Origin: Nitrospirota bacterium | Lineage (GTDB): Bacteria; Nitrospirota; JACRHL01 | Direction: 5' to 3' | NCBI GenBank assembly: GCA_029881725.1 | Contig: JAOUMB010000010.1 | Span: 1,539 to 65,538 of the forward strand | DNA length: 64,000 bases | Shown here: one piece after another, positions 1 to 64,000 of the stretch | How the letters are laid out: the number at the start of each line of letters is the position of its first letter | Position numbering within the stretch: the first letter of the stretch is position 1 | Translations under genes and position numbers: made by a program | The notes under the pieces: generated by a model | Told to the model about the DNA's origin: nothing | Database searches by the model: none | The model's input: the letters and a program-made list of their open reading frames with translations, nothing else

Positions 1-1318
1 AACAACGGAAGCCGGGGGAATGCACTTTTTCCGGAAGCCGTTTTTTTGGCCAGTTTATCCTGGTAACGGGCCGGAATTTGCGGATCTTTTGTCACCGTGG
101 TGGTTTCCCGGTCGTAGAGCACGGCAATTTCCTGGGACCCCTGCACGTCCTCCAATTCATACCCCATGGCGAATCCCCGCTGTCCCATGTCAGCAATCAG
201 ACGATCCATCGCATCGGTGGATACTTCGGTTAATCCCATGGCATCCATGGAAAGGCGCGCGCATATGTCCGCCACGTCGCTGACGCGGCGGTTGCTCACG
301 GTGCGGTTGAAGTGCTCGATGTTCCAGAACCCGAGGTCGGCAAAATCGGCGGACCCGGAAAAATCGGGCACTTCGATTTCGTCACGCCCCGGATCAGCCA
401 CGCCATACAGGTCGAAGAAGCCAAGAAACGGCGAGGTGTCCTGCACCGAGCGCAGCACTTCATGGGCAGCCTCCCGCCCCGGTTGCTGTCGCTGCAACCG
501 CGCTAGCAGATGGCGCACAATGGCCGACACCCGAATCCCCTCGTTCGTTACCGTGCCGCCGTCGCTCCATCCGGCATGGTGCAGGGCCACCAGCCCCCAG
601 TCGTTATTGAAGACCGGAGACCCCGAGGAGCCGGGCTCCGTATCGGTGGTGTAGTGAACCACTTTGTCCAACACCTTGATCACCTTGTTCTGATGCAGTG
701 CCACCTCTTTGCGACGGGCCTGCGGGTGCTGAATGATGTTTACCCTTTCCGACCGGGTCACCATGGCCGGGTTCCGCGTCAGGGGCACCGGCTCAATGTC
801 CCCCAAGTCGGTCGGTCGGCAGGCGACAATGGTGAAATCGAGGTTTTCATCGGTGATGTACAACAGGTCCGGTTTCAGCGTCACGCTGGTTGATACCTGA
901 TCTTCCTCATAGCCGAACTCGGCGACACTTCCCCGCGCGGATTCGATGGTCGGCAGCACGTGATTGTTGGTCATGATCAGCTCCGGAGCGATCAGGAATC
1001 CGGTTCCGTAGCCACCGATCACTCCAGCCGTATCCCGGATCACCACCCGGCACACCGCACGCGCCCGACCAGCCCCGTCTTCCAAAAACCGGGCGGGAAG
1101 CAGATTATTTTCCTTGTGGATTTTCTCGTAGTAGTCGGAGATGTGGCCTTCCAGTTCCTTCCGGTATTTCCGGGAATCCACCGGGCCGGCTTCGGGCCTG
1201 CACACGCGCCGGGCACGTACCCCCACCAGCCTGCGATACTCTTCCTCCGTCAAATCCCTTACCCCCGCTACGCGTTTGTCACGGTACACCGTTTTTTTTT
1301 GTTTTTTGTTGGAAGCCA
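1..1318 (-). CDS. Trypsin-like (S1 family) serine peptidase with no signal peptide. Only the N-terminal ~439 aa are in the window; the C-terminus runs off the window start.
   Basis: I translated the minus strand by hand from ATG (complement of 1316-1318): MASNKKQKKTVYRDKRVAG... The sequence contains TGFLIAPELIMTNNHVL (catalytic His region), a DFTIV Asp region, and TDTEPGSSGSPVF (GDSGGP-like Ser motif). It is absent from the ORF track because there is no in-window stop. The N-terminus has no hydrophobic stretch, so it is likely cytoplasmic. Confidence 0.6.
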
Positions 1319-1557
1319 TTGGTTCCCCCTTGGTTTGCGGTTTCTGGTGCCACGGCCTACCCGCCCCGCCCAATATCGAACCGGAATTGCCGGGCTACCG
1401 TATACAGTGAATATCGCAAACGGTACACCGGGGCAGTAGCGGTTACCAGCAGTCCGATATGATTTTTCGCACCCATTCCTCCGCTACGCCAGAGACGAGC
1501 GCAACCGGCGCATGAAGGCTCCACTCCCCGCCCGATCGCCCGATAAGAGTCCAGAGC

Positions 1558-2319
1558 ATGTTTCTGGACGAAAAACAAGACGACTCCCAACCGGGGCCGG
1601 ACCCCCAGCCCAAACGCAAGCGCCGCAAGCCGGGCAAGTCCACCCTGCGCGTCCGCGCGTTGCGGGTTGCCGCCGTGCTGGTGCTGCTGCTGCTGGCCGC
1701 CCCGGTGGGGCTGGTGGCGCTGTACCGGGACGTGGCTCCGCCCCTCACCCTGCTGATGTTCGTGCGTCTGTTCGACGGCCACGGCATCAAAAAGGAGTGG
1801 GTGCCGCTGGAGAAAATCTCCCGCCACGTGCCGAATTCGGTAATCGCCCTGGAGGACAACCTGTTTTGCGAGCACAACGGTTTCGACTGGGCGGCGATTT
1901 TCGATGCGGCGGCGGACCGCATCCGGGGCACCGGCTCCGGCGGCGGTAGCACCATCACCCAGCAAACCGCCAAGAACGTATTTTTGTGGCCGGACCGCAC
2001 CATGACCCGCAAGGCGTTCGAGGTGCCGTTCGCAAAGATGATGGAGCGGTGGTGGGGCAAGCGCCGCATCATGGAGGTGTATTTGAACGTCATCGAGTGG
2101 GGGCCGGGCATTTACGGCATCGAGGCTGCCTCCCATCACTATTTCGGCAAGTCCGCAAGGGCCCTGACCCGTCAGGAAGCCGCCCTGCTGGCCGCCGTTC
2201 TTCCCAGCCCGCTCACCTGGTCGCCGGCCCGGCCCACCGAACGGGTGACGGGACGCGCCTCGGTGGCGGTGCAGCGGGTGCCGCAATTGCGCGAGTCCCT
2301 TCTGGCCTGTGTGAAATAG
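1558..2319 (+). CDS. mtgA: Monofunctional biosynthetic peptidoglycan transglycosylase (GT51).
   Basis: 253 aa with an ATG start and an N-terminal TM anchor. Motifs EDNLFCEHNGFDW, RGTGSGGGSTITQQTAKNVFLW, RKAFEVPFAKMMERWWGKRRIMEVYLNVIEWGPGIYGIEAA and LTRQEAALLAAVLPSPL align with E. coli MtgA. Confidence 0.9.
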   Translation: MFLDEKQDDSQPGPDPQPKRKRRKPGKSTLRVRALRVAAVLVLLLLAAPVGLVALYRDVAPPLTLLMFVRLFDGHGIKKEWVPLEKISRHVPNSVIALEDNLFCEHNGFDWAAIFDAAADRIRGTGSGGGSTITQQTAKNVFLWPDRTMTRKAFEVPFAKMMERWWGKRRIMEVYLNVIEWGPGIYGIEAASHHYFGKSARALTRQEAALLAAVLPSPLTWSPARPTERVTGRASVAVQRVPQLRESLLACVK

Positions 2320-2334
2320 GGCGATCTGTTCCCT

Positions 2335-2730
2335 GCCCGTGGCACCACGCGAGCCACTGCGATTTTCCACCCGACTTTCACCCCGACCAGCCGCAAATAC
2401 GGCCCCGCGCCCAGCAAACGCCCTTCCGACTCCGTTGCCCGTGGCCCCACTCGAGCCACTTTGATTGTCCCCCCGGCTTCACCCCGACCATCCGCAAATA
2501 CGGTTCCGCGCCCGGCAAACGCCCTTCCGACTCCGTTGCCCGTGGCCCCACTCGAGCCACTGCGATTTTCCACCCGACTTTCACCCCGACCATCCGCAAA
2601 TACGGTTCCGCGCCCGGCAAACGTCCTCCCGACTCCGTTGCCGGTGGCACCACTCGAGCCACTGCGATTTTCCACCCGACTTTCACCCCGACCATCCGCA
2701 AATACGGCCCCGCGCCCAGCGGTTTGACGG
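2335..2730. repeat. Intergenic tandem repeat array, about 4 copies of a roughly 100-bp unit.
   Basis: Units begin near 2339, 2441, 2541 and 2641. The core is ...gagccactgcgattttccacccgactttcaccccgaccatccgcaaatacgg(c/t)(c/t)ccgcgccc(a/g)gcaaacgcccttccgactccgttgccc.... Units 1 and 4 share ggccccgcgcccagc, while units 2 and 3 share ggttccgcgcccggc. Confidence 0.8.
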
Positions 2731-2905
2731 TGGGGGGGTGTGCAGGGTAACGTCGACCGTGGTCGGAGCGATTCCCGGGCCCGCCGCTTTCGGACGGCAA
2801 CCAGATGGTGTTTTTCCCATGTCTGCCAACGCTTCACATGCTCCCTTCGGTACCTTTGCAGTGAAGCATCCGGTTCCCGCCGGGGGTGGATGGGGGGACG
2901 GTTTA

Positions 2906-3888
2906 TGACGGATTCCCTGTGGATTCCGGCGGGGGGGCTGGTGAGCGGTCTGGCCCTGTTGGCGTGGTCCGCGGAGCGGTTTGTGGAGGGGGCGGCGGCG
3001 GTGGCCCGCAATCTGGATGTGTCGCCCCTGTTGGTGGGGCTGCTGGTGGTGGGCTTTGGCACCTCGGCGCCGGAAATCGTGGTTTCGGCCATCGCCGCGC
3101 TGGACGGCCGCCCGGATATCGCCATCGGCAACGCGGTGGGCTCCAATATCGTCAACGTGGGGCTGGTGTTGGGGGTGGCGGCGCTGATCCGCCCCCTGTT
3201 CGCCCATTCCGGCCTGCTGCGGCGGGAACTTCCCTATACCCTGGGGGCCGCGGTACTGGCCCTGGTGCTGCTTTCCGACGGCGTGCTCAGTCGCACCGAT
3301 GCCATGGTGCTGCTGGTAACTTTTGTGGCCATGGGCCTGTGGATGCTGGGGCAGGACGACCACGACCGGGCCGGCATCGAGGACGCCATGTCCGCCGAGT
3401 TCGCGGCCGAAATGCCCCCGCCCATGAGCACCGAACGGGCGGCAACCTGGCTGGTGGCCGGGCTGCTGCTGATGGTGATCGCATCCCGCGTGCTGGTGTG
3501 GGGGGCGGAAGCGATCGCCCATGCCTTTGGCATCAGCGACCTGATCATCGGACTGACCGTGGTCGCCCTGGGCACCAGCCTGCCCGAATTGGCCACGGCC
3601 ATATCCGCCGCGCGCAAGGGGCACAGCGACATTGTGATCGGCAATGTGCTGGGCTCGAACATGGTCAACATCCTGGCGGTGATCGGCGTGGCGGGGCTGA
3701 TCCACCCGGGGGCGTTCGAGGCGCGGGTGCTGACGCGGGATTTCCCGGCCATGCTGGTGTTCACCGTGGCCCTGTTCCTGATGGCGTTCAGCTTTCGCGG
3801 GCACGGCCGCATCGACCGCCTGGAAGGGGCCCTGCTGATCGCCGCACTGATCGGCTATCTGGGGCTGTTGTACGCGGACGGCGGGTAG
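2906..3888 (+). CDS. Ca2+:cation antiporter (CaCA family, YrbG-like Na+/Ca2+ exchanger).
   Basis: Two alpha-repeat motifs, GFGTSAPEIVVS and GTSLPELATAISAARKGHSDIVIGNVLGSNMVNIL, with multiple TM helices. I placed the start at ATG MTDSLW (2906). The upstream part of the longer ORF overlaps the tandem repeats. Confidence 0.8.
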
Positions 3889-3901
3889 CCCGCTATCCCG
3901 G

Positions 3902-6571
<2,670 letters not shown>

Positions 6572-6644
6572 CGGCACCCCCTTCCACCCCCATGTTCACC
6601 ATAACAGGGCGGTGAACGGTTGGCAGCAGGGGGTGCCGGTTCCG

Positions 6645-7226
6645 CTAACGCATCTTGCGCGGATCCTGATGGATCATCAGGTGGGAATAGGCGGTGTCCC
6701 CGAACATCACCCAGGTACCGCCCTTGTTGGGCAGGGTGGGCAACGCGTTCACCTCCGGATCGAACGGGAACAGGATCATCCAGTGGGGCGACTCCTTGAC
6801 CGCCCGGGCGCCATCCCCGCTTCCCGTCACCACCTGGCCGTCCTTTTCCCAGTGGTAGCCGCCGTTCGCCATGTAGGCGACGCCGGGGACCGTATTGGAG
6901 GGCGCGGGTTTGCCGGACATCATGTCGCCCCCCCACTGCAGGGCCGGGCCGTCCATGCAGATCGGGTCCGGCCCCGGCGCGGCTTCGTCGATAAACGGCA
7001 TGCAGGTGAAGCCGTTGTCTCCCTGCCGCAGCACGCGCATGGTGCCGTCTTTCTCCTTGAGCACCACCGTCGCCCCTTCCGCCACCCGATCCGGGGCCGC
7101 GCTCAGGGCCAGTTTGACCAGTTTTTCGTCGCTCATGGCGCGCACGTCCCACTTGCCCCCGGCCGCGGCCGCACCCGCCGCGCCAAGGACCACCAGGGCC
7201 GCCATTACCGCTGTTGTCCGTTGCAT
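6645..7226 (-). CDS. Hypothetical secreted/periplasmic protein.
   Basis: ATG MQRTTAVMAALVVLGAAGAAAA gives a signal-peptide-like N-terminus. No recognisable catalytic motifs. Confidence 0.5.
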   Translation of the reverse strand: MQRTTAVMAALVVLGAAGAAAAGGKWDVRAMSDEKLVKLALSAAPDRVAEGATVVLKEKDGTMRVLRQGDNGFTCMPFIDEAAPGPDPICMDGPALQWGGDMMSGKPAPSNTVPGVAYMANGGYHWEKDGQVVTGSGDGARAVKESPHWMILFPFDPEVNALPTLPNKGGTWVMFGDTAYSHLMIHQDPRKMR

Positions 7227-7396
7227 CACACCCTCCAGATGTATGAATGAAAAGCCCCCCGGCACCGGGACGGTACGCAGGAGAGTCAACCCATATTTTC
7301 AGAGTTTATCGTATGGGGAACCGGATGCGAGCGCAACGGGAATCCCGGTGGCCATTCTCCCCATTTTTTCTCGCGGCCCGGAAACGGAACCGCGGC

Positions 7397-8794
7397 TCAC
7401 GGGTCCAGCAATTCAAACCCCTGATGCATGTCCGGCAGGTGGACCCGGGTGCCGGTGGCCCGCAGCCGGGCTGCCAGTTGTTCCATGCCCGCGGGCTCCC
7501 CGTGCACCAGAAAGGTGCGGGTGGCGCCCTGGATACGCCCGTGCCAGGCCAGCAGTTCCGCCTGGTCCGCATGGGCGGAAAAGCCGTTGATGGTGTGGAT
7601 GGCCGCCGCCACCGGGATGGTTTCCCCCAGAATCTCCACCTCGGTGGCGCCGTCGATGATGGCCCGCGCCAGGGTGTCCTCGGCGGCATAGCTGACGAAG
7701 ATGATGCCCGCCTCCCGGCGCCACAGGTTGTGCTTCAGGTGGTGCACGATGCGCCCACCGTTGCACATGCCCGCCCCGGCCATGACGATGGCCCCGCCCT
7801 GCACCCGGTTGATCTGCATGGACTCGTCCCGTCCCCGGCAAAAATGGAGTCCCGGCAGCCGGAACGGGTCGGTGCCCGTGGCCAGCAGATTTCGGGCCTC
7901 CCGGTCGAAACAGTCCGGGTGGTGCTGGTAGATACGGGTGGCCGAGATGGCCATGGGCGAATCGAGAAACACCTGGGTGGCGGGGGAGATACGCCCGCGT
8001 TCCACCCCTTCGCGCAGGAAGTAGAGCAGTTCCTGGGCCCGTTCCAGGGCGAAGGTGGGGATGAACACGTTGCCCCCCTGGCGGAAGGTGGCGGCGATGG
8101 CCGCATACAACTCCTCCACCGAGTCCTCCAGGGGGCGGTGCAGGCGGTCGCCGTAGGTGCTTTCCATCACCACCACGTCGGCGGGCGGGGGCGGGGCCGG
8201 GTCGCGGATCAGGGGGCGGCCGTCGCTGCCCAGATCGCCGGAAAACAGCACCGTGCGGGTATCCCCGCCCTCGGTCAGTTCCAGCAGCACCACCGCCGAG
8301 CCCAGGATGTGCCCCGCATCCAGAAAGGTGGCGGCCACCCCCGGCGCAAGCTGCATCCGCTCCCCATAGCGGGCGGTGCGGCCGAAGGCGTCCATGCATT
8401 GCAGGGCGTCGAGCATGGAATAAAGCGGCTCCACCGGTTCCCGGACGCCGGTGCGGCGGGCGGCCTGCCGCTCCCGGTACTGGGCAGCGTCCTCCTCCAG
8501 ATGGGCCGCGTCCAGAATCACCAGCCGGGCCAGTTCCCGGCTGGCGGCGGTGGTGACGACCTCCCCCTTGAAGCCCATTTTGGCCAGCAGCGGCAGGCGC
8601 CCGCAGTGGTCCAGGTGGGCGTGGGTGAGCAGCACAAAATCCACCCCGGCCGGATCGAAGCCAAAATCCGCCGCCGGGGCGTCGTCCCGTCCCTGGGACA
8701 GGCCGCAATCCACCAGCAGCCGGATGCCGCCGCATTCCACCATGTGACAGGAGCCGGTCACGCATCCGGCCGCGCCATGGAAGGAAATCCGCAT
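7397..8794 (-). CDS. MBL-fold metallo-hydrolase of the beta-CASP family (RNA-metabolising, RNase J/CPSF-like).
   Basis: Start MRISFHGAAGCVTGSCH...LLVDCG... with HAHLDHCG (HxHxDH zinc motif). Length is about 465 aa. The C-terminal region carries the beta-CASP-typical GFSAHAD. Confidence 0.8.
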   Translation of the reverse strand: MRISFHGAAGCVTGSCHMVECGGIRLLVDCGLSQGRDDAPAADFGFDPAGVDFVLLTHAHLDHCGRLPLLAKMGFKGEVVTTAASRELARLVILDAAHLEEDAAQYRERQAARRTGVREPVEPLYSMLDALQCMDAFGRTARYGERMQLAPGVAATFLDAGHILGSAVVLLELTEGGDTRTVLFSGDLGSDGRPLIRDPAPPPPADVVVMESTYGDRLHRPLEDSVEELYAAIAATFRQGGNVFIPTFALERAQELLYFLREGVERGRISPATQVFLDSPMAISATRIYQHHPDCFDREARNLLATGTDPFRLPGLHFCRGRDESMQINRVQGGAIVMAGAGMCNGGRIVHHLKHNLWRREAGIIFVSYAAEDTLARAIIDGATEVEILGETIPVAAAIHTINGFSAHADQAELLAWHGRIQGATRTFLVHGEPAGMEQLAARLRATGTRVHLPDMHQGFELLDP

Positions 8795-8798
8795 GGCC

Positions 8799-9767
8799 CT
8801 ACCCTCCGTTCGGAAACAGGGGCTCCCCGGCGGCCTGGTGCCAGCCCAGAATGCCGTCCCAGATCTCCCGGGCGCTCTCGGCAAAGCGGAACAGTTCGCG
8901 GTCTTCCGGGTCGATCACCCCCTCCGCCGCCAGGAAATCCAGGTTCACCACCTGTTTCCAGTATGACTCCCCCACCAGCACGACGGGCAGCGGACGGATG
9001 CTGCCGGTCTGAATCAGGGTGAGGGTTTCGAACAGTTCGTCCAGGGTTCCAAAGCCGCCGGGAAACACCACCAGGGCCTTGGCCCGCAGTAGAAAGTGCA
9101 GTTTGCGCAGGGCAAAGTAGTGGAACCGGAAGCACAGGCCGGGGGTGATGTAGGGGTTGGGATACTGCTCGTGGGGCAGGGCGATGTTGAGCCCCACCGA
9201 CTGGGCGGCGGTGTCGTGGGCGCCCCGGTTGGCCCCCTCCATGATGCCGGGCCCGCCGCCGGTGGCAATCACCACCCGGCAGTCCTCCGGCCCCGCCCCG
9301 GCGTTGCCCACCAGGCGTCCCAGTTCGCGGGCCATGTCGTAGTAGCGGCTATTTTCATAAAGCCGCTCCGCCACCTTCAGGCGCGCCGCCAGTTCCGCGT
9401 CGTCCGGCCGGGTTTTGAGCTGATCGGCCATCTCCACCACGTGCCGACGGGCGGAGCCGGGCTCGGAAATGCGGGTACTGCCGAACACCACGATGGTGTG
9501 TGCCACCCCGTGTTCCCGCAGGGTGTGTTCCGTTTTCGCGTAGTCGATCTGAAGCCGCACGCCCCGGGTTTCATCCCGGTTGAGGAAGTCGGTGTCCAGG
9601 TCCGCCTGCCGGTAGGCGGGGTGCTCCATGATAGCGCGGATGCGCGCCGGAGCGTCCGGGTCCTCCTGAGTGGGCTTGGGGTGCTGCCACGGCAGCGGCA
9701 GGCGGCGCGAACCCGGAAGCGGGGGTGTTGGCACGCTGTCGTCTGACGGGGGTGGATGGTCGCTCAT
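8799..9767 (-). CDS. LOG-family Rossmann-fold nucleotide-binding protein (TIGR00730-type phosphoribohydrolase-like).
   Basis: Motifs ATGGGPGIMEGANRGA (GGGxGxM) and VVFPGGFGTLDELFE (PGGxGTxxE). I chose start ATG MSDHPPPS. It lies 5 bp downstream of the beta-CASP gene start, so the two are probably co-transcribed. Confidence 0.8.
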   Translation of the reverse strand: MSDHPPPSDDSVPTPPLPGSRRLPLPWQHPKPTQEDPDAPARIRAIMEHPAYRQADLDTDFLNRDETRGVRLQIDYAKTEHTLREHGVAHTIVVFGSTRISEPGSARRHVVEMADQLKTRPDDAELAARLKVAERLYENSRYYDMARELGRLVGNAGAGPEDCRVVIATGGGPGIMEGANRGAHDTAAQSVGLNIALPHEQYPNPYITPGLCFRFHYFALRKLHFLLRAKALVVFPGGFGTLDELFETLTLIQTGSIRPLPVVLVGESYWKQVVNLDFLAAEGVIDPEDRELFRFAESAREIWDGILGWHQAAGEPLFPNGG

Positions 9768-9887
9768 GGGCCCTCCCGAACGGTGCACCTTCCCGTCCGG
9801 TGGCCCCGATGGCGCACCGGACACCTTTTTTCTACGCCCGTTGGACGCAAAAGGCAACCGGCGCCCGGTGCGCCTGGGGATTACGGG

Positions 9888-11465
9888 TCAATTGACGGGG
9901 TGGATCAGCACCTCCACCCGGCGGTTGGCGGTGCGCCCCTCCGGGGTGTTGTTGGGCGCCACCGGCCGGTCCGCACCGAATCCGGTGGAGATGATGCGAT
10001 CCGAGTCGATCTTGCCCACCTCGGTCAGGAAGCGGGCCACCTTCTCGGCCCGCTCGGCGGACAACTGCTGGTTCAGTTCCGCGCTGCCGGTGATATCCGT
10101 GTGGCCGGACACCTCCACCTTCGCGCCGGGGAAGGCCTCGATGGCGGACACGATCTTTTGCAGCAGCGCGAAGTTGCGCGAATCGATTTCGCTCTGCCCC
10201 ACCGGGAAATAGAACCCGTGGGAACGGATCAGGATGTCGTCACGCTTGCGCAGCACCTCGGCCTCGTTTTCGGCAAACAGCGATTGCACCAGATCCATCC
10301 GTTTTTGCGAGGCCGCCTGACGGCGTTGCTCGGCGGCGCGCTCGGCTTCCATGGTGCCAAGCTCCCCCTGCAAGCGGGCCTCCATGGCCGCCATTTCCTC
10401 CGCCTTGCGCTGGGCCTCGGCGGCCAGTTCGGCCTGTATGCGCTGCTCCGCCTCCACCCGGGCGGCCTCGGCCTTGCGCTCGGCGGCGGTCATGCGCTGG
10501 TCCGCGGCGGTCTGGGCACGCGCCACCTCGGCACGGGCCGTGACCAGTTCCCCCTGCGCCGCTTCGTACTGACCGCTCAGGGCGGCAATGTCATCCCGCA
10601 GGCCACGCACCACGCGCTTGTTCTCCACATCGAAGGCCAATGGCCTGCCCAGGGGCTGGGCCACAGTGACCAGTTGCCCCTGATACCACAGAATCATGTC
10701 CTCGGTGGTGTAGTCCCGCCGTTCGAACTGCTGCGCCAGATCCACCACCTGCCGGGCCCGCGCGGCCAGATAGGCGGCGGTGAGCGCGTTCTCGTCCGCC
10801 TTCGCCCGGTCCTCCCGGTTGGCATCCAGCACCGAAAGGGCCAGTTCCATCTCCTGCTCGGCCATGGCCAGGGTTTTTGGCGCGTACTTGCGGGCGCCGG
10901 CCTTCTCCGCATCGGCAATGGCCTGCCGGGCAATGCCGATGGTGCCGGCCTTGACCACCGCCAGTTCAATGTCGCTATAGGCTTGAATCAGCTCCGGACG
11001 CGCCGCCTTGGCCTTGTCCGCGTGGCCGTCTTCCAGCACCGCCGCGGCCCGGGCCAGGCGGGCCTCCGCGTCCATGAATTCCTCGTTGGTGCGGCTGGCG
11101 CCCGCCTTCAGGGCGCGGGCGCGTGCCGCCAGCACCTCCTCGAACACGTCCTGCGCTCGGGTGGTGATCCGGGCCGCTTCCTCCAGGTGCGTCAGCCCCT
11201 CGCCGGCCATTTCGTCCGCCTTCGAGTCGCCCTTGAGCGCCGCTTTTTCGGCCCGCTGCTGGGCGTGCACCGCGTCCTCGAACGCGTTTTGGGCCAACAG
11301 GTCCATCTCCTGTTCGCGGGCCTGGGTGAGGCGCTGATCCAATGCCGCGATCCGGGTGTTCTGCTCCAGCACCTGCTCGCGGGTAAGTTGGGTGGACGCC
11401 GCGCAGCCGATTCCGGCCGCGAGCATCACGCCCAGGGCAATGTGGGAAAACACCATTCGTTTCAT
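9888..11465 (-). CDS. OmpA-family lipoprotein with a long coiled-coil/DUF4398-like N-terminal region.
   Basis: Lipobox LAAGIGC. Extensive Ala/Glu/Arg-rich coiled coil. C-terminal OmpA-like peptidoglycan-binding domain (VSGHTDITGSAELNQQLSAERAEKVARFL...GFGADRPVAPN...NRRVEV). Confidence 0.85.
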   Translation of the reverse strand: MKRMVFSHIALGVMLAAGIGCAASTQLTREQVLEQNTRIAALDQRLTQAREQEMDLLAQNAFEDAVHAQQRAEKAALKGDSKADEMAGEGLTHLEEAARITTRAQDVFEEVLAARARALKAGASRTNEEFMDAEARLARAAAVLEDGHADKAKAARPELIQAYSDIELAVVKAGTIGIARQAIADAEKAGARKYAPKTLAMAEQEMELALSVLDANREDRAKADENALTAAYLAARARQVVDLAQQFERRDYTTEDMILWYQGQLVTVAQPLGRPLAFDVENKRVVRGLRDDIAALSGQYEAAQGELVTARAEVARAQTAADQRMTAAERKAEAARVEAEQRIQAELAAEAQRKAEEMAAMEARLQGELGTMEAERAAEQRRQAASQKRMDLVQSLFAENEAEVLRKRDDILIRSHGFYFPVGQSEIDSRNFALLQKIVSAIEAFPGAKVEVSGHTDITGSAELNQQLSAERAEKVARFLTEVGKIDSDRIISTGFGADRPVAPNNTPEGRTANRRVEVLIHPVN

Positions 11466-11821
11466 CGGTCTGTCCTCCGCAAAATTTTTTCAGTTCCAAC
11501 CGCCACCCACCGGACCATCCCGCGCCCCGCACCGGGACCCGATCCCATGACTCTACTCCCGGACATGCGCCGGAGAAACCATTTTTTTCCGGATGAATTA
11601 ATCAACAGTATCCGCCGGTGTTTTCCAACCGGAATCCGGTCCGATTTACCAGCAACCAAGGGCGCCGGACGGTGATCCGCCCCCCTTGCGGCAGGAACCG
11701 GGCGATACCCGGAAGCGGCCCGTCCCCACGTTTTTTTACCGCCACGTTCGGGGTGGCTCTGCTACCTTCAAGCGGGGACCGGATCGATTCCGGCGTTGGG
11801 CCGTTTGCCACCGGGAGTTCC

Positions 11822-13645
11822 ATGTCCGCCGATCTGATGTTCGTATTCGGCCTGCTGGCCGTCACCATTGCCCTGTTCGTCAGCGACCGGGTGCGGCTGG
11901 ACGTGGTGGCGCTGCTGGTCATCATCGTGCTGCCGTTTTCCGGCGTGCTCACCATGAAAGAGGCCGTATCCGGGTTTGGCGAGCCGGTGGTGCTGCTCAT
12001 TGCCGCCCTGTTCGTGGTGGGCGAGGGGCTGTTCCGCACCGGCGTGGCCGCTTCGGTGGGGGTGTGGCTGCTGCGGGTGGGCGGCACCAGCGAAACCCGG
12101 CTGCTGCTGTATCTGATTCCGGCGGTGGCGCTGCTGTCCGCGTTCATGAGTTCCACCGGGGCGGTGGCCCTGTTCATTCCGGTGGTGATGAGCCTGGCCC
12201 GCAAGTCCGGCATCTCCCCTTCGCGCCTGCTGATGCCGCTGGCCTTCGGCTCCCTGATCGGCGGCATGATGACCCTCATCGGCACCCCGCCCAACGTGGT
12301 GGTCAGTTCCCGTCTTCAGGCGGCGGGGCAGGAGCCGTTCGGGTTTTTCGACTTCACCCCCATCGGCCTGGTGATGCTGGCCGGGGGCATGGCCTACATG
12401 ATCCTGGCGGGACGCTTTCTGCTGCCCGGCGAAAAAGCCGGTCAGGCGGAAACCAGCCACCCTCCGTTTCTGGAACTGGCCGCCCGCTACGGCATCGACC
12501 GCCCGCTGGACCGGCTGGTCATCGGCACCGGCTCGGCGCTGATCGGACGAACGGTGATCGACGCGGGCATGCGCCGCCACCACGAGGTCACCGTGGTGGG
12601 GCTGCGCCGCCGGGGACGGCTTCTGGACCACATCCTGCCGGTACTGGCGGACACCGTGTTGCAGGCGGGTGACGAGTTGTTCGTGATGGGCGACGTGCGC
12701 GCCATCGACCAGATCTGCCACGACGACAAAATCACCCGCATCCCCTTTCCGGAAGGCGAAGTGCGCCGCATGCGCAATGAGTTCGGGGTGGCGGAGGTGA
12801 TGATCGCCCCGGAGTCCGGGCTGGCGGGCAAGTCCATCCAGCAGGGCAGTTTTCGCCAGCGGCTGGGGCTGAGCGTGGTGGCGGTGCGGCGTGGCAGCAC
12901 GCCCATCGACGCCATGTTTTCCGACACCCGGCTGGAGATCGGCGACACCCTGCTGGTGGCCGGGGCCTGGAGCTACATCGAGCGGCTCAGCCGCCACCAT
13001 CAGGATCTGGTGGTGCTGGAAACCCCCGCCGAGATGGACGAGGTGGCCCCCAACGCCGCCCGCGCGCCACTTGCGCTGGGAATTCTGGCGGTGATGCTGG
13101 TGCTGATGACCACCGGCTGGATTTCCGCCCTGGGGGCGGCCCTGATCGCCGCGCTGGCGATGGTGCTGAGCGGCTGCCTGCGCATGGAGGAGGCGTACCG
13201 GGGCATCAGTTGGAGCAGTCTGGTGCTGATCGCGGGCATGCTGCCCCTGTCCCTGGCGCTGCAAAAAACCGGCGGCATCGAACTGCTGGCGGGCATGCTT
13301 ACCGATGGCCTGGGAGGCTACGGCCCGCTGGCCCTGTGCGCCGGGCTGTTCGTGCTCACCTCCCTGTTCAGCCAGGTGATTTCCAACACCGCCACCACGG
13401 TGCTGGTGGCCCCCATTGCCCTCACCGCCGCCCAGGCCATGGGGCTGTCGGCGGAACCGTTCATGATGACCGTGGCGCTGGCCGCCTCCACCGCCTTTTC
13501 CACCCCCATTGCCTCGCCGGTCAACACCCTGGTGCTGGCCCCCGGCGGATACCGCTTCGGGGATTTTCTGAAGGTGGGCGTGCCCCTGCAACTGATCGCC
13601 ATGGCGATCACCCTCACCCTGGTGCCGCTGCTGTTCCGGTTCTGA
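11822..13645 (+). CDS. SLC13/DASS-family anion permease with two central TrkA-C (RCK_C) domains.
   Basis: ATG MSADLMFVFGLLAVTIALF. Multiple TM helices at both ends. Two soluble domains in the middle (IGRTVIDAGMRRHHEVTVVGLRR... and LAGKSIQQGSFRQRLGLSVVAVRRG...) typical of TrkA_C. The C-terminal half has TM helices SLC13-like. Confidence 0.85.
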   Translation: MSADLMFVFGLLAVTIALFVSDRVRLDVVALLVIIVLPFSGVLTMKEAVSGFGEPVVLLIAALFVVGEGLFRTGVAASVGVWLLRVGGTSETRLLLYLIPAVALLSAFMSSTGAVALFIPVVMSLARKSGISPSRLLMPLAFGSLIGGMMTLIGTPPNVVVSSRLQAAGQEPFGFFDFTPIGLVMLAGGMAYMILAGRFLLPGEKAGQAETSHPPFLELAARYGIDRPLDRLVIGTGSALIGRTVIDAGMRRHHEVTVVGLRRRGRLLDHILPVLADTVLQAGDELFVMGDVRAIDQICHDDKITRIPFPEGEVRRMRNEFGVAEVMIAPESGLAGKSIQQGSFRQRLGLSVVAVRRGSTPIDAMFSDTRLEIGDTLLVAGAWSYIERLSRHHQDLVVLETPAEMDEVAPNAARAPLALGILAVMLVLMTTGWISALGAALIAALAMVLSGCLRMEEAYRGISWSSLVLIAGMLPLSLALQKTGGIELLAGMLTDGLGGYGPLALCAGLFVLTSLFSQVISNTATTVLVAPIALTAAQAMGLSAEPFMMTVALAASTAFSTPIASPVNTLVLAPGGYRFGDFLKVGVPLQLIAMAITLTLVPLLFRF

Positions 13646-13828
13646 CCGGCCCCGGTTTTTGCGCGCCCCGGCGGGTTCCCCGCCCCCCGCCCCCGACCCG
13701 TGGCGTGAAATTGCGCTTCATCCGGTTGTGCGTTCGGCGATGGCGGGATACGGTTGAACCAGAGGGGTCGGCATGGGAGGTGCCACGCACGCGGCGGGTG
13801 GCTTGACGTGGCGGCCCCCGGCGTCATG

Positions 13829-14809
13829 GAGGCGGCGATGAAGGCGGTTGTCTATCACCATTACGGCCCTCCCGAGGTTCTCGGGCTGGAAGAGAAGCCA
13901 CCCCCGGTGCCCGGGGAAAATGAGGTGCTGGTCCACGTGCGGGCCTCGTCCGTCAATGCGGGTGACTGGCACATGATGCGTGGCGAGCCGTTCCTGGTGC
14001 GCCTGATGGGCTACGGGCTCCTGAAACCCAAACACACCACCCTCGGATTCGATCTGGCGGGGCAGGTCGCGGCGGTGGGCGGTGCCGTCACACGGTTTCA
14101 GCCGGGGGATGCGGTGTTCGGCCTTACCCCCGACCGGACCCTTGGCGCATTTGCCGAGTACGCATGCGCGCCGGAACATACCCTGGTGCCGAAACCGGCC
14201 CACGTCTCGTTCGAGGAGGCCGCCGCGGTGCCCGCCGCCGCCATCACCGCCTTGCAGGGACTGCGCGATGCGGGGCGGATGCAGGCCGGGCATCAGGTGT
14301 TGATTAACGGCGCGGGCGGTGGCGTGGGCACCTTCGCGGTGCAGATCGCCAAGGCCCTAGGGGCCAAGGTCACCGCCGTCACCACCACCGGCAAGCTGGC
14401 CATGGCCCGCTCCCTCGGCGCGGACCGGGTGATCGACTACACCGGGCATGATTTCACCCGCCTGGAAAAACGCTACGATCTGATCTTCGATGTGGGCGCC
14501 TACCGCTCCATTTCCGATTACCTGCGCGTGCTGAACCCCGCGGGGCGGTACGTGCTGATTGGCGGCGCCACCGGACGCTTTTTCCAGGCCGCCCTCGCCG
14601 GTCCCCTGCTGTCCATGGTCAGCGGCAAAAAAATCACCACCATGGTCGCGAAACCCAATCAGGACGACCTGATGCTCATCAGGGAACTGCTGGCCGCCGG
14701 AACCATCCGGCCGGTGATCGACCTGCGGTTCCCGCTGAGCGATGTGGCCGGGGCCATCCGCCAGTTGGAAGGCGGCCACGTCAGCGGCAAACTGGTGATT
14801 ACCGTGTAG
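13829..14809 (+). CDS. Zinc-type/MDR-family NAD(P)H-dependent oxidoreductase (quinone oxidoreductase-like).
   Basis: MKAVVYHHYGPPEVL...ENEVLVHVRASSVNAGDWHM..., Rossmann motif LINGAGGGVGTFAVQIAKALGAKV. A GGAGG RBS lies 5 nt upstream of the ATG. Confidence 0.85.
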   Translation, partial: EAAMKAVVYHHYGPPEVLGLEEKPPPVPGENEVLVHVRASSVNAGDWHMMRGEPFLVRLMGYGLLKPKHTTLGFDLAGQVAAVGGAVTRFQPGDAVFGLTPDRTLGAFAEYACAPEHTLVPKPAHVSFEEAAAVPAAAITALQGLRDAGRMQAGHQVLINGAGGGVGTFAVQIAKALGAKVTAVTTTGKLAMARSLGADRVIDYTGHDFTRLEKRYDLIFDVGAYRSISDYLRVLNPAGRYVLIGGATGRFFQAALAGPLLSMVSGKKITTMVAKPNQDDLMLIRELLAAGTIRPVIDLRFPLSDVAGAIRQLEGGHVSGKLVITV

Positions 14810-15240
14810 GGGGACCGTTCGCGACAATCCGAACCTTTTTTCAGGGATTTGCGATATTTCCCGCACGAAATTGTGAAAGCGGTTATAGTAACAACGTCTC
14901 CCGAAACAGGGAGGCGTGTTTCCCTCCCCTCCGGCACTCCACTGACAACGGTCTTCCCCAGGCTGGAAACGCAACGGCGCGGCGCGTCTGACAGCATGCC
15001 GCACTGGAACCCCCGCGACTTCCGCACCCATGGAAACCGCGTGCGCCCGAATGGTCGGGACCGGGTTCCTCCCTATGGGCGCTCCCCGACCGGTGACGGA
15101 TGGGGAAAGAGGATCTCTTTTAAACAACCCGTTTTGATTCAACAGCGCAATGGCCATGGGGCCATGCGCTTTCGCGACCGTACGGCATCCTAATGGTTGG
15201 AGCTGGCGGTCGTTTACCCATCTATATTTGAGAGAAAACG

Positions 15241-15531
15241 ATGAACCTGTTCGTAGGCAACCTGTCTTTTGAAACCTCCGAGCGCGACCTGCGCGAAGCC
15301 TTCGAGGCCTATGGCTCCGTCTCCTCGGCCAGCCTGATCACCGACCGCGAGACCGGCCGTTCGCGCGGTTTCGGCTTTGTGGAGATGGACGACGCGGAAG
15401 CCCGCGCCGCCATCGAGGGCCTGAACAACCAGGACCTGAACGGCCGTGCCCTGAACGTCAACGAGGCTCGCCCGCGCGAGTCCGGCGGCGGCAACCGTGG
15501 CGGTGGCGGCGGCCGTCGCGAGCGCTACTAG
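15241..15531 (+). CDS. RNA-binding protein with an RRM domain and a glycine/arginine-rich tail (RbpA-like).
   Basis: MNLFVGNLSFETSERDLREAFEAYGSV (RNP2), RGFGFVEM (RNP1), C-terminal GGGNRGGGGGRRERY. Followed by a terminator. Confidence 0.9.
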   Translation: MNLFVGNLSFETSERDLREAFEAYGSVSSASLITDRETGRSRGFGFVEMDDAEARAAIEGLNNQDLNGRALNVNEARPRESGGGNRGGGGGRRERY

Positions 15532-15583
15532 CGGATTCCCTTCCGCCCGGCCCGGTGCCGATGCGGAGGGGTAACGGAATGAA

Positions 15584-15626
15584 CCGGGGGTGGGCCGTCT
15601 GGCCTGCCCCCGGTTTTTTTGTGTCC
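15584..15626 (+). terminator. Rho-independent terminator after the RRM protein gene.
   Basis: GC-rich hairpin aaccgggggtgggccgtctggcctgcccccggtttttttgtg (stem ccgggggtgggc/gcctgcccccgg followed by a T7 run). Confidence 0.6.
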
Positions 15627-15730
15627 GGCAAGCGGCTCCCGGCGCCCGCGTGCAACTTCGTCGGGTTCCCACTACCATGGAATCATGCCTGTGCCGGACG
15701 ACAGGCTGACCTCAGCAAGGCGGCGTGCCG

Positions 15731-16507
15731 ATGATCCGGGATACGCGCACTTCAACCACCCCCCCCGCATCCGGCGGCTCCGCCGCGTGGGGCATTGCGG
15801 CCAGCGTGCTGGTGGTCGCCGCCCTGGTGGGGGTGCTGCTGCTGTTCGACCTGGACAAGCAGATCGTGCCGCTGCTGAACCGGCTCCAGGGAATGGGGGC
15901 GTGGGCGCCGTTCCTGTTCGTGGTGCTGATGGCCGGGGCGGTGCTGTTCCTGCTGCCGGGGGTGCCGTTCACCGCGGGCGCCGGATTTGTGTTCGGCGTG
16001 GGAAAGGGCACCCTCTGTGTGGTGCTGGGCACGACCCTCGGCGCCACCCTCGCGTTCCTGATCGCGCGCCATCTGTTCGGGGAACGCGCCAGGCGCGCCA
16101 TTCTGGCCCATCCCCGGCTGCACCGGATCAACCGGGAACTGGCCCCCCAGGGGTGGAAAGTCGTGTTGATTACCCGGCTGGTGCCGTTCTTCCCGTTCAA
16201 GCTCTCCAACTACTTTTTCGGGCTCACCTCCATCCGGCTGCGGAGCTTCGTCGGCGGTACCCTGCTGGGGATCATTCCGTTCTCGCTGAACAGCGTGTAT
16301 CTCGGTTCCATCGCCGCCGACCTGACCACGCTGGGGGCGGGCGGAAGGGAGCGCACCCCGCTCGAATGGGGCCTCTACGGCGCGGGGTTTCTGGTTGCGG
16401 TTGGCGTGCTGCTGTACCTGAACCGCATGGCCCGCCGCGCCATGGCCACGACCAGCGTGGAAGATGACACGGAAAGCGACGCGAAAGAGCCGGACCGCCG
16501 GGGGTGA
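15731..16507 (+). CDS. TVP38/TMEM64 (DedA/SNARE-associated) family membrane protein.
   Basis: Motifs LPGVPFTAGAGFVFG, VPFFPFKLSNYFFGLT and multiple TM helices. I chose the ATG at 15731. The ORF-track start at 15725 is GTG. Confidence 0.75.
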   Translation: MIRDTRTSTTPPASGGSAAWGIAASVLVVAALVGVLLLFDLDKQIVPLLNRLQGMGAWAPFLFVVLMAGAVLFLLPGVPFTAGAGFVFGVGKGTLCVVLGTTLGATLAFLIARHLFGERARRAILAHPRLHRINRELAPQGWKVVLITRLVPFFPFKLSNYFFGLTSIRLRSFVGGTLLGIIPFSLNSVYLGSIAADLTTLGAGGRERTPLEWGLYGAGFLVAVGVLLYLNRMARRAMATTSVEDDTESDAKEPDRRG

Positions 16508-16522
16508 GCGGCCGGGCTCCGG

Positions 16523-17650
16523 TCAGTTAAGCCGGTAGTGAAACAGCTTGCACGGGATGGCCCCGTTATAGAGCGTGTGTTTCTTGTCGGCCCCCAGGCG
16601 CATGTGGTGGGCCAGCCCCGGATTGCCGGTGAACACGGCGGCGCGCCAGCCGGAAAAGTGGTCCTTGAGCTGGCCGCCCAGGGCCGCGTACAGGTGATTC
16701 AGCCGGTCGTCGGCGCCCAGCCGCTCCCCGTAGGGAGGGTTGACCGCCACCAGTCCGGGGGGGCCGGGCTCGGGCCGGGTGTCGGCCAGTTCCCGCCGGG
16801 CCACGGTCACATACCCCTCCAACCCGCCGTTTACCACGTTTTCGCGCACCGCCTCCACCGCGCGGGGGTCCCGGTCGTAGCCGTGAATGCGATTGGTGCC
16901 GAGTTTTTTCAGACCCGCCAGCCGCCGGTCACGGGCATCGGTCCACACCCGGTCCCACACGGCCTCGTCGTGTTGCAACCAGCGGGTAAAGCCAAAATTA
17001 TCGCCACGGGCCAATCCGGGGGCAAAGTCGGCGGCCATCATGGCGGCCTCGATCAGCAGGGTGCCGGACCCGCACATCAGGTCCACGAACTGCCCCCCGT
17101 CGGCCGCGATGTCCGGCCAGCGGGCGTGGGCCAGAATGGCCGCCGCCAGGGTCTCCTTGAGGGGCGCCTTGCCCCCCTGCATCCGATAGCCGCGCCGGTG
17201 CAGGGCATCACCTGACAGGTCGACGGACACGGTGGCCTGATCCCGGTACAGATAAACGTTCACGCGCAGGTCCGGGTCCACCGTATCCACCGACGGGCGC
17301 ACCCCGCACGCCTCCCGGAACTGGTCGACGATGGCGTCCTTCACCTTCAGCGCGCCGAAGTGGGAGTGGTCGATGGCGGAACCCGAGGTGGAAAAATCCA
17401 CCACCAGCGTGCCCTCCGGCGCCACGTGCCGTTGCCAGTCGACGCCCTGGATGCCCTTGTAGAGGGCCTGCGGATCGGCAGCATAGAAGGTGCCGATGGG
17501 CAGCAGCACCCGGCTGGCCAGACGCGACCACAGGCAGGCCCGGTACCCGGCCGCCAGATCCCCCTCAAAGGCCACCCCGCCCCGGGTGGGACGCACGTGG
17601 GCCATGCCCATGGTGTTCAGTTCATAGGCCAGCAGCGCCTCGATGTTCAT
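16523..17650 (-). CDS. rlmL: 23S rRNA (guanine2445-N2)-methyltransferase, a standalone RlmL-type protein (THUMP plus class I SAM MTase).
   Basis: From ATG MNIEALLAYELNTMG the protein aligns along its length with the E. coli RlmKL N-terminal half. Matching segments: LWSRLASRVLLP, GALKVKDAIVDQF, PDLRVNVYLY, LSGDALHRRGYR, PLKETLAAAIL, DLMCGSGTLLIEAAMMAADFAPGL, NPPYGERLG. There is no RlmK domain. Confidence 0.8.
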   Translation of the reverse strand: MNIEALLAYELNTMGMAHVRPTRGGVAFEGDLAAGYRACLWSRLASRVLLPIGTFYAADPQALYKGIQGVDWQRHVAPEGTLVVDFSTSGSAIDHSHFGALKVKDAIVDQFREACGVRPSVDTVDPDLRVNVYLYRDQATVSVDLSGDALHRRGYRMQGGKAPLKETLAAAILAHARWPDIAADGGQFVDLMCGSGTLLIEAAMMAADFAPGLARGDNFGFTRWLQHDEAVWDRVWTDARDRRLAGLKKLGTNRIHGYDRDPRAVEAVRENVVNGGLEGYVTVARRELADTRPEPGPPGLVAVNPPYGERLGADDRLNHLYAALGGQLKDHFSGWRAAVFTGNPGLAHHMRLGADKKHTLYNGAIPCKLFHYRLN

Positions 17651-17915
17651 GGCGCACGGGGCGAAAAATTCGAGGGGCTCACTGGCGCTGCCGCCGGGAG
17701 ATTCGGGCGTGGAATGGGGGGCGTGATCGGTCATGAGGGGGGCCATTGTAGCGTCTTTTCAAACCCGCGGCGGACCGGCGCGCGTGAATCCCCGCATACA
17801 CCGCCCGTGTCCTCCAGGGCCTTGACCGAAACCGGCGGATTGGGTTTACTGCATTTCCTTTGCCCGCCCCGTTCCGTCAGGTGGGGGGCTTGAGAATTTT
17901 CAGGAGCAGGGTCCA

Positions 17916-18203
17916 TTGATTATCCAGATCGTCAAATTTGAATCGGCATTGTCGGAAGCGGAAGTGTTGGCCGTTGCCGAAAGCCGCCTGGAACAGTTCC
18001 GCGCACTGCCGGGGCTGCTCCAGAAGTACTACGTGAAAACCGGCCAGCCCAATCATTACGGCGGGATGTATGTGTGGGATTCCATGGAGTCGCTCACCGC
18101 CTTCCGCGAGTCCGATCTGGCTGCCACCATTCCCTCCGCCTATCAGGTGGTGGGGGCGCCGGAGATCGAGATTCTGGAGGGGATGTTTCCGTTGCGGCCG
18201 TAA
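17916..18203 (+). CDS. YdhR-like putative monooxygenase (Dabb/ABM fold, PF08803-like).
   Basis: 95 aa. LPGLLQKYYVKTGQPNHYGGMYVWDSMESLTAF parallels E. coli YdhR [30 protein letters not shown]. The start codon is TTG, preceded by AGGAG. Confidence 0.6.
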   Translation: MIIQIVKFESALSEAEVLAVAESRLEQFRALPGLLQKYYVKTGQPNHYGGMYVWDSMESLTAFRESDLAATIPSAYQVVGAPEIEILEGMFPLRP

Positions 18204-18659
18204 CGGAACCACGCCGCGCGCGGAGCCCCGCCGCCAAGAATGGAAACGGCACCTTAAAAATTAAAAAATCCGTTCGCACCGAGGCACTCGAAGTGCGGGG
18301 GGAGGGATGATTGCCGGAACCGGCGCCCCCTCCCGTAAGGACGGCCATTCGGTAACCCATCCGTAAATTTCCCCGTTATGAACCGTTAACGCACCGGTAA
18401 CTTAGCCCGGTGCTACGCCACGGGAGCTGCGCACAGGGGTGCTACGCGCACGGCGATGGTGGCTGGCGCGGTAATTTGGCCCTGCGCCGGGCAGGGTTTG
18501 CCTCCCCGTTAACCGCAGCAACACTTTGGTTTATAAGAAATAAATCGACTCACCCTCCCCCGGCCCTACTGTGAGGGAGCCAAAATTCCCGCTCCCCCGG
18601 CACCCCCCATCCACGGCAAGGGGCCTGCTCTGGCCGTCCCGATCGCCGTGCGCGCAGCC

Positions 18660-18863
18660 CCTCCACAAGGCCTCATTTTTTCCACATTTTCAACGGGTTC
18701 TGAATTTTCGCCCAAAATTCCCCGGTTCATCCCCTGGAATCGTGCTACCGGCCTTCAGAACCCATTGATATTCCGTTCCGGGGTCACCGTGAACATGCGA
18801 AATCCACGGTGCGAAACGCCTCCACAAAGCCATTTTTTTCCAACATTTTCAATCGGTTCTGAA
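18660..18863. repeat. Pair of roughly 45-bp imperfect direct repeats plus an internal 10-bp inverted copy, inside a low-GC noncoding island.
   Basis: ctccacaaggcctcattttttccacattttcaacgggttctgaa (18660-18704) versus ctccacaaagccatttttttccaacattttcaatcggttctgaa (18820-18863). ttcagaaccc at 18755-18764 is the reverse complement of gggttctgaa. Confidence 0.6.
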
Positions 18864-19403
18864 CGCGAAAACCGTTAATTTTCACCGTGTTTTACTTCGC
18901 AACCACAAACGGGAATTGGTCCAATAAAACAATCAGTTCTGACTTTCCCGCCGACATTTTGCGAAACAAATCCGCCGCGCCCACAACCGGCCAAAAACAC
19001 CACGTTGTCAGCGGGTTATGCCCTGCGGTTTGCCGTGGCCCACGGTTTAGCTTTGCCGTTTGCGAAGCGAAATCGCACGATCCGGCCCGGTCCACACCCC
19101 CGAATTCGCCCCGCGCCGGGCCTCCATGAATCATCCAACTGATTGTTTTTACGTAAGCAATCGCAACCAGGATCACCACGTACGCCAGATACGCCGCTTC
19201 CGCACGTGCGGCCCATTTGCCGCGCAATACACTTCCGCCCCAAATGGCACGCCCCGGATGTTCTGGTCCCCGGCGCACGGCCATCCCGTTACGGCCATCG
19301 TTTCGGCCCTGTTTCAGGAGGTTTCCCGTGGCATACGGAAATACGCGAATCAGCCACTCGCACTCCCCCGCCCGCCCACAGCGACGGGGGTTCGCGCGCC
19401 GCC

Positions 19404-20090
19404 TCAGTATCCGCTGGGGGAAAAGTGCATGAAGTCCTTCTGCCGCCCGGCGATTTCGCCACCCCACCGCAGGCCGGCCCGTTGCATGGCGGCGACCACC
19501 GGACCGTCCGGGAGGATGCTCTCCGGCCACTCCCCCGGCCGCCACTCCCCGCCCCGCATCAGGCGGCAGCCGGGACCGTACTGGATGCAGCGGTCGTACA
19601 GGCCGTTCCACCCGGCGTTGATGTCGATGGCGATGCCGTAGGAATGGTTGCTGAAACCGGTTCTCAAGCCCCCGGCATCCGGCTCGCCACGGGTACGGCC
19701 CGGTCGGTAGCCGGTAACGGTAATCACTGGAAAGCCGCTATCCATAAGTTCGGAAAGCGCCGCCTCCACCTGCCCGGCCAGGTGGAGGCAGGCCTGAAAC
19801 GACGCCACCCCCGGCACCCGCACCCAGGTCTGATCCTCGGCACAGACGGTGCAGCCGGTGGCCGGGTCGATCTCGTCCGGGGCCAGGTCCGCATAGGGGT
19901 GACGGACCTGCCGGTGGTTCACGGCGCGCCGCTCCACGGTGCTCCAGTCCCAGGTGTCGTAGCTGCACCATCCGGGGTTTTCCATCACCCTCGGCATGCC
20001 CACCACGCCGTACCCGGCGGCCAGCAGGGCCAGCAGCGCGCCGATCAGGGCCAGCAGGCGCTTTTTAAAGAACGCGGATCGCCGCCGCAT
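19404..20090 (-). CDS. Peptidase M15 family (VanY/D-Ala-D-Ala carboxypeptidase-like) secreted protein.
   Basis: Signal peptide MRRRSAFFKKRLLALIGALLALLAAG. HSYGIAIDIN plus a later DFMHF resemble the M15 zinc-ligand segments. Its start overlaps the pbpC stop by about 25 bp. Confidence 0.7.
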   Translation of the reverse strand: MRRRSAFFKKRLLALIGALLALLAAGYGVVGMPRVMENPGWCSYDTWDWSTVERRAVNHRQVRHPYADLAPDEIDPATGCTVCAEDQTWVRVPGVASFQACLHLAGQVEAALSELMDSGFPVITVTGYRPGRTRGEPDAGGLRTGFSNHSYGIAIDINAGWNGLYDRCIQYGPGCRLMRGGEWRPGEWPESILPDGPVVAAMQRAGLRWGGEIAGRQKDFMHFSPSGY

Positions 20091-22416
20091 CGGTCTGCCG
20101 CTCCGTCCCCCGGGCGTCCCGGTAGCGGGCGCGGAAGGTATGGCGGCCGCGGCTCAGCGGCCACAGCCAGGTGACCGTGTCCGCCGCCTCCAGAGCCACC
20201 GGCTCGCCGTCGATCAGCCAGTCCACCTGCCCCGCCCCCTCGGGCAGCAGCAGGCGCAGGGGCATGCGCTGGGCGTGCGGGGGAATGTTCGGGTCCACGG
20301 CGTAAATGCTGCGGTCACGTGGCTCAAGGATGGTCGCCTCCCCACCGCGTTCGACCACGGCCACCACCGGCAGCGGCGCTTCCGGGCCGCAGGCGTCGGC
20401 CATGGCGCGGGCCAGCAGCGGCAGGCCGTTGTCCTGCGACCACTGGCGGAAGCGTGGCTCGGGCTCCATGTAGCGCACCGTGCGCGGGCCGTCCCTGCAA
20501 ATCTCGGCGCGCACGTGGCGATGCACGGTGCAGGTGGCGGTGGGAGCGTTTTCCGCCCGGAACCACTCGCGCACCGTGCCATCGCAATCGGGGCCGGGCA
20601 GATGGCCGGACAGGGGGCACACGTCCCGCGCCACCAGCCCGTCGGGCACTTCCGGCCAGGGGGTGCCGCGCCCCTGCATGGCGCGGCGCATCACTTGGTG
20701 AAACAAGGGCCCCGCGCCGGTGATGCCGCTCACCCCGTGCATGGGGCGGCCCGCGTCCTGCCCCACCCACACCCCCACGGTGACCCGCGGGGTGTAGCCC
20801 AGCACCCAGTTGTCGCGGTAGCTGCTGGAGGTGCCGGTCTTGGCCGCCACCGGAAACGGAAAGGAGAGATCGTTATGCCGCCCGAATTCCCCTTCGCGGG
20901 CCAGCGGGTCGCGCAGCACATCGCCGATCAGCCACGCCACCCGCTCCGGCAGCACCCGCTCCCCTTCCGGCGGCGGACCGTCGTGGCGGAAATGCGTGAG
21001 CGGCACCGTCCTGCCCCCCCGCGCCAGCATGGCGTAGGCGCGCACCATCTGATCCAGCGGCACCTCGCCGTTGCCCAGGGTGAGGCCGGGGCCGTAGTCT
21101 TCGGACTCGCGGGTCAGGCTGTCGATGCCGGAGGCGCGCAGCAGGGCCAGCAGGTTGGCCGGATCCAGCTCCAGGGCGGTGACCACGGCGGGCACGTTGA
21201 GGGAGTTGCCCAGCGCCTCGCGGATGCGGCGCGGCCCGGTGAAATCCCCCCCGTAATTGCGCGGGCGGTAGGGTCCGGCGCGGGTGGACACCACCACCGG
21301 CAGGTCCGGCACCAGATCGGCCAGGGTGCCGCCGTGGGTCAGGGCCAGGGCGTAGGTGAACGGCTTGATGGTGGAACCCGGCTGACGCGGCGCGGCGGCG
21401 TAATCCACCATGCCCGCGTTGTCGGTATCGAAAAAGTCGGGAGAGCCCACATAGGCCAGAATCTCGCCGGTGGCGTTGTCCACCACCAGGGCGGCGGCGG
21501 CGTTCACGTCCCGGCTTTCAAGGGAATGCACCGCCTGCGCCACCAGCGCCTGCACGTCGTTTTGCAGGGCCAGATCCAGGCTGGTCCGCACCGGGCCCGA
21601 GGCCCCCTCCGGCATGGCCCTGCGCACCCGCTCGGTAAAATGCGGCGCCAGCAGGCCGGGAGCGGTAAGGGCGGTGGGCACCGGTTCGGAAACCGCGTGC
21701 CGCGCCTCGGCGGCATCGATCAACCCGGCTTCGGCCATACGCGCCAGCAGCCGGTCCCGGTGGCGGGCCAGTTCGTCGGATTCGGCCAGCAGCCGGTTGG
21801 GGGCCCTCACCAGCACCGCCAGTGTGGCCGCCTGAGCCGCGGAAAGCAGGCTGCAATCGGTTCCAAAGTAGGCACGGCAGGCCTCCCCTGCCCCGGTCAC
21901 CGTGCCGCCGTAAGGGACGTGATTCAGGTACCAGGCCAGAATCTCGTCCTTGGACACCGCCCCGTCCAGCCGGGCGGCGGCGGCGATCTGCAAAAATTTG
22001 CCCGGCAGGGTGCGCGGAATGTCCCCCGCCATGCGCGCCACCTGCATGGACACGGTGGACGCACCGGAACGGCTGTCCCCCGCCCCCCGCCGCCACGCAG
22101 CCCGCGCCAGTGCCGGGTAATCCACCCCGCCGTGGGTGTAAAAACGGCGGTCCTCGGAAAGCAGCACCGCCCCGGCCAGCAGTGGCGGAATGGCGGGCAG
22201 CGCCACCCCCCGCCGCCCGTCCGTCGCCGGAATATCGCGCAGCAGTGAGCCGTTGCGGTCGAACAGGCGCAGGGAACGGGAGTCTTCAGCGGGCAGCGCG
22301 TGCGGGAGGGTGAGCCACATGACGGCGAGCACGGCACAGAGGGACGCACCCACCCAAAGCAGCCGGGCCGGGACGTTCCACGGATACCCGTACCTATGTC
22401 GTTTCAACGGGAACAA
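20065..22416 (-). CDS. pbpC: Penicillin-binding protein 1C (class A PBP: GT51 transglycosylase, transpeptidase, PbpC C-terminal domain).
   Basis: 783 aa. LLSEDRRFYTHGGVDYPALARAAW...GASTVSMQVARM (GT51 motifs), TGTSSSYRDNWVLGY (KTG region), C-terminal domain present. Co-linear with E. coli PbpC. The start is approximate (TTG at 22416; an in-frame ATG lies 32 codons downstream). Confidence 0.85.
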   Translation of the reverse strand: MFPLKRHRYGYPWNVPARLLWVGASLCAVLAVMWLTLPHALPAEDSRSLRLFDRNGSLLRDIPATDGRRGVALPAIPPLLAGAVLLSEDRRFYTHGGVDYPALARAAWRRGAGDSRSGASTVSMQVARMAGDIPRTLPGKFLQIAAAARLDGAVSKDEILAWYLNHVPYGGTVTGAGEACRAYFGTDCSLLSAAQAATLAVLVRAPNRLLAESDELARHRDRLLARMAEAGLIDAAEARHAVSEPVPTALTAPGLLAPHFTERVRRAMPEGASGPVRTSLDLALQNDVQALVAQAVHSLESRDVNAAAALVVDNATGEILAYVGSPDFFDTDNAGMVDYAAAPRQPGSTIKPFTYALALTHGGTLADLVPDLPVVVSTRAGPYRPRNYGGDFTGPRRIREALGNSLNVPAVVTALELDPANLLALLRASGIDSLTRESEDYGPGLTLGNGEVPLDQMVRAYAMLARGGRTVPLTHFRHDGPPPEGERVLPERVAWLIGDVLRDPLAREGEFGRHNDLSFPFPVAAKTGTSSSYRDNWVLGYTPRVTVGVWVGQDAGRPMHGVSGITGAGPLFHQVMRRAMQGRGTPWPEVPDGLVARDVCPLSGHLPGPDCDGTVREWFRAENAPTATCTVHRHVRAEICRDGPRTVRYMEPEPRFRQWSQDNGLPLLARAMADACGPEAPLPVVAVVERGGEATILEPRDRSIYAVDPNIPPHAQRMPLRLLLPEGAGQVDWLIDGEPVALEAADTVTWLWPLSRGRHTFRARYRDARGTERQTDAAAIRVL

Positions 22417-22524
22417 TGGCGGTCACCACCGGTCAATGGGTTTCCTGCTCGAGTTCAAGGCCTGTATCCCTATCACCTGTGCAACCCCGGCTTCCGCCCG
22501 CCGGGTCGCCACCCAATCACTCCC

Positions 22525-25500
22525 TTACGGCTCCGCAACCACGAACCGCGCCGGAACCCCAGCCCCGTACGTCTCCGGGGCATACATTTCCTCCACGATC
22601 GGCGCGTTGGCCGAGAACGTTCCGGTGGCGATGGCCTGCGCCACATAGGCCATTTCGTAGGTGCCGGGGCTGATGAAGTCGGCGAACCAGCGCACCGCCT
22701 CCAGCCCCATCTCCCGGTGGTAGAACCCGCCGGAACGGTAGGCGCCGTACCACAGGTCGTCCTCGTTCCAGGAATAGCCGCCGGAACTGTTGTCGCCCTC
22801 GCCCAGTTGGGCCAGCGCTTTACTGGCGGAGGCCAGGGCGGTGTTGATCGGCTCCAGCCCGGCGGCCAGCGGGTCGCTCAGGGCCACGAACAGGCGCTCG
22901 GCGGGGATGCCCACCTTCAGGCTCACGCGCACGATCTCGCCCCGTTTGATCTCGCCGCCGTCCGCCAGGGGCTGCCAGGCGCCGTTCCGGTGCACGGCAT
23001 ATTCCCGCGCCACGGTCATTCCCGCGTTCACCGGGTCCCCCGGCACGTCCTGATAGGCGAAGCGGATGCGCGCCGTGTAATAGGCGCGCCCGGTGCCCTT
23101 GCGGGTCAGTTTAAGTTCCGTCTGGCGGCCCGGATCGTCCGCCGCGAACGGATAGGAGAAGGTGCGCGGGTTGGCGTCGAAGCCCTTGAAGGTTTCGCTG
23201 CCGATGTCGTGCCCGCCCAGGGAGCCGGACACGGTGAAGTCCGGCGTGTCCTTTTCGTAGATCCGGGCATAGTCCACCAGCGCGTTGGTGCAGTAGAGGT
23301 TCTCCTGGGTGTTGTTCCAGCGCCCGGCCTTGCGGCTTTCGGTGATGAAACGGGTGAGCGGCGTGGTCTGCTGTTCCGATCCGGCAACCTGGGTGAACGC
23401 GGTGAGCAACAGGCAATTGGTGCGGGTGGTGGTGTGCAGGATGCGCCCCCAGCCGTCGTCGTTGGTCTCCTGGAACTGCACCTTGCCGGAGGTGATCTCC
23501 ATGTGCGAGCGGATCTCCCCGGCCAGCGACTCGGCCATGCCGCCGGTGTTCTGGGCCAGGTTCAGCCCCATCCACAAAAAGCCCTTTCCAAACAGGCTGA
23601 GCAGTTCCCGGTCGCCATACAGGTTGCTCATGGCGGAGCCGGTGTTGCGGCCGTTGCGCAGCAATGTGTAGCCGATCATGGCGCGCACGCTGGCCCTGGA
23701 GCGCTTGCTGTAATACCAGGGCCAGGCGGAGTCGTTGCGCAGCAGGTTGTCCAGATAGCCGTGCAGCCGGGTTTTCACATCGGCGGGCACCGGATAGCGG
23801 GCCTCCTCCAGCCACAGCATGCCCAGCCCGGTATAGGCGGACAGGTACGGATCGGCCAGTTCGTCGCGCGGGCTCCAGTAGGCAAAGCCGCCGCTCGGGG
23901 TCTGGAAGCGCGCCGCATCGCTCATGGTCTGGGCAATGAGGCCGCTGGCGGCCTGCTTCGCCACCTTCACCTCGGGGTCCAGGTAGCCATCCAGCGCCAC
24001 CGCGTTTCGGTACATGAGCGCCTTGGTCAGGCGCTGTTCCCAGCACAGGTACGGATACTCGAATACGTAGCGGAACACGTCGTTCAGGTGCGAAAGCACG
24101 GAGCTGGACACCAGCAGTTCGATGCCGCCCACGTCGGTGCGGATGCCGGGTGGAATCTGCACCCCTTCGGTGACCCCGTCGGTGGTGGTGGAGCCATAGG
24201 TGGCGAATACCGCCGGGGTGGCGAACGGCACCACCTTGAACGGCAGGCGCATGCCGTCGAACAGTTCACCGGAGCGGGCACGAATTTCCACCTTGCCCGC
24301 CCCGGCGTGGGACGGGGCGGTCAGCGGGAACTGCACGATGCCCTTGCCCCCGGCGGGCACGGTCACCGGCTGCTCGCCCGGCCCGGCCAGCTTGAGCGGA
24401 CCGGGGGTGAGCGAGACGTCCACGTCCAGCGGCCCCTCCACCCGGTTGTGCACCACAAAACGGGCGTCGAAGGCATCCCCCTCGGTGGCGAAATTGGGCA
24501 GCGCCGATTCCAGCATCAGCTTCTGGTTGACCTTGAAACTGCCGTCGGTGCCGGTGCCAAAGCGGTGCTTAGTATCCACCGCCACCGCGATGATGCGCCA
24601 GGTGGTCAGGTTATCGGGCGCGGTAAAGGTGAACTGGGCCTTGCCGTCCGCCCCGGTGCGCAGGGCCGGTTCCCAGTAGGCCACGGCCTTGAACAACTCG
24701 CGCAGACGCTCCTCGCCCGCGCCGCCACCGCCGCCGGGATCGGCCCCCTTCTTGCCGTAATGGCGGCGGCCGATCAGGTGGATCAGGGTTTCACTGGTGG
24801 TCACGTCCAGCGGCGGAAGCTCGTAAAAATAGTCGTGCACCTCGTACTTGGCCGCATAGTCCCCGGCCAGTTGCAGCACCGCCTCGTCCACCACCGCCAC
24901 CATCACCTCGGCATCCACGGCCCTGCCCCCGGGACCGGCAACGGACACGTACCCGGTCACCGTGGCCCCCGGCTCCACCTCGGCGCTGGCGGTGCCGGAA
25001 GTGACCGCCAGACGGGTGGACGGATCGCTTACCGGCACACGGATCATGCCCATCTTGAAGGACGGCTTGCCCAGATCGACGCCATCCTCGATTTTTTCGG
25101 AGGTGCGCCCGGACAGCAGCACCACGGACAGGTAAAAACCGGGCACCAGGGCGTCCCGGTCGATGGGGAATTCCAGCACCTGGGCGCCGCCGGTAAGGGT
25201 GCGTTCCTCCCGGTGCAGAATGCCGTGCCGCTCCAGCGAAATCAGCGCCCGCGCCTCCTCATAGGGCGATTTGACCAGCACCCGCAGGGTGTCGCCCTTC
25301 ACATACTCCTTCTTCTCCGGAATCAGGTCGATGCGGTCGTTGTCCTGACGCCACCAGCCGATGTATTCCGGTCCGGTCACATAGCGGCCGATGGTGGTGG
25401 TCACCGGCCGGCCCCTGCCGTCGCGGGCCTCCGCCTGCACCATGTAATACCCGGCGGAATTGGGCGCAAGCGGGCAGCTTTGCGCCTGCCTGGCGGTGGT

Positions 25501-28410
25501 GACGGTGCAGCGCGCCATCTCCTTGTCGGTGGTGGTGGTGTCGTAATGGAAGTAGTTGCCCGCCCCCCGGCGGCGCACGGTGTTGTATTCGCGCTTTTTC
25601 AGAATCAGGTCCACGGACACGCCGGGCACAGGTTTGTCTTCCGGGCTCACCGCCACCACCTGCACCTCCATATCCTGCTTGGGCTCGAACACCCACTCTT
25701 TGGTGTGCAGACCCAGATAGAAGTTGGTGGGGTGCACCGTGGTGCGGGTGCGGGCGGCGATCTCCCGCCCGGAATCATCCGGGAAGCGCGCCTCCATGGT
25801 GACCGTGCCGTGGCCGTTGACGCGCCCCGTGGGCAGGGTCACCAGACTGCGGAACACGCCGTCCGCGTCGGTGGCCAGCGACTCGTTGACCACCGTATAC
25901 GGGCTGCCCTGGTAATAGCCGGTGTCGCTGGCAAAGGTGTATTTCTCCAGCGCGGGGGCCTTGGGCCGGAACGGCTGCCCCTGCCAGCTCACGTTCAGCG
26001 TGCCCCGCACCCCCTGCACCGGACCGCCAAAGTGATAGGCCGCGTTGCCGTTGACCGGAATGGCGTCGGTCACCTGGAACGACTCGCCCGGTTTTTCCAC
26101 CGTCACCTTGAAGGTGGGCAGCCGGTATTCCTCCACCCGGAACGCCTCGCTCTCGACCAGGGCGTGGCCGTGAATGTTCTTCACGTATACCGTGTAGCCG
26201 CCCATGGCCGCATTGGCGGGCAGGGTGAATTCCAGATCGCCGGTGCTGAATTCGTTGAGCTTCATCTCCGTGTCCGCCAGCACCGGGTCGCCCCGGAAGT
26301 TGGCCACCTGCACGGTCAGGATGCGTTCCGCCGGGTCCAGCAGCTTGAGCGATTCATGGTCCCACTGGCGGGCGTAGATTTTCAGCCGCACCGTATCGCC
26401 CGCCTTGTACAGGGGGCGGTCGCTCACCACGTTCATGCGGAAGTTGTTTTTGGCCGTCAGTCTGGACGACGGCACGCCGAAGTCCCAGCTGCGGATTCCG
26501 CCGGTCCAGCGGTGGGAGTCCACGAAGGAGAAATCGTCCGCGGTCTCGGCCACCAGAAACAGGGTGTCATCGCCGTAGCTGCCCACATTGCGGGCCGGAT
26601 CGAGCTCCCGCAATCCCGGAAGGGACACAAAACCGTTGGCATCGGTACCGGCATAGGCGCGCGTGTTGCCGTTCTCGTCCACCACGCGCACCACCACGCC
26701 CTGCTTCGGGGTGGCGTCCTTCAGGGAATGCACCCAGGCGCCACTGTTGAAATAGCCCATCTTGCCGGTGATGCCGAAGTCGGTGATCTGCACCTGGAAG
26801 GTCTTGGGGCAAATGGGGTTGCCACGGTGATCCACGTCCACCCGCTTGCCGTCCAGGTCGTATACCTCGTCCGCGCGCCCGATCAGAAAGCCGTTGGGGA
26901 GGTCCGGCTTCAGCAGCCGGAAGTCCAGCGGGTTGACCGCCGGGATGTCCCATCCGGCCTCGGTCTGGACATCGTGGGCCTCGAACAGGCCACGCGGATC
27001 GGCCTTTTCCAGGTCGCAGCGGCTGCTCCAGTTGCGGTCCAGGCCGATGTAATCCAGGTTTTTGGAGTCGCGGCTGCCCATCAGGTTGAGGCGGAAGTTT
27101 TTCACGTTCACCGCCGTATACCCCACCTGATGCGGGCCCTTGGCCTCAATCACCGCCGTGCTGTGCTCCAGGTCGAGGGACGGATCGAAGTGGGTGGTCT
27201 CGAAGGAAAACGCCTTCGCCCCCTGAAGCGGGCGGCCAAAGCGGTCGGTAATGGCCGGGTCCAGGGCGATCTGATAGGTGGCTTCCCCGCCAAACGGGCG
27301 GCTGAGGGAGTAGCCGTGGGCCACGTTATCCGGGTTGTCCTTCAGGTATTCCGGCGAGTTGTACCCGCCCGGCAGCCAGCCCGCGTGGGGGGTGACGGTG
27401 ATGCGGTCGGCCAGTTGACCGTTGGTGGTGGGCACCGAAAAGCGGAGGTGCACGCTGTCGCCCGGATCGCATTTTTTCAGGTCCAGCGACTCGGTTCGGG
27501 TGCCGCCGGTGGTCTTGTTGCGCCAGCCGCAGGCGAATTCCCGCACGAAAAAATCGGGGAACGTGCGGAAGTTGATCTCGATGTCCCGCTGCGCCGGAAG
27601 CGGGCCGGACACGGCCACCATCTTGCCCCGGTCCAGTATCAGCTTGCAGCCATCATCCGCACCCAGATCCTTTTGCGGCGTGAAATAAAAGCTGCGGGAG
27701 GCGTCAAATCGCCCCCGCTCCTCATCCTCGCCCAACGGCCGCACCGTGGCCGAAACGCCACTGCCGAACAGGTTGCACTTGAAGGCCGCCGCCGCTTCCA
27801 GCGAGTCCTGTTTAACCGGCTGGTTAAACGATACGGTAACCGTGGGCAGCACCGGGCTGTCGGTAAATTCCACCTGTTGCCCGGCCGCCCGCAGGGTGGC
27901 GGTGGCGAACCGGGTGACGTGATCCTTTTCCAGAACGGTACCGTCCAGAGCCTTCATCCCGGCGGCGATTTTGACCTCGTAGGCGGTGGAAAGGGGCAAT
28001 TCGCCGTCCAGCCAGCAGGCCAGGCTGGTGGTGTTCAGCCACCGCCAGCTGCAATCGGGCTGCGGGGTGATGGACACCGGCAGGCCCTGGGCGGAGGCCT
28101 CCATGTCGCCCAGTTCCACCATGCGTTTGTTGAACACGATGACCACTTGGGACACGGCGGTCTGCTCGATCGCCGACGGCTTGACCAGCGACACCACCAG
28201 ATTCGCCGACGAGGTGAGGGCGACGTCCAGGCTCGCGCTGTCCGCGGCGGTGGTTTGGGGGATGGAGGCAGGGCCGCCCGGGCTGCCCTCCGGCGTGCCG
28301 AGGGGGCCTCCGCCGCTGCAGGCGGCCAACACCCCGGCCAGCATCAGGGCAAAAAACCAGGAAAAATGCGGGCCGTTGACACGCGCACCGGTGATATCAG
28401 CAAACCCCAT
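22525..28410 (-). CDS. Bacterial alpha-2-macroglobulin family lipoprotein (YfhM/ECAM-like, thioester-containing).
   Basis: About 1960 aa from ATG MGFADITGARVNGPHFSWFFALMLAGVLAAC (lipobox LAAC), with a GGAGAGGG RBS. A candidate thioester motif is YPYLCWEQ (CxEQ). It sits immediately upstream of pbpC, as in the known yfhM-pbpC gene pair. Confidence 0.9.
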   Translation of the reverse strand: MGFADITGARVNGPHFSWFFALMLAGVLAACSGGGPLGTPEGSPGGPASIPQTTAADSASLDVALTSSANLVVSLVKPSAIEQTAVSQVVIVFNKRMVELGDMEASAQGLPVSITPQPDCSWRWLNTTSLACWLDGELPLSTAYEVKIAAGMKALDGTVLEKDHVTRFATATLRAAGQQVEFTDSPVLPTVTVSFNQPVKQDSLEAAAAFKCNLFGSGVSATVRPLGEDEERGRFDASRSFYFTPQKDLGADDGCKLILDRGKMVAVSGPLPAQRDIEINFRTFPDFFVREFACGWRNKTTGGTRTESLDLKKCDPGDSVHLRFSVPTTNGQLADRITVTPHAGWLPGGYNSPEYLKDNPDNVAHGYSLSRPFGGEATYQIALDPAITDRFGRPLQGAKAFSFETTHFDPSLDLEHSTAVIEAKGPHQVGYTAVNVKNFRLNLMGSRDSKNLDYIGLDRNWSSRCDLEKADPRGLFEAHDVQTEAGWDIPAVNPLDFRLLKPDLPNGFLIGRADEVYDLDGKRVDVDHRGNPICPKTFQVQITDFGITGKMGYFNSGAWVHSLKDATPKQGVVVRVVDENGNTRAYAGTDANGFVSLPGLRELDPARNVGSYGDDTLFLVAETADDFSFVDSHRWTGGIRSWDFGVPSSRLTAKNNFRMNVVSDRPLYKAGDTVRLKIYARQWDHESLKLLDPAERILTVQVANFRGDPVLADTEMKLNEFSTGDLEFTLPANAAMGGYTVYVKNIHGHALVESEAFRVEEYRLPTFKVTVEKPGESFQVTDAIPVNGNAAYHFGGPVQGVRGTLNVSWQGQPFRPKAPALEKYTFASDTGYYQGSPYTVVNESLATDADGVFRSLVTLPTGRVNGHGTVTMEARFPDDSGREIAARTRTTVHPTNFYLGLHTKEWVFEPKQDMEVQVVAVSPEDKPVPGVSVDLILKKREYNTVRRRGAGNYFHYDTTTTDKEMARCTVTTARQAQSCPLAPNSAGYYMVQAEARDGRGRPVTTTIGRYVTGPEYIGWWRQDNDRIDLIPEKKEYVKGDTLRVLVKSPYEEARALISLERHGILHREERTLTGGAQVLEFPIDRDALVPGFYLSVVLLSGRTSEKIEDGVDLGKPSFKMGMIRVPVSDPSTRLAVTSGTASAEVEPGATVTGYVSVAGPGGRAVDAEVMVAVVDEAVLQLAGDYAAKYEVHDYFYELPPLDVTTSETLIHLIGRRHYGKKGADPGGGGGAGEERLRELFKAVAYWEPALRTGADGKAQFTFTAPDNLTTWRIIAVAVDTKHRFGTGTDGSFKVNQKLMLESALPNFATEGDAFDARFVVHNRVEGPLDVDVSLTPGPLKLAGPGEQPVTVPAGGKGIVQFPLTAPSHAGAGKVEIRARSGELFDGMRLPFKVVPFATPAVFATYGSTTTDGVTEGVQIPPGIRTDVGGIELLVSSSVLSHLNDVFRYVFEYPYLCWEQRLTKALMYRNAVALDGYLDPEVKVAKQAASGLIAQTMSDAARFQTPSGGFAYWSPRDELADPYLSAYTGLGMLWLEEARYPVPADVKTRLHGYLDNLLRNDSAWPWYYSKRSRASVRAMIGYTLLRNGRNTGSAMSNLYGDRELLSLFGKGFLWMGLNLAQNTGGMAESLAGEIRSHMEITSGKVQFQETNDDGWGRILHTTTRTNCLLLTAFTQVAGSEQQTTPLTRFITESRKAGRWNNTQENLYCTNALVDYARIYEKDTPDFTVSGSLGGHDIGSETFKGFDANPRTFSYPFAADDPGRQTELKLTRKGTGRAYYTARIRFAYQDVPGDPVNAGMTVAREYAVHRNGAWQPLADGGEIKRGEIVRVSLKVGIPAERLFVALSDPLAAGLEPINTALASASKALAQLGEGDNSSGGYSWNEDDLWYGAYRSGGFYHREMGLEAVRWFADFISPGTYEMAYVAQAIATGTFSANAPIVEEMYAPETYGAGVPARFVVAEP

Positions 28411-28531
28411 CGTTCCCTCTCCCAGGCAGGGGATAATCGAACCCCGGCGGGCCATCCATGGCCATGCCGGTCGGTCCACTGTTCCAGAAGATTTACATTT
28501 TGGCAACCCGGCGGGCGGGCGCAGAGGCTGT

Positions 28532-28843
28532 CTAAGCGGCGGAAAGATGGATGGAAGTGGCGGCGCAGTAGTCACATTGCATCACCAGATGCCGCTGGTG
28601 GGATTCCGTCTCGCAGTGCATGACGCCGCTCAACTGGCCACTGCCACACACCCGGCACGGTTGCTCCTGTCCGCTGTGGTCGTGGGCGCGGGAAACGGTC
28701 ACTTCCGCCTGACAGGCGGTACAGGCCGCCCGGTAGCTATCCCCCCCACTCATGCAGGTGGAATGCAGTTCCAACTCCCCGGCGCCGCAGCAGGGGCAAC
28801 TGGTGGCCGCCAGCATGATGCGGGCACTGGCCTGATGATTCAT
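28532..28843 (-). CDS. Small Cys-rich protein (putative zinc-ribbon).
   Basis: About 103 aa from ATG MNHQASARIML with a GGAGGA RBS. Cys pairs CPCCG...C..C, CRVCG, CDYC. Sits between the beta-barrel gene and the A2M gene. Confidence 0.45.
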   Translation of the reverse strand: MNHQASARIMLAATSCPCCGAGELELHSTCMSGGDSYRAACTACQAEVTVSRAHDHSGQEQPCRVCGSGQLSGVMHCETESHQRHLVMQCDYCAATSIHLSAA

Positions 28844-29035
28844 GGCGATATCCTCCGTTACACACCGTGCAATCCAGCCCGAAATGGATTCAAAATCCGC
28901 GCCATTTCCCATTTATCGGATAAAACGAAATATTCCAATGGGTTCGCTGCACACGGAATGCGGATATCGGCGAATTACGTGCATTTACGTATCCGTGTTC
29001 CGCACACTTTTGTACAACCCCCCCTGGAAGCCGGG

Positions 29036-31849
29036 TCAGAAGTCGATGCGGTAGCCCAGGGCGATGAACCAGGTTTCGGTCTTTTCGGTGGCACCGGCGA
29101 TCTTGCGGGAACTCCACGCCTGTCCCCCTTCCAGTTCGAAGCGCATGTTGCGCCCCGCCCGCCAGTCCAGACGCAACTCCGGACGCCACACGGTCTCCTC
29201 GGCGTTGTTGCGCAGGTCGTCCCGCAGGTCCAGCCGCAGGCGCGGGTTGAAGCGCCAGTTGGGGCCCGCCTGAAAACGGCTGTTGGCGGTGAAGGTAAGG
29301 GTGCGGGTAAAGTCGGTATCCGCCAGGCGCGCCCCGAGGATGGTGATGTCACCCTCCTGAAGCAGGCCGCTGGTGATGAACTGAAGGTTGTAGAAATAAT
29401 CCGGGCCGCTCTCCGGCATGCCGGGAATATCCTTAATCGGCGCTCCGGGAAGGGTGGGGTCCCCGATGGTACCCGGCGTGGCGCTCAGCTTGGTGGCGGT
29501 GATGTCGGCACTGATCTGGGTTTTCTTGGACAACGGCTTGGTGCCCCCCAGGGTGAGGGAGCGGGACAGCGGAGTGTGGTCCAGGGCGGCCTGACGAACC
29601 TGATCCTCGGTCAGCAGGGTCAGCAGTTGCTCAATGGTCGTGATCGGCGTCAGGGTGGCGGTATCCACCATCCCCTGCAATGCATTGGTGGTGGTCAGCA
29701 CCGGGCTCTTGCGGTAATCCAGCACCAGGTTCAGGGTGGTCTCGCTCTTGAAGCGCCAGTTCCCCACGAACATGATGGTGTTGTATTCCTGATAGGAACG
29801 GTCGTAATCCACCAGCGTGAAGAACGACCGGCGCTCCGAGAAGAAGCGCAGTTCGCCACCCACCGCATCGCGGTCGGAGATACCGTCCACAGTCTGTTCG
29901 ATCTTGAACAAGTTCATGTCCAGGTGATTGAACAGGGTGCCGATGTCCACGCTGACGCCGTTGAATTCGCGGCGGCGGTTGATGGTGTTGCCGGTGGAAA
30001 TCTCCACCGGATAGCCCCGCACCAGGTTGACCTTCAACCGCCCGCCCAGGTTCTGGCGCAACAGGGTGCCGTCAAAGCGCCCCAGCACACCGGAGGTGCT
30101 CAGGGTCTGCCGCCCCACACGCAGGTTGGTGCGGGTGGGCTGGAACTGGGCATCCACATAGGCGGCGGTGAGGCGTCCCTCGCTGTTGGACTGGTTGGCA
30201 AAGTCGCGCCGGTAGCCGGTGGTGATCCGGGAACGGAAATCCAGCCGGTCGCTACGGCGCCGCCAGGTGAGATCCAGATCGGTATTGAGAAGCGAAAGGT
30301 CGGTACTCACCACGCCGGTGGGGTCCGTGGTCACATCACGCCGGTAATACTGGGACAGACCGCCGAAAAAGTCCTTGTGCACCTGCCCCTGGGCGCGCGT
30401 CACCTTGCGCAGTTCCTGGCGCTGCCCCGGCCCGGCGGCGGTAATGATGCCCGCCAGACGCTGGCGCACACGGGCCGCCGCGTCGCCGTCGGGATAGCGC
30501 TCCAGAAAATCGGTATAGATCTGCTTGGCGTGGGCGAACTGCCCCTTGCGCTCGCGGGCCAGCCCCAGATACTCCAGGGCATCCTGCTGATAGGGATGAT
30601 CCGCGAAACGCAGCACTTTGGTGTACAGGCGCACGGCGGTGTCGTAATCGGAGTCCACCATGGCCCGACGGGCGTCGTCCATCAGCTTCTTGAGCAGGGC
30701 TTCGTCCCCCTTGGGCGCATCGGCCACGGCCACCGGTGCCACGGTGCGCGGCGTGACCGCATGGGCCGAAGCAGCCACCCGCTCGGCCTCGGAAACCTCG
30801 GTCACCCAGGCGCCCGGGAAGGCCGTGGCCACCCGCTGCTGAATGCGCAGCGCATCCGGTTTTTCGGCAAAGAAACCGAGACGCAACTGGTAGCGGGTGC
30901 GGTTTCCGGACCGGGTTTTGTGCACATAGAGCAGATAGCGGGCGAACTCCGGCAGATCGGGCAGTCCCGCGGCGGTGATCGGCTTGCTGTCCTGCCGCAA
31001 CTGAATGGCGAAGTTGCCCTTCGGCAACGGCACCGACGGCGCCACATTGGCCGCCGGAGCCGGTTGCGGATCCGCGGCGGGAGCCGGTTTGGGCGTGGCA
31101 GTCGGAGCCGGTTTGGGGGTGGCGGCCCGGGCCACGGTGCGCGGCTCCGGCTTGACCACCGAGCGACGGGAGGAACGGCGCTCCTTTTTGGTCACTTCCG
31201 TCACCCAGGCACCGGGAAAATCCCGGGAAAGGGCGCGCTGAACCGGGGCAGCCTCCGCCGAACTGTCGAAAAATCCGACCCGCAACTGATAGTAGGTGGT
31301 GTCGCCCCGAACCTGCTCCTCCACATACAGCCGGTGCTGCTTGAACTCCAGCCGGTCGGGCAGGTGAGCCGGATCGGGCGCGCGGGTACCGCGCCACAAC
31401 TGCACCGCGAAAATGCCATCTCCCTTTGGCTCCGGCTTGGCGTCACGGGTCCGGGTCGCCCGTCCACGCGGCTCGATGGCGCCGGCGGCGGAGTCCTTGC
31501 GCTCCTGCATCCCCACCCGGGTGATCCACGCGTCCGCGTATTCCGACAGCAGCGTCCGGCGCACCTTTTCGGCGCTCTCCATATCCGGAAAAAACCCCAG
31601 CCGCAAGCGGTACCAGGTGGTGCCGCCCTTGGTGAAGGAGGTCTGATACAGGCGGTAGTCGCGAAATGCATCCAGAGCCGGCAACGCCTTCGGATCCACC
31701 GGTTTCTTCTCCAGGGAAATCTGGATCACGTAGCCGTTGTTCAGATTCACCTTGGGCGCGGCCTGCGCGTTCGCGGCAAAGGAAAACAGCGCCGCGCAGG
31801 CGCAGAGCAGCGTCAGCAGCAGGCGGTATGGAAATGAGGTGGCGGGCAT
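29036..31849 (-). CDS. Outer-membrane beta-barrel protein with three N-terminal SPOR-like repeats and a TPR-like segment.
   Basis: Signal peptide MPATSFPYRLLLTLLCACAALFSFAANAQA. Three repeats of roughly 75 aa ending ...YRLRLGFFPDMESAEKVRRTL..AWITRV / YQLRVGFFDSSAEAAPVQRAL..AWVTEV / YQLRLGFFAEKPDALRIQQRV..AWVTEV (SPOR-like). TPR-like segment YTKVLRFADHPYQQDALEYLGLARERKGQFAHAKQIYTDFLERYPDGD. The last roughly 480 aa alternate amphipathic strands and end ...IALGYRIDF (OMP C-terminal Phe). An alternative TTG start lies at 31873. Confidence 0.8.
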   Translation of the reverse strand: MPATSFPYRLLLTLLCACAALFSFAANAQAAPKVNLNNGYVIQISLEKKPVDPKALPALDAFRDYRLYQTSFTKGGTTWYRLRLGFFPDMESAEKVRRTLLSEYADAWITRVGMQERKDSAAGAIEPRGRATRTRDAKPEPKGDGIFAVQLWRGTRAPDPAHLPDRLEFKQHRLYVEEQVRGDTTYYQLRVGFFDSSAEAAPVQRALSRDFPGAWVTEVTKKERRSSRRSVVKPEPRTVARAATPKPAPTATPKPAPAADPQPAPAANVAPSVPLPKGNFAIQLRQDSKPITAAGLPDLPEFARYLLYVHKTRSGNRTRYQLRLGFFAEKPDALRIQQRVATAFPGAWVTEVSEAERVAASAHAVTPRTVAPVAVADAPKGDEALLKKLMDDARRAMVDSDYDTAVRLYTKVLRFADHPYQQDALEYLGLARERKGQFAHAKQIYTDFLERYPDGDAAARVRQRLAGIITAAGPGQRQELRKVTRAQGQVHKDFFGGLSQYYRRDVTTDPTGVVSTDLSLLNTDLDLTWRRRSDRLDFRSRITTGYRRDFANQSNSEGRLTAAYVDAQFQPTRTNLRVGRQTLSTSGVLGRFDGTLLRQNLGGRLKVNLVRGYPVEISTGNTINRRREFNGVSVDIGTLFNHLDMNLFKIEQTVDGISDRDAVGGELRFFSERRSFFTLVDYDRSYQEYNTIMFVGNWRFKSETTLNLVLDYRKSPVLTTTNALQGMVDTATLTPITTIEQLLTLLTEDQVRQAALDHTPLSRSLTLGGTKPLSKKTQISADITATKLSATPGTIGDPTLPGAPIKDIPGMPESGPDYFYNLQFITSGLLQEGDITILGARLADTDFTRTLTFTANSRFQAGPNWRFNPRLRLDLRDDLRNNAEETVWRPELRLDWRAGRNMRFELEGGQAWSSRKIAGATEKTETWFIALGYRIDF

Positions 31850-31899
31850 GATTCGGGTATATCTTTTGTTCAATAAAAAACGATTTAAATAACGTGCTG

Positions 31900-32550
31900 T
31901 TACAGAACGGTGGATGGATCCGGCGCCGGGTCCGGAGTTGGGTCCGGAAATTCGGGCAGTATCTCCCCGGGCGCTTCCCCGGGCGCTTCCCCGGGCGCTT
32001 CCCCGGGCGCTTCCCCGGGCGCTTCCCCGGGCGCTTCCTGGGGCGCGTTTTGGGGCACTTCCTGCGGCTCCGGCTGCGGTGCCGGGAGGACGATCTCGAT
32101 GCTGCGATAATCCTTGCCCTGGCGCACGTCGAACGGCACCGCCTGATCAAAGCGCAGAATCAGATACGGGATGCCGCGCTGCTGCCCGCTCGGCTCGTCC
32201 CCTTCGGGGCCCGCGTCCCCTTCATACAGGATGCTCAGGCGCGGCAGGCCGGGCCGTTCCGGAAGCACCGCCGCCTCGCGCCCGAACAGGATGTCGTCCT
32301 CTGGGAACTGTCCGTCCGGCAGGCGGCGCACCCGCACCACCACTTCCCTGGCCGGGTCATGGGGAAAGTGGTCCACGTACTGGGCGATAAAGCGGAACTC
32401 CACGCGCACCACCAGCCCTTCGGCGGTGGTATCGATGGACACGTCCTCCATCACCCCCTGACGCACCGGCTGTGCCGCCACCGGGGCCGCAAGGCCCAGG
32501 CAGATTCCCAGCACGGCCGCCGCCAGTACGGCACCCGCATGCAAACGCAT
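31900..32550 (-). CDS. Secreted hypothetical protein with a C-terminal (EAPG)n repeat.
   Basis: Signal peptide MRLHAGAVLAAAVLGICLGLAAPVAAQP. Strong RBS GGGGAGGGG. C-terminal PQEAPGEAPGEAPGEAPGEAPGEAPGEIL. Confidence 0.6.
   Translation of the reverse strand: MRLHAGAVLAAAVLGICLGLAAPVAAQPVRQGVMEDVSIDTTAEGLVVRVEFRFIAQYVDHFPHDPAREVVVRVRRLPDGQFPEDDILFGREAAVLPERPGLPRLSILYEGDAGPEGDEPSGQQRGIPYLILRFDQAVPFDVRQGKDYRSIEIVLPAPQPEPQEVPQNAPQEAPGEAPGEAPGEAPGEAPGEAPGEILPEFPDPTPDPAPDPSTVL
31965..32036. repeat. 12-bp tandem repeat (ccccgggcgctt)x6 encoding (EAPG)n.
   Basis: Perfect 12-nt periodicity: gggcgcttccccgggcgcttccccgggcgcttcccc.... Confidence 0.85.
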
Positions 32551-32572
32551 GATGTCTTCCCCTCCCCTGTGG

Positions 32573-34348
32573 TTAAAAGGCGCTGTCGGACACGCGGTGT
32601 TGGCGTGAACGGCTGTCCAGAATGGTGGTCATGCTCGAATTCGTATACACGTGGCACGACCCCGAGCAATCCCTCAACTCCGAAACGGTGTAGTTCACAC
32701 CGGGATACTTTTCATGCGGCCCGGAGCGGTAATTCCCGGAGTGGCACCCGGCGCAATCCGGCTGATAGGCCGGGGCCCGCCAGGTGACGGTTTCGCTGTT
32801 GGAACCGTGGCAGCGGGTGCAGGCCAGCGCCAACCGGTGGTCGCCCGGATAGTTCGGGGACTGGTGGCGGAAGGTGTCCGGAATCCAGGCGGTGGTGGTA
32901 TGGCAGTAGTCGCACGAGCGGCCGGTCTGGAAGTGGGTGCTGGTCTTGCCGGTGGCGTTGGTGCCGTTGTGGCAGGAGTTGCAGGTGCCGGGCGAAACGT
33001 TGGCGTGATCGAACCGGGCCGGCAGCCAGGCCACGGTGGAGTGGCAACTGTCACAACTGGCGGTGGTCTGCACGTGGGTAGCCGTCTTGCCGGTGGCGGT
33101 AATGCCGTTGTGGCAGGTGGAACACGTGCCGGGGGCCACCGCGCTGTGATCAAAAGAGGCCGGGATCCACGCGTTGGTGGTGTGGCAGTTGTCGCAGGTG
33201 TTGTCGCTGGCCACGTGGGTGGCATGTTTGCCGATGGCGGTGGTGCCGTTGTGGCAGTTGAAACAGGTGCCGATCACTTCCAGGTGGTCCACCCGCAGGG
33301 CCGGGATGAACGACACCGTGCTGTGGCAGGCTTCACACAGGCTGGATGTCTGGATGTGGGTGGCGTTCTTGCCGATGGCGGTGGTGCCATTGTGGCAGCT
33401 GAAACAGCCGCCGGTCACCTGGGCGTGGCTGAACACCGCGTTGGCCCAGGCGGCGGTGGTGTGGCAGTCGCCGCAGAGGTTGCTGCTCGGGATGTGGGTG
33501 GCACTCTTGCCGGTGGCAATGAGGCCGTTGTGGCAGGTGGAACATTCCCCGAGCACATCCGCGTGGTCCACGCGGGTAACGGTGGCAAAGCTGGTGGTGT
33601 TGTGGCAGCTTTCGCAGAAATTGGTGGTCAGCGGGTGCGCTGCGTGCTTGCCGGTGGCGGTGGTGCCGTTGTGGCAGGTGGAACAACTGCCGGTCACGCC
33701 GGTATGGTCGAAGCGCGCATTGAACCAGGTGGTCGGCGTATGGCAGTCCTCGCAGACGTTGCTGCTGGGAATGTGGGAAGCCGATTTACCGCTGGCGTCC
33801 ACGCCGTTGTGGCAGCGGAAGCAGTTGCCCACGATGCCGGTATGGTCGAAACGGATCATGCCCCAGGCGGTGGTGGTGTGGCAGTCGCTGCACGGGGCGC
33901 TGGTTTGCGGGTGGGTCGGGGTCTTGCCCGGGGCCACGGTGTTGTTGTGGCAACTGGCGCAACTGCCCAGCACGGAGGCGTGGTCCACCCGCGCCACCGG
34001 GTTCCAGCTGTTGGTGGTGTGGCAGTCGCCGCAAAAGTCGGTGCTCTGGATGTGGTTCTGCGGCTTGCGCGATCCGCTCACCCGCCCGGCGCGGGTGTGG
34101 CAGGCGGCGCACTGGGTGGGGGTGGTCTCGAAGATGCCGCGGATATGGCAGCTTTCACACTCCACCTGCTGGTGCGCGCCGGTCAGCGGAAAACCGCTCT
34201 TGAAGTGGTCGAACTGGGGGCGCCCGGACAGCTGGGCCGCGTCGGACATGGCCGGAATCAGCCAGGTGGCCAGCAGCGCTGCCGCCAGCAGGAGTACCCC
34301 CCACCAGCTCCCGAAGACCCCATCGGATGTGCTTTTATGATGCATCAT
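32573..34348 (-). CDS. Periplasmic multihaem c-type cytochrome with about 21 CXXCH plus 1 CXXXCH (paired/doubled CXXCH repeats).
   Basis: 591 aa with a signal peptide. Haem motifs counted: CESCH, CAACH, CGDCH, CASCH, CSDCH, CFRCH, CEDCH, CSTCH x3, CESCH, CGDCH, CFSCH, CEACH, CFNCH, CDNCH, CDSCH, CNSCH, CDYCH, CTRCH, CAGCH, CSGSCH. Repeating module C..CHT..W....FDH..V.G.C..CHNG.TA.GK..H. RBS GAGGT. Confidence 0.9.
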   Translation of the reverse strand: MMHHKSTSDGVFGSWWGVLLLAAALLATWLIPAMSDAAQLSGRPQFDHFKSGFPLTGAHQQVECESCHIRGIFETTPTQCAACHTRAGRVSGSRKPQNHIQSTDFCGDCHTTNSWNPVARVDHASVLGSCASCHNNTVAPGKTPTHPQTSAPCSDCHTTTAWGMIRFDHTGIVGNCFRCHNGVDASGKSASHIPSSNVCEDCHTPTTWFNARFDHTGVTGSCSTCHNGTTATGKHAAHPLTTNFCESCHNTTSFATVTRVDHADVLGECSTCHNGLIATGKSATHIPSSNLCGDCHTTAAWANAVFSHAQVTGGCFSCHNGTTAIGKNATHIQTSSLCEACHSTVSFIPALRVDHLEVIGTCFNCHNGTTAIGKHATHVASDNTCDNCHTTNAWIPASFDHSAVAPGTCSTCHNGITATGKTATHVQTTASCDSCHSTVAWLPARFDHANVSPGTCNSCHNGTNATGKTSTHFQTGRSCDYCHTTTAWIPDTFRHQSPNYPGDHRLALACTRCHGSNSETVTWRAPAYQPDCAGCHSGNYRSGPHEKYPGVNYTVSELRDCSGSCHVYTNSSMTTILDSRSRQHRVSDSAF

Positions 34349-34393
34349 CGGTTTACCTCAGTGCGCGCCCGCAACCGGCCAATAAAAATTCGA

Positions 34394-35983
34394 TCACCGT
34401 TCAATGGTGATATCGGAAAACGACTCGGTGGTGTGGCACCGGCCGCAGTCTCTTCCAAACTGTTCGCTGTGGACATCGTCCTGCAGGTGACAGGCACCGC
34501 AGGTGTTGGGCTGTTTGACACCCTTTTTTGAGGGCGTTTTGTGGCACGCGAGGCAGTCCAACCCCTCGTGCTTGCCGTCCAGCTTGAACTCGGTCTGCCG
34601 GTTGTGGTCAAAGGACCACAGGGGCCACCCGTTGGGGTTGTGGCAGGTGCCGCACAGGCTTCCCAGCCGCCGTTTGTGCTCGTCCTGCTTCTTGTGGCAG
34701 GCATAGCACTCCCCTTCGGTTTTCACGTAGCGCCGGTCCAGGTGGCACTCCTCGCACGGGGTGACCGCGTGCTGGCCGATGAGCGGAAACGGCGTCAGGT
34801 CGTGGTCAAAGCGCACCTGATCCCGCCATCCGGTTTCCCGGTGGCACTGGGCACAGTTTTCGCCCTGGCGCCCGTCGTGCACGTCGTCCCCCTTGTGGCA
34901 GGCATAGCAGTCGGTCTTGAGCTCCTCCTTGTACAGCACCCCCTTGTGACAGGACCGGCAACGGGCCTTTTCGTGGGCGCCCTTCAGGCGGAAATCGGTG
35001 TCCTTGTCGTGGTCGAAGATCACCCGGTCCCACGCCCTGGGCGTGTGGCAGGAGTCGCATTTCTCCCCGTAGCGCCCCTTGTGCTCGTCGTCGTTCTTGT
35101 GGCAACTGTGGCAATCGGTCTTGAGTTCGTCCTTGTACAGGTCGCCGGTATGGCACGCTTTGCAGGTGACCTCCTTGTGGCTGCCCTTCAAGGGAAAATC
35201 GGTGTCCTTGTCGTGGTCAAACCGCACCCGGTCCCACTTGTCCGGGGTGTGGCAATCCTCGCACTTGTCGCCGTTGGCGCCCCGATGCACGTCGTTGATC
35301 TTGTGGCAGGCGACGCAGGTGTCGGGCACCCCCTTGTACTTCTCTCCCGGGTGACACATGGCGCAGGCCACGTCCATATGGGAGTCCCTGAGGGGGAAGT
35401 CGGTCTTGTCGTGGTCGAAGGCGGTTTTCTTCCAGCCGGCGGTGGAGTGGCAGTCCTCGCACTTTTCCCCCAGCCGCCCGTCGTGGGCATCGTCTTCCTT
35501 GTGGCAGGCAAGACAGGTGGCGGGGGCATCGCGGAACTTCTTGTCCGGCTTGTGGCAGCCGTCACAACGCACGCGCTGATGGCGTCCCTTCAGGCGGTAA
35601 TCGGTCTGGTTGTGATCGAAGGTTTCGCGGTTCAGGCCCACGACATCGGCACTCCGGCCCACGTGATCGGTGTGGCAGACCTGACACTCCTGATTCGCCA
35701 CCTGGGGGGAACGGCCGTGAAACCCGCGTTTTTTACCCACGTCGGACGCCACATCCTTGTGGCAGTCCAGGCACAGGTTGTTCTGCACCCCCTTGCTGAA
35801 CCGTTTGTGGCAGTTGGTGCAGGTGTCCTCGTACTTGGCGTGCCCGGAAATCAACTCGCCGGGCATTACCAGCCGCTCAAGCGGACCGGCGAGGGCGCTA
35901 TGGGGAAACGTCAGCACAGCCATGATAAAAAGCGCCAGCGCCGCTACCAGGGCGCGCCGGACGAAAAAATGCCGGTGCGGCAT
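34394..35983 (-). CDS. Periplasmic multihaem c-type cytochrome with about 21 CXXCH (polymer of c7/c3-like trihaem units).
   Basis: Signal peptide MPHRHFFVRRALVAALALFIMAVLTFPHSALA. 21 CXXCH motifs, from CTNCH through CGRCH. Repeating module C..CH..D.H.G..G..C..CH......W....FDH..T.F.L.G.H....C..CH. Its ATG overlaps the stop of the upstream gene (TGATG). Confidence 0.9.
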   Translation of the reverse strand: MPHRHFFVRRALVAALALFIMAVLTFPHSALAGPLERLVMPGELISGHAKYEDTCTNCHKRFSKGVQNNLCLDCHKDVASDVGKKRGFHGRSPQVANQECQVCHTDHVGRSADVVGLNRETFDHNQTDYRLKGRHQRVRCDGCHKPDKKFRDAPATCLACHKEDDAHDGRLGEKCEDCHSTAGWKKTAFDHDKTDFPLRDSHMDVACAMCHPGEKYKGVPDTCVACHKINDVHRGANGDKCEDCHTPDKWDRVRFDHDKDTDFPLKGSHKEVTCKACHTGDLYKDELKTDCHSCHKNDDEHKGRYGEKCDSCHTPRAWDRVIFDHDKDTDFRLKGAHEKARCRSCHKGVLYKEELKTDCYACHKGDDVHDGRQGENCAQCHRETGWRDQVRFDHDLTPFPLIGQHAVTPCEECHLDRRYVKTEGECYACHKKQDEHKRRLGSLCGTCHNPNGWPLWSFDHNRQTEFKLDGKHEGLDCLACHKTPSKKGVKQPNTCGACHLQDDVHSEQFGRDCGRCHTTESFSDITIER

Positions 35984-38145
35984 CAGTACATGTGTACCGC
36001 GAGCACGTGGATCAGCGCCGTAAACACCATCATCAGGAACAGGGGAAAGTGCAACAGGTGCCACAGGCCAAAAATCCGTTCGTAAAAGCCGAACTCCGCC
36101 ACCGAATGCACGGAGCGGTAGTATTCCTTAAAATGCTTGCGCAACGCCTTGCGATGGCGCGACAACGTCTTGCGGTCCCACCCGTCCTGCTCGGCGCGCT
36201 GCTTCAGGGCCACCCGCGCCACGCGCCGGATGCGCAGCCGGGTCCAGATGGTCCGAGGGCGCACGGTGAGCAGCCGCCAGGTGCGGCCAATCACCCCGGT
36301 GGGGGCGTTCAGCCACTTTTCCAGCCGCAGCAACCGCTCATTCATCTCTTCGGGAAATTCGATGTCCCCCTCCAGTGTACCGTGCGCGGATTTCAAACCC
36401 ATGCGCATTTCGGCGGCGGTGGCGCGGCGCCCATACAGGCCGTGATGGATCTTGGTGTACATGAATCGCCCGAACAGGCCGCTGAAGGCCACCACCAGCA
36501 TGGTGAACAGGGCGATCTGGCTGTTCAGGGAACCCAGGGCGAAATTGGAATGGAATACCACCAGCAGCGGCCCCACCACCCCCATGATCATGTGGGTCTG
36601 GAACCAGTACTTGACCGGTCCCATGCGGCGCATGAAATTCATTTTCTTGCGCATGGGGTAGAGCAGCAACAAGGCCATCATCACCGCCCCGGCAATGCCC
36701 AGGTAGTAACCGGTACCGGTTTCGGCGGACAGGTAGCCGGTCTCGCGCTGGGTCCATCCATACAGGGTGGCGCCGAACACGGCAAACATGAACAGCCCCC
36801 ACCCCAGACCGGAGGAAGCATCCGGAACGGCGGGGTCGTTGGCCGGGCGCGGTTCGGGAACCGGAATCGGACTGGCCTTGGCGGCCGGAACCGCAGCGGC
36901 CTTCTTGGCCTTCGGCGCACCATCCTGGCCACCCCCACCGGAACGGCCGGACGGCACGTGCGGGCGGCCGGGGCCACCGGACTTGCGCGCCGGGGTCGAG
37001 GCACATTGCTGGACCTGCGGGGCCGGGTCCGCCGCCGGAGCCGACACGGGCACCACCTGGCTGGCGGCTTCCTTGGAACGCACTGCGGACACCGTCGCGG
37101 CCACCTGAGCGGCCAGGGAGTCCTGGGGTGCAACCTGAGGCACGGCAGCGGGTGTCACCTGCGGCGCGGGCGTGGAAATTTTGGGAATGGCCACCCTGGG
37201 AGTGGCCTGGGGCGCCGGGGCGGGCACGGTCTGGGCGGCGGGCTTCACCGTCACCACCGCAGCCGCACGGGCAGCGGGAAGTTCACCCGGATTGCGGGCC
37301 GCATCGATAATCGCCTTTAACGCAGCCGCGTTGCGGTCCGGCGCCTCCGCCGGGGTACGGGCAGCCGCCACCAGTTTACGGACTGCGGCTTCACGCCCGG
37401 CCTCCTGAGTGGACTGGGGGGTGGCCGCCTTCGAGATCGCGGCGGTCGATGTCGGTTTCGGAACGGCCATCTTGGGGGCAGCGGCCTGCGGGGCAGCCAT
37501 CTTGGGGGCAGCCGCCTGCGGAGCAGCCATCTTGGGGGCAGCGGCCTGCGGAGCAGTCATCTTGGGGGCAGCCACATTATCGCCCAGCGTCATTGCCACC
37601 AGGCGGGCCATTGCCTCGCGCCGGATCGCCTGACGCGCGGCGGTTGATTGGGTATCTTCTATGGCGGTATCCGCCGGGGCCTGGGCAGCGGTTTGTGCCT
37701 GCACCGCGTCCATGATGCGTTCGGCTTCATCTCCAAACGCCACCGACAGCAGCATGGCCAGTTGCTCGCGGGTGGAGCGGGAACGTTGCGGCAACGGAGG
37801 CGCCGGCTGAGGCGCGGCGCCGGAACCAATCGGACCCTGAATGTGGCCGCCAGGCGGCGGCCCGATCAAGCCCGACGGGGTTCCCGAACCGCTCCCAACC
37901 CGACGCGCGATTTCCGAAGCGTGCTCGCCAAAGGCCAGTGACAGAAGGGATTCCAGCTCCGCACCGGATACCGGCTCCCCTTTCAACGGACGCGATTCCA
38001 CATCCAGACCAAAGAAATCGCCCTTCATCGGACCGGCATCGTCCAGGCTGCCCCAGCCTCCCGGGTGAACCCGGGAACCGGTGCGGTCAGACGACGGATC
38101 AAAGGATTCCAGTGCGTCCATATCCATGCCGGAAAAATCTTCCAT
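35983..38145 (-). CDS. Membrane protein with a roughly 440-aa Ala/Pro-rich low-complexity N-terminal region and a C-terminal 5-TM domain carrying two bis-His helices (ferric-reductase/cytochrome-b-like).
   Basis: 720 aa. Strong RBS GGGAGGTG plus ATG MEDFSGMDMDAL. In-frame (KMAAPQAAAP)n repeat. TM helices: GWGLFMFAVFGATLYGW; YYLGIAGAVMMALLLLYP; YWFQTHMIMGVVGPLLVVFHSNF (two His 14 residues apart); IALFTMLVVAFSGLFGRFMY; WHLLHFPLFLMMVFTALIHVLAVHMY (two His 14 residues apart). Confidence 0.65.
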   Translation of the reverse strand: MEDFSGMDMDALESFDPSSDRTGSRVHPGGWGSLDDAGPMKGDFFGLDVESRPLKGEPVSGAELESLLSLAFGEHASEIARRVGSGSGTPSGLIGPPPGGHIQGPIGSGAAPQPAPPLPQRSRSTREQLAMLLSVAFGDEAERIMDAVQAQTAAQAPADTAIEDTQSTAARQAIRREAMARLVAMTLGDNVAAPKMTAPQAAAPKMAAPQAAAPKMAAPQAAAPKMAVPKPTSTAAISKAATPQSTQEAGREAAVRKLVAAARTPAEAPDRNAAALKAIIDAARNPGELPAARAAAVVTVKPAAQTVPAPAPQATPRVAIPKISTPAPQVTPAAVPQVAPQDSLAAQVAATVSAVRSKEAASQVVPVSAPAADPAPQVQQCASTPARKSGGPGRPHVPSGRSGGGGQDGAPKAKKAAAVPAAKASPIPVPEPRPANDPAVPDASSGLGWGLFMFAVFGATLYGWTQRETGYLSAETGTGYYLGIAGAVMMALLLLYPMRKKMNFMRRMGPVKYWFQTHMIMGVVGPLLVVFHSNFALGSLNSQIALFTMLVVAFSGLFGRFMYTKIHHGLYGRRATAAEMRMGLKSAHGTLEGDIEFPEEMNERLLRLEKWLNAPTGVIGRTWRLLTVRPRTIWTRLRIRRVARVALKQRAEQDGWDRKTLSRHRKALRKHFKEYYRSVHSVAEFGFYERIFGLWHLLHFPLFLMMVFTALIHVLAVHMY
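37440..37575. repeat. 30-bp tandem repeat, about 3.5 copies, inside the membrane-protein gene.
   Basis: Unit catcttgggggcagc(g/c)gcctgcgg(g/a)gcag(c/t). Copies start near 37468, 37498, 37528 and 37558. Encodes KMAAPQAAAP repeats on the minus strand. Confidence 0.75.
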
Positions 38146-38571
38146 TTCACCTCCCGAAGTCCTCGCAAACGGCGGTCCCTGCCCAATCCCGGTTTAGTAA
38201 GCAAGGAATATGCCATGCATCGGATCTCAAGCAAAGGTGTCTTTTTTTCAACACCTTGTGCCCCTCCCCCCCTGCCCGTTTCTGGCGTCCACTCAACGGG
38301 AAATGGTGCATTTCTACGCGGAGGGAAGTCAATTTTTGCACACGGTGTTCAAAATCGAACGAACTCCCCGCACCCCGCCCCGAATTGTACACGCCATCCA
38401 CCCACGTACTTGGTTGGACGATCCGGATGACCGAAAAGTTCCCGGTACCGGGCCAGCGGGGAGTCATCTCCGTTCCCGAATGGCAAAAAATATGCAGAGG
38501 ACTTCCAAGCCGCCGACCGGTGCGGTTACCATCTAGATGGAGTCCGAACGGGGGAGGCGGAGAGGAGAACT

Positions 38572-39921
38572 TTGGAAAAACTGCCGATTGGTCCGGAAAT
38601 TCTGGGCAAGCTGCCCTTCGACCCGGAATTGCTGATCTATATCGTCCCGCTGGTGGTGATCTTTCTTTTTTATGCAGGTCGCCGCTCCAGCGCCCACAAA
38701 AAAAGCAGCCGGGTCCTGCGCGAAAACCTGGAGGCGGGCCTCACCGAACCCGCATCGTTGCATCCGCTCATCGACGAGTCTCGTTGCATCGGTTGCGCCT
38801 CATGCGTCACCGCCTGCCCGGAGAGCAAATACGAGGTGCTGGGCATCGTGCACGGCAAGGCGGAACTGATCAACCCCACCGCCTGCATCGGCCACGGCGC
38901 CTGCAAGACCGCCTGCCCGGTGGATGCCATCACCCTGGTGTTCGGTACTGAAAAACGCGGGCTGGACATCCCCAACGTCAAACCCAACTTCGAAACCAAC
39001 ATCCCCGGACTGTTCATTGCGGGGGAACTGGGTGGCATGGGCCTCATCGGCAATGCCGTGGAGCAGGGCCGCCAGGCCATGGACAACATTGCCAAACTGT
39101 CCGGCATGGGCAAGGGCGACGGGTACGACGTGGTGATCGTGGGGGCCGGACCATCGGGCTTTTCCGCCACCCTGGGCGCCATGGAAAAGAAGCTGCGCTA
39201 CCTGACCGTGGAGCAGGATTCCCTGGGCGGCACCGTATACAACTTTCCACGCGGCAAACTGGTCATGACCCGGCCGGTGGACCTGCCCATCGTGGGCAAG
39301 GTCAGGTTCACGGAAACCACCAAGGAAAAATTGCTCGAGTTCTGGACCGACGTGGAAAAAAAGACGGGGGTCAAAATCAGTTACAAGGAACGGGTGGACG
39401 ACATCACCCCCTCCGGCAAGGGGTTCGTGGTCAAAACCAGCAAGGGCACGTACAAGACCCGTGCGGTGCTGCTGGCCATTGGCCGCCGGGGCACCCCGCG
39501 CAAGCTTGATGTGCCGGGCGAGGAAACTCCCAAGGTCACCTACCGGCTGATCGACCCGGAGCAGTACACGGGCCAGCATGTGCTGGTGGTGGGCGGCGGC
39601 GACAGTGCCCTGGAGGCCGCCACCAGCATCGCCGATCAGGCCGGTACCACGGTAACCCTGTCCTATCGCAGCGACGCCTTCGGGCGCGCCAAGGGCAAGA
39701 ACCGGGAGCGGGTGGACGCCGCCGTGGCAGCCGGGCGCCTGAATGTGATGCTCAAAAGCACGGTCAAGGAAATCACCCCGGACAAGGTGGTGATCGACCA
39801 CGACGGCACCCTGCACACGCTCAGCAACGACGCCATCATCGTGTGCGCCGGCGGCATCCTGCCCACCGGATTCCTGAAACAGATCGGCATTCAGGTGGAC
39901 ACCAAATATGGCACCGCCTGA
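38572..39921 (+). CDS. Membrane-anchored 2x[4Fe-4S] ferredoxin-domain FAD/NAD(P)-binding oxidoreductase (thioredoxin-reductase-like fold).
   Basis: TTG start preceded by GAGGAG. N-terminal TM helix LLIYIVPLVVIFLFYAG. CIGCASCVTACP and CIGHGACKTACP (two CxxCxxCxxxCP clusters). Dinucleotide motifs DVVIVGAGPSGFSA and HVLVVGGGDSALEAA. Confidence 0.8.
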   Translation: MEKLPIGPEILGKLPFDPELLIYIVPLVVIFLFYAGRRSSAHKKSSRVLRENLEAGLTEPASLHPLIDESRCIGCASCVTACPESKYEVLGIVHGKAELINPTACIGHGACKTACPVDAITLVFGTEKRGLDIPNVKPNFETNIPGLFIAGELGGMGLIGNAVEQGRQAMDNIAKLSGMGKGDGYDVVIVGAGPSGFSATLGAMEKKLRYLTVEQDSLGGTVYNFPRGKLVMTRPVDLPIVGKVRFTETTKEKLLEFWTDVEKKTGVKISYKERVDDITPSGKGFVVKTSKGTYKTRAVLLAIGRRGTPRKLDVPGEETPKVTYRLIDPEQYTGQHVLVVGGGDSALEAATSIADQAGTTVTLSYRSDAFGRAKGKNRERVDAAVAAGRLNVMLKSTVKEITPDKVVIDHDGTLHTLSNDAIIVCAGGILPTGFLKQIGIQVDTKYGTA

Positions 39922-41944
39922 CGCCGCACCCCCTTCCCGGCGCTGGTGGCCCGTCGCCGTCCTTTTGCTGCTGATGCTGCCCCTGTCCCTGCCCGCCCCG
40001 GCGCTGGCGGACCCCATGGATGACGTGAAGGCCGCCGTGCGCCTGCGCGACTATCCACGTGCCATCCGGCTGCTGACCCCCATTGCGGAAAAGGGCGATG
40101 CCGAGGCCCAGTACCAGCTCGGCTCCCTGTACCGCTCCGGACGCGCCGGGGACAATCCGAAGGCCGCGTTCCGCTGGCTGCTGGCCGCCGCCCAGCAGGG
40201 GCACGCCAAGGCGCAGTATTCGGTCGGCACCCTCTATGAAACGGGCACGGGGGTGGAGCAGAGCGCCGACCGTGCCCTGGTGTGGTATCAGAAGGCTTCC
40301 GCCCAGGGACACGACGGGGCCCAGACCCGCGCCGAAGCCCTCCAGGGTACCCTCGGAAGTAAAAAGGACCGTCCCAGCCGTCAGGAATTGACCGCGGCCC
40401 TTCTGGCCGCCGCCGAGAGCGGGGATGACCGCGAAGTGCGCAGGCTCCTGAAACAGGGGGGCGACGCCAACGCCACCGACGCCGCCGGGCACTCCGCGCT
40501 GATGAACGCCGCCGCCCAGGGGCATCTCAAGGTGGTGCGGATTCTGCTCAAGGCGGGCGCCAAGCCCAACCTGGCGGACAAATACGGGGATACCGCCGTC
40601 ACCCTGGCCGCCCGCCACGGGCGTCCGCGCACCCTGGTCGCCCTGCTGGACGCCGGGGGCGATGTCAACGCCACCGACGGCAACGGCAACACCCCCCTGA
40701 TCCTGGCGGCGCTGCACGATCACGCCAAGACCACCGAGTTGCTGATCAAGGCCCGCGCCCGGCTCAATACCCGGAACAAGAACGGAGAAACCGCCCTCGA
40801 CGTGGCCGTGCGCAAGGAGCACCGCAAGCTGGTCGCCCAGTTGGAAGCGGCGGGTGCCACCCGCACCGCACAGGCGGCGGAACCCGCCATACCTCAGTCC
40901 GTGGAGGCGCTGGAGGCGTTGCAGGCCGGCGGCGACGACGCCCTTTACGCGGGGTGGTCCACCCTGGCGGTGGCCGCCTGGCGTGGTCAGGCGGAGGCCA
41001 TGAAAAAGCTGCTGGCCCAGGGCGCCAGGGTGGACGCCCGCGACCCGGAGGGGCACACCCCTCTGAGCCGCGCCGCGTGGCAGGGCCACCTGGAAGCGGT
41101 CAACCTGTTGCTGGCCCGCAAGGCCAACCCCAATGCCTACCAGAAAGACGGCCGGAGCCCCATCCTGTGGGCAGCGGAAAACGGTCACACCGAGGTGGTG
41201 ACCGCCCTGCTCAAGGCCGGTGCCCGCGCTGGAGAGCGGCAGGGCAAGGATGGCGACAGCGCCTTGATGCTGGCGGTGCAGAAGGGCAGCGCCGAAACCG
41301 TGGAGGTGCTGCTGAAGGCCGGAGCCGATCCCAACATGGCCCTGCCCGACGGCGAAACCGCGCTGCTGCGCGCCGCCGCCCGCGGCAGCCTGGGAATCGT
41401 CCGCCAATTGCTGGCTGCGGGGGCCCAGGTGAATCATCGGGACCAGGATGGCCGTACCGCCCTCTGGTTCGCCGCCAATGCCGGCGCGGTCAAGACCTGC
41501 GGCGTGCTGCTGGGCGCCAGGGCCAATGTGGCCTACGTGGATGCCTCCGGTCACACGGCCCTGTCGCGGGCCGCCCTCGGTGGACACTCCGGGGTAATCG
41601 CCGCGCTGCTGAAACAGGGAGCCCAGCCCGACACACGCACCCGGGAGGGAAACACACCCCTGTTGCTGGCCGCCTCCGAAGGGCACCTGGAGACGATCCA
41701 GCGCCTGCTGGAAGCAGGCGCCAAGGTGAACACCCAGAACGAGGCCGGAGACACCGCCCTGATCCGCGCCGTCATCGGTCGCCATCCGCGCGTGGTAGGC
41801 TTGTTGCTCAATCAGGGGGCCGATCCGAAGATTCGCAACAAGAAGCGGCAAACCGCCCGCTCGCTGGCAGAGGAATCCGGGGACGAAAACCTGATCCGCG
41901 TGTTCGAAAAGCCGGAAGGCAAAAACCTGCTCGACCTGTTTTGA
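39908..41944 (+). CDS. Secreted protein with N-terminal Sel1-like repeats and about 14 ankyrin repeats.
   Basis: Signal peptide MAPPDAAPPSRRWWPVAVLLLLMLPLSLPAPALA. Sel1 units AQYQLGSLYRSGRAGDNPKAAFRWLLAAAQQGHAKAQYSVGTLYETGTG.... ANK consensus repeated, for example DAAGHSALMNAAAQGHLKVVRILLKAGAKPN, DGNGNTPLILAALHDHAKTTELLIKARARLN. The ATG overlaps the upstream stop by 14 bp. Confidence 0.85.
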   Translation: MAPPDAAPPSRRWWPVAVLLLLMLPLSLPAPALADPMDDVKAAVRLRDYPRAIRLLTPIAEKGDAEAQYQLGSLYRSGRAGDNPKAAFRWLLAAAQQGHAKAQYSVGTLYETGTGVEQSADRALVWYQKASAQGHDGAQTRAEALQGTLGSKKDRPSRQELTAALLAAAESGDDREVRRLLKQGGDANATDAAGHSALMNAAAQGHLKVVRILLKAGAKPNLADKYGDTAVTLAARHGRPRTLVALLDAGGDVNATDGNGNTPLILAALHDHAKTTELLIKARARLNTRNKNGETALDVAVRKEHRKLVAQLEAAGATRTAQAAEPAIPQSVEALEALQAGGDDALYAGWSTLAVAAWRGQAEAMKKLLAQGARVDARDPEGHTPLSRAAWQGHLEAVNLLLARKANPNAYQKDGRSPILWAAENGHTEVVTALLKAGARAGERQGKDGDSALMLAVQKGSAETVEVLLKAGADPNMALPDGETALLRAAARGSLGIVRQLLAAGAQVNHRDQDGRTALWFAANAGAVKTCGVLLGARANVAYVDASGHTALSRAALGGHSGVIAALLKQGAQPDTRTREGNTPLLLAASEGHLETIQRLLEAGAKVNTQNEAGDTALIRAVIGRHPRVVGLLLNQGADPKIRNKKRQTARSLAEESGDENLIRVFEKPEGKNLLDLF

Positions 41945-42104
41945 CCGGACGGGGGTAGAATCACTCCCGGTATCGTTCCCTATAAGGTTGACCGGAAACT
42001 TGCCGATACGGCAGATACGCCCGGCCAAACCGGGGACCACTGTTTTTTTGCCCGCGCCACGCCGGGCGGTTACACGGACGTTCATGAAAGCCAGGGAGTT
42101 GGTC

Positions 42105-42611
42105 ATGATCAAGCGCTTGAGCCCGATTCTGTTTATTGTTCTGCTGGCCGCCTGCCAGCCCAAGGAAGGCGCCAAACCCGCGGATTCGGCCGGTGCCGGC
42201 CCGCAGTCCTCCCCCAGCGCCGAATCACGCCCGGCAGGCAGCGCCGAAGCGGAAGTGGCGAACTACATCCGTACCCACATGATGGTCAAGGAAGTGCGCA
42301 TCGGCGAGGGACGCCAGGGCGCCGACGGCGGCGAGACGATCCGCGCCCTGTACGGCGTGGTGGCCAACGGTGGCACCCGCGACCTGAAAAAAGTGGTTAT
42401 CCAGGCGGATCTGCTGGATGCGAACGGAAAACCGGTGGCAGCCGCCGAGTTCGTGCCGGTGATCGCCACCCGCGACGGAGCGGTGGACGAGGCGGGGCTG
42501 CTCAAGGGCCATTCGGAACGGGCCTTCGGGTATTCCATCGAGCATCTGGTTCCCAAAGAGTGGAAGGGGACCGCACGGGTGATCGTGACCGGCCTTGAAT
42601 TCCACGGTTGA
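42105..42611 (+). CDS. Hypothetical lipoprotein.
   Basis: AGGGAG RBS. MIKRLSPILFIVLLAACQP (lipobox LAAC). Low-complexity linker followed by a small globular domain. Confidence 0.6.
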   Translation: MIKRLSPILFIVLLAACQPKEGAKPADSAGAGPQSSPSAESRPAGSAEAEVANYIRTHMMVKEVRIGEGRQGADGGETIRALYGVVANGGTRDLKKVVIQADLLDANGKPVAAAEFVPVIATRDGAVDEAGLLKGHSERAFGYSIEHLVPKEWKGTARVIVTGLEFHG

Positions 42612-42639
42612 GGGCCATCCCTCCGACCGGTCCTCATCC

Positions 42640-44583
42640 ATGTTCCCTTCCGGCCGCCTGAACGCCCGGTGGCACACGCCGCTGCACCTGCTTTTACTGG
42701 CGCTGGTGTGTCTGGGGGTGTACGCCAACGGCTACCATCACGTATTCCAGCTGGACAGTTCCCACGTTCTGGAGGACAACCCCAGCGTCCGCAGCCTGGG
42801 CAACATCCCGTCCTATTTCACCGATCCGGGCACCTTTTCGGTGCTGTATGCCAATGTGGACTACCGGCCGGTGCTACAGGTCACCTATGCCCTGAATTAC
42901 TGGCTGGGCGGCTACCACATGCCGTGGTGGCACTTCACCCAGATCCTGCTGCACTTCCTGTGCGCCGTGGGGATCTACCTGCTGTGCCGCCGGGTGATAG
43001 CGCTTTCCGAACCGGAACACTCCGACGGGGCCTGGATCCCACTGGCCGCGGGATTGTTGTTTGCCCTGCACCCCACCGCGTCCGGGGTGGTCAATTACCT
43101 GTCCGCCCGCTCGTCGTTGTTGACCGCCGCATTTTTACTGCCGTCCATCCTGCTGTACATGGACTCCCTGGAGGGTCCGCATAACCGCCTTCGGCGGGCG
43201 ATGGCCGCGCTCCTGTACACGCTGGCCCTGTTCTCAAAAATCGAGGCCGTGGGGTGTCTGGCGGTCTACTTCATGTTCGAGATGTGGCACACTGCGCGCA
43301 CCGGGGGCCACCGGAACGGATTTTTTCGGGATCTGGCCGCAACCCTCACCCCGTCGGTGTTACGGCGTCTGGCGCCGTTTCTGGCGGCTACCGCCGCCTA
43401 TCTGGCCATTCGCGCCCCGCTCATGGCGCGTTTTCCGTTCGGTGATTCCCGCGAGGGCACCGGCATTGGCAACCTGGACTACCTGTACACCCAGTTGGTG
43501 GTGTGGTGGGCCTATGTGGGCAAGTGGTTCGCCCCGGTGGACCTGGTAGCCGACCAGGGCAACTATCCGGTTTACCGCAGCCTGCTGGAGCCCACGGTGC
43601 TGGTGGCGGCGGGCGGCTGGGCGTTGGTCACCGCGCTGCTGATCACCGGGTGGCAAAAACGGCCCCATCAGGCGGTGCTGGCTATCTCGGCACTGGCCCT
43701 GCTCAGCCCCACCTCGTCCATTCTGCCGCTGGCGGAAATGCTCAACGAACACCGCCCCTATCTGCCCATCGGGATTCTGTCGCTGGTGTGGATCATCCCC
43801 GCCGCCCGGGCCGCCGAACGCATGGCCTCGGAAAGCCGTGGCTTCCCCCTGTATGTGCCGGGGCTGGTGGCGCTGTTGTGCGGGCTGGGCGCCCTCACCT
43901 TCGACCGCAACCGGGTGTTTCTGACCACCGAGAGCTACTGGCTGGACGTAATAGAAAAAGCCCCCTCCGCCCGCGCCTATGTGAACTACGGTCTGACCCG
44001 CATGACCGCAGGCGAGATAGAGACCGCCCAGGAGTATTTTTTAAAGGCCCAGGAGATGTCGCCCAACTGGCATATCGTGCACATCAACCTGGCGGTCACC
44101 TACCGGGAACAGGGGCGGCTCGATCTGGCCGAGCAGTATTACAACCGCGCGGTGGAGAGCGATACCTTCACCGGCGGCTCCCTCTCCTGGCGGGGCGAAT
44201 ACCGGCTTACCCGCGGTCGCTATGCGGAAGCCCTGGCCGACTTTCTGGCCAGCCAGCCGAAAAGCCTGGAGCACTACCGCAACGCCAAGGGGGCGGCGAC
44301 GGCCTTCGCCGGACTGGGCGATGCGCAAAACGCGTTTGTGCACACGGCCCGTTGCCTGAAACTGAACGCGGAGCAGACCGGACGCGACATCGTGGTCATT
44401 GCCGAGCCGTTCTTCACCCTTCCCTCCGGGGCCGCTCCCGGTCTGGCCTATTTCCAGAAACTGGCTGAACGTCTGCCGGACACCTGGTGGGTGCATGCCA
44501 ACATCAGCACCCTGGCCTTCCGCCTCGGCCAGAATGAACTGGGACAGCAGGCCGACGCCCGCGCCCAGGCGCTCAAGGGGTAG
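42640..44583 (+). CDS. Polytopic membrane protein with C-terminal TPR repeats (TMTC/DUF1736-like, GT-C-fold glycosyltransferase-like).
   Basis: N-terminal half has about 10 TM helices with a DYRP(V/L) motif (ANVDYRPVLQVTYALNYW). C-terminal roughly 200 aa are TPR-like (AYVNYGLTRMTAGEIETAQEYFLKAQEMSPNWHIVHINLAVTYREQGRLDLAEQYYNRAVE...). Confidence 0.7.
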   Translation: MFPSGRLNARWHTPLHLLLLALVCLGVYANGYHHVFQLDSSHVLEDNPSVRSLGNIPSYFTDPGTFSVLYANVDYRPVLQVTYALNYWLGGYHMPWWHFTQILLHFLCAVGIYLLCRRVIALSEPEHSDGAWIPLAAGLLFALHPTASGVVNYLSARSSLLTAAFLLPSILLYMDSLEGPHNRLRRAMAALLYTLALFSKIEAVGCLAVYFMFEMWHTARTGGHRNGFFRDLAATLTPSVLRRLAPFLAATAAYLAIRAPLMARFPFGDSREGTGIGNLDYLYTQLVVWWAYVGKWFAPVDLVADQGNYPVYRSLLEPTVLVAAGGWALVTALLITGWQKRPHQAVLAISALALLSPTSSILPLAEMLNEHRPYLPIGILSLVWIIPAARAAERMASESRGFPLYVPGLVALLCGLGALTFDRNRVFLTTESYWLDVIEKAPSARAYVNYGLTRMTAGEIETAQEYFLKAQEMSPNWHIVHINLAVTYREQGRLDLAEQYYNRAVESDTFTGGSLSWRGEYRLTRGRYAEALADFLASQPKSLEHYRNAKGAATAFAGLGDAQNAFVHTARCLKLNAEQTGRDIVVIAEPFFTLPSGAAPGLAYFQKLAERLPDTWWVHANISTLAFRLGQNELGQQADARAQALKG

Positions 44584-44644
44584 CCCCGCCCCGACCGGCC
44601 CGGGAAGCCCCCCCTTCCCGAATCCAGATTTCCTGAACAAAAAA

Positions 44645-44676
44645 GGCCCGGACGAATCGTCCGGGCCTTTTTTGAT
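44645..44676. terminator. Bidirectional rho-independent terminator between convergent genes.
   Basis: aaaaaaggcccggacgaatcgtccgggcctttttt: perfect 9-bp stem ggcccggac/gtccgggcc flanked by an A-run and a T-run. Confidence 0.75.
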
Positions 44677-44723
44677 TTAACCCCGGCGGCACGTGGCTGC
44701 CGAGGGAGATTCGGGTGGGTCGT

Positions 44724-46028
44724 CTACGGGTGACCCGGGCACGGTTTGCCCGGCACGCAGATCATGATCACCGCCAGCATGCCGCCCGGTCCCACACCCT
44801 CGTTCTGCAACTCGATCTCGAAGTGCGAGTGGAACGGAACGTACATCTCGCCCATGGCGTTCAGGTTGATCGGTGCGTCGGCACCCAGGTCCACCTTGTG
44901 GCCCAGATAGGCCGTACCGCTGAACAACTGGCCAAAACCCACGTTGATGTTCACCGAGTTGTGCTCCGGCGGCACGATCACCGGCACCGGCTGGGTTACG
45001 TCTCCGCCATACACGTCGAACCCGAAGTTCATGGGCGGATCCCAGGTGAAGATGCCGTCCTGGGTGTCTCCCGGATGCATGGTCTGGGTGTACTCCTCAA
45101 TGGCCAGGTCGCCGTTCACGCCGTCGGAACTGAGCGGGCGGCCGTTGCGGGCCAGCACCATCAGATGGTTGCCGTGGCTGTGCAACGGATGCATGTCACG
45201 ATCGAAGGTCACCATGCGCACCAGCAGCCGCTCCTTGGGATACAGCGCCAGCAACGCGCCCATGGGCTGGTTGGGCAGATACGAAACCGTGTCCGGCGCG
45301 ATGGTGTCCGGGAATGCCCGCCCGTTGACGAACCAGTACTGGGGCAGATAGGCGGAGTTCTGATACGGCAGACCCGCCTTGATCCGCTTGTGCTGATCCG
45401 GGTCCACCGCGCTGTAGAACTGCACAACTTCATAGTCGTAGTTGCTGCCGGTGGTGAAGTAGGCCTGGTTGGGCAGCCCGGTGCGCACGATGATCGCGCC
45501 CACCAGTCCCATATCCACATGCTTGTGCGGATAGGTACCGCTGTAATAGGTGTAGGTGCCCGGCTTGGCCGCCACAAATCGATAGGACACGGTCTGTCCT
45601 GGAGCCGCCTCGCCCGCCAGGGAGCGCAGGGATTCCTTGCTGCCGCCGGTGGTGTAGGCCGGGCCGGTGGGCGCCCAGGTCACACCGCCGTCGGACGAGA
45701 ACTCCACGTTCTCGTGCCCGGGAAACAGCAGCGACACCGCATCGGCGCTCATGGGGCCGCTGGGGCCGTCCATGTCCGGCAGCGCGTTGGTCAGGTTGAC
45801 CGTTACCGTGTCACCCACCAGCACGTCGAGCACCGGGCCCGGGTAGCGGAAACCGCCCGCGCTGTCGCGGAAGCTCCACATGTAGATCTGGGCGCCGTCC
45901 GGCATCGAGATCTCACCCGCGTCGGCCGTCAGGTTGAATACCGCCGCACTGGCCGGGGTAAAGGCCATCAGAAGCATCCCGACGGACACCCCTGCCGCCG
46001 TCAGCATGCGTTTCATTACGCCGCGCAT
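44724..46028 (-). CDS. Multicopper-oxidase superfamily (cupredoxin) secreted protein that appears to lack the type-1 Cys ligand.
   Basis: Sec signal MKRMLTAAGVSVGMLLMAFTPASAA. HPLHSHGNH and HSHFE His clusters are retained. At the position where the neighbouring paralogue has YHCHVEPTEHIALGMVG, this protein has YPHKHVDMGLVG (no Cys). Confidence 0.75.
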   Translation of the reverse strand: MRGVMKRMLTAAGVSVGMLLMAFTPASAAVFNLTADAGEISMPDGAQIYMWSFRDSAGGFRYPGPVLDVLVGDTVTVNLTNALPDMDGPSGPMSADAVSLLFPGHENVEFSSDGGVTWAPTGPAYTTGGSKESLRSLAGEAAPGQTVSYRFVAAKPGTYTYYSGTYPHKHVDMGLVGAIIVRTGLPNQAYFTTGSNYDYEVVQFYSAVDPDQHKRIKAGLPYQNSAYLPQYWFVNGRAFPDTIAPDTVSYLPNQPMGALLALYPKERLLVRMVTFDRDMHPLHSHGNHLMVLARNGRPLSSDGVNGDLAIEEYTQTMHPGDTQDGIFTWDPPMNFGFDVYGGDVTQPVPVIVPPEHNSVNINVGFGQLFSGTAYLGHKVDLGADAPINLNAMGEMYVPFHSHFEIELQNEGVGPGGMLAVIMICVPGKPCPGHP

Positions 46029-46109
46029 AGGTCCATCTCCGCGATAGTTGGCAAACGATGTCTGCCGGTCAAGCCGTTCATATCCACTCCTGGCACCCTG
46101 CCTTCCCGG

Positions 46110-47498
46110 TTAGTTCAACCGGATCTCGGTGATCATGCCACCCCTGTTGTCCACTCCCAGGCCTGCCTGGCGATCGGCCAGAGACAGGTTTGCCTGGGTG
46201 TCCAGTTCGCGCCCGTACAGAAAATACGTTCCCGGAGCCAGCCCCGTGGTGTCCAGAATCACGTCCATCTCTTCCCCCCCGGCCAGCGCCAGGGCTGAAC
46301 GATGGTAGGAAAGGTCGGTGCCCGGAACGCCACCCGGGCCGTCCGGTCCGCGCAGGATCTTGGCATCCTTGCCCACCACGTGCATGGGAATGCCCGGGAT
46401 GACCAGCGAGTGCGAACGGTAGGTCAGGTTGTTGAGGCGCAGCAGGATGCGCTGCCCCACATTGGCCGTAATCAGCGACGAATACGGCTGGGCGATATAG
46501 TCTTCCTTGTAGGCGGAAGCGCCGTTCAGCATGACGTTGGCAGCCGGATCCGGCGCCGCCGGGAGTAATGTCTCCGGATAGGCACGACCGTTGAAGGTGT
46601 AGTAGTTGGCCTTGAACTCGGCCCACACGTTGCGCCCTTCCGCCACGGTCTCCAGATTATGGTGCTTGTCCGCGTCCAGGTCGTGCATGTGAATCACCTG
46701 GGCCACGTCATACCGGGTGTTGGGCGCGGCGCCGCCATCGTTGTAGGCGAAGAACTGCCCGGCGGCCGGGTTGTTCTGGGCCGGATTGACGATAATCGTG
46801 CCCACCATGCCCAGGGCGATGTGCTCCGTCGGCTCCACGTGGCAGTGGTAGCCGTAGGTGCCCGGATCGTTCAACTTGTAGAAATAGGTAAAGTTGCTCG
46901 AAGGTGGAACCGCAACCGACATCTCTGGCACCCCGTCAAACGCCGAAACCGCGTGTGCATACCCGTGGAAGTGGACCGTATGCGGGTCCGCCAGGTCGGG
47001 GCGCACCAACAGCCCGAGGTTGGTGATCGTCAGATAGAGGGACTGTCCCTCGTCCACTTCAATATCGGGTGCCGGAAGCGTAGCCTTGAATTTATAGTCG
47101 ATCAGGTCTGCCTCGGGCACTCCCGTCAGGTCCATGAATCCGAAAATGAACAGGTTGCTGCCGTCCGGCATCTTCACATAGCCGTCGGTGGTGCCCACCC
47201 GACGGCATACCGCCGTGGGGTCGATGGGCAGGCCACTCTTGTGGTTGTACGCGCCGTCGCCGTTCCAGTCGATGTCCTCGGCACCCGGGGTTGCGCTGTA
47301 GCCCGGAGCGGCGGGGTCCAGGGACCAGTCGTACGGCATGTTGTCAATATCGTTGGGGCACTGCATGCCCGTGCCCAGGGAAACCGGAGCGGTAACGGCC
47401 CAGGAGTCGGTGGCTCCGGCCAGCCCGGTGGCGGCCATGGCCAGCCCGAGGATCATGGTTTTGGCCAGATTCCATTTGTTGGAGCGCCGCGGCTTCAT
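46110..47498 (-). CDS. Multicopper-oxidase / NirK-like cupredoxin protein with an apparently complete set of copper ligands.
   Basis: Signal peptide MKPRRSNKWNLAKTMILGLAMAATGLAGA (possible Tat-like RR). HTVHFHG (HxHG), YGYHCHVEPTEHIALGMVG (H-C-H...H....M type-1 site), later VIHMHDLDADKHH. RBS GGGGAG. Confidence 0.8.
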   Translation of the reverse strand: MKPRRSNKWNLAKTMILGLAMAATGLAGATDSWAVTAPVSLGTGMQCPNDIDNMPYDWSLDPAAPGYSATPGAEDIDWNGDGAYNHKSGLPIDPTAVCRRVGTTDGYVKMPDGSNLFIFGFMDLTGVPEADLIDYKFKATLPAPDIEVDEGQSLYLTITNLGLLVRPDLADPHTVHFHGYAHAVSAFDGVPEMSVAVPPSSNFTYFYKLNDPGTYGYHCHVEPTEHIALGMVGTIIVNPAQNNPAAGQFFAYNDGGAAPNTRYDVAQVIHMHDLDADKHHNLETVAEGRNVWAEFKANYYTFNGRAYPETLLPAAPDPAANVMLNGASAYKEDYIAQPYSSLITANVGQRILLRLNNLTYRSHSLVIPGIPMHVVGKDAKILRGPDGPGGVPGTDLSYHRSALALAGGEEMDVILDTTGLAPGTYFLYGRELDTQANLSLADRQAGLGVDNRGGMITEIRLN

Positions 47499-47659
47499 CT
47501 CAAATTCTCCCCGCATCAGGTCGATCTTGCGGGTGGCCGGGCACAGGTTCAGATTCCCGGTGTTCTCTGCTTTTGAATCTTGTTTCATACTCAGTCCAAC
47601 CCTTGGTCACACAAAAAAGAGGGGGTGGGGGTGGCCGAAGCCACCCCCACCCGTTGGGG

Positions 47660-50266
47660 TTAGTTCGCGATCACGCAGATGGCGTATACCGTGAGGGTGC
47701 TATCCGAGATTTCACCCGTGGTGTCCACCTTCACGCGCCAGCCGGTGGGGTTGAGCCCGCCGTCGGGCAGGTTCTCCACCAGACGCAGGGCCGGGCCGGA
47801 GAGGCCGAGTCCCACGTGGCCGGTGTAGCCACCGCCGACCGGCTTCTTGCCGACCGGGCAGGTCGCCGCGCCACCCGCCGCCGCCTGTGCGGGCGGTACG
47901 GTCACGGTGGAGCTGATCACCTGGTAGCCGGAGACACCGTTGATGCCGTCGGCACCCGCGGCGCCGGTGGCACCCGTGGAGCCGGTGGCACCCTGCGGAC
48001 CCGTGGCACCCTGCAGGCCCGTGGGGCCCTGGATACCCGTGGCACCCGTGGCACCCACAGCGCCGGTGGCACCGGTGGCACCCACAGGACCCTGGGCACC
48101 GGTGGCACCCGTGGAGCCGGTGGCACCCTGCGGACCTACGTTACCCTGCGGACCCTGGGAGCCCTGCGGACCCGTGGCACCCTGGATACCCTGCGGACCA
48201 GCCGGGCCGGTAGCGCCCTGCGCACCCTGCGCACCCACAGCACCCTGCGGACCGGTGTTACCGGTGGCGCCCTGCGGACCCTGCGGTCCGGCAACGCCCT
48301 GGAGGCCTTGTGCGCCCTGCGGGCCGGTATCACCCTTGGCACCGGTGGCACCGGTGGCACCTTGGGCACCCTGCGGACCAGTGTCACCGGTGGCGCCCTT
48401 CGGACCAGCCGGTCCTGTCAGACCGGTATCACCGGTGGCACCCGTGGCACCCGTGGCGCCAGTAGCGCCGGCAGCGCCCTGCGGACCAGCCGGTCCGGTC
48501 AGACCGGTATCACCGGTGGCACCCGTGGCACCCGTGGCGCCGGCAGCGCCCTGCGGACCTACATTACCCTGCGGACCCTGGTTGCCCTGCAGGCCCTGCG
48601 GACCAATCGGACCCTGGTCACCCTTCAAGCCCTGCGGACCCTGCGGGCCCTGCGGACCCACGGCACCCTGCGGACCGGTGTTACCGGTGGCGCCCTGCGG
48701 ACCCTGCGGTCCGGCAACGCCCTGGAGGCCTTGTGCGCCCTGCGGGCCGGTGTCACCCTTGGCACCGGTGGCACCTTGGGCACCCTGCGGACCAGTGTCA
48801 CCGGTGGCGCCCTTCGGACCAGCCGGTCCGGTCAGACCGGTATCACCGGTGGCACCCGTGGCACCCGTGGCGCCGGCAGCGCCCTGCGGACCCACGTTAC
48901 CCTGCGGACCCTGGTTGCCCTGCAGGCCCTGCGGACCAATCGGACCCTGGTCGCCCTTCAGGCCCTGCGGACCCTGCGGACCGGTATCACCCTTCGCGCC
49001 GGTCGGGCCAACCGGGCCCATCGGGCCAACATCACCCGTGGCGCCGGTGGCACCCTGCGGACCCACGTTACCCTGCGGACCCTGGTTGCCCTGCAGGCCC
49101 TGCGGACCAATCGGACCTTGGTCACCCTTCAGGCCCTGTGGGCCCTGGGCACCGGTGGCACCCTGCGGACCAGCCGGTCCGGTCAGACCGGTATCACCGG
49201 TGGCACCCTTGGCGCCCGTGGCGCCGGTGGCACCCTGCGGACCCACGTTACCCTGCGCACCCTGGGAGCCCTGCGGACCCGTGGCACCCTGGATACCCTG
49301 CGGACCAGCCGGTCCGGTAGCACCCTGCGCACCCTGCGGACCCACGGCACCCTGAGAACCGGTGTTACCGGTGGCGCCCTGCGGACCCTGCGGTCCGGCA
49401 ACGCCCTGGAGGCCTTGTGCGCCCTGCGGGCCGGTATCACCCTTGGCACCGGTGGCGCCCTGGGCACCCTGCGGACCTACGTTACCCTGCGGACCCTGGT
49501 TGCCCTGCAGGCCCTGCGGACCAATCGGACCCTGGTCACCCTTCAGGCCCTGCGGACCCTGCGGACCGGTATCACCCTTCGCGCCGGTCGGGCCAACCGG
49601 GCCCATCGGGCCAACATCACCCGTGGCGCCGGTGGCACCCTTCGGACCAATATCACCCTGCGGACCCTGCGATCCCTTCGGACCGGTGGGGCCATCCAGG
49701 CCCTGCGGACCCACGGAACCGGTGACGCCGGTCGGTCCAACCGGACCCACCGGACCCTGGGCACCGATGGCACCCTGCGGACCCTGCGGACCCTGCGGTC
49801 CCGGGGTCAGGGAGGTATAGGCATACGGAACACTCCCGAACGGACGCGGAGGCGTCAGCTCCTGGAATGCAACGTTAAAGGGGTCGGGGCTGAACCACAC
49901 CCGCAGCAACGCTTCCGAGGTTCCGAAGGCGGTGGCCGGGATGGGGTTCATCCCCGCCGCGCCGAGATCCACGTGAAAATCGCCGTAGACGACCGGAGCC
50001 GCCTGGGAACCGGCGGGCACTTCCACAATCTGGTTGCTCTCCACCGAACCGTCGTTCGACCACAGGGTGGCATACCCCGCCGTCGCATTCCCGGTCACGA
50101 TGGTGAATTTGAAATATCCGGTACCGGTGAACGGAACACCGCTGGCGTCAAGCTTCCCCGAATAGGGAACGACCTCCGGAATAAGGGATTGCTGCGCCCA
50201 CACAGGTACCTGCCCAAAGGCAAGCATGGTGGCCGCGACATACACAAGCAGTCTCGACTTTTTCAT
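47660..50266 (-). CDS. Collagen-like triple-helix repeat protein with N- and C-terminal globular domains.
   Basis: Signal peptide [24 protein letters not shown]. About 165-aa N-terminal domain, then about 200 uninterrupted Gly-X-Y triplets ([25 protein letters not shown]...), then a roughly 95-aa C-terminal domain ending ...[16 protein letters not shown]. Confidence 0.85.
47950..49790. repeat. Internally repetitive DNA encoding the collagen Gly-X-Y tract.
   Basis: Long runs of near-identical 9-27-nt units (ggcacc ctgcggacc ...). Antisense frames give long spurious ORFs (for example 47573..50560 +). Confidence 0.8.
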
Positions 50267-50317
50267 CTTAATACTCCCACTGTTCACAGAACGACACATC
50301 CTTGTTGTTCATTTAAA

Positions 50318-50926
50318 TCAGTACAATCTGTAATCGGCGCTGGTGCTCTCACCGGTCACCGGACCATCACGCCCGGTCATGCTGCCCATCACGTCCACCA
50401 GGACGTAGCCGGCGGCACTGCGGCGGTTACTTACTGTCGGAAACGAACCCGAATCAAACGGCAGGGACCCCAACGCCAGTTCCATCAGATCGGTAAAGCC
50501 GTCCTGATCGCTGTTGGTGAACTGAATCTCCCCCGCGGTCAGCACCACGGTGGCCAATAGCGGATCGGTCCAGTTCAGATTGGCGGTGGTCCGGCCCACC
50601 ACGGTGCGGGTGGAGCCATCATCGATCAGAAACACGATGTCCAGGGCCAGCGTGGGTCCGCTATGGCGGATGCTGTCCTGAACGGCCCCGGTGGCGGGAT
50701 CGATATTCAGTTCCACCACACTTCCATTGGCAAGGTGTGCCTCGGCCACCAGCGTCCCGCCTGGAACCTGATGGTGTACCAGTTGGGAAGGAAGATCGAT
50801 CTTGAAATCCTTCGCCGCCGAAGCACCGCCGCCCTCGGGGCCACCCGTTGCACCGCACCCCGCAGTCACGAGCATCATCGAGACTCCGAGGAACAGCCAC
50901 CGGAACCTTGCGCCGGTTTTTGTCAT
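50318..50926 (-). CDS. Hypothetical lipoprotein.
   Basis: MTKTGARFRWLFLGVSMMLVTAGCG (lipobox VTAGC). No recognisable motifs. Lies immediately upstream of the collagen-like gene. Confidence 0.55.
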   Translation of the reverse strand: MTKTGARFRWLFLGVSMMLVTAGCGATGGPEGGGASAAKDFKIDLPSQLVHHQVPGGTLVAEAHLANGSVVELNIDPATGAVQDSIRHSGPTLALDIVFLIDDGSTRTVVGRTTANLNWTDPLLATVVLTAGEIQFTNSDQDGFTDLMELALGSLPFDSGSFPTVSNRRSAAGYVLVDVMGSMTGRDGPVTGESTSADYRLY

Positions 50927-51447
50927 TGATCTAAAACACACGGTTATTTAACTCCTGCCTTCTGTCGCCAGACCGGTATTTTCCGGCCGATTCGACCTGT
51001 GCTGGATCCGGGTTACTCAAACACCTTAACAACCCGTCCCCATCCGGAGACTTGATCCCATCCATGGGCACTCCACAAACACAGTTCCATTCGTGTCTGC
51101 ACAATATCAGTGCACCAGACGATTGCAGGTTCTTTGCCAATCGTCCCGCTTTTCGTAAACATGATTATCTTACAGTCACTTATGATCGACTCGCACTGAG
51201 CACTCGTCAATTCACAACCAAACACTTTCTATTGCTGGGAAAAAGTTTAGGACTTTCCGACAAAATATTGACGAAACTCTTTCCCTTTGGAAATGAGTAC
51301 ATTTACATAGCACTTTTGAGGGGGGTGGGGGTTCCGCAAGGGGATAGCGGAACACGGAGGCGGTTATCCGGAAACCGGAAGTTCAAGAGGGAGGAATTGA
51401 GGCCAGATTTTCGGCACCGCGCGGGAGGCGCGCGGGGGGAAGGATAA

Positions 51448-51975
51448 TCAGTTACCCAGATCGGTTCCCGAGGTCGCGGTGACGCGGTCCGGAAGCACCG
51501 TTCCGTCCACCCCGATAAAGGTGGTGCCATCCCAGACCAGAGCCCCGTTGTTGCCGGTTCCCGAAAGGTCAAAACGGAGGGTTCCCAGCGTTCCTTCCGA
51601 AACCCCTTCCAGGGCCACCAGCAAACGGCCCGGATCACTGGTCAACGGCAGCATCCGTGCCGCGCCAAGGAGGGGATTGGCGGTGAAGCCGGAAAACGTC
51701 ATCCATGTGGGATCGAACAGGATTTCGGCCGAAATGCCGCCCACCCCGGCCAGGTTCAACGTGGGGTCCAGGTTGGACAGGGACAGGGTCACGTCCGCGC
51801 GGGTTGCGGTGGAGCCGGGTAACAGGGTGAGTGACAGGAGATTTTCACTGGCACCATGCCCGCCGCCCGGAACGACCGGGTCACCCCCACCCACGCCACC
51901 TCCACCACAGGCGGCAAGCAGCACGCAGACCAGTGCGGCGCAAAGAGGCGCTGATATCCAGTGGCCACGGGTCAT
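51448..51975 (-). CDS. Small lipoprotein of about 175 aa, probably beta-rich (speculative cohesin-like partner for the dockerin proteins).
   Basis: MTRGHWISAPLCAALVCVLLAACGGGG (lipobox LAAC). Its ATG overlaps the TGA of the upstream S8 peptidase gene (ATGA). Ser/Thr/Gly-rich, strand-like sequence. Confidence 0.55.
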   Translation of the reverse strand: MTRGHWISAPLCAALVCVLLAACGGGGVGGGDPVVPGGGHGASENLLSLTLLPGSTATRADVTLSLSNLDPTLNLAGVGGISAEILFDPTWMTFSGFTANPLLGAARMLPLTSDPGRLLVALEGVSEGTLGTLRFDLSGTGNNGALVWDGTTFIGVDGTVLPDRVTATSGTDLGN

Positions 51976-53918
51976 GGAAGCCCCCTTTTCGAACCAAACA
52001 GGGACTCCAGCAGCAGCCGGTCGGCGCCGTCCAGAACCCCGTCGCCGTTCAGGTCGAAGCGGGGGTGCGGACTGGGGGAGGTCATCGCCGTGGTCAGGCT
52101 GACCAGGTCGAATGCGTCCACCCGCCCGTCCGTGGCCACGGCGCCACGGTTTACATCGCCCGGCATGGCCTCCGCCGGGGCGCTGCGCAAGGACGGATTT
52201 CCGCCGTCCACCGCTTCCACGGTATAGATGTCCCCCGGACCGAAGGCCCGTCCGGAATCGGTCAGTTCCAGTCCGGTGGTGGTTCCCAGCGCAAACCCGT
52301 TTCGGGATACCGCATAGGCAATCCCCGCGCCCCGGCCGGGCACCGCGTCCCACCGGACGCTCACCCCGGTGCCGGTTTCGGCCAGCCAGAGGTCCGGAAC
52401 ACGTGCCACCTTCGGAGCCAGTCCCCATCCAGCGTTGCCGGCCAGCAGCTGGTTGAAGGCTGCGGTGATGTCAATCAGGCCGAACCCGTACTGGTTGTTC
52501 GGTGTGGCACCCCCATCCAGCGGGATGGCGGTCAATGCCAGCGCGGCCTCCACCTCATCCACGGTCAGATCCGGAAATGCCGACAGCAAGAGCGCCACCG
52601 CGCCGGTCACGTGGGCAGCGGCAATGGAGGTGCCGTTGAAATACTGATAGTTGGCCACGCCGCCATTGCTGAAGGTGGCGGTGTAGACCTCCTGGCCGGG
52701 GGCCACCACATCTGGATACTGGGGGCGGCCGGCACAGGTGGTGGGTCCCTGCCCGCTGCTCTGCCCGGCAAAATTCCACAAAGCCCCCTGCGGGTTGGTG
52801 GCTCCCACCGCGATCACCTCCGGATACCCGGCGGGAAGGTGCGGCTTGCCGTCGTTGCCGGCCGAGGCCACCAGCACCACACCGGCGGCACGCAGGTTTT
52901 GCATGGCCACTTGCAGGTCGGTGTAGGTGTTGCAGGATTTTCCCGGTTCCACGGTGGATTGCAGCGACCAGCTCATGTTGATCACGTCCGGCGGAGTGGT
53001 TTCCAGCAACCACTGCAACGCACCCAACGCGGCGGCCACGTCGGAAGTACCGTTGGCATTGATAATGCGTGCGGCGGCCCACGATGCATCCGGGGCCAGG
53101 CCAATCCCCTGTCCGGAAGCGGCATGCCCCAGAATGGTGCCCATCACACCGGTTCCGTGCCCGGAATAGGCGGAACTGGAGGGGTGATCGGCAGGGACCG
53201 GGGAGCCGGGACACGGCCCGGCACCGGTGCCGGTGGTATCGCACCAGCCACGAGCCCCGGCGCGATAGCGGCTGGGAACCAGATCCGGGTGACGTGGGTC
53301 CACACCGGTATCGGTGGTGGCCACCACAACCTCTCCTCCGGTGTAGCCCATGGCCCACACCGGAGCGGCATTGACCTCGGTCAGGTTCCATCCCTCCGGG
53401 GCCACTCCGCCCCCGCCACCCCCAGCCTGGGGAACCAGCGGCACGCTGACCGGTGCGTTTTCAATGATGCGCGCCTCGGGAAACTGGGCGGCAAGTTGAC
53501 GGATGGTTTCGGGAGTGGCATCCAGGGCCACGGCGTTGATCAGCCACAGGGGGCGCATACGCGTGGCGCGCCCGGCCCGCACATGTTGTTGCAACTGGGG
53601 CAATGCGGTCTGTTGGGTCGCCTCGGCGGCCCGGCGCAGACCGGAAATCATCCCCTGCCGGCGCATTATGCGCGGCTTTCCGGCCACGGACGGGCGCAGT
53701 GCCGGATCGTCGGGAAATACCAGAATCACCGGCACCAGGTCGCCGGACCCGGCGGCGGCCATGCGCCCCTTCAGGGTGGCGTCAATGGTGCCGGCGGATA
53801 CCTCGGGGGAGTCGCTCCACTGCATGGCCAGCGCCAGCAGGAACAGGGCAAAGGCAAACCCCGCGCCGATGGCGGCGGGGGTGCCGTAATTGCCTGATTT
53901 TCCGGAGGGAATGCGCAC
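51972..53918 (-). CDS. Subtilisin-like S8 serine peptidase with a C-terminal type-I dockerin module.
   Basis: GTG start. N-terminal signal anchor. Catalytic triad motifs VVATTDTGVD (Asp), SGHGTGVMGTILG (His), GTSIAAAHVTGAVALL (Ser). C-terminal DVNRGAVATDGRVDAFDLVSL...RFDLNGDGVLDGADRLLL (two Ca-binding dockerin segments). Confidence 0.85.
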   Translation of the reverse strand: MRIPSGKSGNYGTPAAIGAGFAFALFLLALAMQWSDSPEVSAGTIDATLKGRMAAAGSGDLVPVILVFPDDPALRPSVAGKPRIMRRQGMISGLRRAAEATQQTALPQLQQHVRAGRATRMRPLWLINAVALDATPETIRQLAAQFPEARIIENAPVSVPLVPQAGGGGGGVAPEGWNLTEVNAAPVWAMGYTGGEVVVATTDTGVDPRHPDLVPSRYRAGARGWCDTTGTGAGPCPGSPVPADHPSSSAYSGHGTGVMGTILGHAASGQGIGLAPDASWAAARIINANGTSDVAAALGALQWLLETTPPDVINMSWSLQSTVEPGKSCNTYTDLQVAMQNLRAAGVVLVASAGNDGKPHLPAGYPEVIAVGATNPQGALWNFAGQSSGQGPTTCAGRPQYPDVVAPGQEVYTATFSNGGVANYQYFNGTSIAAAHVTGAVALLLSAFPDLTVDEVEAALALTAIPLDGGATPNNQYGFGLIDITAAFNQLLAGNAGWGLAPKVARVPDLWLAETGTGVSVRWDAVPGRGAGIAYAVSRNGFALGTTTGLELTDSGRAFGPGDIYTVEAVDGGNPSLRSAPAEAMPGDVNRGAVATDGRVDAFDLVSLTTAMTSPSPHPRFDLNGDGVLDGADRLLLESLFGSKRGLP

Positions 53919-53933
53919 GCCGTGGGGAGTCCC

Positions 53934-54386
53934 CTAGTTCACCTTCCAGCCATCCACCACCACCTCGCCGAAGTGGAGTTCCACCGGATCACCCGGCTCG
54001 AACACCATATCCGGGTTCTTGAACAGGGAGTAATAGATGCGCTCCGGACGGGTGCGGGTGGCCTTGGTGCGCAACAGGCCGAGCATGGTGTGCGGAATCT
54101 CCGCCACCTGACCGCTGGCCGGCTCCACCAGATACATGGGGATGTCGGAGGCCGCGCGCAGCAGCTTGCTGGCCTGCTCCGGGTTCACCACCCGGAAACG
54201 CAGGTCCAGCATATGCCCTCCGGCGGTGGTGCGCAGGCTGACCAGTTCGATACCGATCTCCCGGGCCAGCCGCTCCTCGGAGGGCGACTTTTTGCTGAGC
54301 ATCGCCGCCGGACCGTGGGCGCAGGCCCCCAATCCGAGCAGCCCCGCGGAAAGCACCAGCGCCGACAGCATTCCGGTCCACTTCAT
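53934..54386 (-). CDS. Hypothetical lipoprotein.
   Basis: MKWTGMLSALVLSAGLLGLGACAHG (lipobox LGAC). About 150 aa, no motifs. Confidence 0.55.
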   Translation of the reverse strand: MKWTGMLSALVLSAGLLGLGACAHGPAAMLSKKSPSEERLAREIGIELVSLRTTAGGHMLDLRFRVVNPEQASKLLRAASDIPMYLVEPASGQVAEIPHTMLGLLRTKATRTRPERIYYSLFKNPDMVFEPGDPVELHFGEVVVDGWKVN

Positions 54387-54411
54387 GCCATTCCCCCTGC
54401 CTGCCGTTCGA

Positions 54412-57400
54412 TTAATTTGCAACACGGTTCCGCTCCCACAATCCCAGGTCGTTCATCTTGACGCAGCCGTCACCGCTCAGATCGGCCGCGGGGTTGAAGC
54501 CCGCGTTACCGGTGCACAGTCCCAGCTGCTCCATCAGCACCAGATAGTCGGCGTCGTCCACCTGACCGTCTCCGTTGATGTCGCCCGACACCGTTCCCGG
54601 TGAAATCGGAGTGACGGTGACCACCACCAGGTCGGTGGTGGCCGCGCCATCCGGGTCGGTCACGGTGAGGGTCGCGTTGTAGGTACCCGCCGCGATGTAG
54701 CTGTGCTGGGTCGGAGCGTCCAAAGTGGTCCGTCCGGTGCCGTCACCGAAGTTCCACAGATAGGTCAGCCCCGCCTGATCCAGCGGACTCGGGTCGGTGG
54801 CCGTGGCATTGAATACCGCGGGGGTTCCGACTCCGACCGTGAGATCCGGCCCGGCGTTCACCACCGGCGCCACGTTGGCCACATCGGCGTAGAAGGCCGC
54901 CTGCTGCACCAGCCCGTCGAGAATCAGCGTCAGGGTGGCGATGTAGGTGCCGCTGTCGGCATAGACGTGGTTGAAGATCACCGGTCCGGTGCCACTCACC
55001 GCCGTGGTCCCGTCACCGTAGTTCCAGGTCCACGACCCGGCCCCCAGTTCGGAGATCGGCTGGGTGATGGCGATGCCCTCGAACCCGGCCAGACGGAACC
55101 CGGCGATATTCGCCAGCGCCTCCGGACAGGTGTGCACCGCCATGGTCGCCGTCATCTCGTCGGCGCCGGCGTCCATGCAGAACTGCAACGGACGCGGGTC
55201 CCCGTCGAAGTCCGCCACCGGCAGGATGATTCCCTGCGCGGCCAGGTCGGTAATACCGGCCTGCAGGGCGGGCGATCCGTCCATGATGTGGTAGTCGCCC
55301 TGGGGCAGCAGCGGGCCGAAGTCCACCGCCACCGGCACCGCCAGCGGGTTGATGGCCACCTCACCAGCGGCGCGTACCACCACACCGGTCAGCCAGTTGT
55401 CATACGGGGCCTTGAACAGCGGCCAGTTGGCGCCGCTGCCCACATAGTTCAGGGTCGGCTGAGCCACCGGAAGGGCGCGCACCAGCGACTGGTCCGAGAA
55501 CAGGTTATGGGTCGCCCGGGTCAGAGTTCCGGTCATCTGGTACAGGTCCAGATCGTAGGCCTGCGGCAGATCGAAGGTCGTGATCGGCTCGTTCCAGCGG
55601 TACGACAGGTTGTCCCAGAACACGTTGTTGTACAGGGCCGGGTTGCTGTGCACCGGTGATCCCGGAACCTGATACGGAACCGAGTTGCGGTACACCACCA
55701 GACCCGCCGAGTGGTGACCCGGATCCAGCAGCAGGGATCCCGCCGTGGAGGTGGTCACGTTCTTGGCGATGGTGTTGTGGGTGAGCACCACATCCAGGGC
55801 GTCGTGGACCTTGATGGCGCCCTGTCCGGCCGCCACGTTGTTCACGATCTGGTTGTTCGTCACCTCGATGCGATGGGCACCGGTCTGGGTGAAGGAAATC
55901 GCCGAACCGTCCTCGGTGGAGAAGTTCCCCTGCAACCGGTTGTTGAGAATCCGCACCTGGCCGGAGCCGGTGGACGCCACGCCCACCGCGCCCGGAGGCG
56001 GACCCTTCACGCTGATGCCGCCACCGTCCACCAATGACCAGTTGAACAGCACTTCGTTGTGCTCGATGACGTTCACCCCGCCGGCCGTGGCCAGATGCGA
56101 GATGCCGCCACCACTGGTGTTGGAGCCGTTGGCGCACACCAGGTTATGGTCGATGCGGTAGTTGCTCACCCCCTGGTAGACGCCGATACCACCGGCCTCA
56201 CCCGGGGTACCGTTGTTCAGCACCAGGTTGTGATGCACGCGGGCACCGTCGATGAAGTTGTCCGGATATCCGGCGAAGCCGATGGCGATACCGCCGGTCA
56301 GCATGCCGAAGTTGTTGATCACCTTGCTGTTGGACACCACGGTGCCGTGGGCGAACACGTTCACGTGCACGCCACCGCCCAGGCGGCCGCCCTCGATCTG
56401 CAAGCCGTCGACGCGCACGCCCGGATCGGGATCCAGCGGCGTTCCAACGGGCAGCGGGTTGATGGACAGATCCCGCGCCAGCACGGTCAGCGTGGACAGG
56501 GCACCGGCGGTCGGATGAATCTGCTCCAGCAGGTTCGCGTCGCGGTTGATGTTCACGATCTGGTCCAGCTTTTGCCGCCAGAGCTGCTTGGACAGCGGCG
56601 TGACCGTCTCGCTCACGATCTGGGTGGCACCGGGGCCGAAGCCCTGAAGAGTGATGCCCTTGTAGACGATCGGGCTTTCCGGGTAGCGCACCGGGAGGTT
56701 CACGTTACCCGGCACCAGCAACAGGGTGCCATACGGAGAGCGGTCGATGGCGTCCTGAATGGTCTCGTTCGGGAACAGCGCCAGGCCCGAGCCGCCCACC
56801 GTCTCGATGTGCGGGTTATAGGCCACGCCGAGCTTGTGGATGGTCATGCCCGAAGGGGTCACCTTCAGATTGTCGGCGGTCACCAGCAACTGGTGCGGAC
56901 CGTCGGCAATCGCGGTCACCCCGTCGGCGGCGGCGATCTGCACGGTAATGGCGGTATCACTCCAGGTGGTCACCGCCAGGGGGATGCCATCCAGGGTCAC
57001 CTTGCCCAGCCCCTGCAGGGCGCCGAAGCCGGTACCAAAGATGTTCAGCACGCCGCCGGTGGCCAGCGGGTCATCCACCCCCGCGATCTGCGGGGTGCGG
57101 GTGGCCGGCTGGGCCGGATCGTCGATCAGGCACACCACGTTTTTGCTGGCAAAGAAGCCGTTCACCGGGGTCAGCGCCATGTCGGCGTAAGAGGTCTTGC
57201 CCGGATACAGCTCGAACTGCATGCGCAAGGTGTCGTAGTCCGGATTGAAGGCCGGATCGATCTGACCGCCGTAGCCCGGATGGTTGGCGTACACCGCCAC
57301 CATGTTGGGCACCATGCCGGACGGGGACGGGGCGTTCACCCGGCTGGTGGACGGCAACAGCACCTCGAAGTAGCCGTTCTCGTCGGTATAGGTGTGCACG

Positions 57401-60400
57401 ACCTCGACACCCTTGTAGTCCTGGACCGAAACCGGCACGAACGCCACGCCGCGCTTGTCGCCGAAGTTGGTCACGGTGCCGCGGGTTTCCAGGTTCAGGT
57501 TGTCGTTTACAAACCCGCGCAGACGCGCCGGGGTCGGCACCTCGGTAAACAGGTGGAAGTCCGACGCCGCGTTGTTGGCGTTGGTGACCGTCACCACCTT
57601 GAGGCCGCAGTCGTGCACCCGGGTCCCCAGGAACGGGTTGGGCGGATCGTTCAACTGCGTCACGTCATACATTGGACCCACGCAGCCGCTGGGCGCCAGC
57701 ATGGCCGCCACCGGTTCCGCATAGGGGTTGGCGCCAAAGGTATCGCCCTGGGTGAAGGCGTTGACGTCGTTGGAGGTCATCAGCTTGTACGGTTCCGGAA
57801 CATGCACCTCCACCAGGTACTTGCCCGGGGCAAGCGGTCCGCACAGGCCGCTTTCCGGGTCGAACAACGCGTTCGGGTCGGTGCTGGTATCGTCACGGCA
57901 GTCCTCGAAGAACTGATACCCGCCGTCAAACACCGCCGGTTTGATCTGGTTCCAGGTCTGCAACACGTCCCGGCACTCCAGGTCCACGTGCTGGGTGACG
58001 GTGCCGTCCGGCTGCAGCTTCTGCACGGTGCAGTTGGCGGGCGGAGCGGCGTTGTAATGGTCGGTCTGCACGGTGCCGATCAGGCGCCCCTTGCGGGCCG
58101 CGCCGGCACTCGGGTCCGGATTGGGGATCATGACTCCCGGGTTTGTGGGGTCCTCGATCATATCCGGGACCGTCACCAGGGCGCCGGTGACCGGGTCGAT
58201 CACCGCTTCGTGCAGGTGCAGGGTGATGTTGGGGATACCCGGCTCCCACGGCTCCGGCCCTTCCAGACTGACGTCGTAGTTGGCGCGGGTGGTGTTGTAC
58301 CAGACCACGCCGGACACGCCACCGTTGATGGCCACATAGTCATTGCCCGCGGCCGCGTTGCCCACGGTCGGATACGGCTTTTTACCCCAGTCGATGCGGT
58401 TGGTGCCACCTTCCAGCATGAAGGTACCCATGGTCAGCACCGGACCCACGTCGGTACGCACCTCCAACGGTGGCTCACCCAGGTTGGTCAGGCCGATAGC
58501 CGCGGTAATGGTGGCGCCGGTGGCGGCCATGTTGGTGTAGCCCACCGCCGGAACCATCCAGTGACCGAACGGGAAGAAGTGACGCAGATGGTATTCGCCG
58601 GCACCGTTGGTGACGGTGGCATACAGGGCGCTGCCGTCCCGGTGGCGGACCTCCACGGCCTCGCCGGAAAGGCCCTGCTCACCAGCATCCTGGATGCCGT
58701 TCTCGTTCCAGTCCAGGAACACGCTGCCTTTGAGCTGACCCCACCAGTCGGGGATCAACAGGGAACGCTGGGCCCCGGCGCCAAAGCGCGGATCGAACAC
58801 CTCCACATCGCGGGACTCGATGCCGTTGGCCAGCAGTTGCGGCATGGACACCGTGTAGGTGGCCATGATGAAGTCCAACGCGTCGTCGAACGCCACCAGA
58901 CTGTAGTTGCCGTCGGGCACGCCGGTGATGGCGAAATTACCGTCCGCATCGCCGCGCACCAGCGCAATCTGCTTGCCGTTGGCGTCATTAAGGGCCAACC
59001 AGGGGAAAGGCACCGGGCCACTGATGCCGTCCGGTACCGTGAACGGCGGCCGCGACGGCTCCACCTTGGACAACTTGCCCCAGAAGCGGCCGGTGCCCGG
59101 CGCCATCAGGCCCGAGTTGCAGGAGCCGACCGCGCACGGCTGCACAAAGCCGTGGAAGATCAGCGCCGCGGTCTCCACCGGGAACACGCCCTCGTTGCCT
59201 TCGAGCACAAAGGCGTCGATGACCTTGCTGCCCTCGATGGTGGTGGTCTGAATCCAACCGGAACCCTGCGGAGGCAGGGCCAGCACCTCGTACTTGCCGG
59301 CCGGGATGTTCTCAATGGAAACAAAGCCGTTGCCGTCGGTCCAGCAGGTACCGCCGGTGCCAGCAATCAGATTGCCCGCGGGATCATATTTGGAGCAGAT
59401 CGGATTGCCGTAGTAGTCCTCGGTCATCATTCCGCCGGCATCGTTGATCACGATCCTGAACGGCTGCACGGTGCCGGAACCCTGGATGTACTCGCCGGAG
59501 TTCAGGTCGTACTGGCGGCCCAGGGTGGGGGCGGTCTCGGTCTGCCAATCCCAGGTGCCGTTCAGGGGCGAGGTGTCCTCGAACACCTGCACCACGATAC
59601 GCGACAGCGGGGTGGGTCCGAAATGCACCGGCACGGTTACCGTAACCGGCGCCGCATCGACGGTAAAGGCGCGCCCGTCCATCTTGTGCAGTCCGCCGTC
59701 CAGGGCGGCCTGATCGGCGACGGTGCCATCGTTGGTGATGACGCTCACGAAGTAACGGCCCGGCAGCAGGTTGACCGTGCCCCCCACACCGCCGACCACC
59801 GTGCCCGCCGCAACCGGCGGGGTGTTGCTCTGATACTGCTTGTGGGACGGGCAGTCATCCGCCACGCCGTTGCCGTTCAGGTCCGCGCACCCCAGAAGGG
59901 ACGGGTCCACGATCGGCGTGTTGTCCACGTTGATCATGAACTTGAAGTTGGGGATCGACGTCGGCAGGCTGGTCAGCGGGTCGATGGTGTCTTCCTGCAC
60001 CAGTACGGTGACCGGAACGGTGCCGGTGGGCGGCGGGTTGGTCCAGTCCACATGGGCGGTGGACTGCACCTGCAGGGTGATGGCGGCCAGCGCCACACCC
60101 CCGTTGCCGTCCTCCGCCTGCACCTGCAGGGTCACGTCGTAGTTTCCACCGGTAGCGGAGTTGCTGATGTTGGGCCAGCTGACCGCGCCGGTGATGTTGT
60201 CGATGGTGGCACCGGGAGGCGGGCTGAGCAGGTAATAGGTGATGGTGTCGGTCACGTTCACGTCGCTGGCGACCACGGTGGCCGAAAACGAGGTGCCAGC
60301 GGTAATGGGCACGGTGCCGGTGATCGGCGTGACGCCGTTCAGCAACACCTGGTCAATTACCGGGTTCATGTTGACCGTGAGGGGAATCGCCTGGGTCACC

Positions 60401-61680
60401 GTGGTGGTGGCCATATTCAGCACCATGTGGCTGACGCCGGCCTCCAGGTTCATGGTATACGGTCCGGCATAGCCCAGCGGCACATCCCAGGAAATGCGCC
60501 CGGTGGCCGGGTCGATCAGCATGCCCGCAGGGGGCGCATCCACACCGATCGGGGCAGGCCCGGTAAAGCCGTATTGCAGGGTGGCGTCCAGATCGTCGGC
60601 CATCACACCCACCATGTCGTAGGTGTACAACTGCCCCTCGGTCGCCTGGGTGGGGGGCGTGGAAACGATGGACAAGCCGGTGGCGGCGGCGTCCTGCACC
60701 CGGATCATGGTGATCATGCCGCCCGGGAAGCGATCGCCGTTGGTAATGTCCATGGCGCGGTCGAACAGGGAATGCATCCCGGCGGCGGTCGGGGTAACGG
60801 TCAGGTCGCGGGTCTCACCCGGGGTGGTGACCGCCGAGTGGGTTTCGCGCGGGAAGTTCTCGGGGAAGCCGTCGGTGGCGATCGCGGTCTGCTCCAGGTT
60901 GTCGATCACGATGACGTGATCCTGGGAGCTGGCGTTGACGTAGCGCAGCAGAATGGTGCCACCGGCGTGGCCCAGGATTTCCCGGGTTTCCGGATAGGCC
61001 TTGCCGTTGATCAGCCAGTAGTATGGCTTGAAATAAAGGGGGTTGTAGGAGCCGGTATGGGTTCCACCGGCATACACGGCGTTGTGCCATACCGGGTCGA
61101 TGTCGCTCAGCACGATCACCGCCTCCCGGTCGTTGGCGCCGCCCCCCGCATAGGCGATGCGGTTGGTAACCGGATCGTAGCCGGCGGGGCGCACGATCAG
61201 CGCGCCGTGCAGACCCATCTGCACCTGCTTGGACTGGTTGGTGGCGCTCTCATACAGGAAGGTGCCGGCACGGGGCGCCAGCACGGAAAACGATCCGCTG
61301 GTTCCGGGGGCGATCTCGGTGGTATAGGAACGCTTGGCGGCGGCCGAGGCGTCGGTGCTCGGCACGATGCTCAACCCCGGCACCATGAACGAGGTGGCTT
61401 CCGGCAGATCATTCTTGATGTTCACGGTCAGGCCCATGCCGGGGGAAACCTCCAGCACCGGGCCGGGAAGGGTCGGTGCGGGTGCGGCGGCGCAGGTGGG
61501 GTCGGCGCCGCAGTCGGCATATCCCCAAATGGGCACCGTCACCCCGTCCGGCATGGTCACCGTGCCGGTGGCCGCCCGCAGGTTATAGGTTTCCGCCCAG
61601 GCGTTTCCAGACCATCCGGCGCCCAGCAGGAGCGCCAGCATTGCCGTGAAAAGAATGCTCTTGTAACAGCGGCTAACCAT
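54412..61680 (-). CDS. Giant secreted multidomain protein of about 2420 aa: N-terminal copper-ligand-free cupredoxin/MCO-like domain, Ig/cadherin-like and CarD-like beta-sandwich domains, right-handed parallel beta-helix, two PKD domains, C-terminal type-I dockerin.
   Basis: RBS GAGGTGG plus ATG MVSRCYKSILFTAMLALLLGAGWSGNAWA. N-terminus ETYNLRAATGTVTMPDGVTVPIWGY...GTFLYESATNQSKQVQMGLHGALIV parallels the adjacent MCO genes but lacks His/Cys ligands. PbH1-like repeats (NNFGMLTGGIAIGF...HHNLVLNNG...GGIGVYQGVSNYRIDHNLVCANG...GGGISV). PKD motifs WTWNYGDGTTAV...YADSGTYIATLT and YLWNFGDGTG...YIAAGTYNATLTVTDPDG. C-terminal GDINGDGQVDDADYLVLMEQLG...ADLSGDGCVKMNDLGLW. Confidence 0.85.
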   Translation of the reverse strand: MVSRCYKSILFTAMLALLLGAGWSGNAWAETYNLRAATGTVTMPDGVTVPIWGYADCGADPTCAAAPAPTLPGPVLEVSPGMGLTVNIKNDLPEATSFMVPGLSIVPSTDASAAAKRSYTTEIAPGTSGSFSVLAPRAGTFLYESATNQSKQVQMGLHGALIVRPAGYDPVTNRIAYAGGGANDREAVIVLSDIDPVWHNAVYAGGTHTGSYNPLYFKPYYWLINGKAYPETREILGHAGGTILLRYVNASSQDHVIVIDNLEQTAIATDGFPENFPRETHSAVTTPGETRDLTVTPTAAGMHSLFDRAMDITNGDRFPGGMITMIRVQDAAATGLSIVSTPPTQATEGQLYTYDMVGVMADDLDATLQYGFTGPAPIGVDAPPAGMLIDPATGRISWDVPLGYAGPYTMNLEAGVSHMVLNMATTTVTQAIPLTVNMNPVIDQVLLNGVTPITGTVPITAGTSFSATVVASDVNVTDTITYYLLSPPPGATIDNITGAVSWPNISNSATGGNYDVTLQVQAEDGNGGVALAAITLQVQSTAHVDWTNPPPTGTVPVTVLVQEDTIDPLTSLPTSIPNFKFMINVDNTPIVDPSLLGCADLNGNGVADDCPSHKQYQSNTPPVAAGTVVGGVGGTVNLLPGRYFVSVITNDGTVADQAALDGGLHKMDGRAFTVDAAPVTVTVPVHFGPTPLSRIVVQVFEDTSPLNGTWDWQTETAPTLGRQYDLNSGEYIQGSGTVQPFRIVINDAGGMMTEDYYGNPICSKYDPAGNLIAGTGGTCWTDGNGFVSIENIPAGKYEVLALPPQGSGWIQTTTIEGSKVIDAFVLEGNEGVFPVETAALIFHGFVQPCAVGSCNSGLMAPGTGRFWGKLSKVEPSRPPFTVPDGISGPVPFPWLALNDANGKQIALVRGDADGNFAITGVPDGNYSLVAFDDALDFIMATYTVSMPQLLANGIESRDVEVFDPRFGAGAQRSLLIPDWWGQLKGSVFLDWNENGIQDAGEQGLSGEAVEVRHRDGSALYATVTNGAGEYHLRHFFPFGHWMVPAVGYTNMAATGATITAAIGLTNLGEPPLEVRTDVGPVLTMGTFMLEGGTNRIDWGKKPYPTVGNAAAGNDYVAINGGVSGVVWYNTTRANYDVSLEGPEPWEPGIPNITLHLHEAVIDPVTGALVTVPDMIEDPTNPGVMIPNPDPSAGAARKGRLIGTVQTDHYNAAPPANCTVQKLQPDGTVTQHVDLECRDVLQTWNQIKPAVFDGGYQFFEDCRDDTSTDPNALFDPESGLCGPLAPGKYLVEVHVPEPYKLMTSNDVNAFTQGDTFGANPYAEPVAAMLAPSGCVGPMYDVTQLNDPPNPFLGTRVHDCGLKVVTVTNANNAASDFHLFTEVPTPARLRGFVNDNLNLETRGTVTNFGDKRGVAFVPVSVQDYKGVEVVHTYTDENGYFEVLLPSTSRVNAPSPSGMVPNMVAVYANHPGYGGQIDPAFNPDYDTLRMQFELYPGKTSYADMALTPVNGFFASKNVVCLIDDPAQPATRTPQIAGVDDPLATGGVLNIFGTGFGALQGLGKVTLDGIPLAVTTWSDTAITVQIAAADGVTAIADGPHQLLVTADNLKVTPSGMTIHKLGVAYNPHIETVGGSGLALFPNETIQDAIDRSPYGTLLLVPGNVNLPVRYPESPIVYKGITLQGFGPGATQIVSETVTPLSKQLWRQKLDQIVNINRDANLLEQIHPTAGALSTLTVLARDLSINPLPVGTPLDPDPGVRVDGLQIEGGRLGGGVHVNVFAHGTVVSNSKVINNFGMLTGGIAIGFAGYPDNFIDGARVHHNLVLNNGTPGEAGGIGVYQGVSNYRIDHNLVCANGSNTSGGGISHLATAGGVNVIEHNEVLFNWSLVDGGGISVKGPPPGAVGVASTGSGQVRILNNRLQGNFSTEDGSAISFTQTGAHRIEVTNNQIVNNVAAGQGAIKVHDALDVVLTHNTIAKNVTTSTAGSLLLDPGHHSAGLVVYRNSVPYQVPGSPVHSNPALYNNVFWDNLSYRWNEPITTFDLPQAYDLDLYQMTGTLTRATHNLFSDQSLVRALPVAQPTLNYVGSGANWPLFKAPYDNWLTGVVVRAAGEVAINPLAVPVAVDFGPLLPQGDYHIMDGSPALQAGITDLAAQGIILPVADFDGDPRPLQFCMDAGADEMTATMAVHTCPEALANIAGFRLAGFEGIAITQPISELGAGSWTWNYGDGTTAVSGTGPVIFNHVYADSGTYIATLTLILDGLVQQAAFYADVANVAPVVNAGPDLTVGVGTPAVFNATATDPSPLDQAGLTYLWNFGDGTGRTTLDAPTQHSYIAAGTYNATLTVTDPDGAATTDLVVVTVTPISPGTVSGDINGDGQVDDADYLVLMEQLGLCTGNAGFNPAADLSGDGCVKMNDLGLWERNRVAN

Positions 61681-61793
61681 GTTCACCACCTCGTTCCTCA
61701 CCGGAGTCATATTCATATTCCTTGCCCCCGAAATCCTCTGGGTACGGCTTTGCAGCCCGTCACGCCGGTCACACATACCATTCCGATCCATGA

Positions 61794-64000
61794 CTACTGC
61801 CCCACCGGATTAAGGGTTACAAACACATCGAGCACCGCGTTCAGGTCGCCGGACACCAGGTTGTCCGCGAGGGACTCGAACACCGCGTATCGTCCATCGC
61901 CGCTGAGTGCCGAGCGCATACTGGAGGCGTTGCCCTCCAGTCCGTCAAAGTTGACGGACAGCCGGGCGATCTCACCGGTCAGCATGTCTTTCACGAAGGC
62001 ATCCGGCGCGGCGTTGGTGTCTCCCGCCACCAGGTTGGTGGCATCCGACCAGAACACCACGAAGCGGCCGTTGCTGGAAATCACCGGGTTGTAGCTGGCA
62101 CCGTTGCCCTCCACTCCCGCGGCGCTTTCGGAAGCGCGCGCCACCTGGCCGGTAAACAGGTTTTTCACGAAGATGTCCGTCTCCACATTGGTATCGGACG
62201 GCACCAGGTTGCTGGCCAGCGAGGCAAACGCCACGATCGTGCCGTCCGCGTTCAGGGACGCCGAACCGCTGCCGTTGTTGCCTCCCGCGCCCGCGGCGTT
62301 CTCGGAGGCGCGGAACATCTGCCCGGTGGACAGGTCGGCCACCAGCACGTCGGCAATCAGGTTGCCGTCCATCAGGTCCAGGTTGCCGGCAGTGGTCTCG
62401 AACGCCACCCGGGTACCGTCGGCACTGAGCGACGGTTTGTCGCTGTCGCCGTTACCCTCCACACCGGAGCCCCCTTCCTGGGTGATGCGCACCAGACCAT
62501 TGGTGACCAGATCCTTCACGAACACGTCCCTGCGGCCGTTCTCGTCGCCCGGCACCAGGTTGTTGGCCAGCGAGGCGAAGGCCACGGTTCGGCCAGCCGC
62601 GCTGATCACCGGGGAGAAGCTGTGGTAATTGGCCTCGACGCCGGAACCCGTGGCCGACACCCGCATGATCGAGCCGGACACGGTGTCCTTGACGAACACG
62701 TCGGCATACCCGTTGGTGTCTCCCGCCACCAGGCTGTCCTGATAGGAGATGAAGGCCACATAGCGCCCCGATCCGCTGATGGAGGGGAACTGGCTGCCCA
62801 GCACGTGGTTGGTTCCACCCACCGCCGGGTCCTCCACGGACACGCGGGTGATCACGCCGGACAGGCGGTCCTTGACATAGACGTCGTAGGTTCCGTTGCC
62901 GTCACCCGGGTCCAGGTTGGTGGCCGTCGTATGGAAGGCCACAAAACGCCCGTCGCTGCTGGCCGACACCGCGAAACTGCGGGCATTGGCCTGCACTTCC
63001 AGGCTGTCGGTGCTGACCGGTTCATAATCGACGCCGTACAGGGTCGGCCGGAAGATGATGCCACCCTGATCGTACAGGGCCACATCGGCCATCAGGTCGC
63101 CGGAGGAAGGTGCGGCGCTGGTGTGGAACACAGTGCCGTTCTTCTTGTAGACCACGGTATTGCCCACCCGCTCCACCCGCAGCACGTCATCGGTGCGGTA
63201 GGCGCCGAAGCGTCCCTGGGAAATGCCGCTCTCCAGCACCTCCAGGTTGCCGTCACCACGCAGCCAGATGGCAAAGTCGATGGTGTCGTAGTTGGCGGAC
63301 CCGTTCACGTTGGACAGACCGGCGAAGCGCCACCGGGCGGTGGTGTCGGCGGTGAACTCAAAGGCGCCGTCGCGCGGGATCACCTGCAGCGAAGCCGCGC
63401 CGCCGTTGCCATAGGCACTGGCCGCGGTCTTGGTGAGCACGCCGAACGGCTCGCCGACTCCGACCAGATCCGTCCACGCCACCGGCACCCCACGGGGCAC
63501 CGAGGCCAGGGTGGTGAAGCTGCCTCCCGGCATCACGGTGACGTTGAACGCCGCGTCCCGGCTCTTGGCGTCGAACTGATAGGTGGAGGTGGGCTGAAGC
63601 CCCTTGATCACCACCGAATGGGTGGTGGACAGGTTGGTGTTTTCCGGGGTGCTGGCTTCAGCGGTGGACGCAATGCCGTACAGCACCTGAGAGGTGGCCG
63701 GCTCGTTGGTCTGCCACTCGATGATGGCGCTGCCGACCCCCACGTGGCGGATGATCACATCGGTGAACACCGGCGGCACGGTATCGGCACCGGCGCCGTA
63801 GATCAGCGCGTTGACGATCTCGCCGCCCTGGTCGTACAGGGCCACGTCAACCACCAGGCTGCCGTTGGAGGGGACCGTGCTGGTGTAGAACGGCACGCCG
63901 TTCTTCAGATAGGTGATGACCGTGCCGCTGCGCTGCACGCGCAGGGCGTCGCCGATCTGGTAATAGCCGAAGGAGCCCTTGCTCACACCGCCCTCAAACA
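61794..64000 (-). CDS. Secreted protein with an FN3/purple-acid-phosphatase-N-like domain and about 8 PD40 (TolB-like WD40-like beta-propeller) repeats. The C-terminal 730 aa are in the window and the N-terminus lies beyond the window end.
   Basis: Repeats of the form DGR(Y/F)VAF.S.A.NLV.GDTN...DVFVKD (for example SGSGRYVAFISYQDSLVAGDTNGYADVFVKD). FN3-like PPVFTDVIIRHVGVGSAIIEWQTNEPATSQVLYG. The frame stays open through the last window base (codons ...FEGGVSKGSF...). Confidence 0.7.
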   Translation of the reverse strand, partial: FEGGVSKGSFGYYQIGDALRVQRSGTVITYLKNGVPFYTSTVPSNGSLVVDVALYDQGGEIVNALIYGAGADTVPPVFTDVIIRHVGVGSAIIEWQTNEPATSQVLYGIASTAEASTPENTNLSTTHSVVIKGLQPTSTYQFDAKSRDAAFNVTVMPGGSFTTLASVPRGVPVAWTDLVGVGEPFGVLTKTAASAYGNGGAASLQVIPRDGAFEFTADTTARWRFAGLSNVNGSANYDTIDFAIWLRGDGNLEVLESGISQGRFGAYRTDDVLRVERVGNTVVYKKNGTVFHTSAAPSSGDLMADVALYDQGGIIFRPTLYGVDYEPVSTDSLEVQANARSFAVSASSDGRFVAFHTTATNLDPGDGNGTYDVYVKDRLSGVITRVSVEDPAVGGTNHVLGSQFPSISGSGRYVAFISYQDSLVAGDTNGYADVFVKDTVSGSIMRVSATGSGVEANYHSFSPVISAAGRTVAFASLANNLVPGDENGRRDVFVKDLVTNGLVRITQEGGSGVEGNGDSDKPSLSADGTRVAFETTAGNLDLMDGNLIADVLVADLSTGQMFRASENAAGAGGNNGSGSASLNADGTIVAFASLASNLVPSDTNVETDIFVKNLFTGQVARASESAAGVEGNGASYNPVISSNGRFVVFWSDATNLVAGDTNAAPDAFVKDMLTGEIARLSVNFDGLEGNASSMRSALSGDGRYAVFESLADNLVSGDLNAVLDVFVTLNPVGQ

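Follow-up and report, generated by a model that had tools for sequence, protein, structure and literature searches.

The protease and lipoprotein genes

The window analysed here is a 64,000-nt stretch of a Nitrospirota contig, and on its minus strand two genes follow one another with overlapping ends. The upstream gene (51972..53918, minus strand, GTG start in the ORF list) encodes a 648-aa S8 subtilase recorded at NCBI as MDH5526519.1, 'S8 family serine peptidase', from a Nitrospirota MAG. Its modules run in the order signal peptide, pro-region, S8 catalytic domain, ~90-aa beta-rich spacer and dockerin. Pfam Peptidase_S8 (PF00082) matches residues 195-480 at E=1.2e-44, and this catalytic domain (52479..53336, minus strand), when aligned to subtilisin BPN', carries the Asp-His-Ser triad in order together with the oxyanion Asn, at D203 (53310..53312), H254 (53157..53159), N355 (52854..52856) and S431 (52626..52628; computed positions, all minus strand). 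We take the equivalent BPN' residues to be D32, H64, N155 and S221. The alignment bears out the intact Asp/His/Ser motifs claimed in an earlier note on this DNA. That note had also described an N-terminal signal anchor, and here we differ: residues 1-31 (53826..53918, minus strand), with the core AAIGAGFAFALFLLALA, more likely form a cleaved Sec signal peptide. The likely SPase I site, ALA|MQ, is our reading of the -3/-1 rule; homologues offer AWA|G and VLA|K, and signal peptides of typical cleavable form are seen in the protease homologues of loci L007, L010 and L011. By sequence, the protease appears to carry its own N-terminal pro-region; residues 41-363 of pro-subtilisin E (3whi_A) align to its residues 124-487 (phmmer), and the I9 propeptide family has no Pfam match in the protease at E<=1.

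The two genes meet in an ATGA stop/start overlap (51972..51975, minus strand), the junction reading ...GGGGGCTTCCATGACC, with the protease TGA at 51974..51972 and the lipoprotein ATG at 51975..51973, as the earlier note had it. A G-rich, Shine-Dalgarno-like run (51981..51985) lies 5 nt upstream of the overlap. Overlaps of 4 nt are the commonest class in bacterial operons and unremarkable alone. Judged from the homologous loci, however, retention of the 4-nt NTGA overlap in eight of ten diverged lineages exceeds chance, and purine-rich Shine-Dalgarno-like motifs stand upstream of these overlaps too. The arrangement is consistent with translational coupling of the two genes, which we infer; the 'fixed stoichiometry' previously read from it was overstated, as 4-nt overlaps are common and do not prove coupling.

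The downstream gene (51448..51975, minus strand; ORF list, NCBI and family alignment) encodes a 175-aa lipoprotein recorded as MDH5526518.1, 'hypothetical protein'. Its N-terminus, MTRGHWISAPLCAALVCVLLAAC|GGGG, comprises a signal peptide and lipobox (residues 1-23; 51907..51975, minus strand) in which L-A-A-C23 fits the SPase II pattern [LVI][ASTVI][GAS]C. Cys23, the predicted lipidated residue, and the following Gly24 (+2) are invariant in all 22 aligned family members. A Gly/Pro-rich and probably flexible tether follows (residues 24-43, GGGGVGGGDPVVPGGGHGAS; 51847..51906, minus strand), in which residues 26-40 have a pLDDT below 50; a low-complexity Gly-rich region is found in all family members. 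The remainder, residues 45-175 (51451..51843, minus strand), forms a single predicted domain, a nine-strand beta-sandwich of cohesin type. Lack of conservation of this ORF, or a true start elsewhere, had been named as grounds for doubt; family members keep the ORF, and the conservation of signal peptide and lipobox confirms where it starts. Two other readings of the frame were set aside. One of 326 aa (ATG at 52428) overlaps the conserved spacer and dockerin coding region, while every homologue begins, with a signal peptide, at the overlap, and a 148-aa call (P0001) is without the signal peptide conserved in 22/22 members.

Cohesin and dockerin assignments

On profile homology and modelled fold, the lipoprotein is a highly diverged cohesin. 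Direct library searches do not reveal this: the window protein has no Pfam Cohesin match even at E<=10 and reaches no Pfam or NCBIfam cohesin threshold, and P0005, the highest-scoring family member, reaches 17.2 bits where the Pfam Cohesin cut-off is 24.1. The sole Pfam/NCBIfam match of the lipoprotein, LSDAT_prok at E=0.05, is noise, and a word-indexed protein search returned three close homologues only. A family profile built from three sequences found 53 matches among 1.8 billion representatives, of which ~25 are single-domain lipoproteins 173-204 aa long and the rest multi-domain proteins. Multi-cohesin proteins were matched at E from 4e-9 to 1e-4 in this 1.8-billion library; Pfam Cohesin (PF00963) is present in 8/8 of the multi-domain matches tested (E from 1e-15 to 4e-63), and a domain-only HMM aligned to each of their successive cohesin repeats. 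Sequence matches of the family profiles in the PDB (scFv linkers, other lipoproteins) were discarded as compositional look-alikes of the signal peptide, lipobox and Gly linker.

The predicted structure points the same way. AlphaFold2 gave too weak a model from only three sequences (pLDDT 57), and we used the model from a 22-sequence alignment (mean pLDDT 85.1, pTM 0.73, above 90 in the domain). In it the domain adopts the nine-stranded, flattened beta-sandwich (jelly-roll) characteristic of cohesins, and cohesins make up the whole of the top 50 Foldseek matches in the PDB, with types I, II and III and A. fulgidus represented (E from 2e-7, target TM 0.65-0.71). The fold prediction that the earlier note had proposed for this product has therefore yielded a beta-sandwich with cohesins as its PDB neighbours. 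Among the roles then suggested, that of a cohesin-like dock is strongly supported by the profile homology to Pfam-certified cohesins and by conserved adjacency to a dockerin-bearing S8 protease. Those of protease inhibitor or maturation factor lose ground, as no inhibitor-fold similarity was found and the protease appears to have its own pro-region; neither Pfam nor NCBIfam places a peptidase-inhibitor family in the lipoprotein, and its structural neighbours are cohesins.

The dockerin described earlier at the C-terminus of the protease (residues 587-638; 52005..52160, minus strand) appears to hold up as well. Dockerin_1 (PF00404) scores 20.9 bits there, just below the 22.9 cut-off, and the PDB matches of the 65-aa tail alone are without exception solved dockerins or chains that carry one (phmmer; 2y3n_B at E=6e-7, 5lxv_B at E=0.003). 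A precomputed PF00404 match exists in P0063, a protease homologue at 44% identity; a search with the C-terminal 154 aa of the protease alone gave no matches. The second dockerin repeat is canonical, DLNGDGVLDGAD plus helix (listed among the features as DLNGDGVLDGADRLLLESLFG). The first, GDVNRGAVATDGRVDAFD, has ~5 extra residues in an expanded loop, GDVN-RGAVATDG-RVDAFDL, and despite them retains positions 1, 3, 9 and 12 (D-V-N...V-D-A-F-D). Because this loop is non-canonical, Ca2+ binding at it is uncertain. The same peculiarity is common to all paired proteases, as the motif G[DN][VI][NSA] - insertion - R[VI]D[AG]FDL and, after it, a canonical second loop. Within these dockerins A/G-F is conserved at helix-1 positions 10-11 and the second repeat is variable, which suggests one dedicated binding face.

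Conservation of the pair and the surrounding locus

The gene immediately upstream of the cohesin encodes an S8 protease with a dockerin, expanded in its first loop and canonical in its second, in 10/10 core lineages; cohesin identity among the aligned lineages is 23-65%, and the synteny rests on 10 short metagenomic lineages, all probably of one phylum. Looked up from the cohesin side, seven of seven core members (31-65% identity) lie directly downstream of an S8 protease that ends in a dockerin. In the reverse look-up, starting from the protease, a cohesin lipoprotein of the family comes after each of the two closest full-length homologues examined (43-44% identity) and is missing after P0067, an S8 protease without a dockerin. 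In L007, from a Leptospirillia MAG, the pair occurs alone among unrelated genes, and so constitutes an autonomous module. A distant relative at 23% identity (P0055) sits between a cohesin-ending protein and a protein with an N-terminal dockerin. All named family members are restricted to Nitrospirota. Scans of a genome collection and a metagenome collection for the pair gave no confirmed locus, and our literature search turned up neither a report of a cohesin lipoprotein and a subtilase as partners nor one of a Nitrospirota cohesin-dockerin system.

Upstream of the protease, in the same gene string, lies a giant surface-type protein of 2459 aa (54412..61791, minus strand; 2432 aa as called in L003), with cupredoxin-like, He_PIG, SdrD_B, beta-helix, PKD and dockerin domains (Pfam). 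Its dockerin (residues 2403-2449; 54445..54585, minus strand) is canonical and, at 24.3 bits, above the Dockerin_1 cut-off; the window contains no dockerin motif besides this one and that of the protease. A 150-aa lipoprotein with lipobox LGAC (53934..54386, minus strand) separates the giant protein from the protease. In hhalign comparisons with the cohesin family, this protein and a 207-aa lipoprotein of the locus aligned in the signal/lipobox region only, and are not cohesins by sequence. With a single cohesin in the 64 kb, and two dockerins neither of which belongs to a glycoside hydrolase, the locus does not amount to a cellulosome. The locus also encodes multicopper-oxidase-like proteins, multihaem cytochromes and a collagen-like neighbour. 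Scanning the window for Rfam families and tRNAs yielded no matches.

A proposed lipid-anchored docking model and its alternatives

We consider it probable that the two genes form a minimal, self-contained Nitrospirota cohesin-dockerin system, in which a lipid-anchored cohesin tethers a Sec-exported protease to the envelope. The protease would be exported by Sec, lose its signal peptide and mature, as other subtilases do, by way of its own N-terminal pro-region. The anchor would consist of a lipidated Cys, a ~20-residue Gly/Pro tether and then a single diverged cohesin domain, into which the protease dockerin would plug, presumably 1:1 and in a Ca2+-dependent manner, so that an otherwise soluble protease would be held on the membrane. 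That membrane would be the outer one if the +2 Gly obeys the E. coli Lol rule, with either face conceivable. Stop/start overlap and internal Shine-Dalgarno sequence would keep synthesis of enzyme and anchor linked. Binding of cohesin to dockerin, its Ca2+ dependence, its stoichiometry, the membrane and face involved and the substrates of the protease are all inferred.

With two dockerins for one cohesin in the window, the cohesin may instead serve, or also serve, the giant protein, which is a possible second client. It could even be that the lipoprotein anchors mainly or also the 2459-aa protein, with the protease docked beside it as a processing enzyme or competing for the socket. The giant's dockerin is, after all, the canonical one, above the Pfam cut-off, and the genes all share a strand and are separated by short gaps. 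We nevertheless regard this as rather unlikely, given that in 10 lineages, without exception, the cohesin gene accompanies the protease gene, that the pairs of L007 and L008 have no giant dockerin protein nearby, and that the two dockerins differ in their first repeats and so need not share a partner. A more elaborate version, speculative and somewhat less probable still, would have a surface-exposed cohesin act as a shared socket for the subtilase and the cupredoxin/PKD/beta-helix protein of 2459 aa, a small outer-membrane 'dockosome' in which the protease processes or turns over the giant and perhaps the collagen-like neighbour. If that were so, the cohesin-dockerin assembly would be part of a Nitrospirota extracellular redox or matrix apparatus.

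Two further readings dispense with docking altogether. Enzyme-inhibitor pairs are typically encoded like this, a protease and a small envelope protein close together in one operon, and the lipoprotein might be an inhibitor, immunity protein or maturation chaperone acting on the catalytic domain, silencing the subtilase in the periplasm. L010 does have a separate ORF ending in a propeptide-like domain before the protease, so that trans-acting pro-domains may exist in the family. This nonetheless seems to us the least probable account, since fold and profile homology lead to cohesins and to no inhibitor family, the protease appears to have its own pro-region, and a dockerin needless for inhibition is kept in every paired protease. 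It is also very unlikely that the cohesin-fold domain does some other job, such as carbohydrate or matrix binding or a structural role, with the pairing reflecting co-regulation only: the profile homology is specifically to cohesins, the top structural matches are set apart from other folds, and the partner dockerin is always next door, and is absent from the one neighbouring S8 protease without the cohesin gene.

The proposed docking of a protease on a lipid-anchored cohesin can be set beside several known systems. Clostridial type I complexes (1OHZ, 2VN6, 6KGC, 5NRK) likewise place a C-terminal two-repeat dockerin on a secreted enzyme, and by analogy their 1:1, Ca2+-dependent plug-and-socket binding is to be expected of the Nitrospirota pair. 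Clostridial cellulosomes, in contrast, use a multi-cohesin scaffoldin where here there is a single cohesin, and SLH or sortase attachment where here there would be a lipid-modified Cys; the client here is a protease and not a carbohydrate-active enzyme, the host is a diderm Nitrospirota, the cohesin has diverged beyond the reach of Pfam, the dockerin has an enlarged first loop and the genes of enzyme and anchor overlap. Non-cellulosomal cohesin-dockerin modules were reportedly treated by Peer et al. in 2009. The A. fulgidus cohesin 2XDH and the R. flavefaciens autonomous cohesin 4N2O are similarly stand-alone or single cohesins outside cellulose degradation, but are not lipoproteins. To our knowledge, no non-cellulosomal cohesin has been described whose gene forms an obligate, overlapping pair with that of a subtilase. 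A further parallel comes from C. thermocellum, where an S8 protease with a double dockerin (dDoc_0689) binds ScaD, a scaffoldin bound to the cell (Chen et al. 2024, summarised in PMC12484212). There too, an S8 subtilase is proposed to be surface-tethered via its dockerin and not integrated in the enzyme scaffold; it differs in its two tandem dockerins, full cellulosome, monoderm host and multi-module scaffoldin encoded elsewhere. For diderms, the 'planctosome' of Planctomycetes has been hypothesised as a peptide-degrading, cellulosome-like assembly (PMC6461901), and a complex with a dockerin-bearing S8 protease has been hypothesised for Ca. Stygibacter of the Cloacimonadota (PMC8542988). Both models propose dockerin-bearing peptidases on the outer surface via cohesins, yet through very large multi-domain anchors or scaffolds (LTD domain or T9SS C-terminal domain), as against the 175-aa, one-cohesin lipoprotein here.

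No new principle is involved, non-cellulosomal cohesin-dockerin pairs and dockerin-bearing S8 proteases being already known. What the docking model would add is cohesin-dockerin docking at its genetically simplest, a single enzyme and its lipid-anchored socket encoded by overlapping genes, in a diderm phylum that has not been associated with cellulosomes. It would also add lipoprotein anchoring to the known cohesin fixings (SLH, sortase, T9SS), and give a function to ~25 clusters of 'hypothetical' Nitrospirota lipoproteins missed by current domain libraries. As a compact and probably orthogonal pair with an unusual first dockerin loop, it could serve designer assemblies and studies of how binding specificity evolves.

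The downstream lipoprotein and the protease

The lipoprotein encoded at 51448..51975 (-) is 175 aa long and starts MTRGHWISAPLCAALVCVLLAAC, a lipobox with Cys23; some 20 residues rich in Gly and Pro link this lipobox to a ~130-aa domain. NCBI labels it "hypothetical protein" (MDH5526518.1, Nitrospirota MAG), the curated domain libraries Pfam and NCBIfam gave no match, and a word-indexed search returned only three relatives. An exhaustive HMM search from the alignment of these three returned 53 proteins, about 25 of them single-domain (173-204 aa) and the others multi-domain. Pfam Cohesin is present, and scores strongly, in each of the 8 multi-domain matches tested, and an HMM built from the domain alone, excluding signal peptide and linker, aligns to one cohesin repeat of these proteins after another. 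Every one of the 22 sequences in the family alignment has the lipobox Cys followed by Gly; five members have a taxon name, each being from a Nitrospirota or Leptospirillia MAG and annotated as hypothetical. AlphaFold on the three-sequence alignment was unreliable and the 22-sequence run was used instead, giving a nine-strand sandwich (mean pLDDT 85.1, pTM 0.73; ten-residue block means of 86-98 from residue 41 on). Its top 50 Foldseek matches in the PDB are all cohesins (E from 2e-7, target-normalised TM 0.65-0.71). Profile homology and modelled fold together thus identify the lipoprotein as a predicted cohesin, in line with the earlier note, which had listed a cohesin-like dock among its options.

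The protease ORF (51972..53918, -; GTG start, 648 aa) matches Pfam Peptidase_S8 over residues 195-480 (E=1.2e-44), and when it is aligned to subtilisin BPN', D203, H254 and S431 fall at the triad positions and N355 at that of the oxyanion Asn, so the motifs are intact as had been claimed. The N-terminus was previously read as a signal anchor; a positively charged start precedes a hydrophobic core of 17 residues, and under the -3/-1 rule ALA↓MQ would be a cleavage site, so that the segment is more likely a Sec signal peptide that is removed; homologues have VLA↓K and AWA↓G there. Pfam gave no I9 propeptide match, and a pro-region is likely because the phmmer alignment of residues 124-487 extends over pro-subtilisin E (3whi_A, residues 41-363). 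An unassigned beta-rich spacer of ~90 aa separates the catalytic domain from the tail, GDVNRGAVATDGRVDAFDLVSLTTAM...DLNGDGVLDGADRLLLESLFG. This tail scores 20.9 bits against Pfam Dockerin_1, where the cut-off is 22.9; when the 65 aa are searched alone against the PDB, all matches are dockerin chains (2y3n_B, E=6e-7), 5lxv_B aligning over both repeats, and a homologue at 44% identity has a precomputed PF00404 match. These matches favour a C-terminal dockerin, with a canonical repeat 2 and a repeat 1 loop holding ~5 extra residues. At every cohesin-side locus the paired-protease dockerins share G[DN][VI][NSA], an insertion and R[VI]D[AG]FDL, then a canonical second loop. The repeats are asymmetric, A/G-F being conserved in helix 1 and the helix 2 residues variable, and this asymmetry suggests one binding mode.

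Gene junction and conservation of the pair

The protease TGA overlaps the lipoprotein ATG, as reported, in an ATGA at 51975..51972 (-), with GGGGG upstream at 51985..51981 (-). The overlap, whose conservation the earlier note had proposed checking, recurs as ATGA in five lineages and as GTGA in three (8 of 10), and in the remaining two the genes are 1 and 11 nt apart; SD-like purine-rich motifs precede the junctions. In bacteria no class of gene overlap is commoner than that of four nucleotides. The overlap and internal SD are consistent with translational coupling, which would suit a 1:1 complex; the fixed stoichiometry of the earlier note goes further than this.

At all cohesin-side loci examined (L001, L002, L005, L006, L007/L008, L009 and L010) a dockerin-ending S8 protease lies directly upstream of the cohesin gene. 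From the protease side, the two nearest full-length homologues (P0064 and P0065, 43-44% identity) were looked up, and each is followed by a 173-174-aa family member (domain HMM 5e-47 and 3e-38); P0067, an S8 protease at 37% identity without a dockerin, has no cohesin-family neighbour. The pairing is conserved and reciprocal. At L007, from a Leptospirillia MAG, the pair sits amid unrelated genes for HtrA, HSP20, a response regulator and a TPR protein, and it is therefore an autonomous module. Pattern scans of genome and metagenome collections gave no match, so the synteny rests on ten metagenomic lineages, mostly short.

The most distant family member, P0055 (23% identity, lipobox CGGDG; locus L014, 2..2058), has one neighbour ending in a clear cohesin and another with an N-terminal dockerin and Ig-like repeats; L014 is a distinct, non-protease cohesin-dockerin cluster. 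At L010 (3..365) an ORF upstream of the dockerin-protease has a subtilisin-propeptide-like domain at its end (…RIRPLWITNSIAVHATASVIRELE…) and overlaps the protease start by 4 nt; the protease has a pro-region of its own. The ORF may encode an independent pro-domain or an inhibitor, or may be the end of another gene related to proteases.

Proposed anchoring of the protease and alternative roles

An enzyme-anchor pair is the best-supported reading of these sequences. After export of the protease via Sec, the cohesin, lipid-anchored through a flexible tether, would capture the protease dockerin and so hold the enzyme on the envelope. Outer-membrane sorting of lipoproteins with Gly at +2 (the Lol rule) is established for enterobacteria; should the E. 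coli rule apply in Nitrospirota, the Gly at +2 would send the cohesin lipoprotein to the outer membrane.

A role as chaperone, or as the protease inhibitor or maturation factor raised in the earlier note, is not supported: the fold, the homology and the dockerin retained in all paired proteases argue against it. That the cohesin fold serves some function other than dockerin binding is unlikely given its sequence-level homology to cohesins and its obligate dockerin neighbour. A six-frame scan of the 64-kb window found one cohesin and two dockerin motifs, the second, canonical and above the Pfam cut-off, ending a giant 2459-aa secreted protein encoded upstream of the protease (54412..61791, -). 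Because of this dockerin the giant protein is a possible second client of the single cohesin, which may serve it mainly or additionally; such a role may apply at this locus, though not as a rule.

This enzyme-anchor pair would work like a type I cohesin-dockerin pair. It resembles the C. thermocellum double-dockerin S8 protease with proposed surface tethering (PMC12484212) and the hypothesised peptide-degrading cellulosome-like assemblies of Planctomycetes (PMC6461901) and Cloacimonadota (PMC8542988). A cellulosome, in contrast, combines a multi-cohesin scaffoldin with carbohydrate-active enzymes, and it was rejected here as both are absent from the locus. In full-text literature searches nothing came up on a lipoprotein cohesin, an obligate gene pair of subtilase and cohesin, or a cohesin-dockerin system of Nitrospirota.

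Neighbouring genes and the downstream spacer

The giant protein also holds cupredoxin-like, He_PIG, SdrD_B, beta-helix and PKD domains (Pfam). Its cupredoxin match (Cu-oxidase_3) lies near the N-terminus and seems to have lost the usual His-rich copper motifs, reading FLYESATNQ where multicopper oxidases have WYHSH. Between it and the protease is a small lipoprotein (53934..54425, -; ATG at 54386, 150 aa, lipobox LGAC), conserved in locus L003. It has no Pfam or NCBIfam match, and was rejected as a cohesin when hhalign found no similarity to the cohesin family.

Downstream of the cohesin gene lie another lipoprotein of ~186-207 aa (50318..50941, -) with one thrombospondin/dockerin-like motif, DQDGFTD, then an 879-aa protein (47660..50299, -; Pfam Collagen E=1e-96) that is nearly all collagen G-X-Y repeats plus a globular C-terminal domain, and a strong terminator (47652..47623, -) 3' of its gene. 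Encoded near the locus (44724..47588 and 32573..36064, -) are two multicopper-oxidase-like proteins, of 434 and 492 aa, and two multihaem cytochromes, large at 556 and 591 aa, with cytochrome c7/MtrC-like domains; they suggest that this part of the Nitrospirota MAG is an extracellular redox neighbourhood. Third-position GC is 0.71-0.78 in the protease, cohesin, next lipoprotein and collagen-like genes (47660..53918), and higher, 0.84-0.86, in the giant gene and its neighbours; the lower values may mark a different origin or expression class.

The 500-bp spacer 3' of the cohesin gene (50942..51447, -), beyond which the next lipoprotein gene lies, had no Rfam match. It shows block conservation with its L002 counterpart (1816..2303), the blocks having identity above that of the flanking coding genes (proteins ~62% identical), and a leader of ~180 nt 5' of the lipoprotein gene that follows is also conserved. 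Within the spacer is a sigma-54-type -24/-12 element, TGGCAAAGAACCTGCA (51139..51124, -), and a candidate enhancer-binding site, the conserved block GGAAAGAGTTTCGTCAATATTTTGTCGGAAAGTCCTAAACTTTTTCCCAG of 50 nt, lies about 100 nt upstream of it. Two more exact TGGCA-N7-TGCW matches, at 38200..38215 (-) and 38481..38496 (+) in the spacer at ~37100-38570, could be additional sigma-54 promoters; the count in the window, 3 observed against 1.4 expected, is by itself not significant.

Follow-up and report, generated by a model that had tools for sequence, protein, structure and literature searches.

A copper-free two-domain cupredoxin module on a giant secreted protein as a probable non-catalytic subunit of a divided multicopper oxidase

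The N-terminal module of a giant protein encoded by a Nitrospirota bacterium is a complete protomer of the two-domain multicopper oxidase (2dMCO) type that has lost every copper ligand, and it belongs, together with two neighbouring paralogues, to a gene cluster conserved across bacteria. The window, i.e., the whole 64,000-nucleotide stretch of DNA that was analysed, encodes the three paralogues as the N-terminal part of the giant gene (C) and as two separate genes, A (ORF2) and B (ORF1). In our assessment, C is probably the copper-free subunit of an A/B/C 2dMCO system, a non-catalytic ring-closer that would tether the oxidase to a large protein, G, with which it is fused here. An earlier note had described a catalytically dead domain with a binding or scaffolding role; a structural or scaffolding role remains sensible, but the domain is no one-off on an adhesin: it is the ‘C’ of a conserved six-gene cluster.

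The giant gene, a fusion of C and G, lies on the minus strand. The longest ORF (54412..61791, minus) encodes 2,459 aa, on whose numbering the residues below are given. An ATG at 61680, internal to this ORF, is the likelier start, since an SD-like GAGGTGG stands 5 nt upstream of it and a signal peptide, ending at ...GNAWA before ETYN, follows it. From this ATG, the ORF list and translation give a gene of 2,422 aa (54412..61680, minus). The signal peptide, read from the sequence (MVSRCYKSILFTAMLALLLGAGWSGNAWA; 61594..61680, minus), is of the Sec type and has no twin-arginine motif. Behind it come the C module with its two cupredoxin domains (residues 67–370; 60682..61593, minus), delineated by Pfam, BLASTP, profile, AF2, and Foldseek; two He_PIG Ig-like domains (residues ~375–590; 60022..60669, minus; Pfam E 7.5e-9, in two stretches) that link the C module to the G part and, in the coverage profile, are common only to fused orthologues; the G part (residues 600–2215; 55147..59994, minus); two PKD domains (residues ~2220–2393; 54613..55134, minus; Pfam PKD_4 E 1.3e-25, PKD E 3.3e-16); and a type I dockerin (residues 2403–2449; 54445..54585, minus; Pfam Dockerin_1 24.3 bits, cut-off 22.9). 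A C-terminal dockerin is also present on the giant orthologues of two related loci (L006, L007), and Pfam scans of 28 window ORFs, the giant included, found no cohesin. Behind the cupredoxin region, Pfam annotation detected He_PIG, SdrD_B, CarboxypepD_reg, TIG, Beta_helix, two PKD, and dockerin domains. None of the giant, A, B, the small protein, and orf207 (the latter two described below) has a family of its own in NCBIfam.

The C module resembles its neighbours far more closely than chance would allow. By BLASTP, residues 67–382 of the giant match ORF1 with E 8e-29 and 28% identity over 312 columns, and ORF2 with E 2e-15, with both domains covered; ORF1 and ORF2 match each other with E 5e-15. 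The N-terminus is thus, as had been claimed, a paralogue of both MCO-like genes, and the strings quoted in support of that claim are all present: YNLRAATGTVTMPDG..., SFMVPG, and GTFLYESATNQSKQVQMGLHGALIV in the giant, FNLTADAGEISMPDG in ORF1, and HTVHFHG and GTYGYHCHVEPTEH in ORF2. HMM comparison confirms the relationship to MCOs, with Pfam PF07732 (Cu-oxidase_3) matching residues 107–202 at 40.6 bits against a cut-off of 21, and the profile of the C family matches the type C 2dMCO 3G5W over both domains (E 8.7e-30). AF2 modelled the C module with a pLDDT of 89.5 and a pTM of 0.89. In a Foldseek search with this model, 2ZWN and 3G5W ranked at the top (TM 0.73–0.75 over ~311–314 alignment columns), followed by other trimeric two-domain copper enzymes. 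Residues 67–370 are therefore a whole 2dMCO-type protomer with two cupredoxin domains, not the single domain previously described.

The C module retains 0 of the 12 copper ligands of a 2dMCO protomer and 0 of the 8 trinuclear-cluster histidines. The T1 ligand positions are filled in the giant by S, S (within Y-E-S), Q, and L, and in the C family by T/V/S, then S/A, Q, and L. In the 84 sequences of the family, His and Cys occupy none of the ligand columns, and no cluster column is predominantly His; the lack of ligands seen in the giant thus extends to the whole family. The replacing residues are strongly conserved (Tyr in 84/84, Glu/Gln in 79/84, and Gln in 81/84), and the family alignments contain neither a conserved new cluster of metal-binding residues nor a conserved His/Cys/Met cluster. 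The C module is homologous over its full length to stand-alone proteins of ~300–320 aa. The best 120 matches listed have 33–54% identity, nearly all with a coverage of at least 81% and mostly of 97–100%; no MCO motif occurs among the 40 inspected, in which the sole H.H string is one HHH. Likewise, the giant protein has no HCH, HxxHxH, or CXXCH, and its H.H strings are confined to the G part, at 1192/1194 and, if the laxer spacing H..H is allowed, at 1071 with 1068. Having none of the His/Cys/Met copper ligands, the C module, judged by its sequence, cannot itself be an oxidase.

A and B share out the ligands that C lacks. A (46110..47588, minus) is a 2dMCO-type protomer with HTVHFHG and HCHVEPTEH...M in domain 1, i.e., HxxHxH, HCH, His, and Met, which provide the T1 site and four trinuclear-cluster histidines, and its domain 2 is ligand-free. 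All seven His/Cys ligands and the axial Met are kept in 74/74 members of the A family. The best PDB relative of A is 3G5W (E 1.5e-17), and a protein from a Nitrospirota MAG (P0121) is 100% identical to it. B (44724..46028, minus), also a 2dMCO-type protomer, has HPLHSHG and HSH in domain 2, i.e., four cluster histidines in that domain only, and no Cys. HPLHSHG aligns with HAIHTHG of domain 2 of 3G5W, and in domain 1 of B, E-S-G, Q, and L stand where HCH, His, and Met would be. In the B family, the first HxH is His in 80/80 and the second in 77–78/80 (96–98%), the middle residue being S, N, or T, and never C. Overall, the partition of ligands among A, B, and C is conserved at 96–100%. The two genes lie in the same frame with one stop codon between them. 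On the evidence of their ligands, A and B are complementary half-enzymes, not the two oxidases of the earlier note, given that A has domain-1 ligands only and B domain-2 histidines only.

Of ~600 candidate loci, the best 80, each from a different species and together spanning more than eight phyla, were examined. With few exceptions, they show a colinear cluster in the order G-A-B-C(-small)(-S8) on one strand, G being a large secreted protein; no curated family exists for this cluster. The phyla represented include Chloroflexota, Actinomycetota, Nitrospirota, Acidobacteriota, Bacillota, Desulfobacterota, and Pseudomonadota. Among the culturable carriers of a stand-alone trio are Streptosporangium, Catellatospora tritici, Micromonospora, Solirubrobacter soli, Oryzomonas japonica, and Thiohalomonas denitrificans. 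In proteobacterial loci, C was missed by Pfam and matched by the C HMM with E 6e-78 and 4e-91. Mean pairwise identity is 0.43 for C and 0.48 for A and B, and by this measure, C is evidently under selection comparable to that on the catalytic subunits. The distance matrices of A, B, and C correlate with r = 0.84–0.92, as would also be expected from plain operon co-inheritance. Some of the clusters include copper-handling genes, such as CopC in L003 and a MopE domain on the S8 peptidase in L086. Strict anaerobes are among the carriers and fit an O2-reducing oxidase poorly.

In the window, the arrangement departs from this order. A and B lie on the same strand as the giant, 6.8–9.7 kb downstream of its 3′ end (8–15 kb had been stated previously), and do not adjoin C, as they do in L005, L007, L008, and the canonical loci; the small gene, the S8 gene, orf207, and a collagen-like gene stand in between. 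The small component of the cluster is a lipoprotein-like protein of 163 aa (53934..54425, minus), whose BLASTP relatives come directly after C; 57 such ORFs were found directly 3′ of C across the loci. Their alignment (n = 56) has a conserved domain of ~110 aa with no conserved His or Cys, and the protein has no Pfam or NCBIfam match. An AF2 model of the 163-aa protein built without an alignment reached a pLDDT of 46.8, too low for use. A role as a copper chaperone was considered and rejected, as His and Met are not conserved. Next comes a subtilisin-like S8 peptidase, the ‘P’ component of the cluster (51972..53918, minus; Pfam Peptidase_S8 E 1.2e-44), which lies 3′ of the cluster in most loci. 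Its dockerin is borderline (Dockerin_1 20.9 bits, below the cut-off of 22.9), and NCBIfam gives no more than a sub-threshold resemblance to mycosin and QhpE-type peptidases. Between S8 and A, a lineage-specific insert outside the canonical cluster (47660..50941, minus) comprises orf207, a lipoprotein-like protein of 207 aa (50318..50941, minus), and a collagen-repeat protein of 879 aa (47660..50299, minus; Pfam Collagen E 1e-96); the order giant-small-orf207-collagen recurs in L006. A consensus scan found a terminator-like hairpin in the gap between the collagen gene and A (47623..47652, minus), with a 13-bp stem, 11 G-C pairs, and a T-run, which suggests that A and B may be transcribed apart from the giant gene in this genome. 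Because of this hairpin and the 6.8 kb gap, co-expression of the giant with A and B is not guaranteed here. Two 21-haem cytochromes are also encoded nearby.

The earlier reading missed that residues 600–2215 of the giant are the G protein that the cluster encodes separately elsewhere. The G part is colinear with complete stand-alone G proteins and corresponds to the whole of them; for instance, it matches residues 61–1545 of the 1547-residue G of L001 with 32% identity and 636 bits. It is built by beta-sandwiches of the SdrD_B, CarboxypepD_reg, fn3_3, SpaA-like, and TIG types, followed by a right-handed beta-helix (Pfam domains were surveyed across 21 G proteins). Every one of the 62 G proteins possessing the three core segments covers residues 850–1550. 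Against PDB sequences, the G core gave no match as a single sequence, and its profile found only generic SdrD-B and TIG sandwiches. Full-length colinear orthologues of the giant exist in related genomes, with 62% (L006), 48% (L007), 46% (L008), and 30% (L038) identity, so the fusion of C to G is not an assembly artefact; these four are independent C~G fusions. Appendages on C are common in a shorter form: 59 of the 77 complete C genes have C-terminal extensions, in most species 200–800 residues of Ig-like domains, and the other 18 have none.

2dMCOs are trimers, and two adjacent protomers share in binding the trinuclear cluster, one through its domain 1 and the other through its domain 2 (PMC13151041). 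With the cluster built between domain 1 and the next chain's domain 2, A must pair with B, and neither A nor B could form a homotrimer having all eight cluster histidines. The complementarity of the two half-enzymes thus points to C as the third protomer of a heterotrimeric 2dMCO. In the mechanism that we propose, a homotrimeric ancestor, a type C 2dMCO with three T1 sites and as many trinuclear clusters, would have been triplicated and its ligands divided among the copies: A would have kept the domain-1 set (T1 copper and four cluster histidines), B the domain-2 set (the other four histidines), and C none. Domain 1 of A (A-D1) would pair with domain 2 of B (B-D2) to generate a single O2-reducing site, and C would supply the copper-free interfaces B-D1:C-D2 and C-D1:A-D2, closing a ring of six domains. 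C would also serve as the appendage carrier, joined in this genome via two He_PIG domains to a whole G, with two PKD domains and a dockerin in addition, and its module would moor the oxidase to a giant protein that is secreted and probably docked at the surface. We infer a 1:1:1 heterotrimer that assembles outside the cytoplasm and is tethered through C.

The domain types fit such a ring. His-type domains occur once each, as D1 of A and as D2 of B. The ligand-free domains are of an ‘E-S-G/Q’ type in D1 of B and C and of a ‘Y-x-R’ type in D2 of A and C; going by these types, the ring order A-B-C would be the only one that pairs like with like at all three interfaces. Covariation between Glu (D1) and Arg (D2), a proposed interface contact, is confounded throughout by shared phylogeny; it was found for C-D1 versus A-D2 (OR 16, p 3e-4), was absent for B-D1 versus C-D2 (OR 0.4), and was also seen for a pair that the model does not predict (OR 6.4), a mixed outcome that we do not count in favour of the ring. 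More tentatively, and with slightly less than even confidence, we propose that A, B, and C form an obligate heterotrimeric 2dMCO with just a single T1 site and a single trinuclear cluster, that this enzyme survives as an intermediate on the way from homotrimeric 2dMCOs to single-chain six-domain oxidases such as ceruloplasmin, with C recruited as an anchor on the giant extracellular G, and that it occurs in ~600 bacterial species, anaerobes included, and acts on extracellular solid-phase or metal substrates.

Searches of the literature on heterotrimeric or heteromeric 2dMCOs and on tandem MCO clusters found nothing relevant beyond the papers on Sideroxydans lithotrophicus ES-1. This bacterium has a cluster of three cupredoxin proteins, Slit_1816–1818, induced on magnetite (Keffer et al. 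2025, PMC12016527) and mentioned before that by He et al. 2017 (PMC5566968) as ‘three tandem MCO genes’. Two of the proteins have canonical MCO motifs, and the third is larger, motif-less, and equipped with adhesin-like and polysaccharide-lyase-like domains; all three are predicted to be extracellular (PMC12016527, PMC5566968). The architecture agrees with that of the window, the two systems being likened by published description only, and Sideroxydans is absent from the best 80 loci that were kept. The Sideroxydans cluster differs in having a cytochrome and SCO1/SenC and in that no S8 peptidase is mentioned, and the papers propose neither a heterotrimer nor a partition of ligands. By the published description, induction on magnetite in this iron oxidiser is the only experimental lead, and extracellular oxidation of metals or minerals, as a possible activity of the A/B/C system, is suggested only by analogy with it. 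The large motif-less protein was induced more strongly than the other two, which speaks against a strict 1:1:1 stoichiometry.

The strong response of the motif-less Sideroxydans protein to solid magnetite would also suit a different role for the module, along the lines of the earlier note, namely that of a self-standing domain for binding or scaffolding within an adhesin-like protein, engaging a substrate, metal ion, or metal oxide outside any oxidase oligomer. The adhesin-type domains, beta-helix, PKD domains, and dockerin of the giant, the two 21-haem cytochromes nearby, and the transcriptional separability of the giant from A and B in this window point the same way. However, we regard this role as unlikely: the module keeps the full two-domain geometry of a trimer-forming protomer and has no conserved new cluster of metal-binding residues, its gene adjoins A and B in almost all of the 80 species, 18 of the 77 complete C genes, about a quarter, lack any appendage, and the division of ligands between A and B leaves the ring one place short, which nothing but a third protomer can fill. 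That C is as conserved as A and B, that solved 2dMCO relatives are all closed trimers, and that permanent appendages and a fusion to G would be unusual on a transient chaperone speaks against another possibility, in which A and B alone are the enzyme, as a heterodimer or a higher A/B assembly, and C is no permanent subunit but an accessory, for example an assembly chaperone, a copper-loading placeholder, or a regulator. In favour of this possibility, the ligand arithmetic requires only the pairing of A-D1 with B-D2, the few twin-arginine motifs suggest Sec export and hence folding and copper loading outside the cytoplasm, and copper-handling genes accompany some of the clusters (see above); on balance, we consider an enzyme of A and B alone unlikely.

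The gain of a new, non-canonical active or metal site by the C module, built perhaps from the Tyr-Glu-Ser and Gln that replace HCH and the T1 His, and with it of a catalytic or redox role of its own, seems decidedly improbable. The strong conservation of the replacing residues speaks for such a site, but domain 1 of B has the same replacements (E-S-G, Q, L), so a structural substitute for lost copper sites fits better than a function specific to C, and no His/Cys/Met cluster is conserved in C. Loss of every ligand might equally mark a functionless, decaying relic of a duplicated oxidase gene. A relic is very unlikely to have survived in ~600 candidate loci, or in the more than eight phyla of the 80 examined, with 43% mean identity and many invariant positions, an intact ORF, a confident predicted fold, and fusions retained repeatedly, and we come close to dismissing it. 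Of these readings, we favour the copper-free, ring-closing subunit.

To our knowledge, all characterised 2dMCOs are homotrimers. The type C enzymes, i.e., the Nitrosomonas europaea blue copper oxidase (3G5W) and the metagenomic mgLAC (2ZWN), have the same two-cupredoxin protomer and rank first among the sequence and fold matches of A and the C module. They share the layout HxxHxH / HCH-x5-H-x4-M in domain 1 and HxxHxH / HxH in domain 2, but carry all 12 ligands in every chain, whereas in the present system A and B divide the ligands between them, C has none, and the C module is fused to ~2,100 further residues. Nmar_1354 of Nitrosopumilus maritimus (PDB 9CCK), a high-ranking Foldseek match of the C module, is a 2dMCO-type trimer described as an alpha-alpha-alpha′ ‘heterotrimer’. 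Unlike the system proposed here, it is the product of one gene, its chains differ only by a dangling cupredoxin, and all protomers have copper sites. Ceruloplasmin and other six-domain MCOs arrange their six cupredoxin domains in a ring, in which one domain interface holds the only trinuclear cluster. This is the architecture proposed for A/B/C, and the C profile also matches ceruloplasmin (E ~4e-16); ceruloplasmin is, however, one polypeptide with three T1 sites, as opposed to the proposed three chains with one. The Mnx complex of Bacillus (MnxG with MnxE3F3) is a multi-subunit MCO that needs partners without MCO activity, but its MnxG is itself a full six-domain MCO, and the small MnxE and MnxF are no paralogues of it among the cupredoxins.

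If the A/B/C heterotrimer exists, with its ligands divided over three paralogues, it would add a new quaternary solution to the 2dMCO class and would provide a concrete model for the evolution of single-cluster six-domain oxidases. Loci with ‘two MCOs and an odd large cupredoxin protein’ would then probably encode one enzyme, which would explain why single genes may have yielded inactive protein.

Export of the three proteins was compared among 120 members each. A twin-arginine pair followed by an h-region occurs in 9/120 for A, 7/120 for B, and 37/120 for C, and twin-arginine export as a feature of the family was rejected, since most members do not have it. Large secreted or outer-surface proteins that combine cupredoxin with adhesion-type domains are likewise known in OmpB/OmpC of Geobacter and MofA of Leptothrix, implicated in Fe/Mn redox; in descriptions of these proteins, the single chain has copper-binding motifs of its own, and the giant has none. 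An OmpB-like gene adjoins the A/B/C cluster in one locus (L087).

An in-frame ATG at 61680, within the longest minus-strand ORF (54412..61791, 2,459 residues), probably marks the real start of the giant gene (54412..61680, minus strand), because a Shine-Dalgarno-like GAGGTGG lies 5 nt upstream and a typical signal peptide, ending at AWA before ETYN, follows. Directly upstream is a gene for a PD40/purple-acid-phosphatase-N-domain protein (61794..63986, minus strand, cut by the window end), whose stop codon falls 1-2 nt ahead of the ATG at 61791; locus L006, from a Leptospirillia MAG, has a 1,479-aa counterpart at the same position. The earlier note related the giant's N-terminus to two neighbouring multicopper oxidase (MCO)-like genes, a kinship that lies far above chance: residues 67-382 match ORF1 (44724..46028, minus strand, 434 aa) with E 8e-29 and 28% identity, and ORF2 (46110..47588, minus strand, 492 aa) with E 2e-15, the latter alignment reaching a C-terminal GGMIT.IR motif common to both, while ORF2 matches ORF1 with E 5e-15. 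Pfam places Cu-oxidase_3 on the giant at 40.6 bits (cut-off 21), along with He_PIG, SdrD_B, CarboxypepD_reg, TIG, Beta_helix, two PKD and a dockerin. Every string quoted in that note occurs in the translated ORFs, including FNLTADAGEISMPDG in ORF1 and HTVHFHG and GTYGYHCH in ORF2.

The homology to cupredoxins thus stands, but its extent was understated, as the module comprises not one cupredoxin domain but two, i.e., a whole protomer. An AF2 model of this module (hereafter C), built from 107 sequences, scored pLDDT 89.5 and pTM 0.89; its top Foldseek PDB matches were the two-domain multicopper oxidases (2dMCOs) 2ZWN and 3G5W (TM 0.73-0.75 over about 311-314 alignment columns), followed by 9CCK and the copper nitrite reductases, and a C-family profile covered both domains of 3G5W (E 8.7e-30). 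Searching a database with this module yielded 294 relatives; the best 120 are mostly secreted, stand-alone proteins, about 300-350 aa long and with 33-54% identity, nearly all at a query coverage of at least 81%. No MCO motif was found in the 40 relatives checked, where the sole H.H string was one HHH. Lacking the defining copper ligands, C is a pseudo-enzyme member of the 2dMCO fold, homologous to type C 2dMCOs, and not an oxidase.

The two neighbours had been read as MCOs, but they are not complete oxidases: the ligands are divided between them. ORF2 (A) carries HTVHFHG and HCH-x5-H-x4-M in domain 1 (D1) and no ligands in domain 2 (D2), whereas ORF1 (B) has none in D1 and HPLHSHG and HSH, without cysteine, in D2, the same set found in D2 of 3G5W (HAIHTHG, HDH). 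This partition holds across families. In A (n=74), D1 keeps its axial Met and its seven His/Cys ligands without exception, and no D2 ligand is conserved. In B (n=80), D1 has E-S-G for HCH, Q for the blue-copper (T1) His (95%) and L for Met, while D2 retains the first HxH in 80/80 and the second in 77-78/80, its middle residue being S, N or T and never Cys. C (n=84) shows the D1 replacements of B and, as in A, Y-x-R for HxH in D2. C D1 is nearest to B D1 (41% identity, versus 26-28% for other D1 pairs), and the three D2s are equidistant (28-30%). With a mean pairwise identity of 0.43, against 0.48 each for A and B, C is almost as conserved as the ligand-bearing subunits, and the A, B and C distance matrices correlate at r = 0.84-0.92 (72 loci). 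An inter-domain 'D.D...H' helix His (A residue 309, DADKH; B residue 213, DPDQH), not a canonical MCO ligand, is conserved in 96% of A and 91% of B, and its column in C (giant residue 236) is Asn in 75% (families in loci L001-L085). The A and B genes share a reading frame, with one stop codon and 27 codons between them (46029..46112, minus strand), which is probably coincidence; stop-codon read-through, if real, would yield an A-B fusion. ORF2 is 100% identical to a protein of a Nitrospirota MAG, consistent with that lineage.

The genomic context of C relatives is strikingly constant. Candidate loci numbered at least 595 when one genome per species was scanned, and the best 80, mapped with BLASTP, show in nearly all cases unbroken by a contig end the order G (1,500-2,300 aa, with SdrD_B and TIG matches), A (MCO-like, with Cu-oxidase_2 and Cu-oxidase_3, like ORF2), B (a second MCO-like gene, like ORF1) and the ligand-free C, then a small protein (160-210 aa, without a Pfam match) and/or an S8 peptidase, in that order. 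Among the groups represented are Chloroflexota, Actinomycetota, Nitrospirota, Acidobacteriota, Bacillota, Desulfobacterota, Binatia and Pseudomonadota. Two proteobacterial loci were found via A/B; Pfam detects no copper oxidase in their third gene (616-619 aa), and the C HMM hits its N-terminus with E 6e-78 and 4e-91. No curated NCBIfam model was found for any component. Individual loci vary: a Geobacter-like contig (L087, 15291..19269) continues after the S8 peptidase with an FKBP isomerase and a >1,339-aa protein with fn3 and a faint Cu-oxidase_2 match, resembling OmpB/MofA-MofB; Thiohalomonas (L086, 14177..15889) has a MopE copper-binding domain on the S8 peptidase; in Streptosporangium (L003, 9519..10577), a CopC gene separates the small protein from S8; and in one uncultured bacterium (L011), the contig with a complete G-A-B-C-small set goes on to a second G and then a truncated A.

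The giant is a fusion of C with a whole G, since its residues 600-2215 are colinear with entire stand-alone G proteins (e.g., the L001 protein of 1,547 aa, matched over its residues 61-1545; 32% identity, 636 bits). Its layout runs from the signal peptide through C (residues 67-370), two He_PIG, G and two PKD to the dockerin. The same fusion recurs in L007, L008 and L038, and in L006, where full-length identity is 62%; this rules out an assembly artefact. C is the appendage-bearing subunit generally: among 77 complete C genes, 18 have no tail after the module, 10 a tail of 41-200 aa, 45 some 200-800 aa of PKD, Big_9/cadherin, Big_13, fn3 or InlB-B-type domains, and four carry G. A and B vary far less in length among the database matches listed. 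G is well conserved across phyla (mean column identity 29%, 21 proteins); its prealbumin-like and Ig-like sandwiches precede a beta-helix that matches the NosD model in 8/21; no informative solved structural relative of G was found.

In 2dMCOs, which are trimers, the trinuclear cluster is held by D1 histidines of one protomer and D2 histidines of its neighbour, and in type C the T1 site is located in domain 1 (PMC13151041). Given this geometry and the split ligands, neither A nor B alone could build a cluster. A-D1 facing B-D2 would bring together all eight histidines and the T1 site, leaving B-D1 and A-D2 without a partner; a third protomer, copper-free on both faces, would close the ring, and C has exactly such faces. 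Only the order A-B-C places like with like at all three interfaces (His/His, 'E-S-G'/'Y-x-R'). Such a ring of six domains would hold a single T1 site and a single cluster, the solution of ceruloplasmin but in three chains. By a Rosetta-stone argument, the C~G fusion indicates a physical link between the oxidase and G by way of C. The ligand partition, the conserved gene order and the fusion are direct observations; we infer the ring, the subunit ratio within it and the role of C as a tether, and hold the full model with moderate confidence. A Glu-Arg pair might have taken the place of the copper cluster; when this was tested by covariation, the predicted pair C-D1 with A-D2 was associated (OR 16), the predicted pair B-D1 with C-D2 showed no association, and one unpredicted pair was associated; the test was left uncounted. 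A twin-arginine motif is absent from most family members, which points to Sec export and hence to an enzyme assembled and loaded with copper outside the cytoplasm; candidate helpers there are the small lipoprotein, the S8 peptidase and the CopC or MopE domains found in some clusters.

No description of a heteromeric 2dMCO was found in the literature searched; in the Nmar_1354 'heterotrimer', a single gene supplies all chains, which differ in whether they carry a dangling domain, unlike A, B and C, which derive from three genes. The gene arrangement itself had been noticed, without a mechanism, in Sideroxydans lithotrophicus ES-1, where a cluster found at higher abundance on solid magnetite than with dissolved Fe(II) encodes two cupredoxin proteins with MCO motifs plus a larger third protein that lacks them and has adhesin-like and polysaccharide-lyase-like domains (PMC12016527; noted earlier as three tandem MCO genes in PMC5566968). 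By its published description alone, the third protein fits a C~G fusion, and by this analogy the magnetite response is the only experimental hint on substrate. The G-A-B-C cluster is real, widespread and uncharacterised, and yields a specific, testable structural hypothesis. It also occurs in the strict anaerobes Neomoorella sulfitireducens (L030), Desulfoferrobacter suflitae (L039), a Thermodesulfovibrio MAG (L009) and Oryzomonas japonica (L084). Multicopper oxidases normally reduce O2, and this distribution sits uneasily with a purely O2-dependent role.

In the window, the giant and the A-B pair share a strand but are separated by four genes. Two of these encode the small protein and the S8 peptidase; the other two, a lipoprotein-like ORF of 207 aa and an 879-aa collagen-triple-helix repeat protein, are inserted between S8 and A (47660..50941, minus strand), occur in the same order in L006 and are missing from the canonical cluster. 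The collagen gene is followed, just before ORF2, by a strong terminator-like hairpin (47623..47652). About 8 kb from B are two adjacent cytochromes c of 591 and 556 aa with 21 CXXCH each (32573..38145, minus strand; Cytochrome_C7, c3 and MtrC/MtrF-like matches), followed by a 720-aa protein without a Pfam match; together they may form an extracellular-electron-transfer module, and the proximity of the cytochromes would suit extracellular redox chemistry without proving it. Further along, a bacterial alpha-2-macroglobulin (2,016 aa) adjoins a PBP1C-type penicillin-binding protein (Transgly, Transpeptidase, BiPBP_C; 20065..28575, minus strand), forming the classical A2M/PbpC pair.
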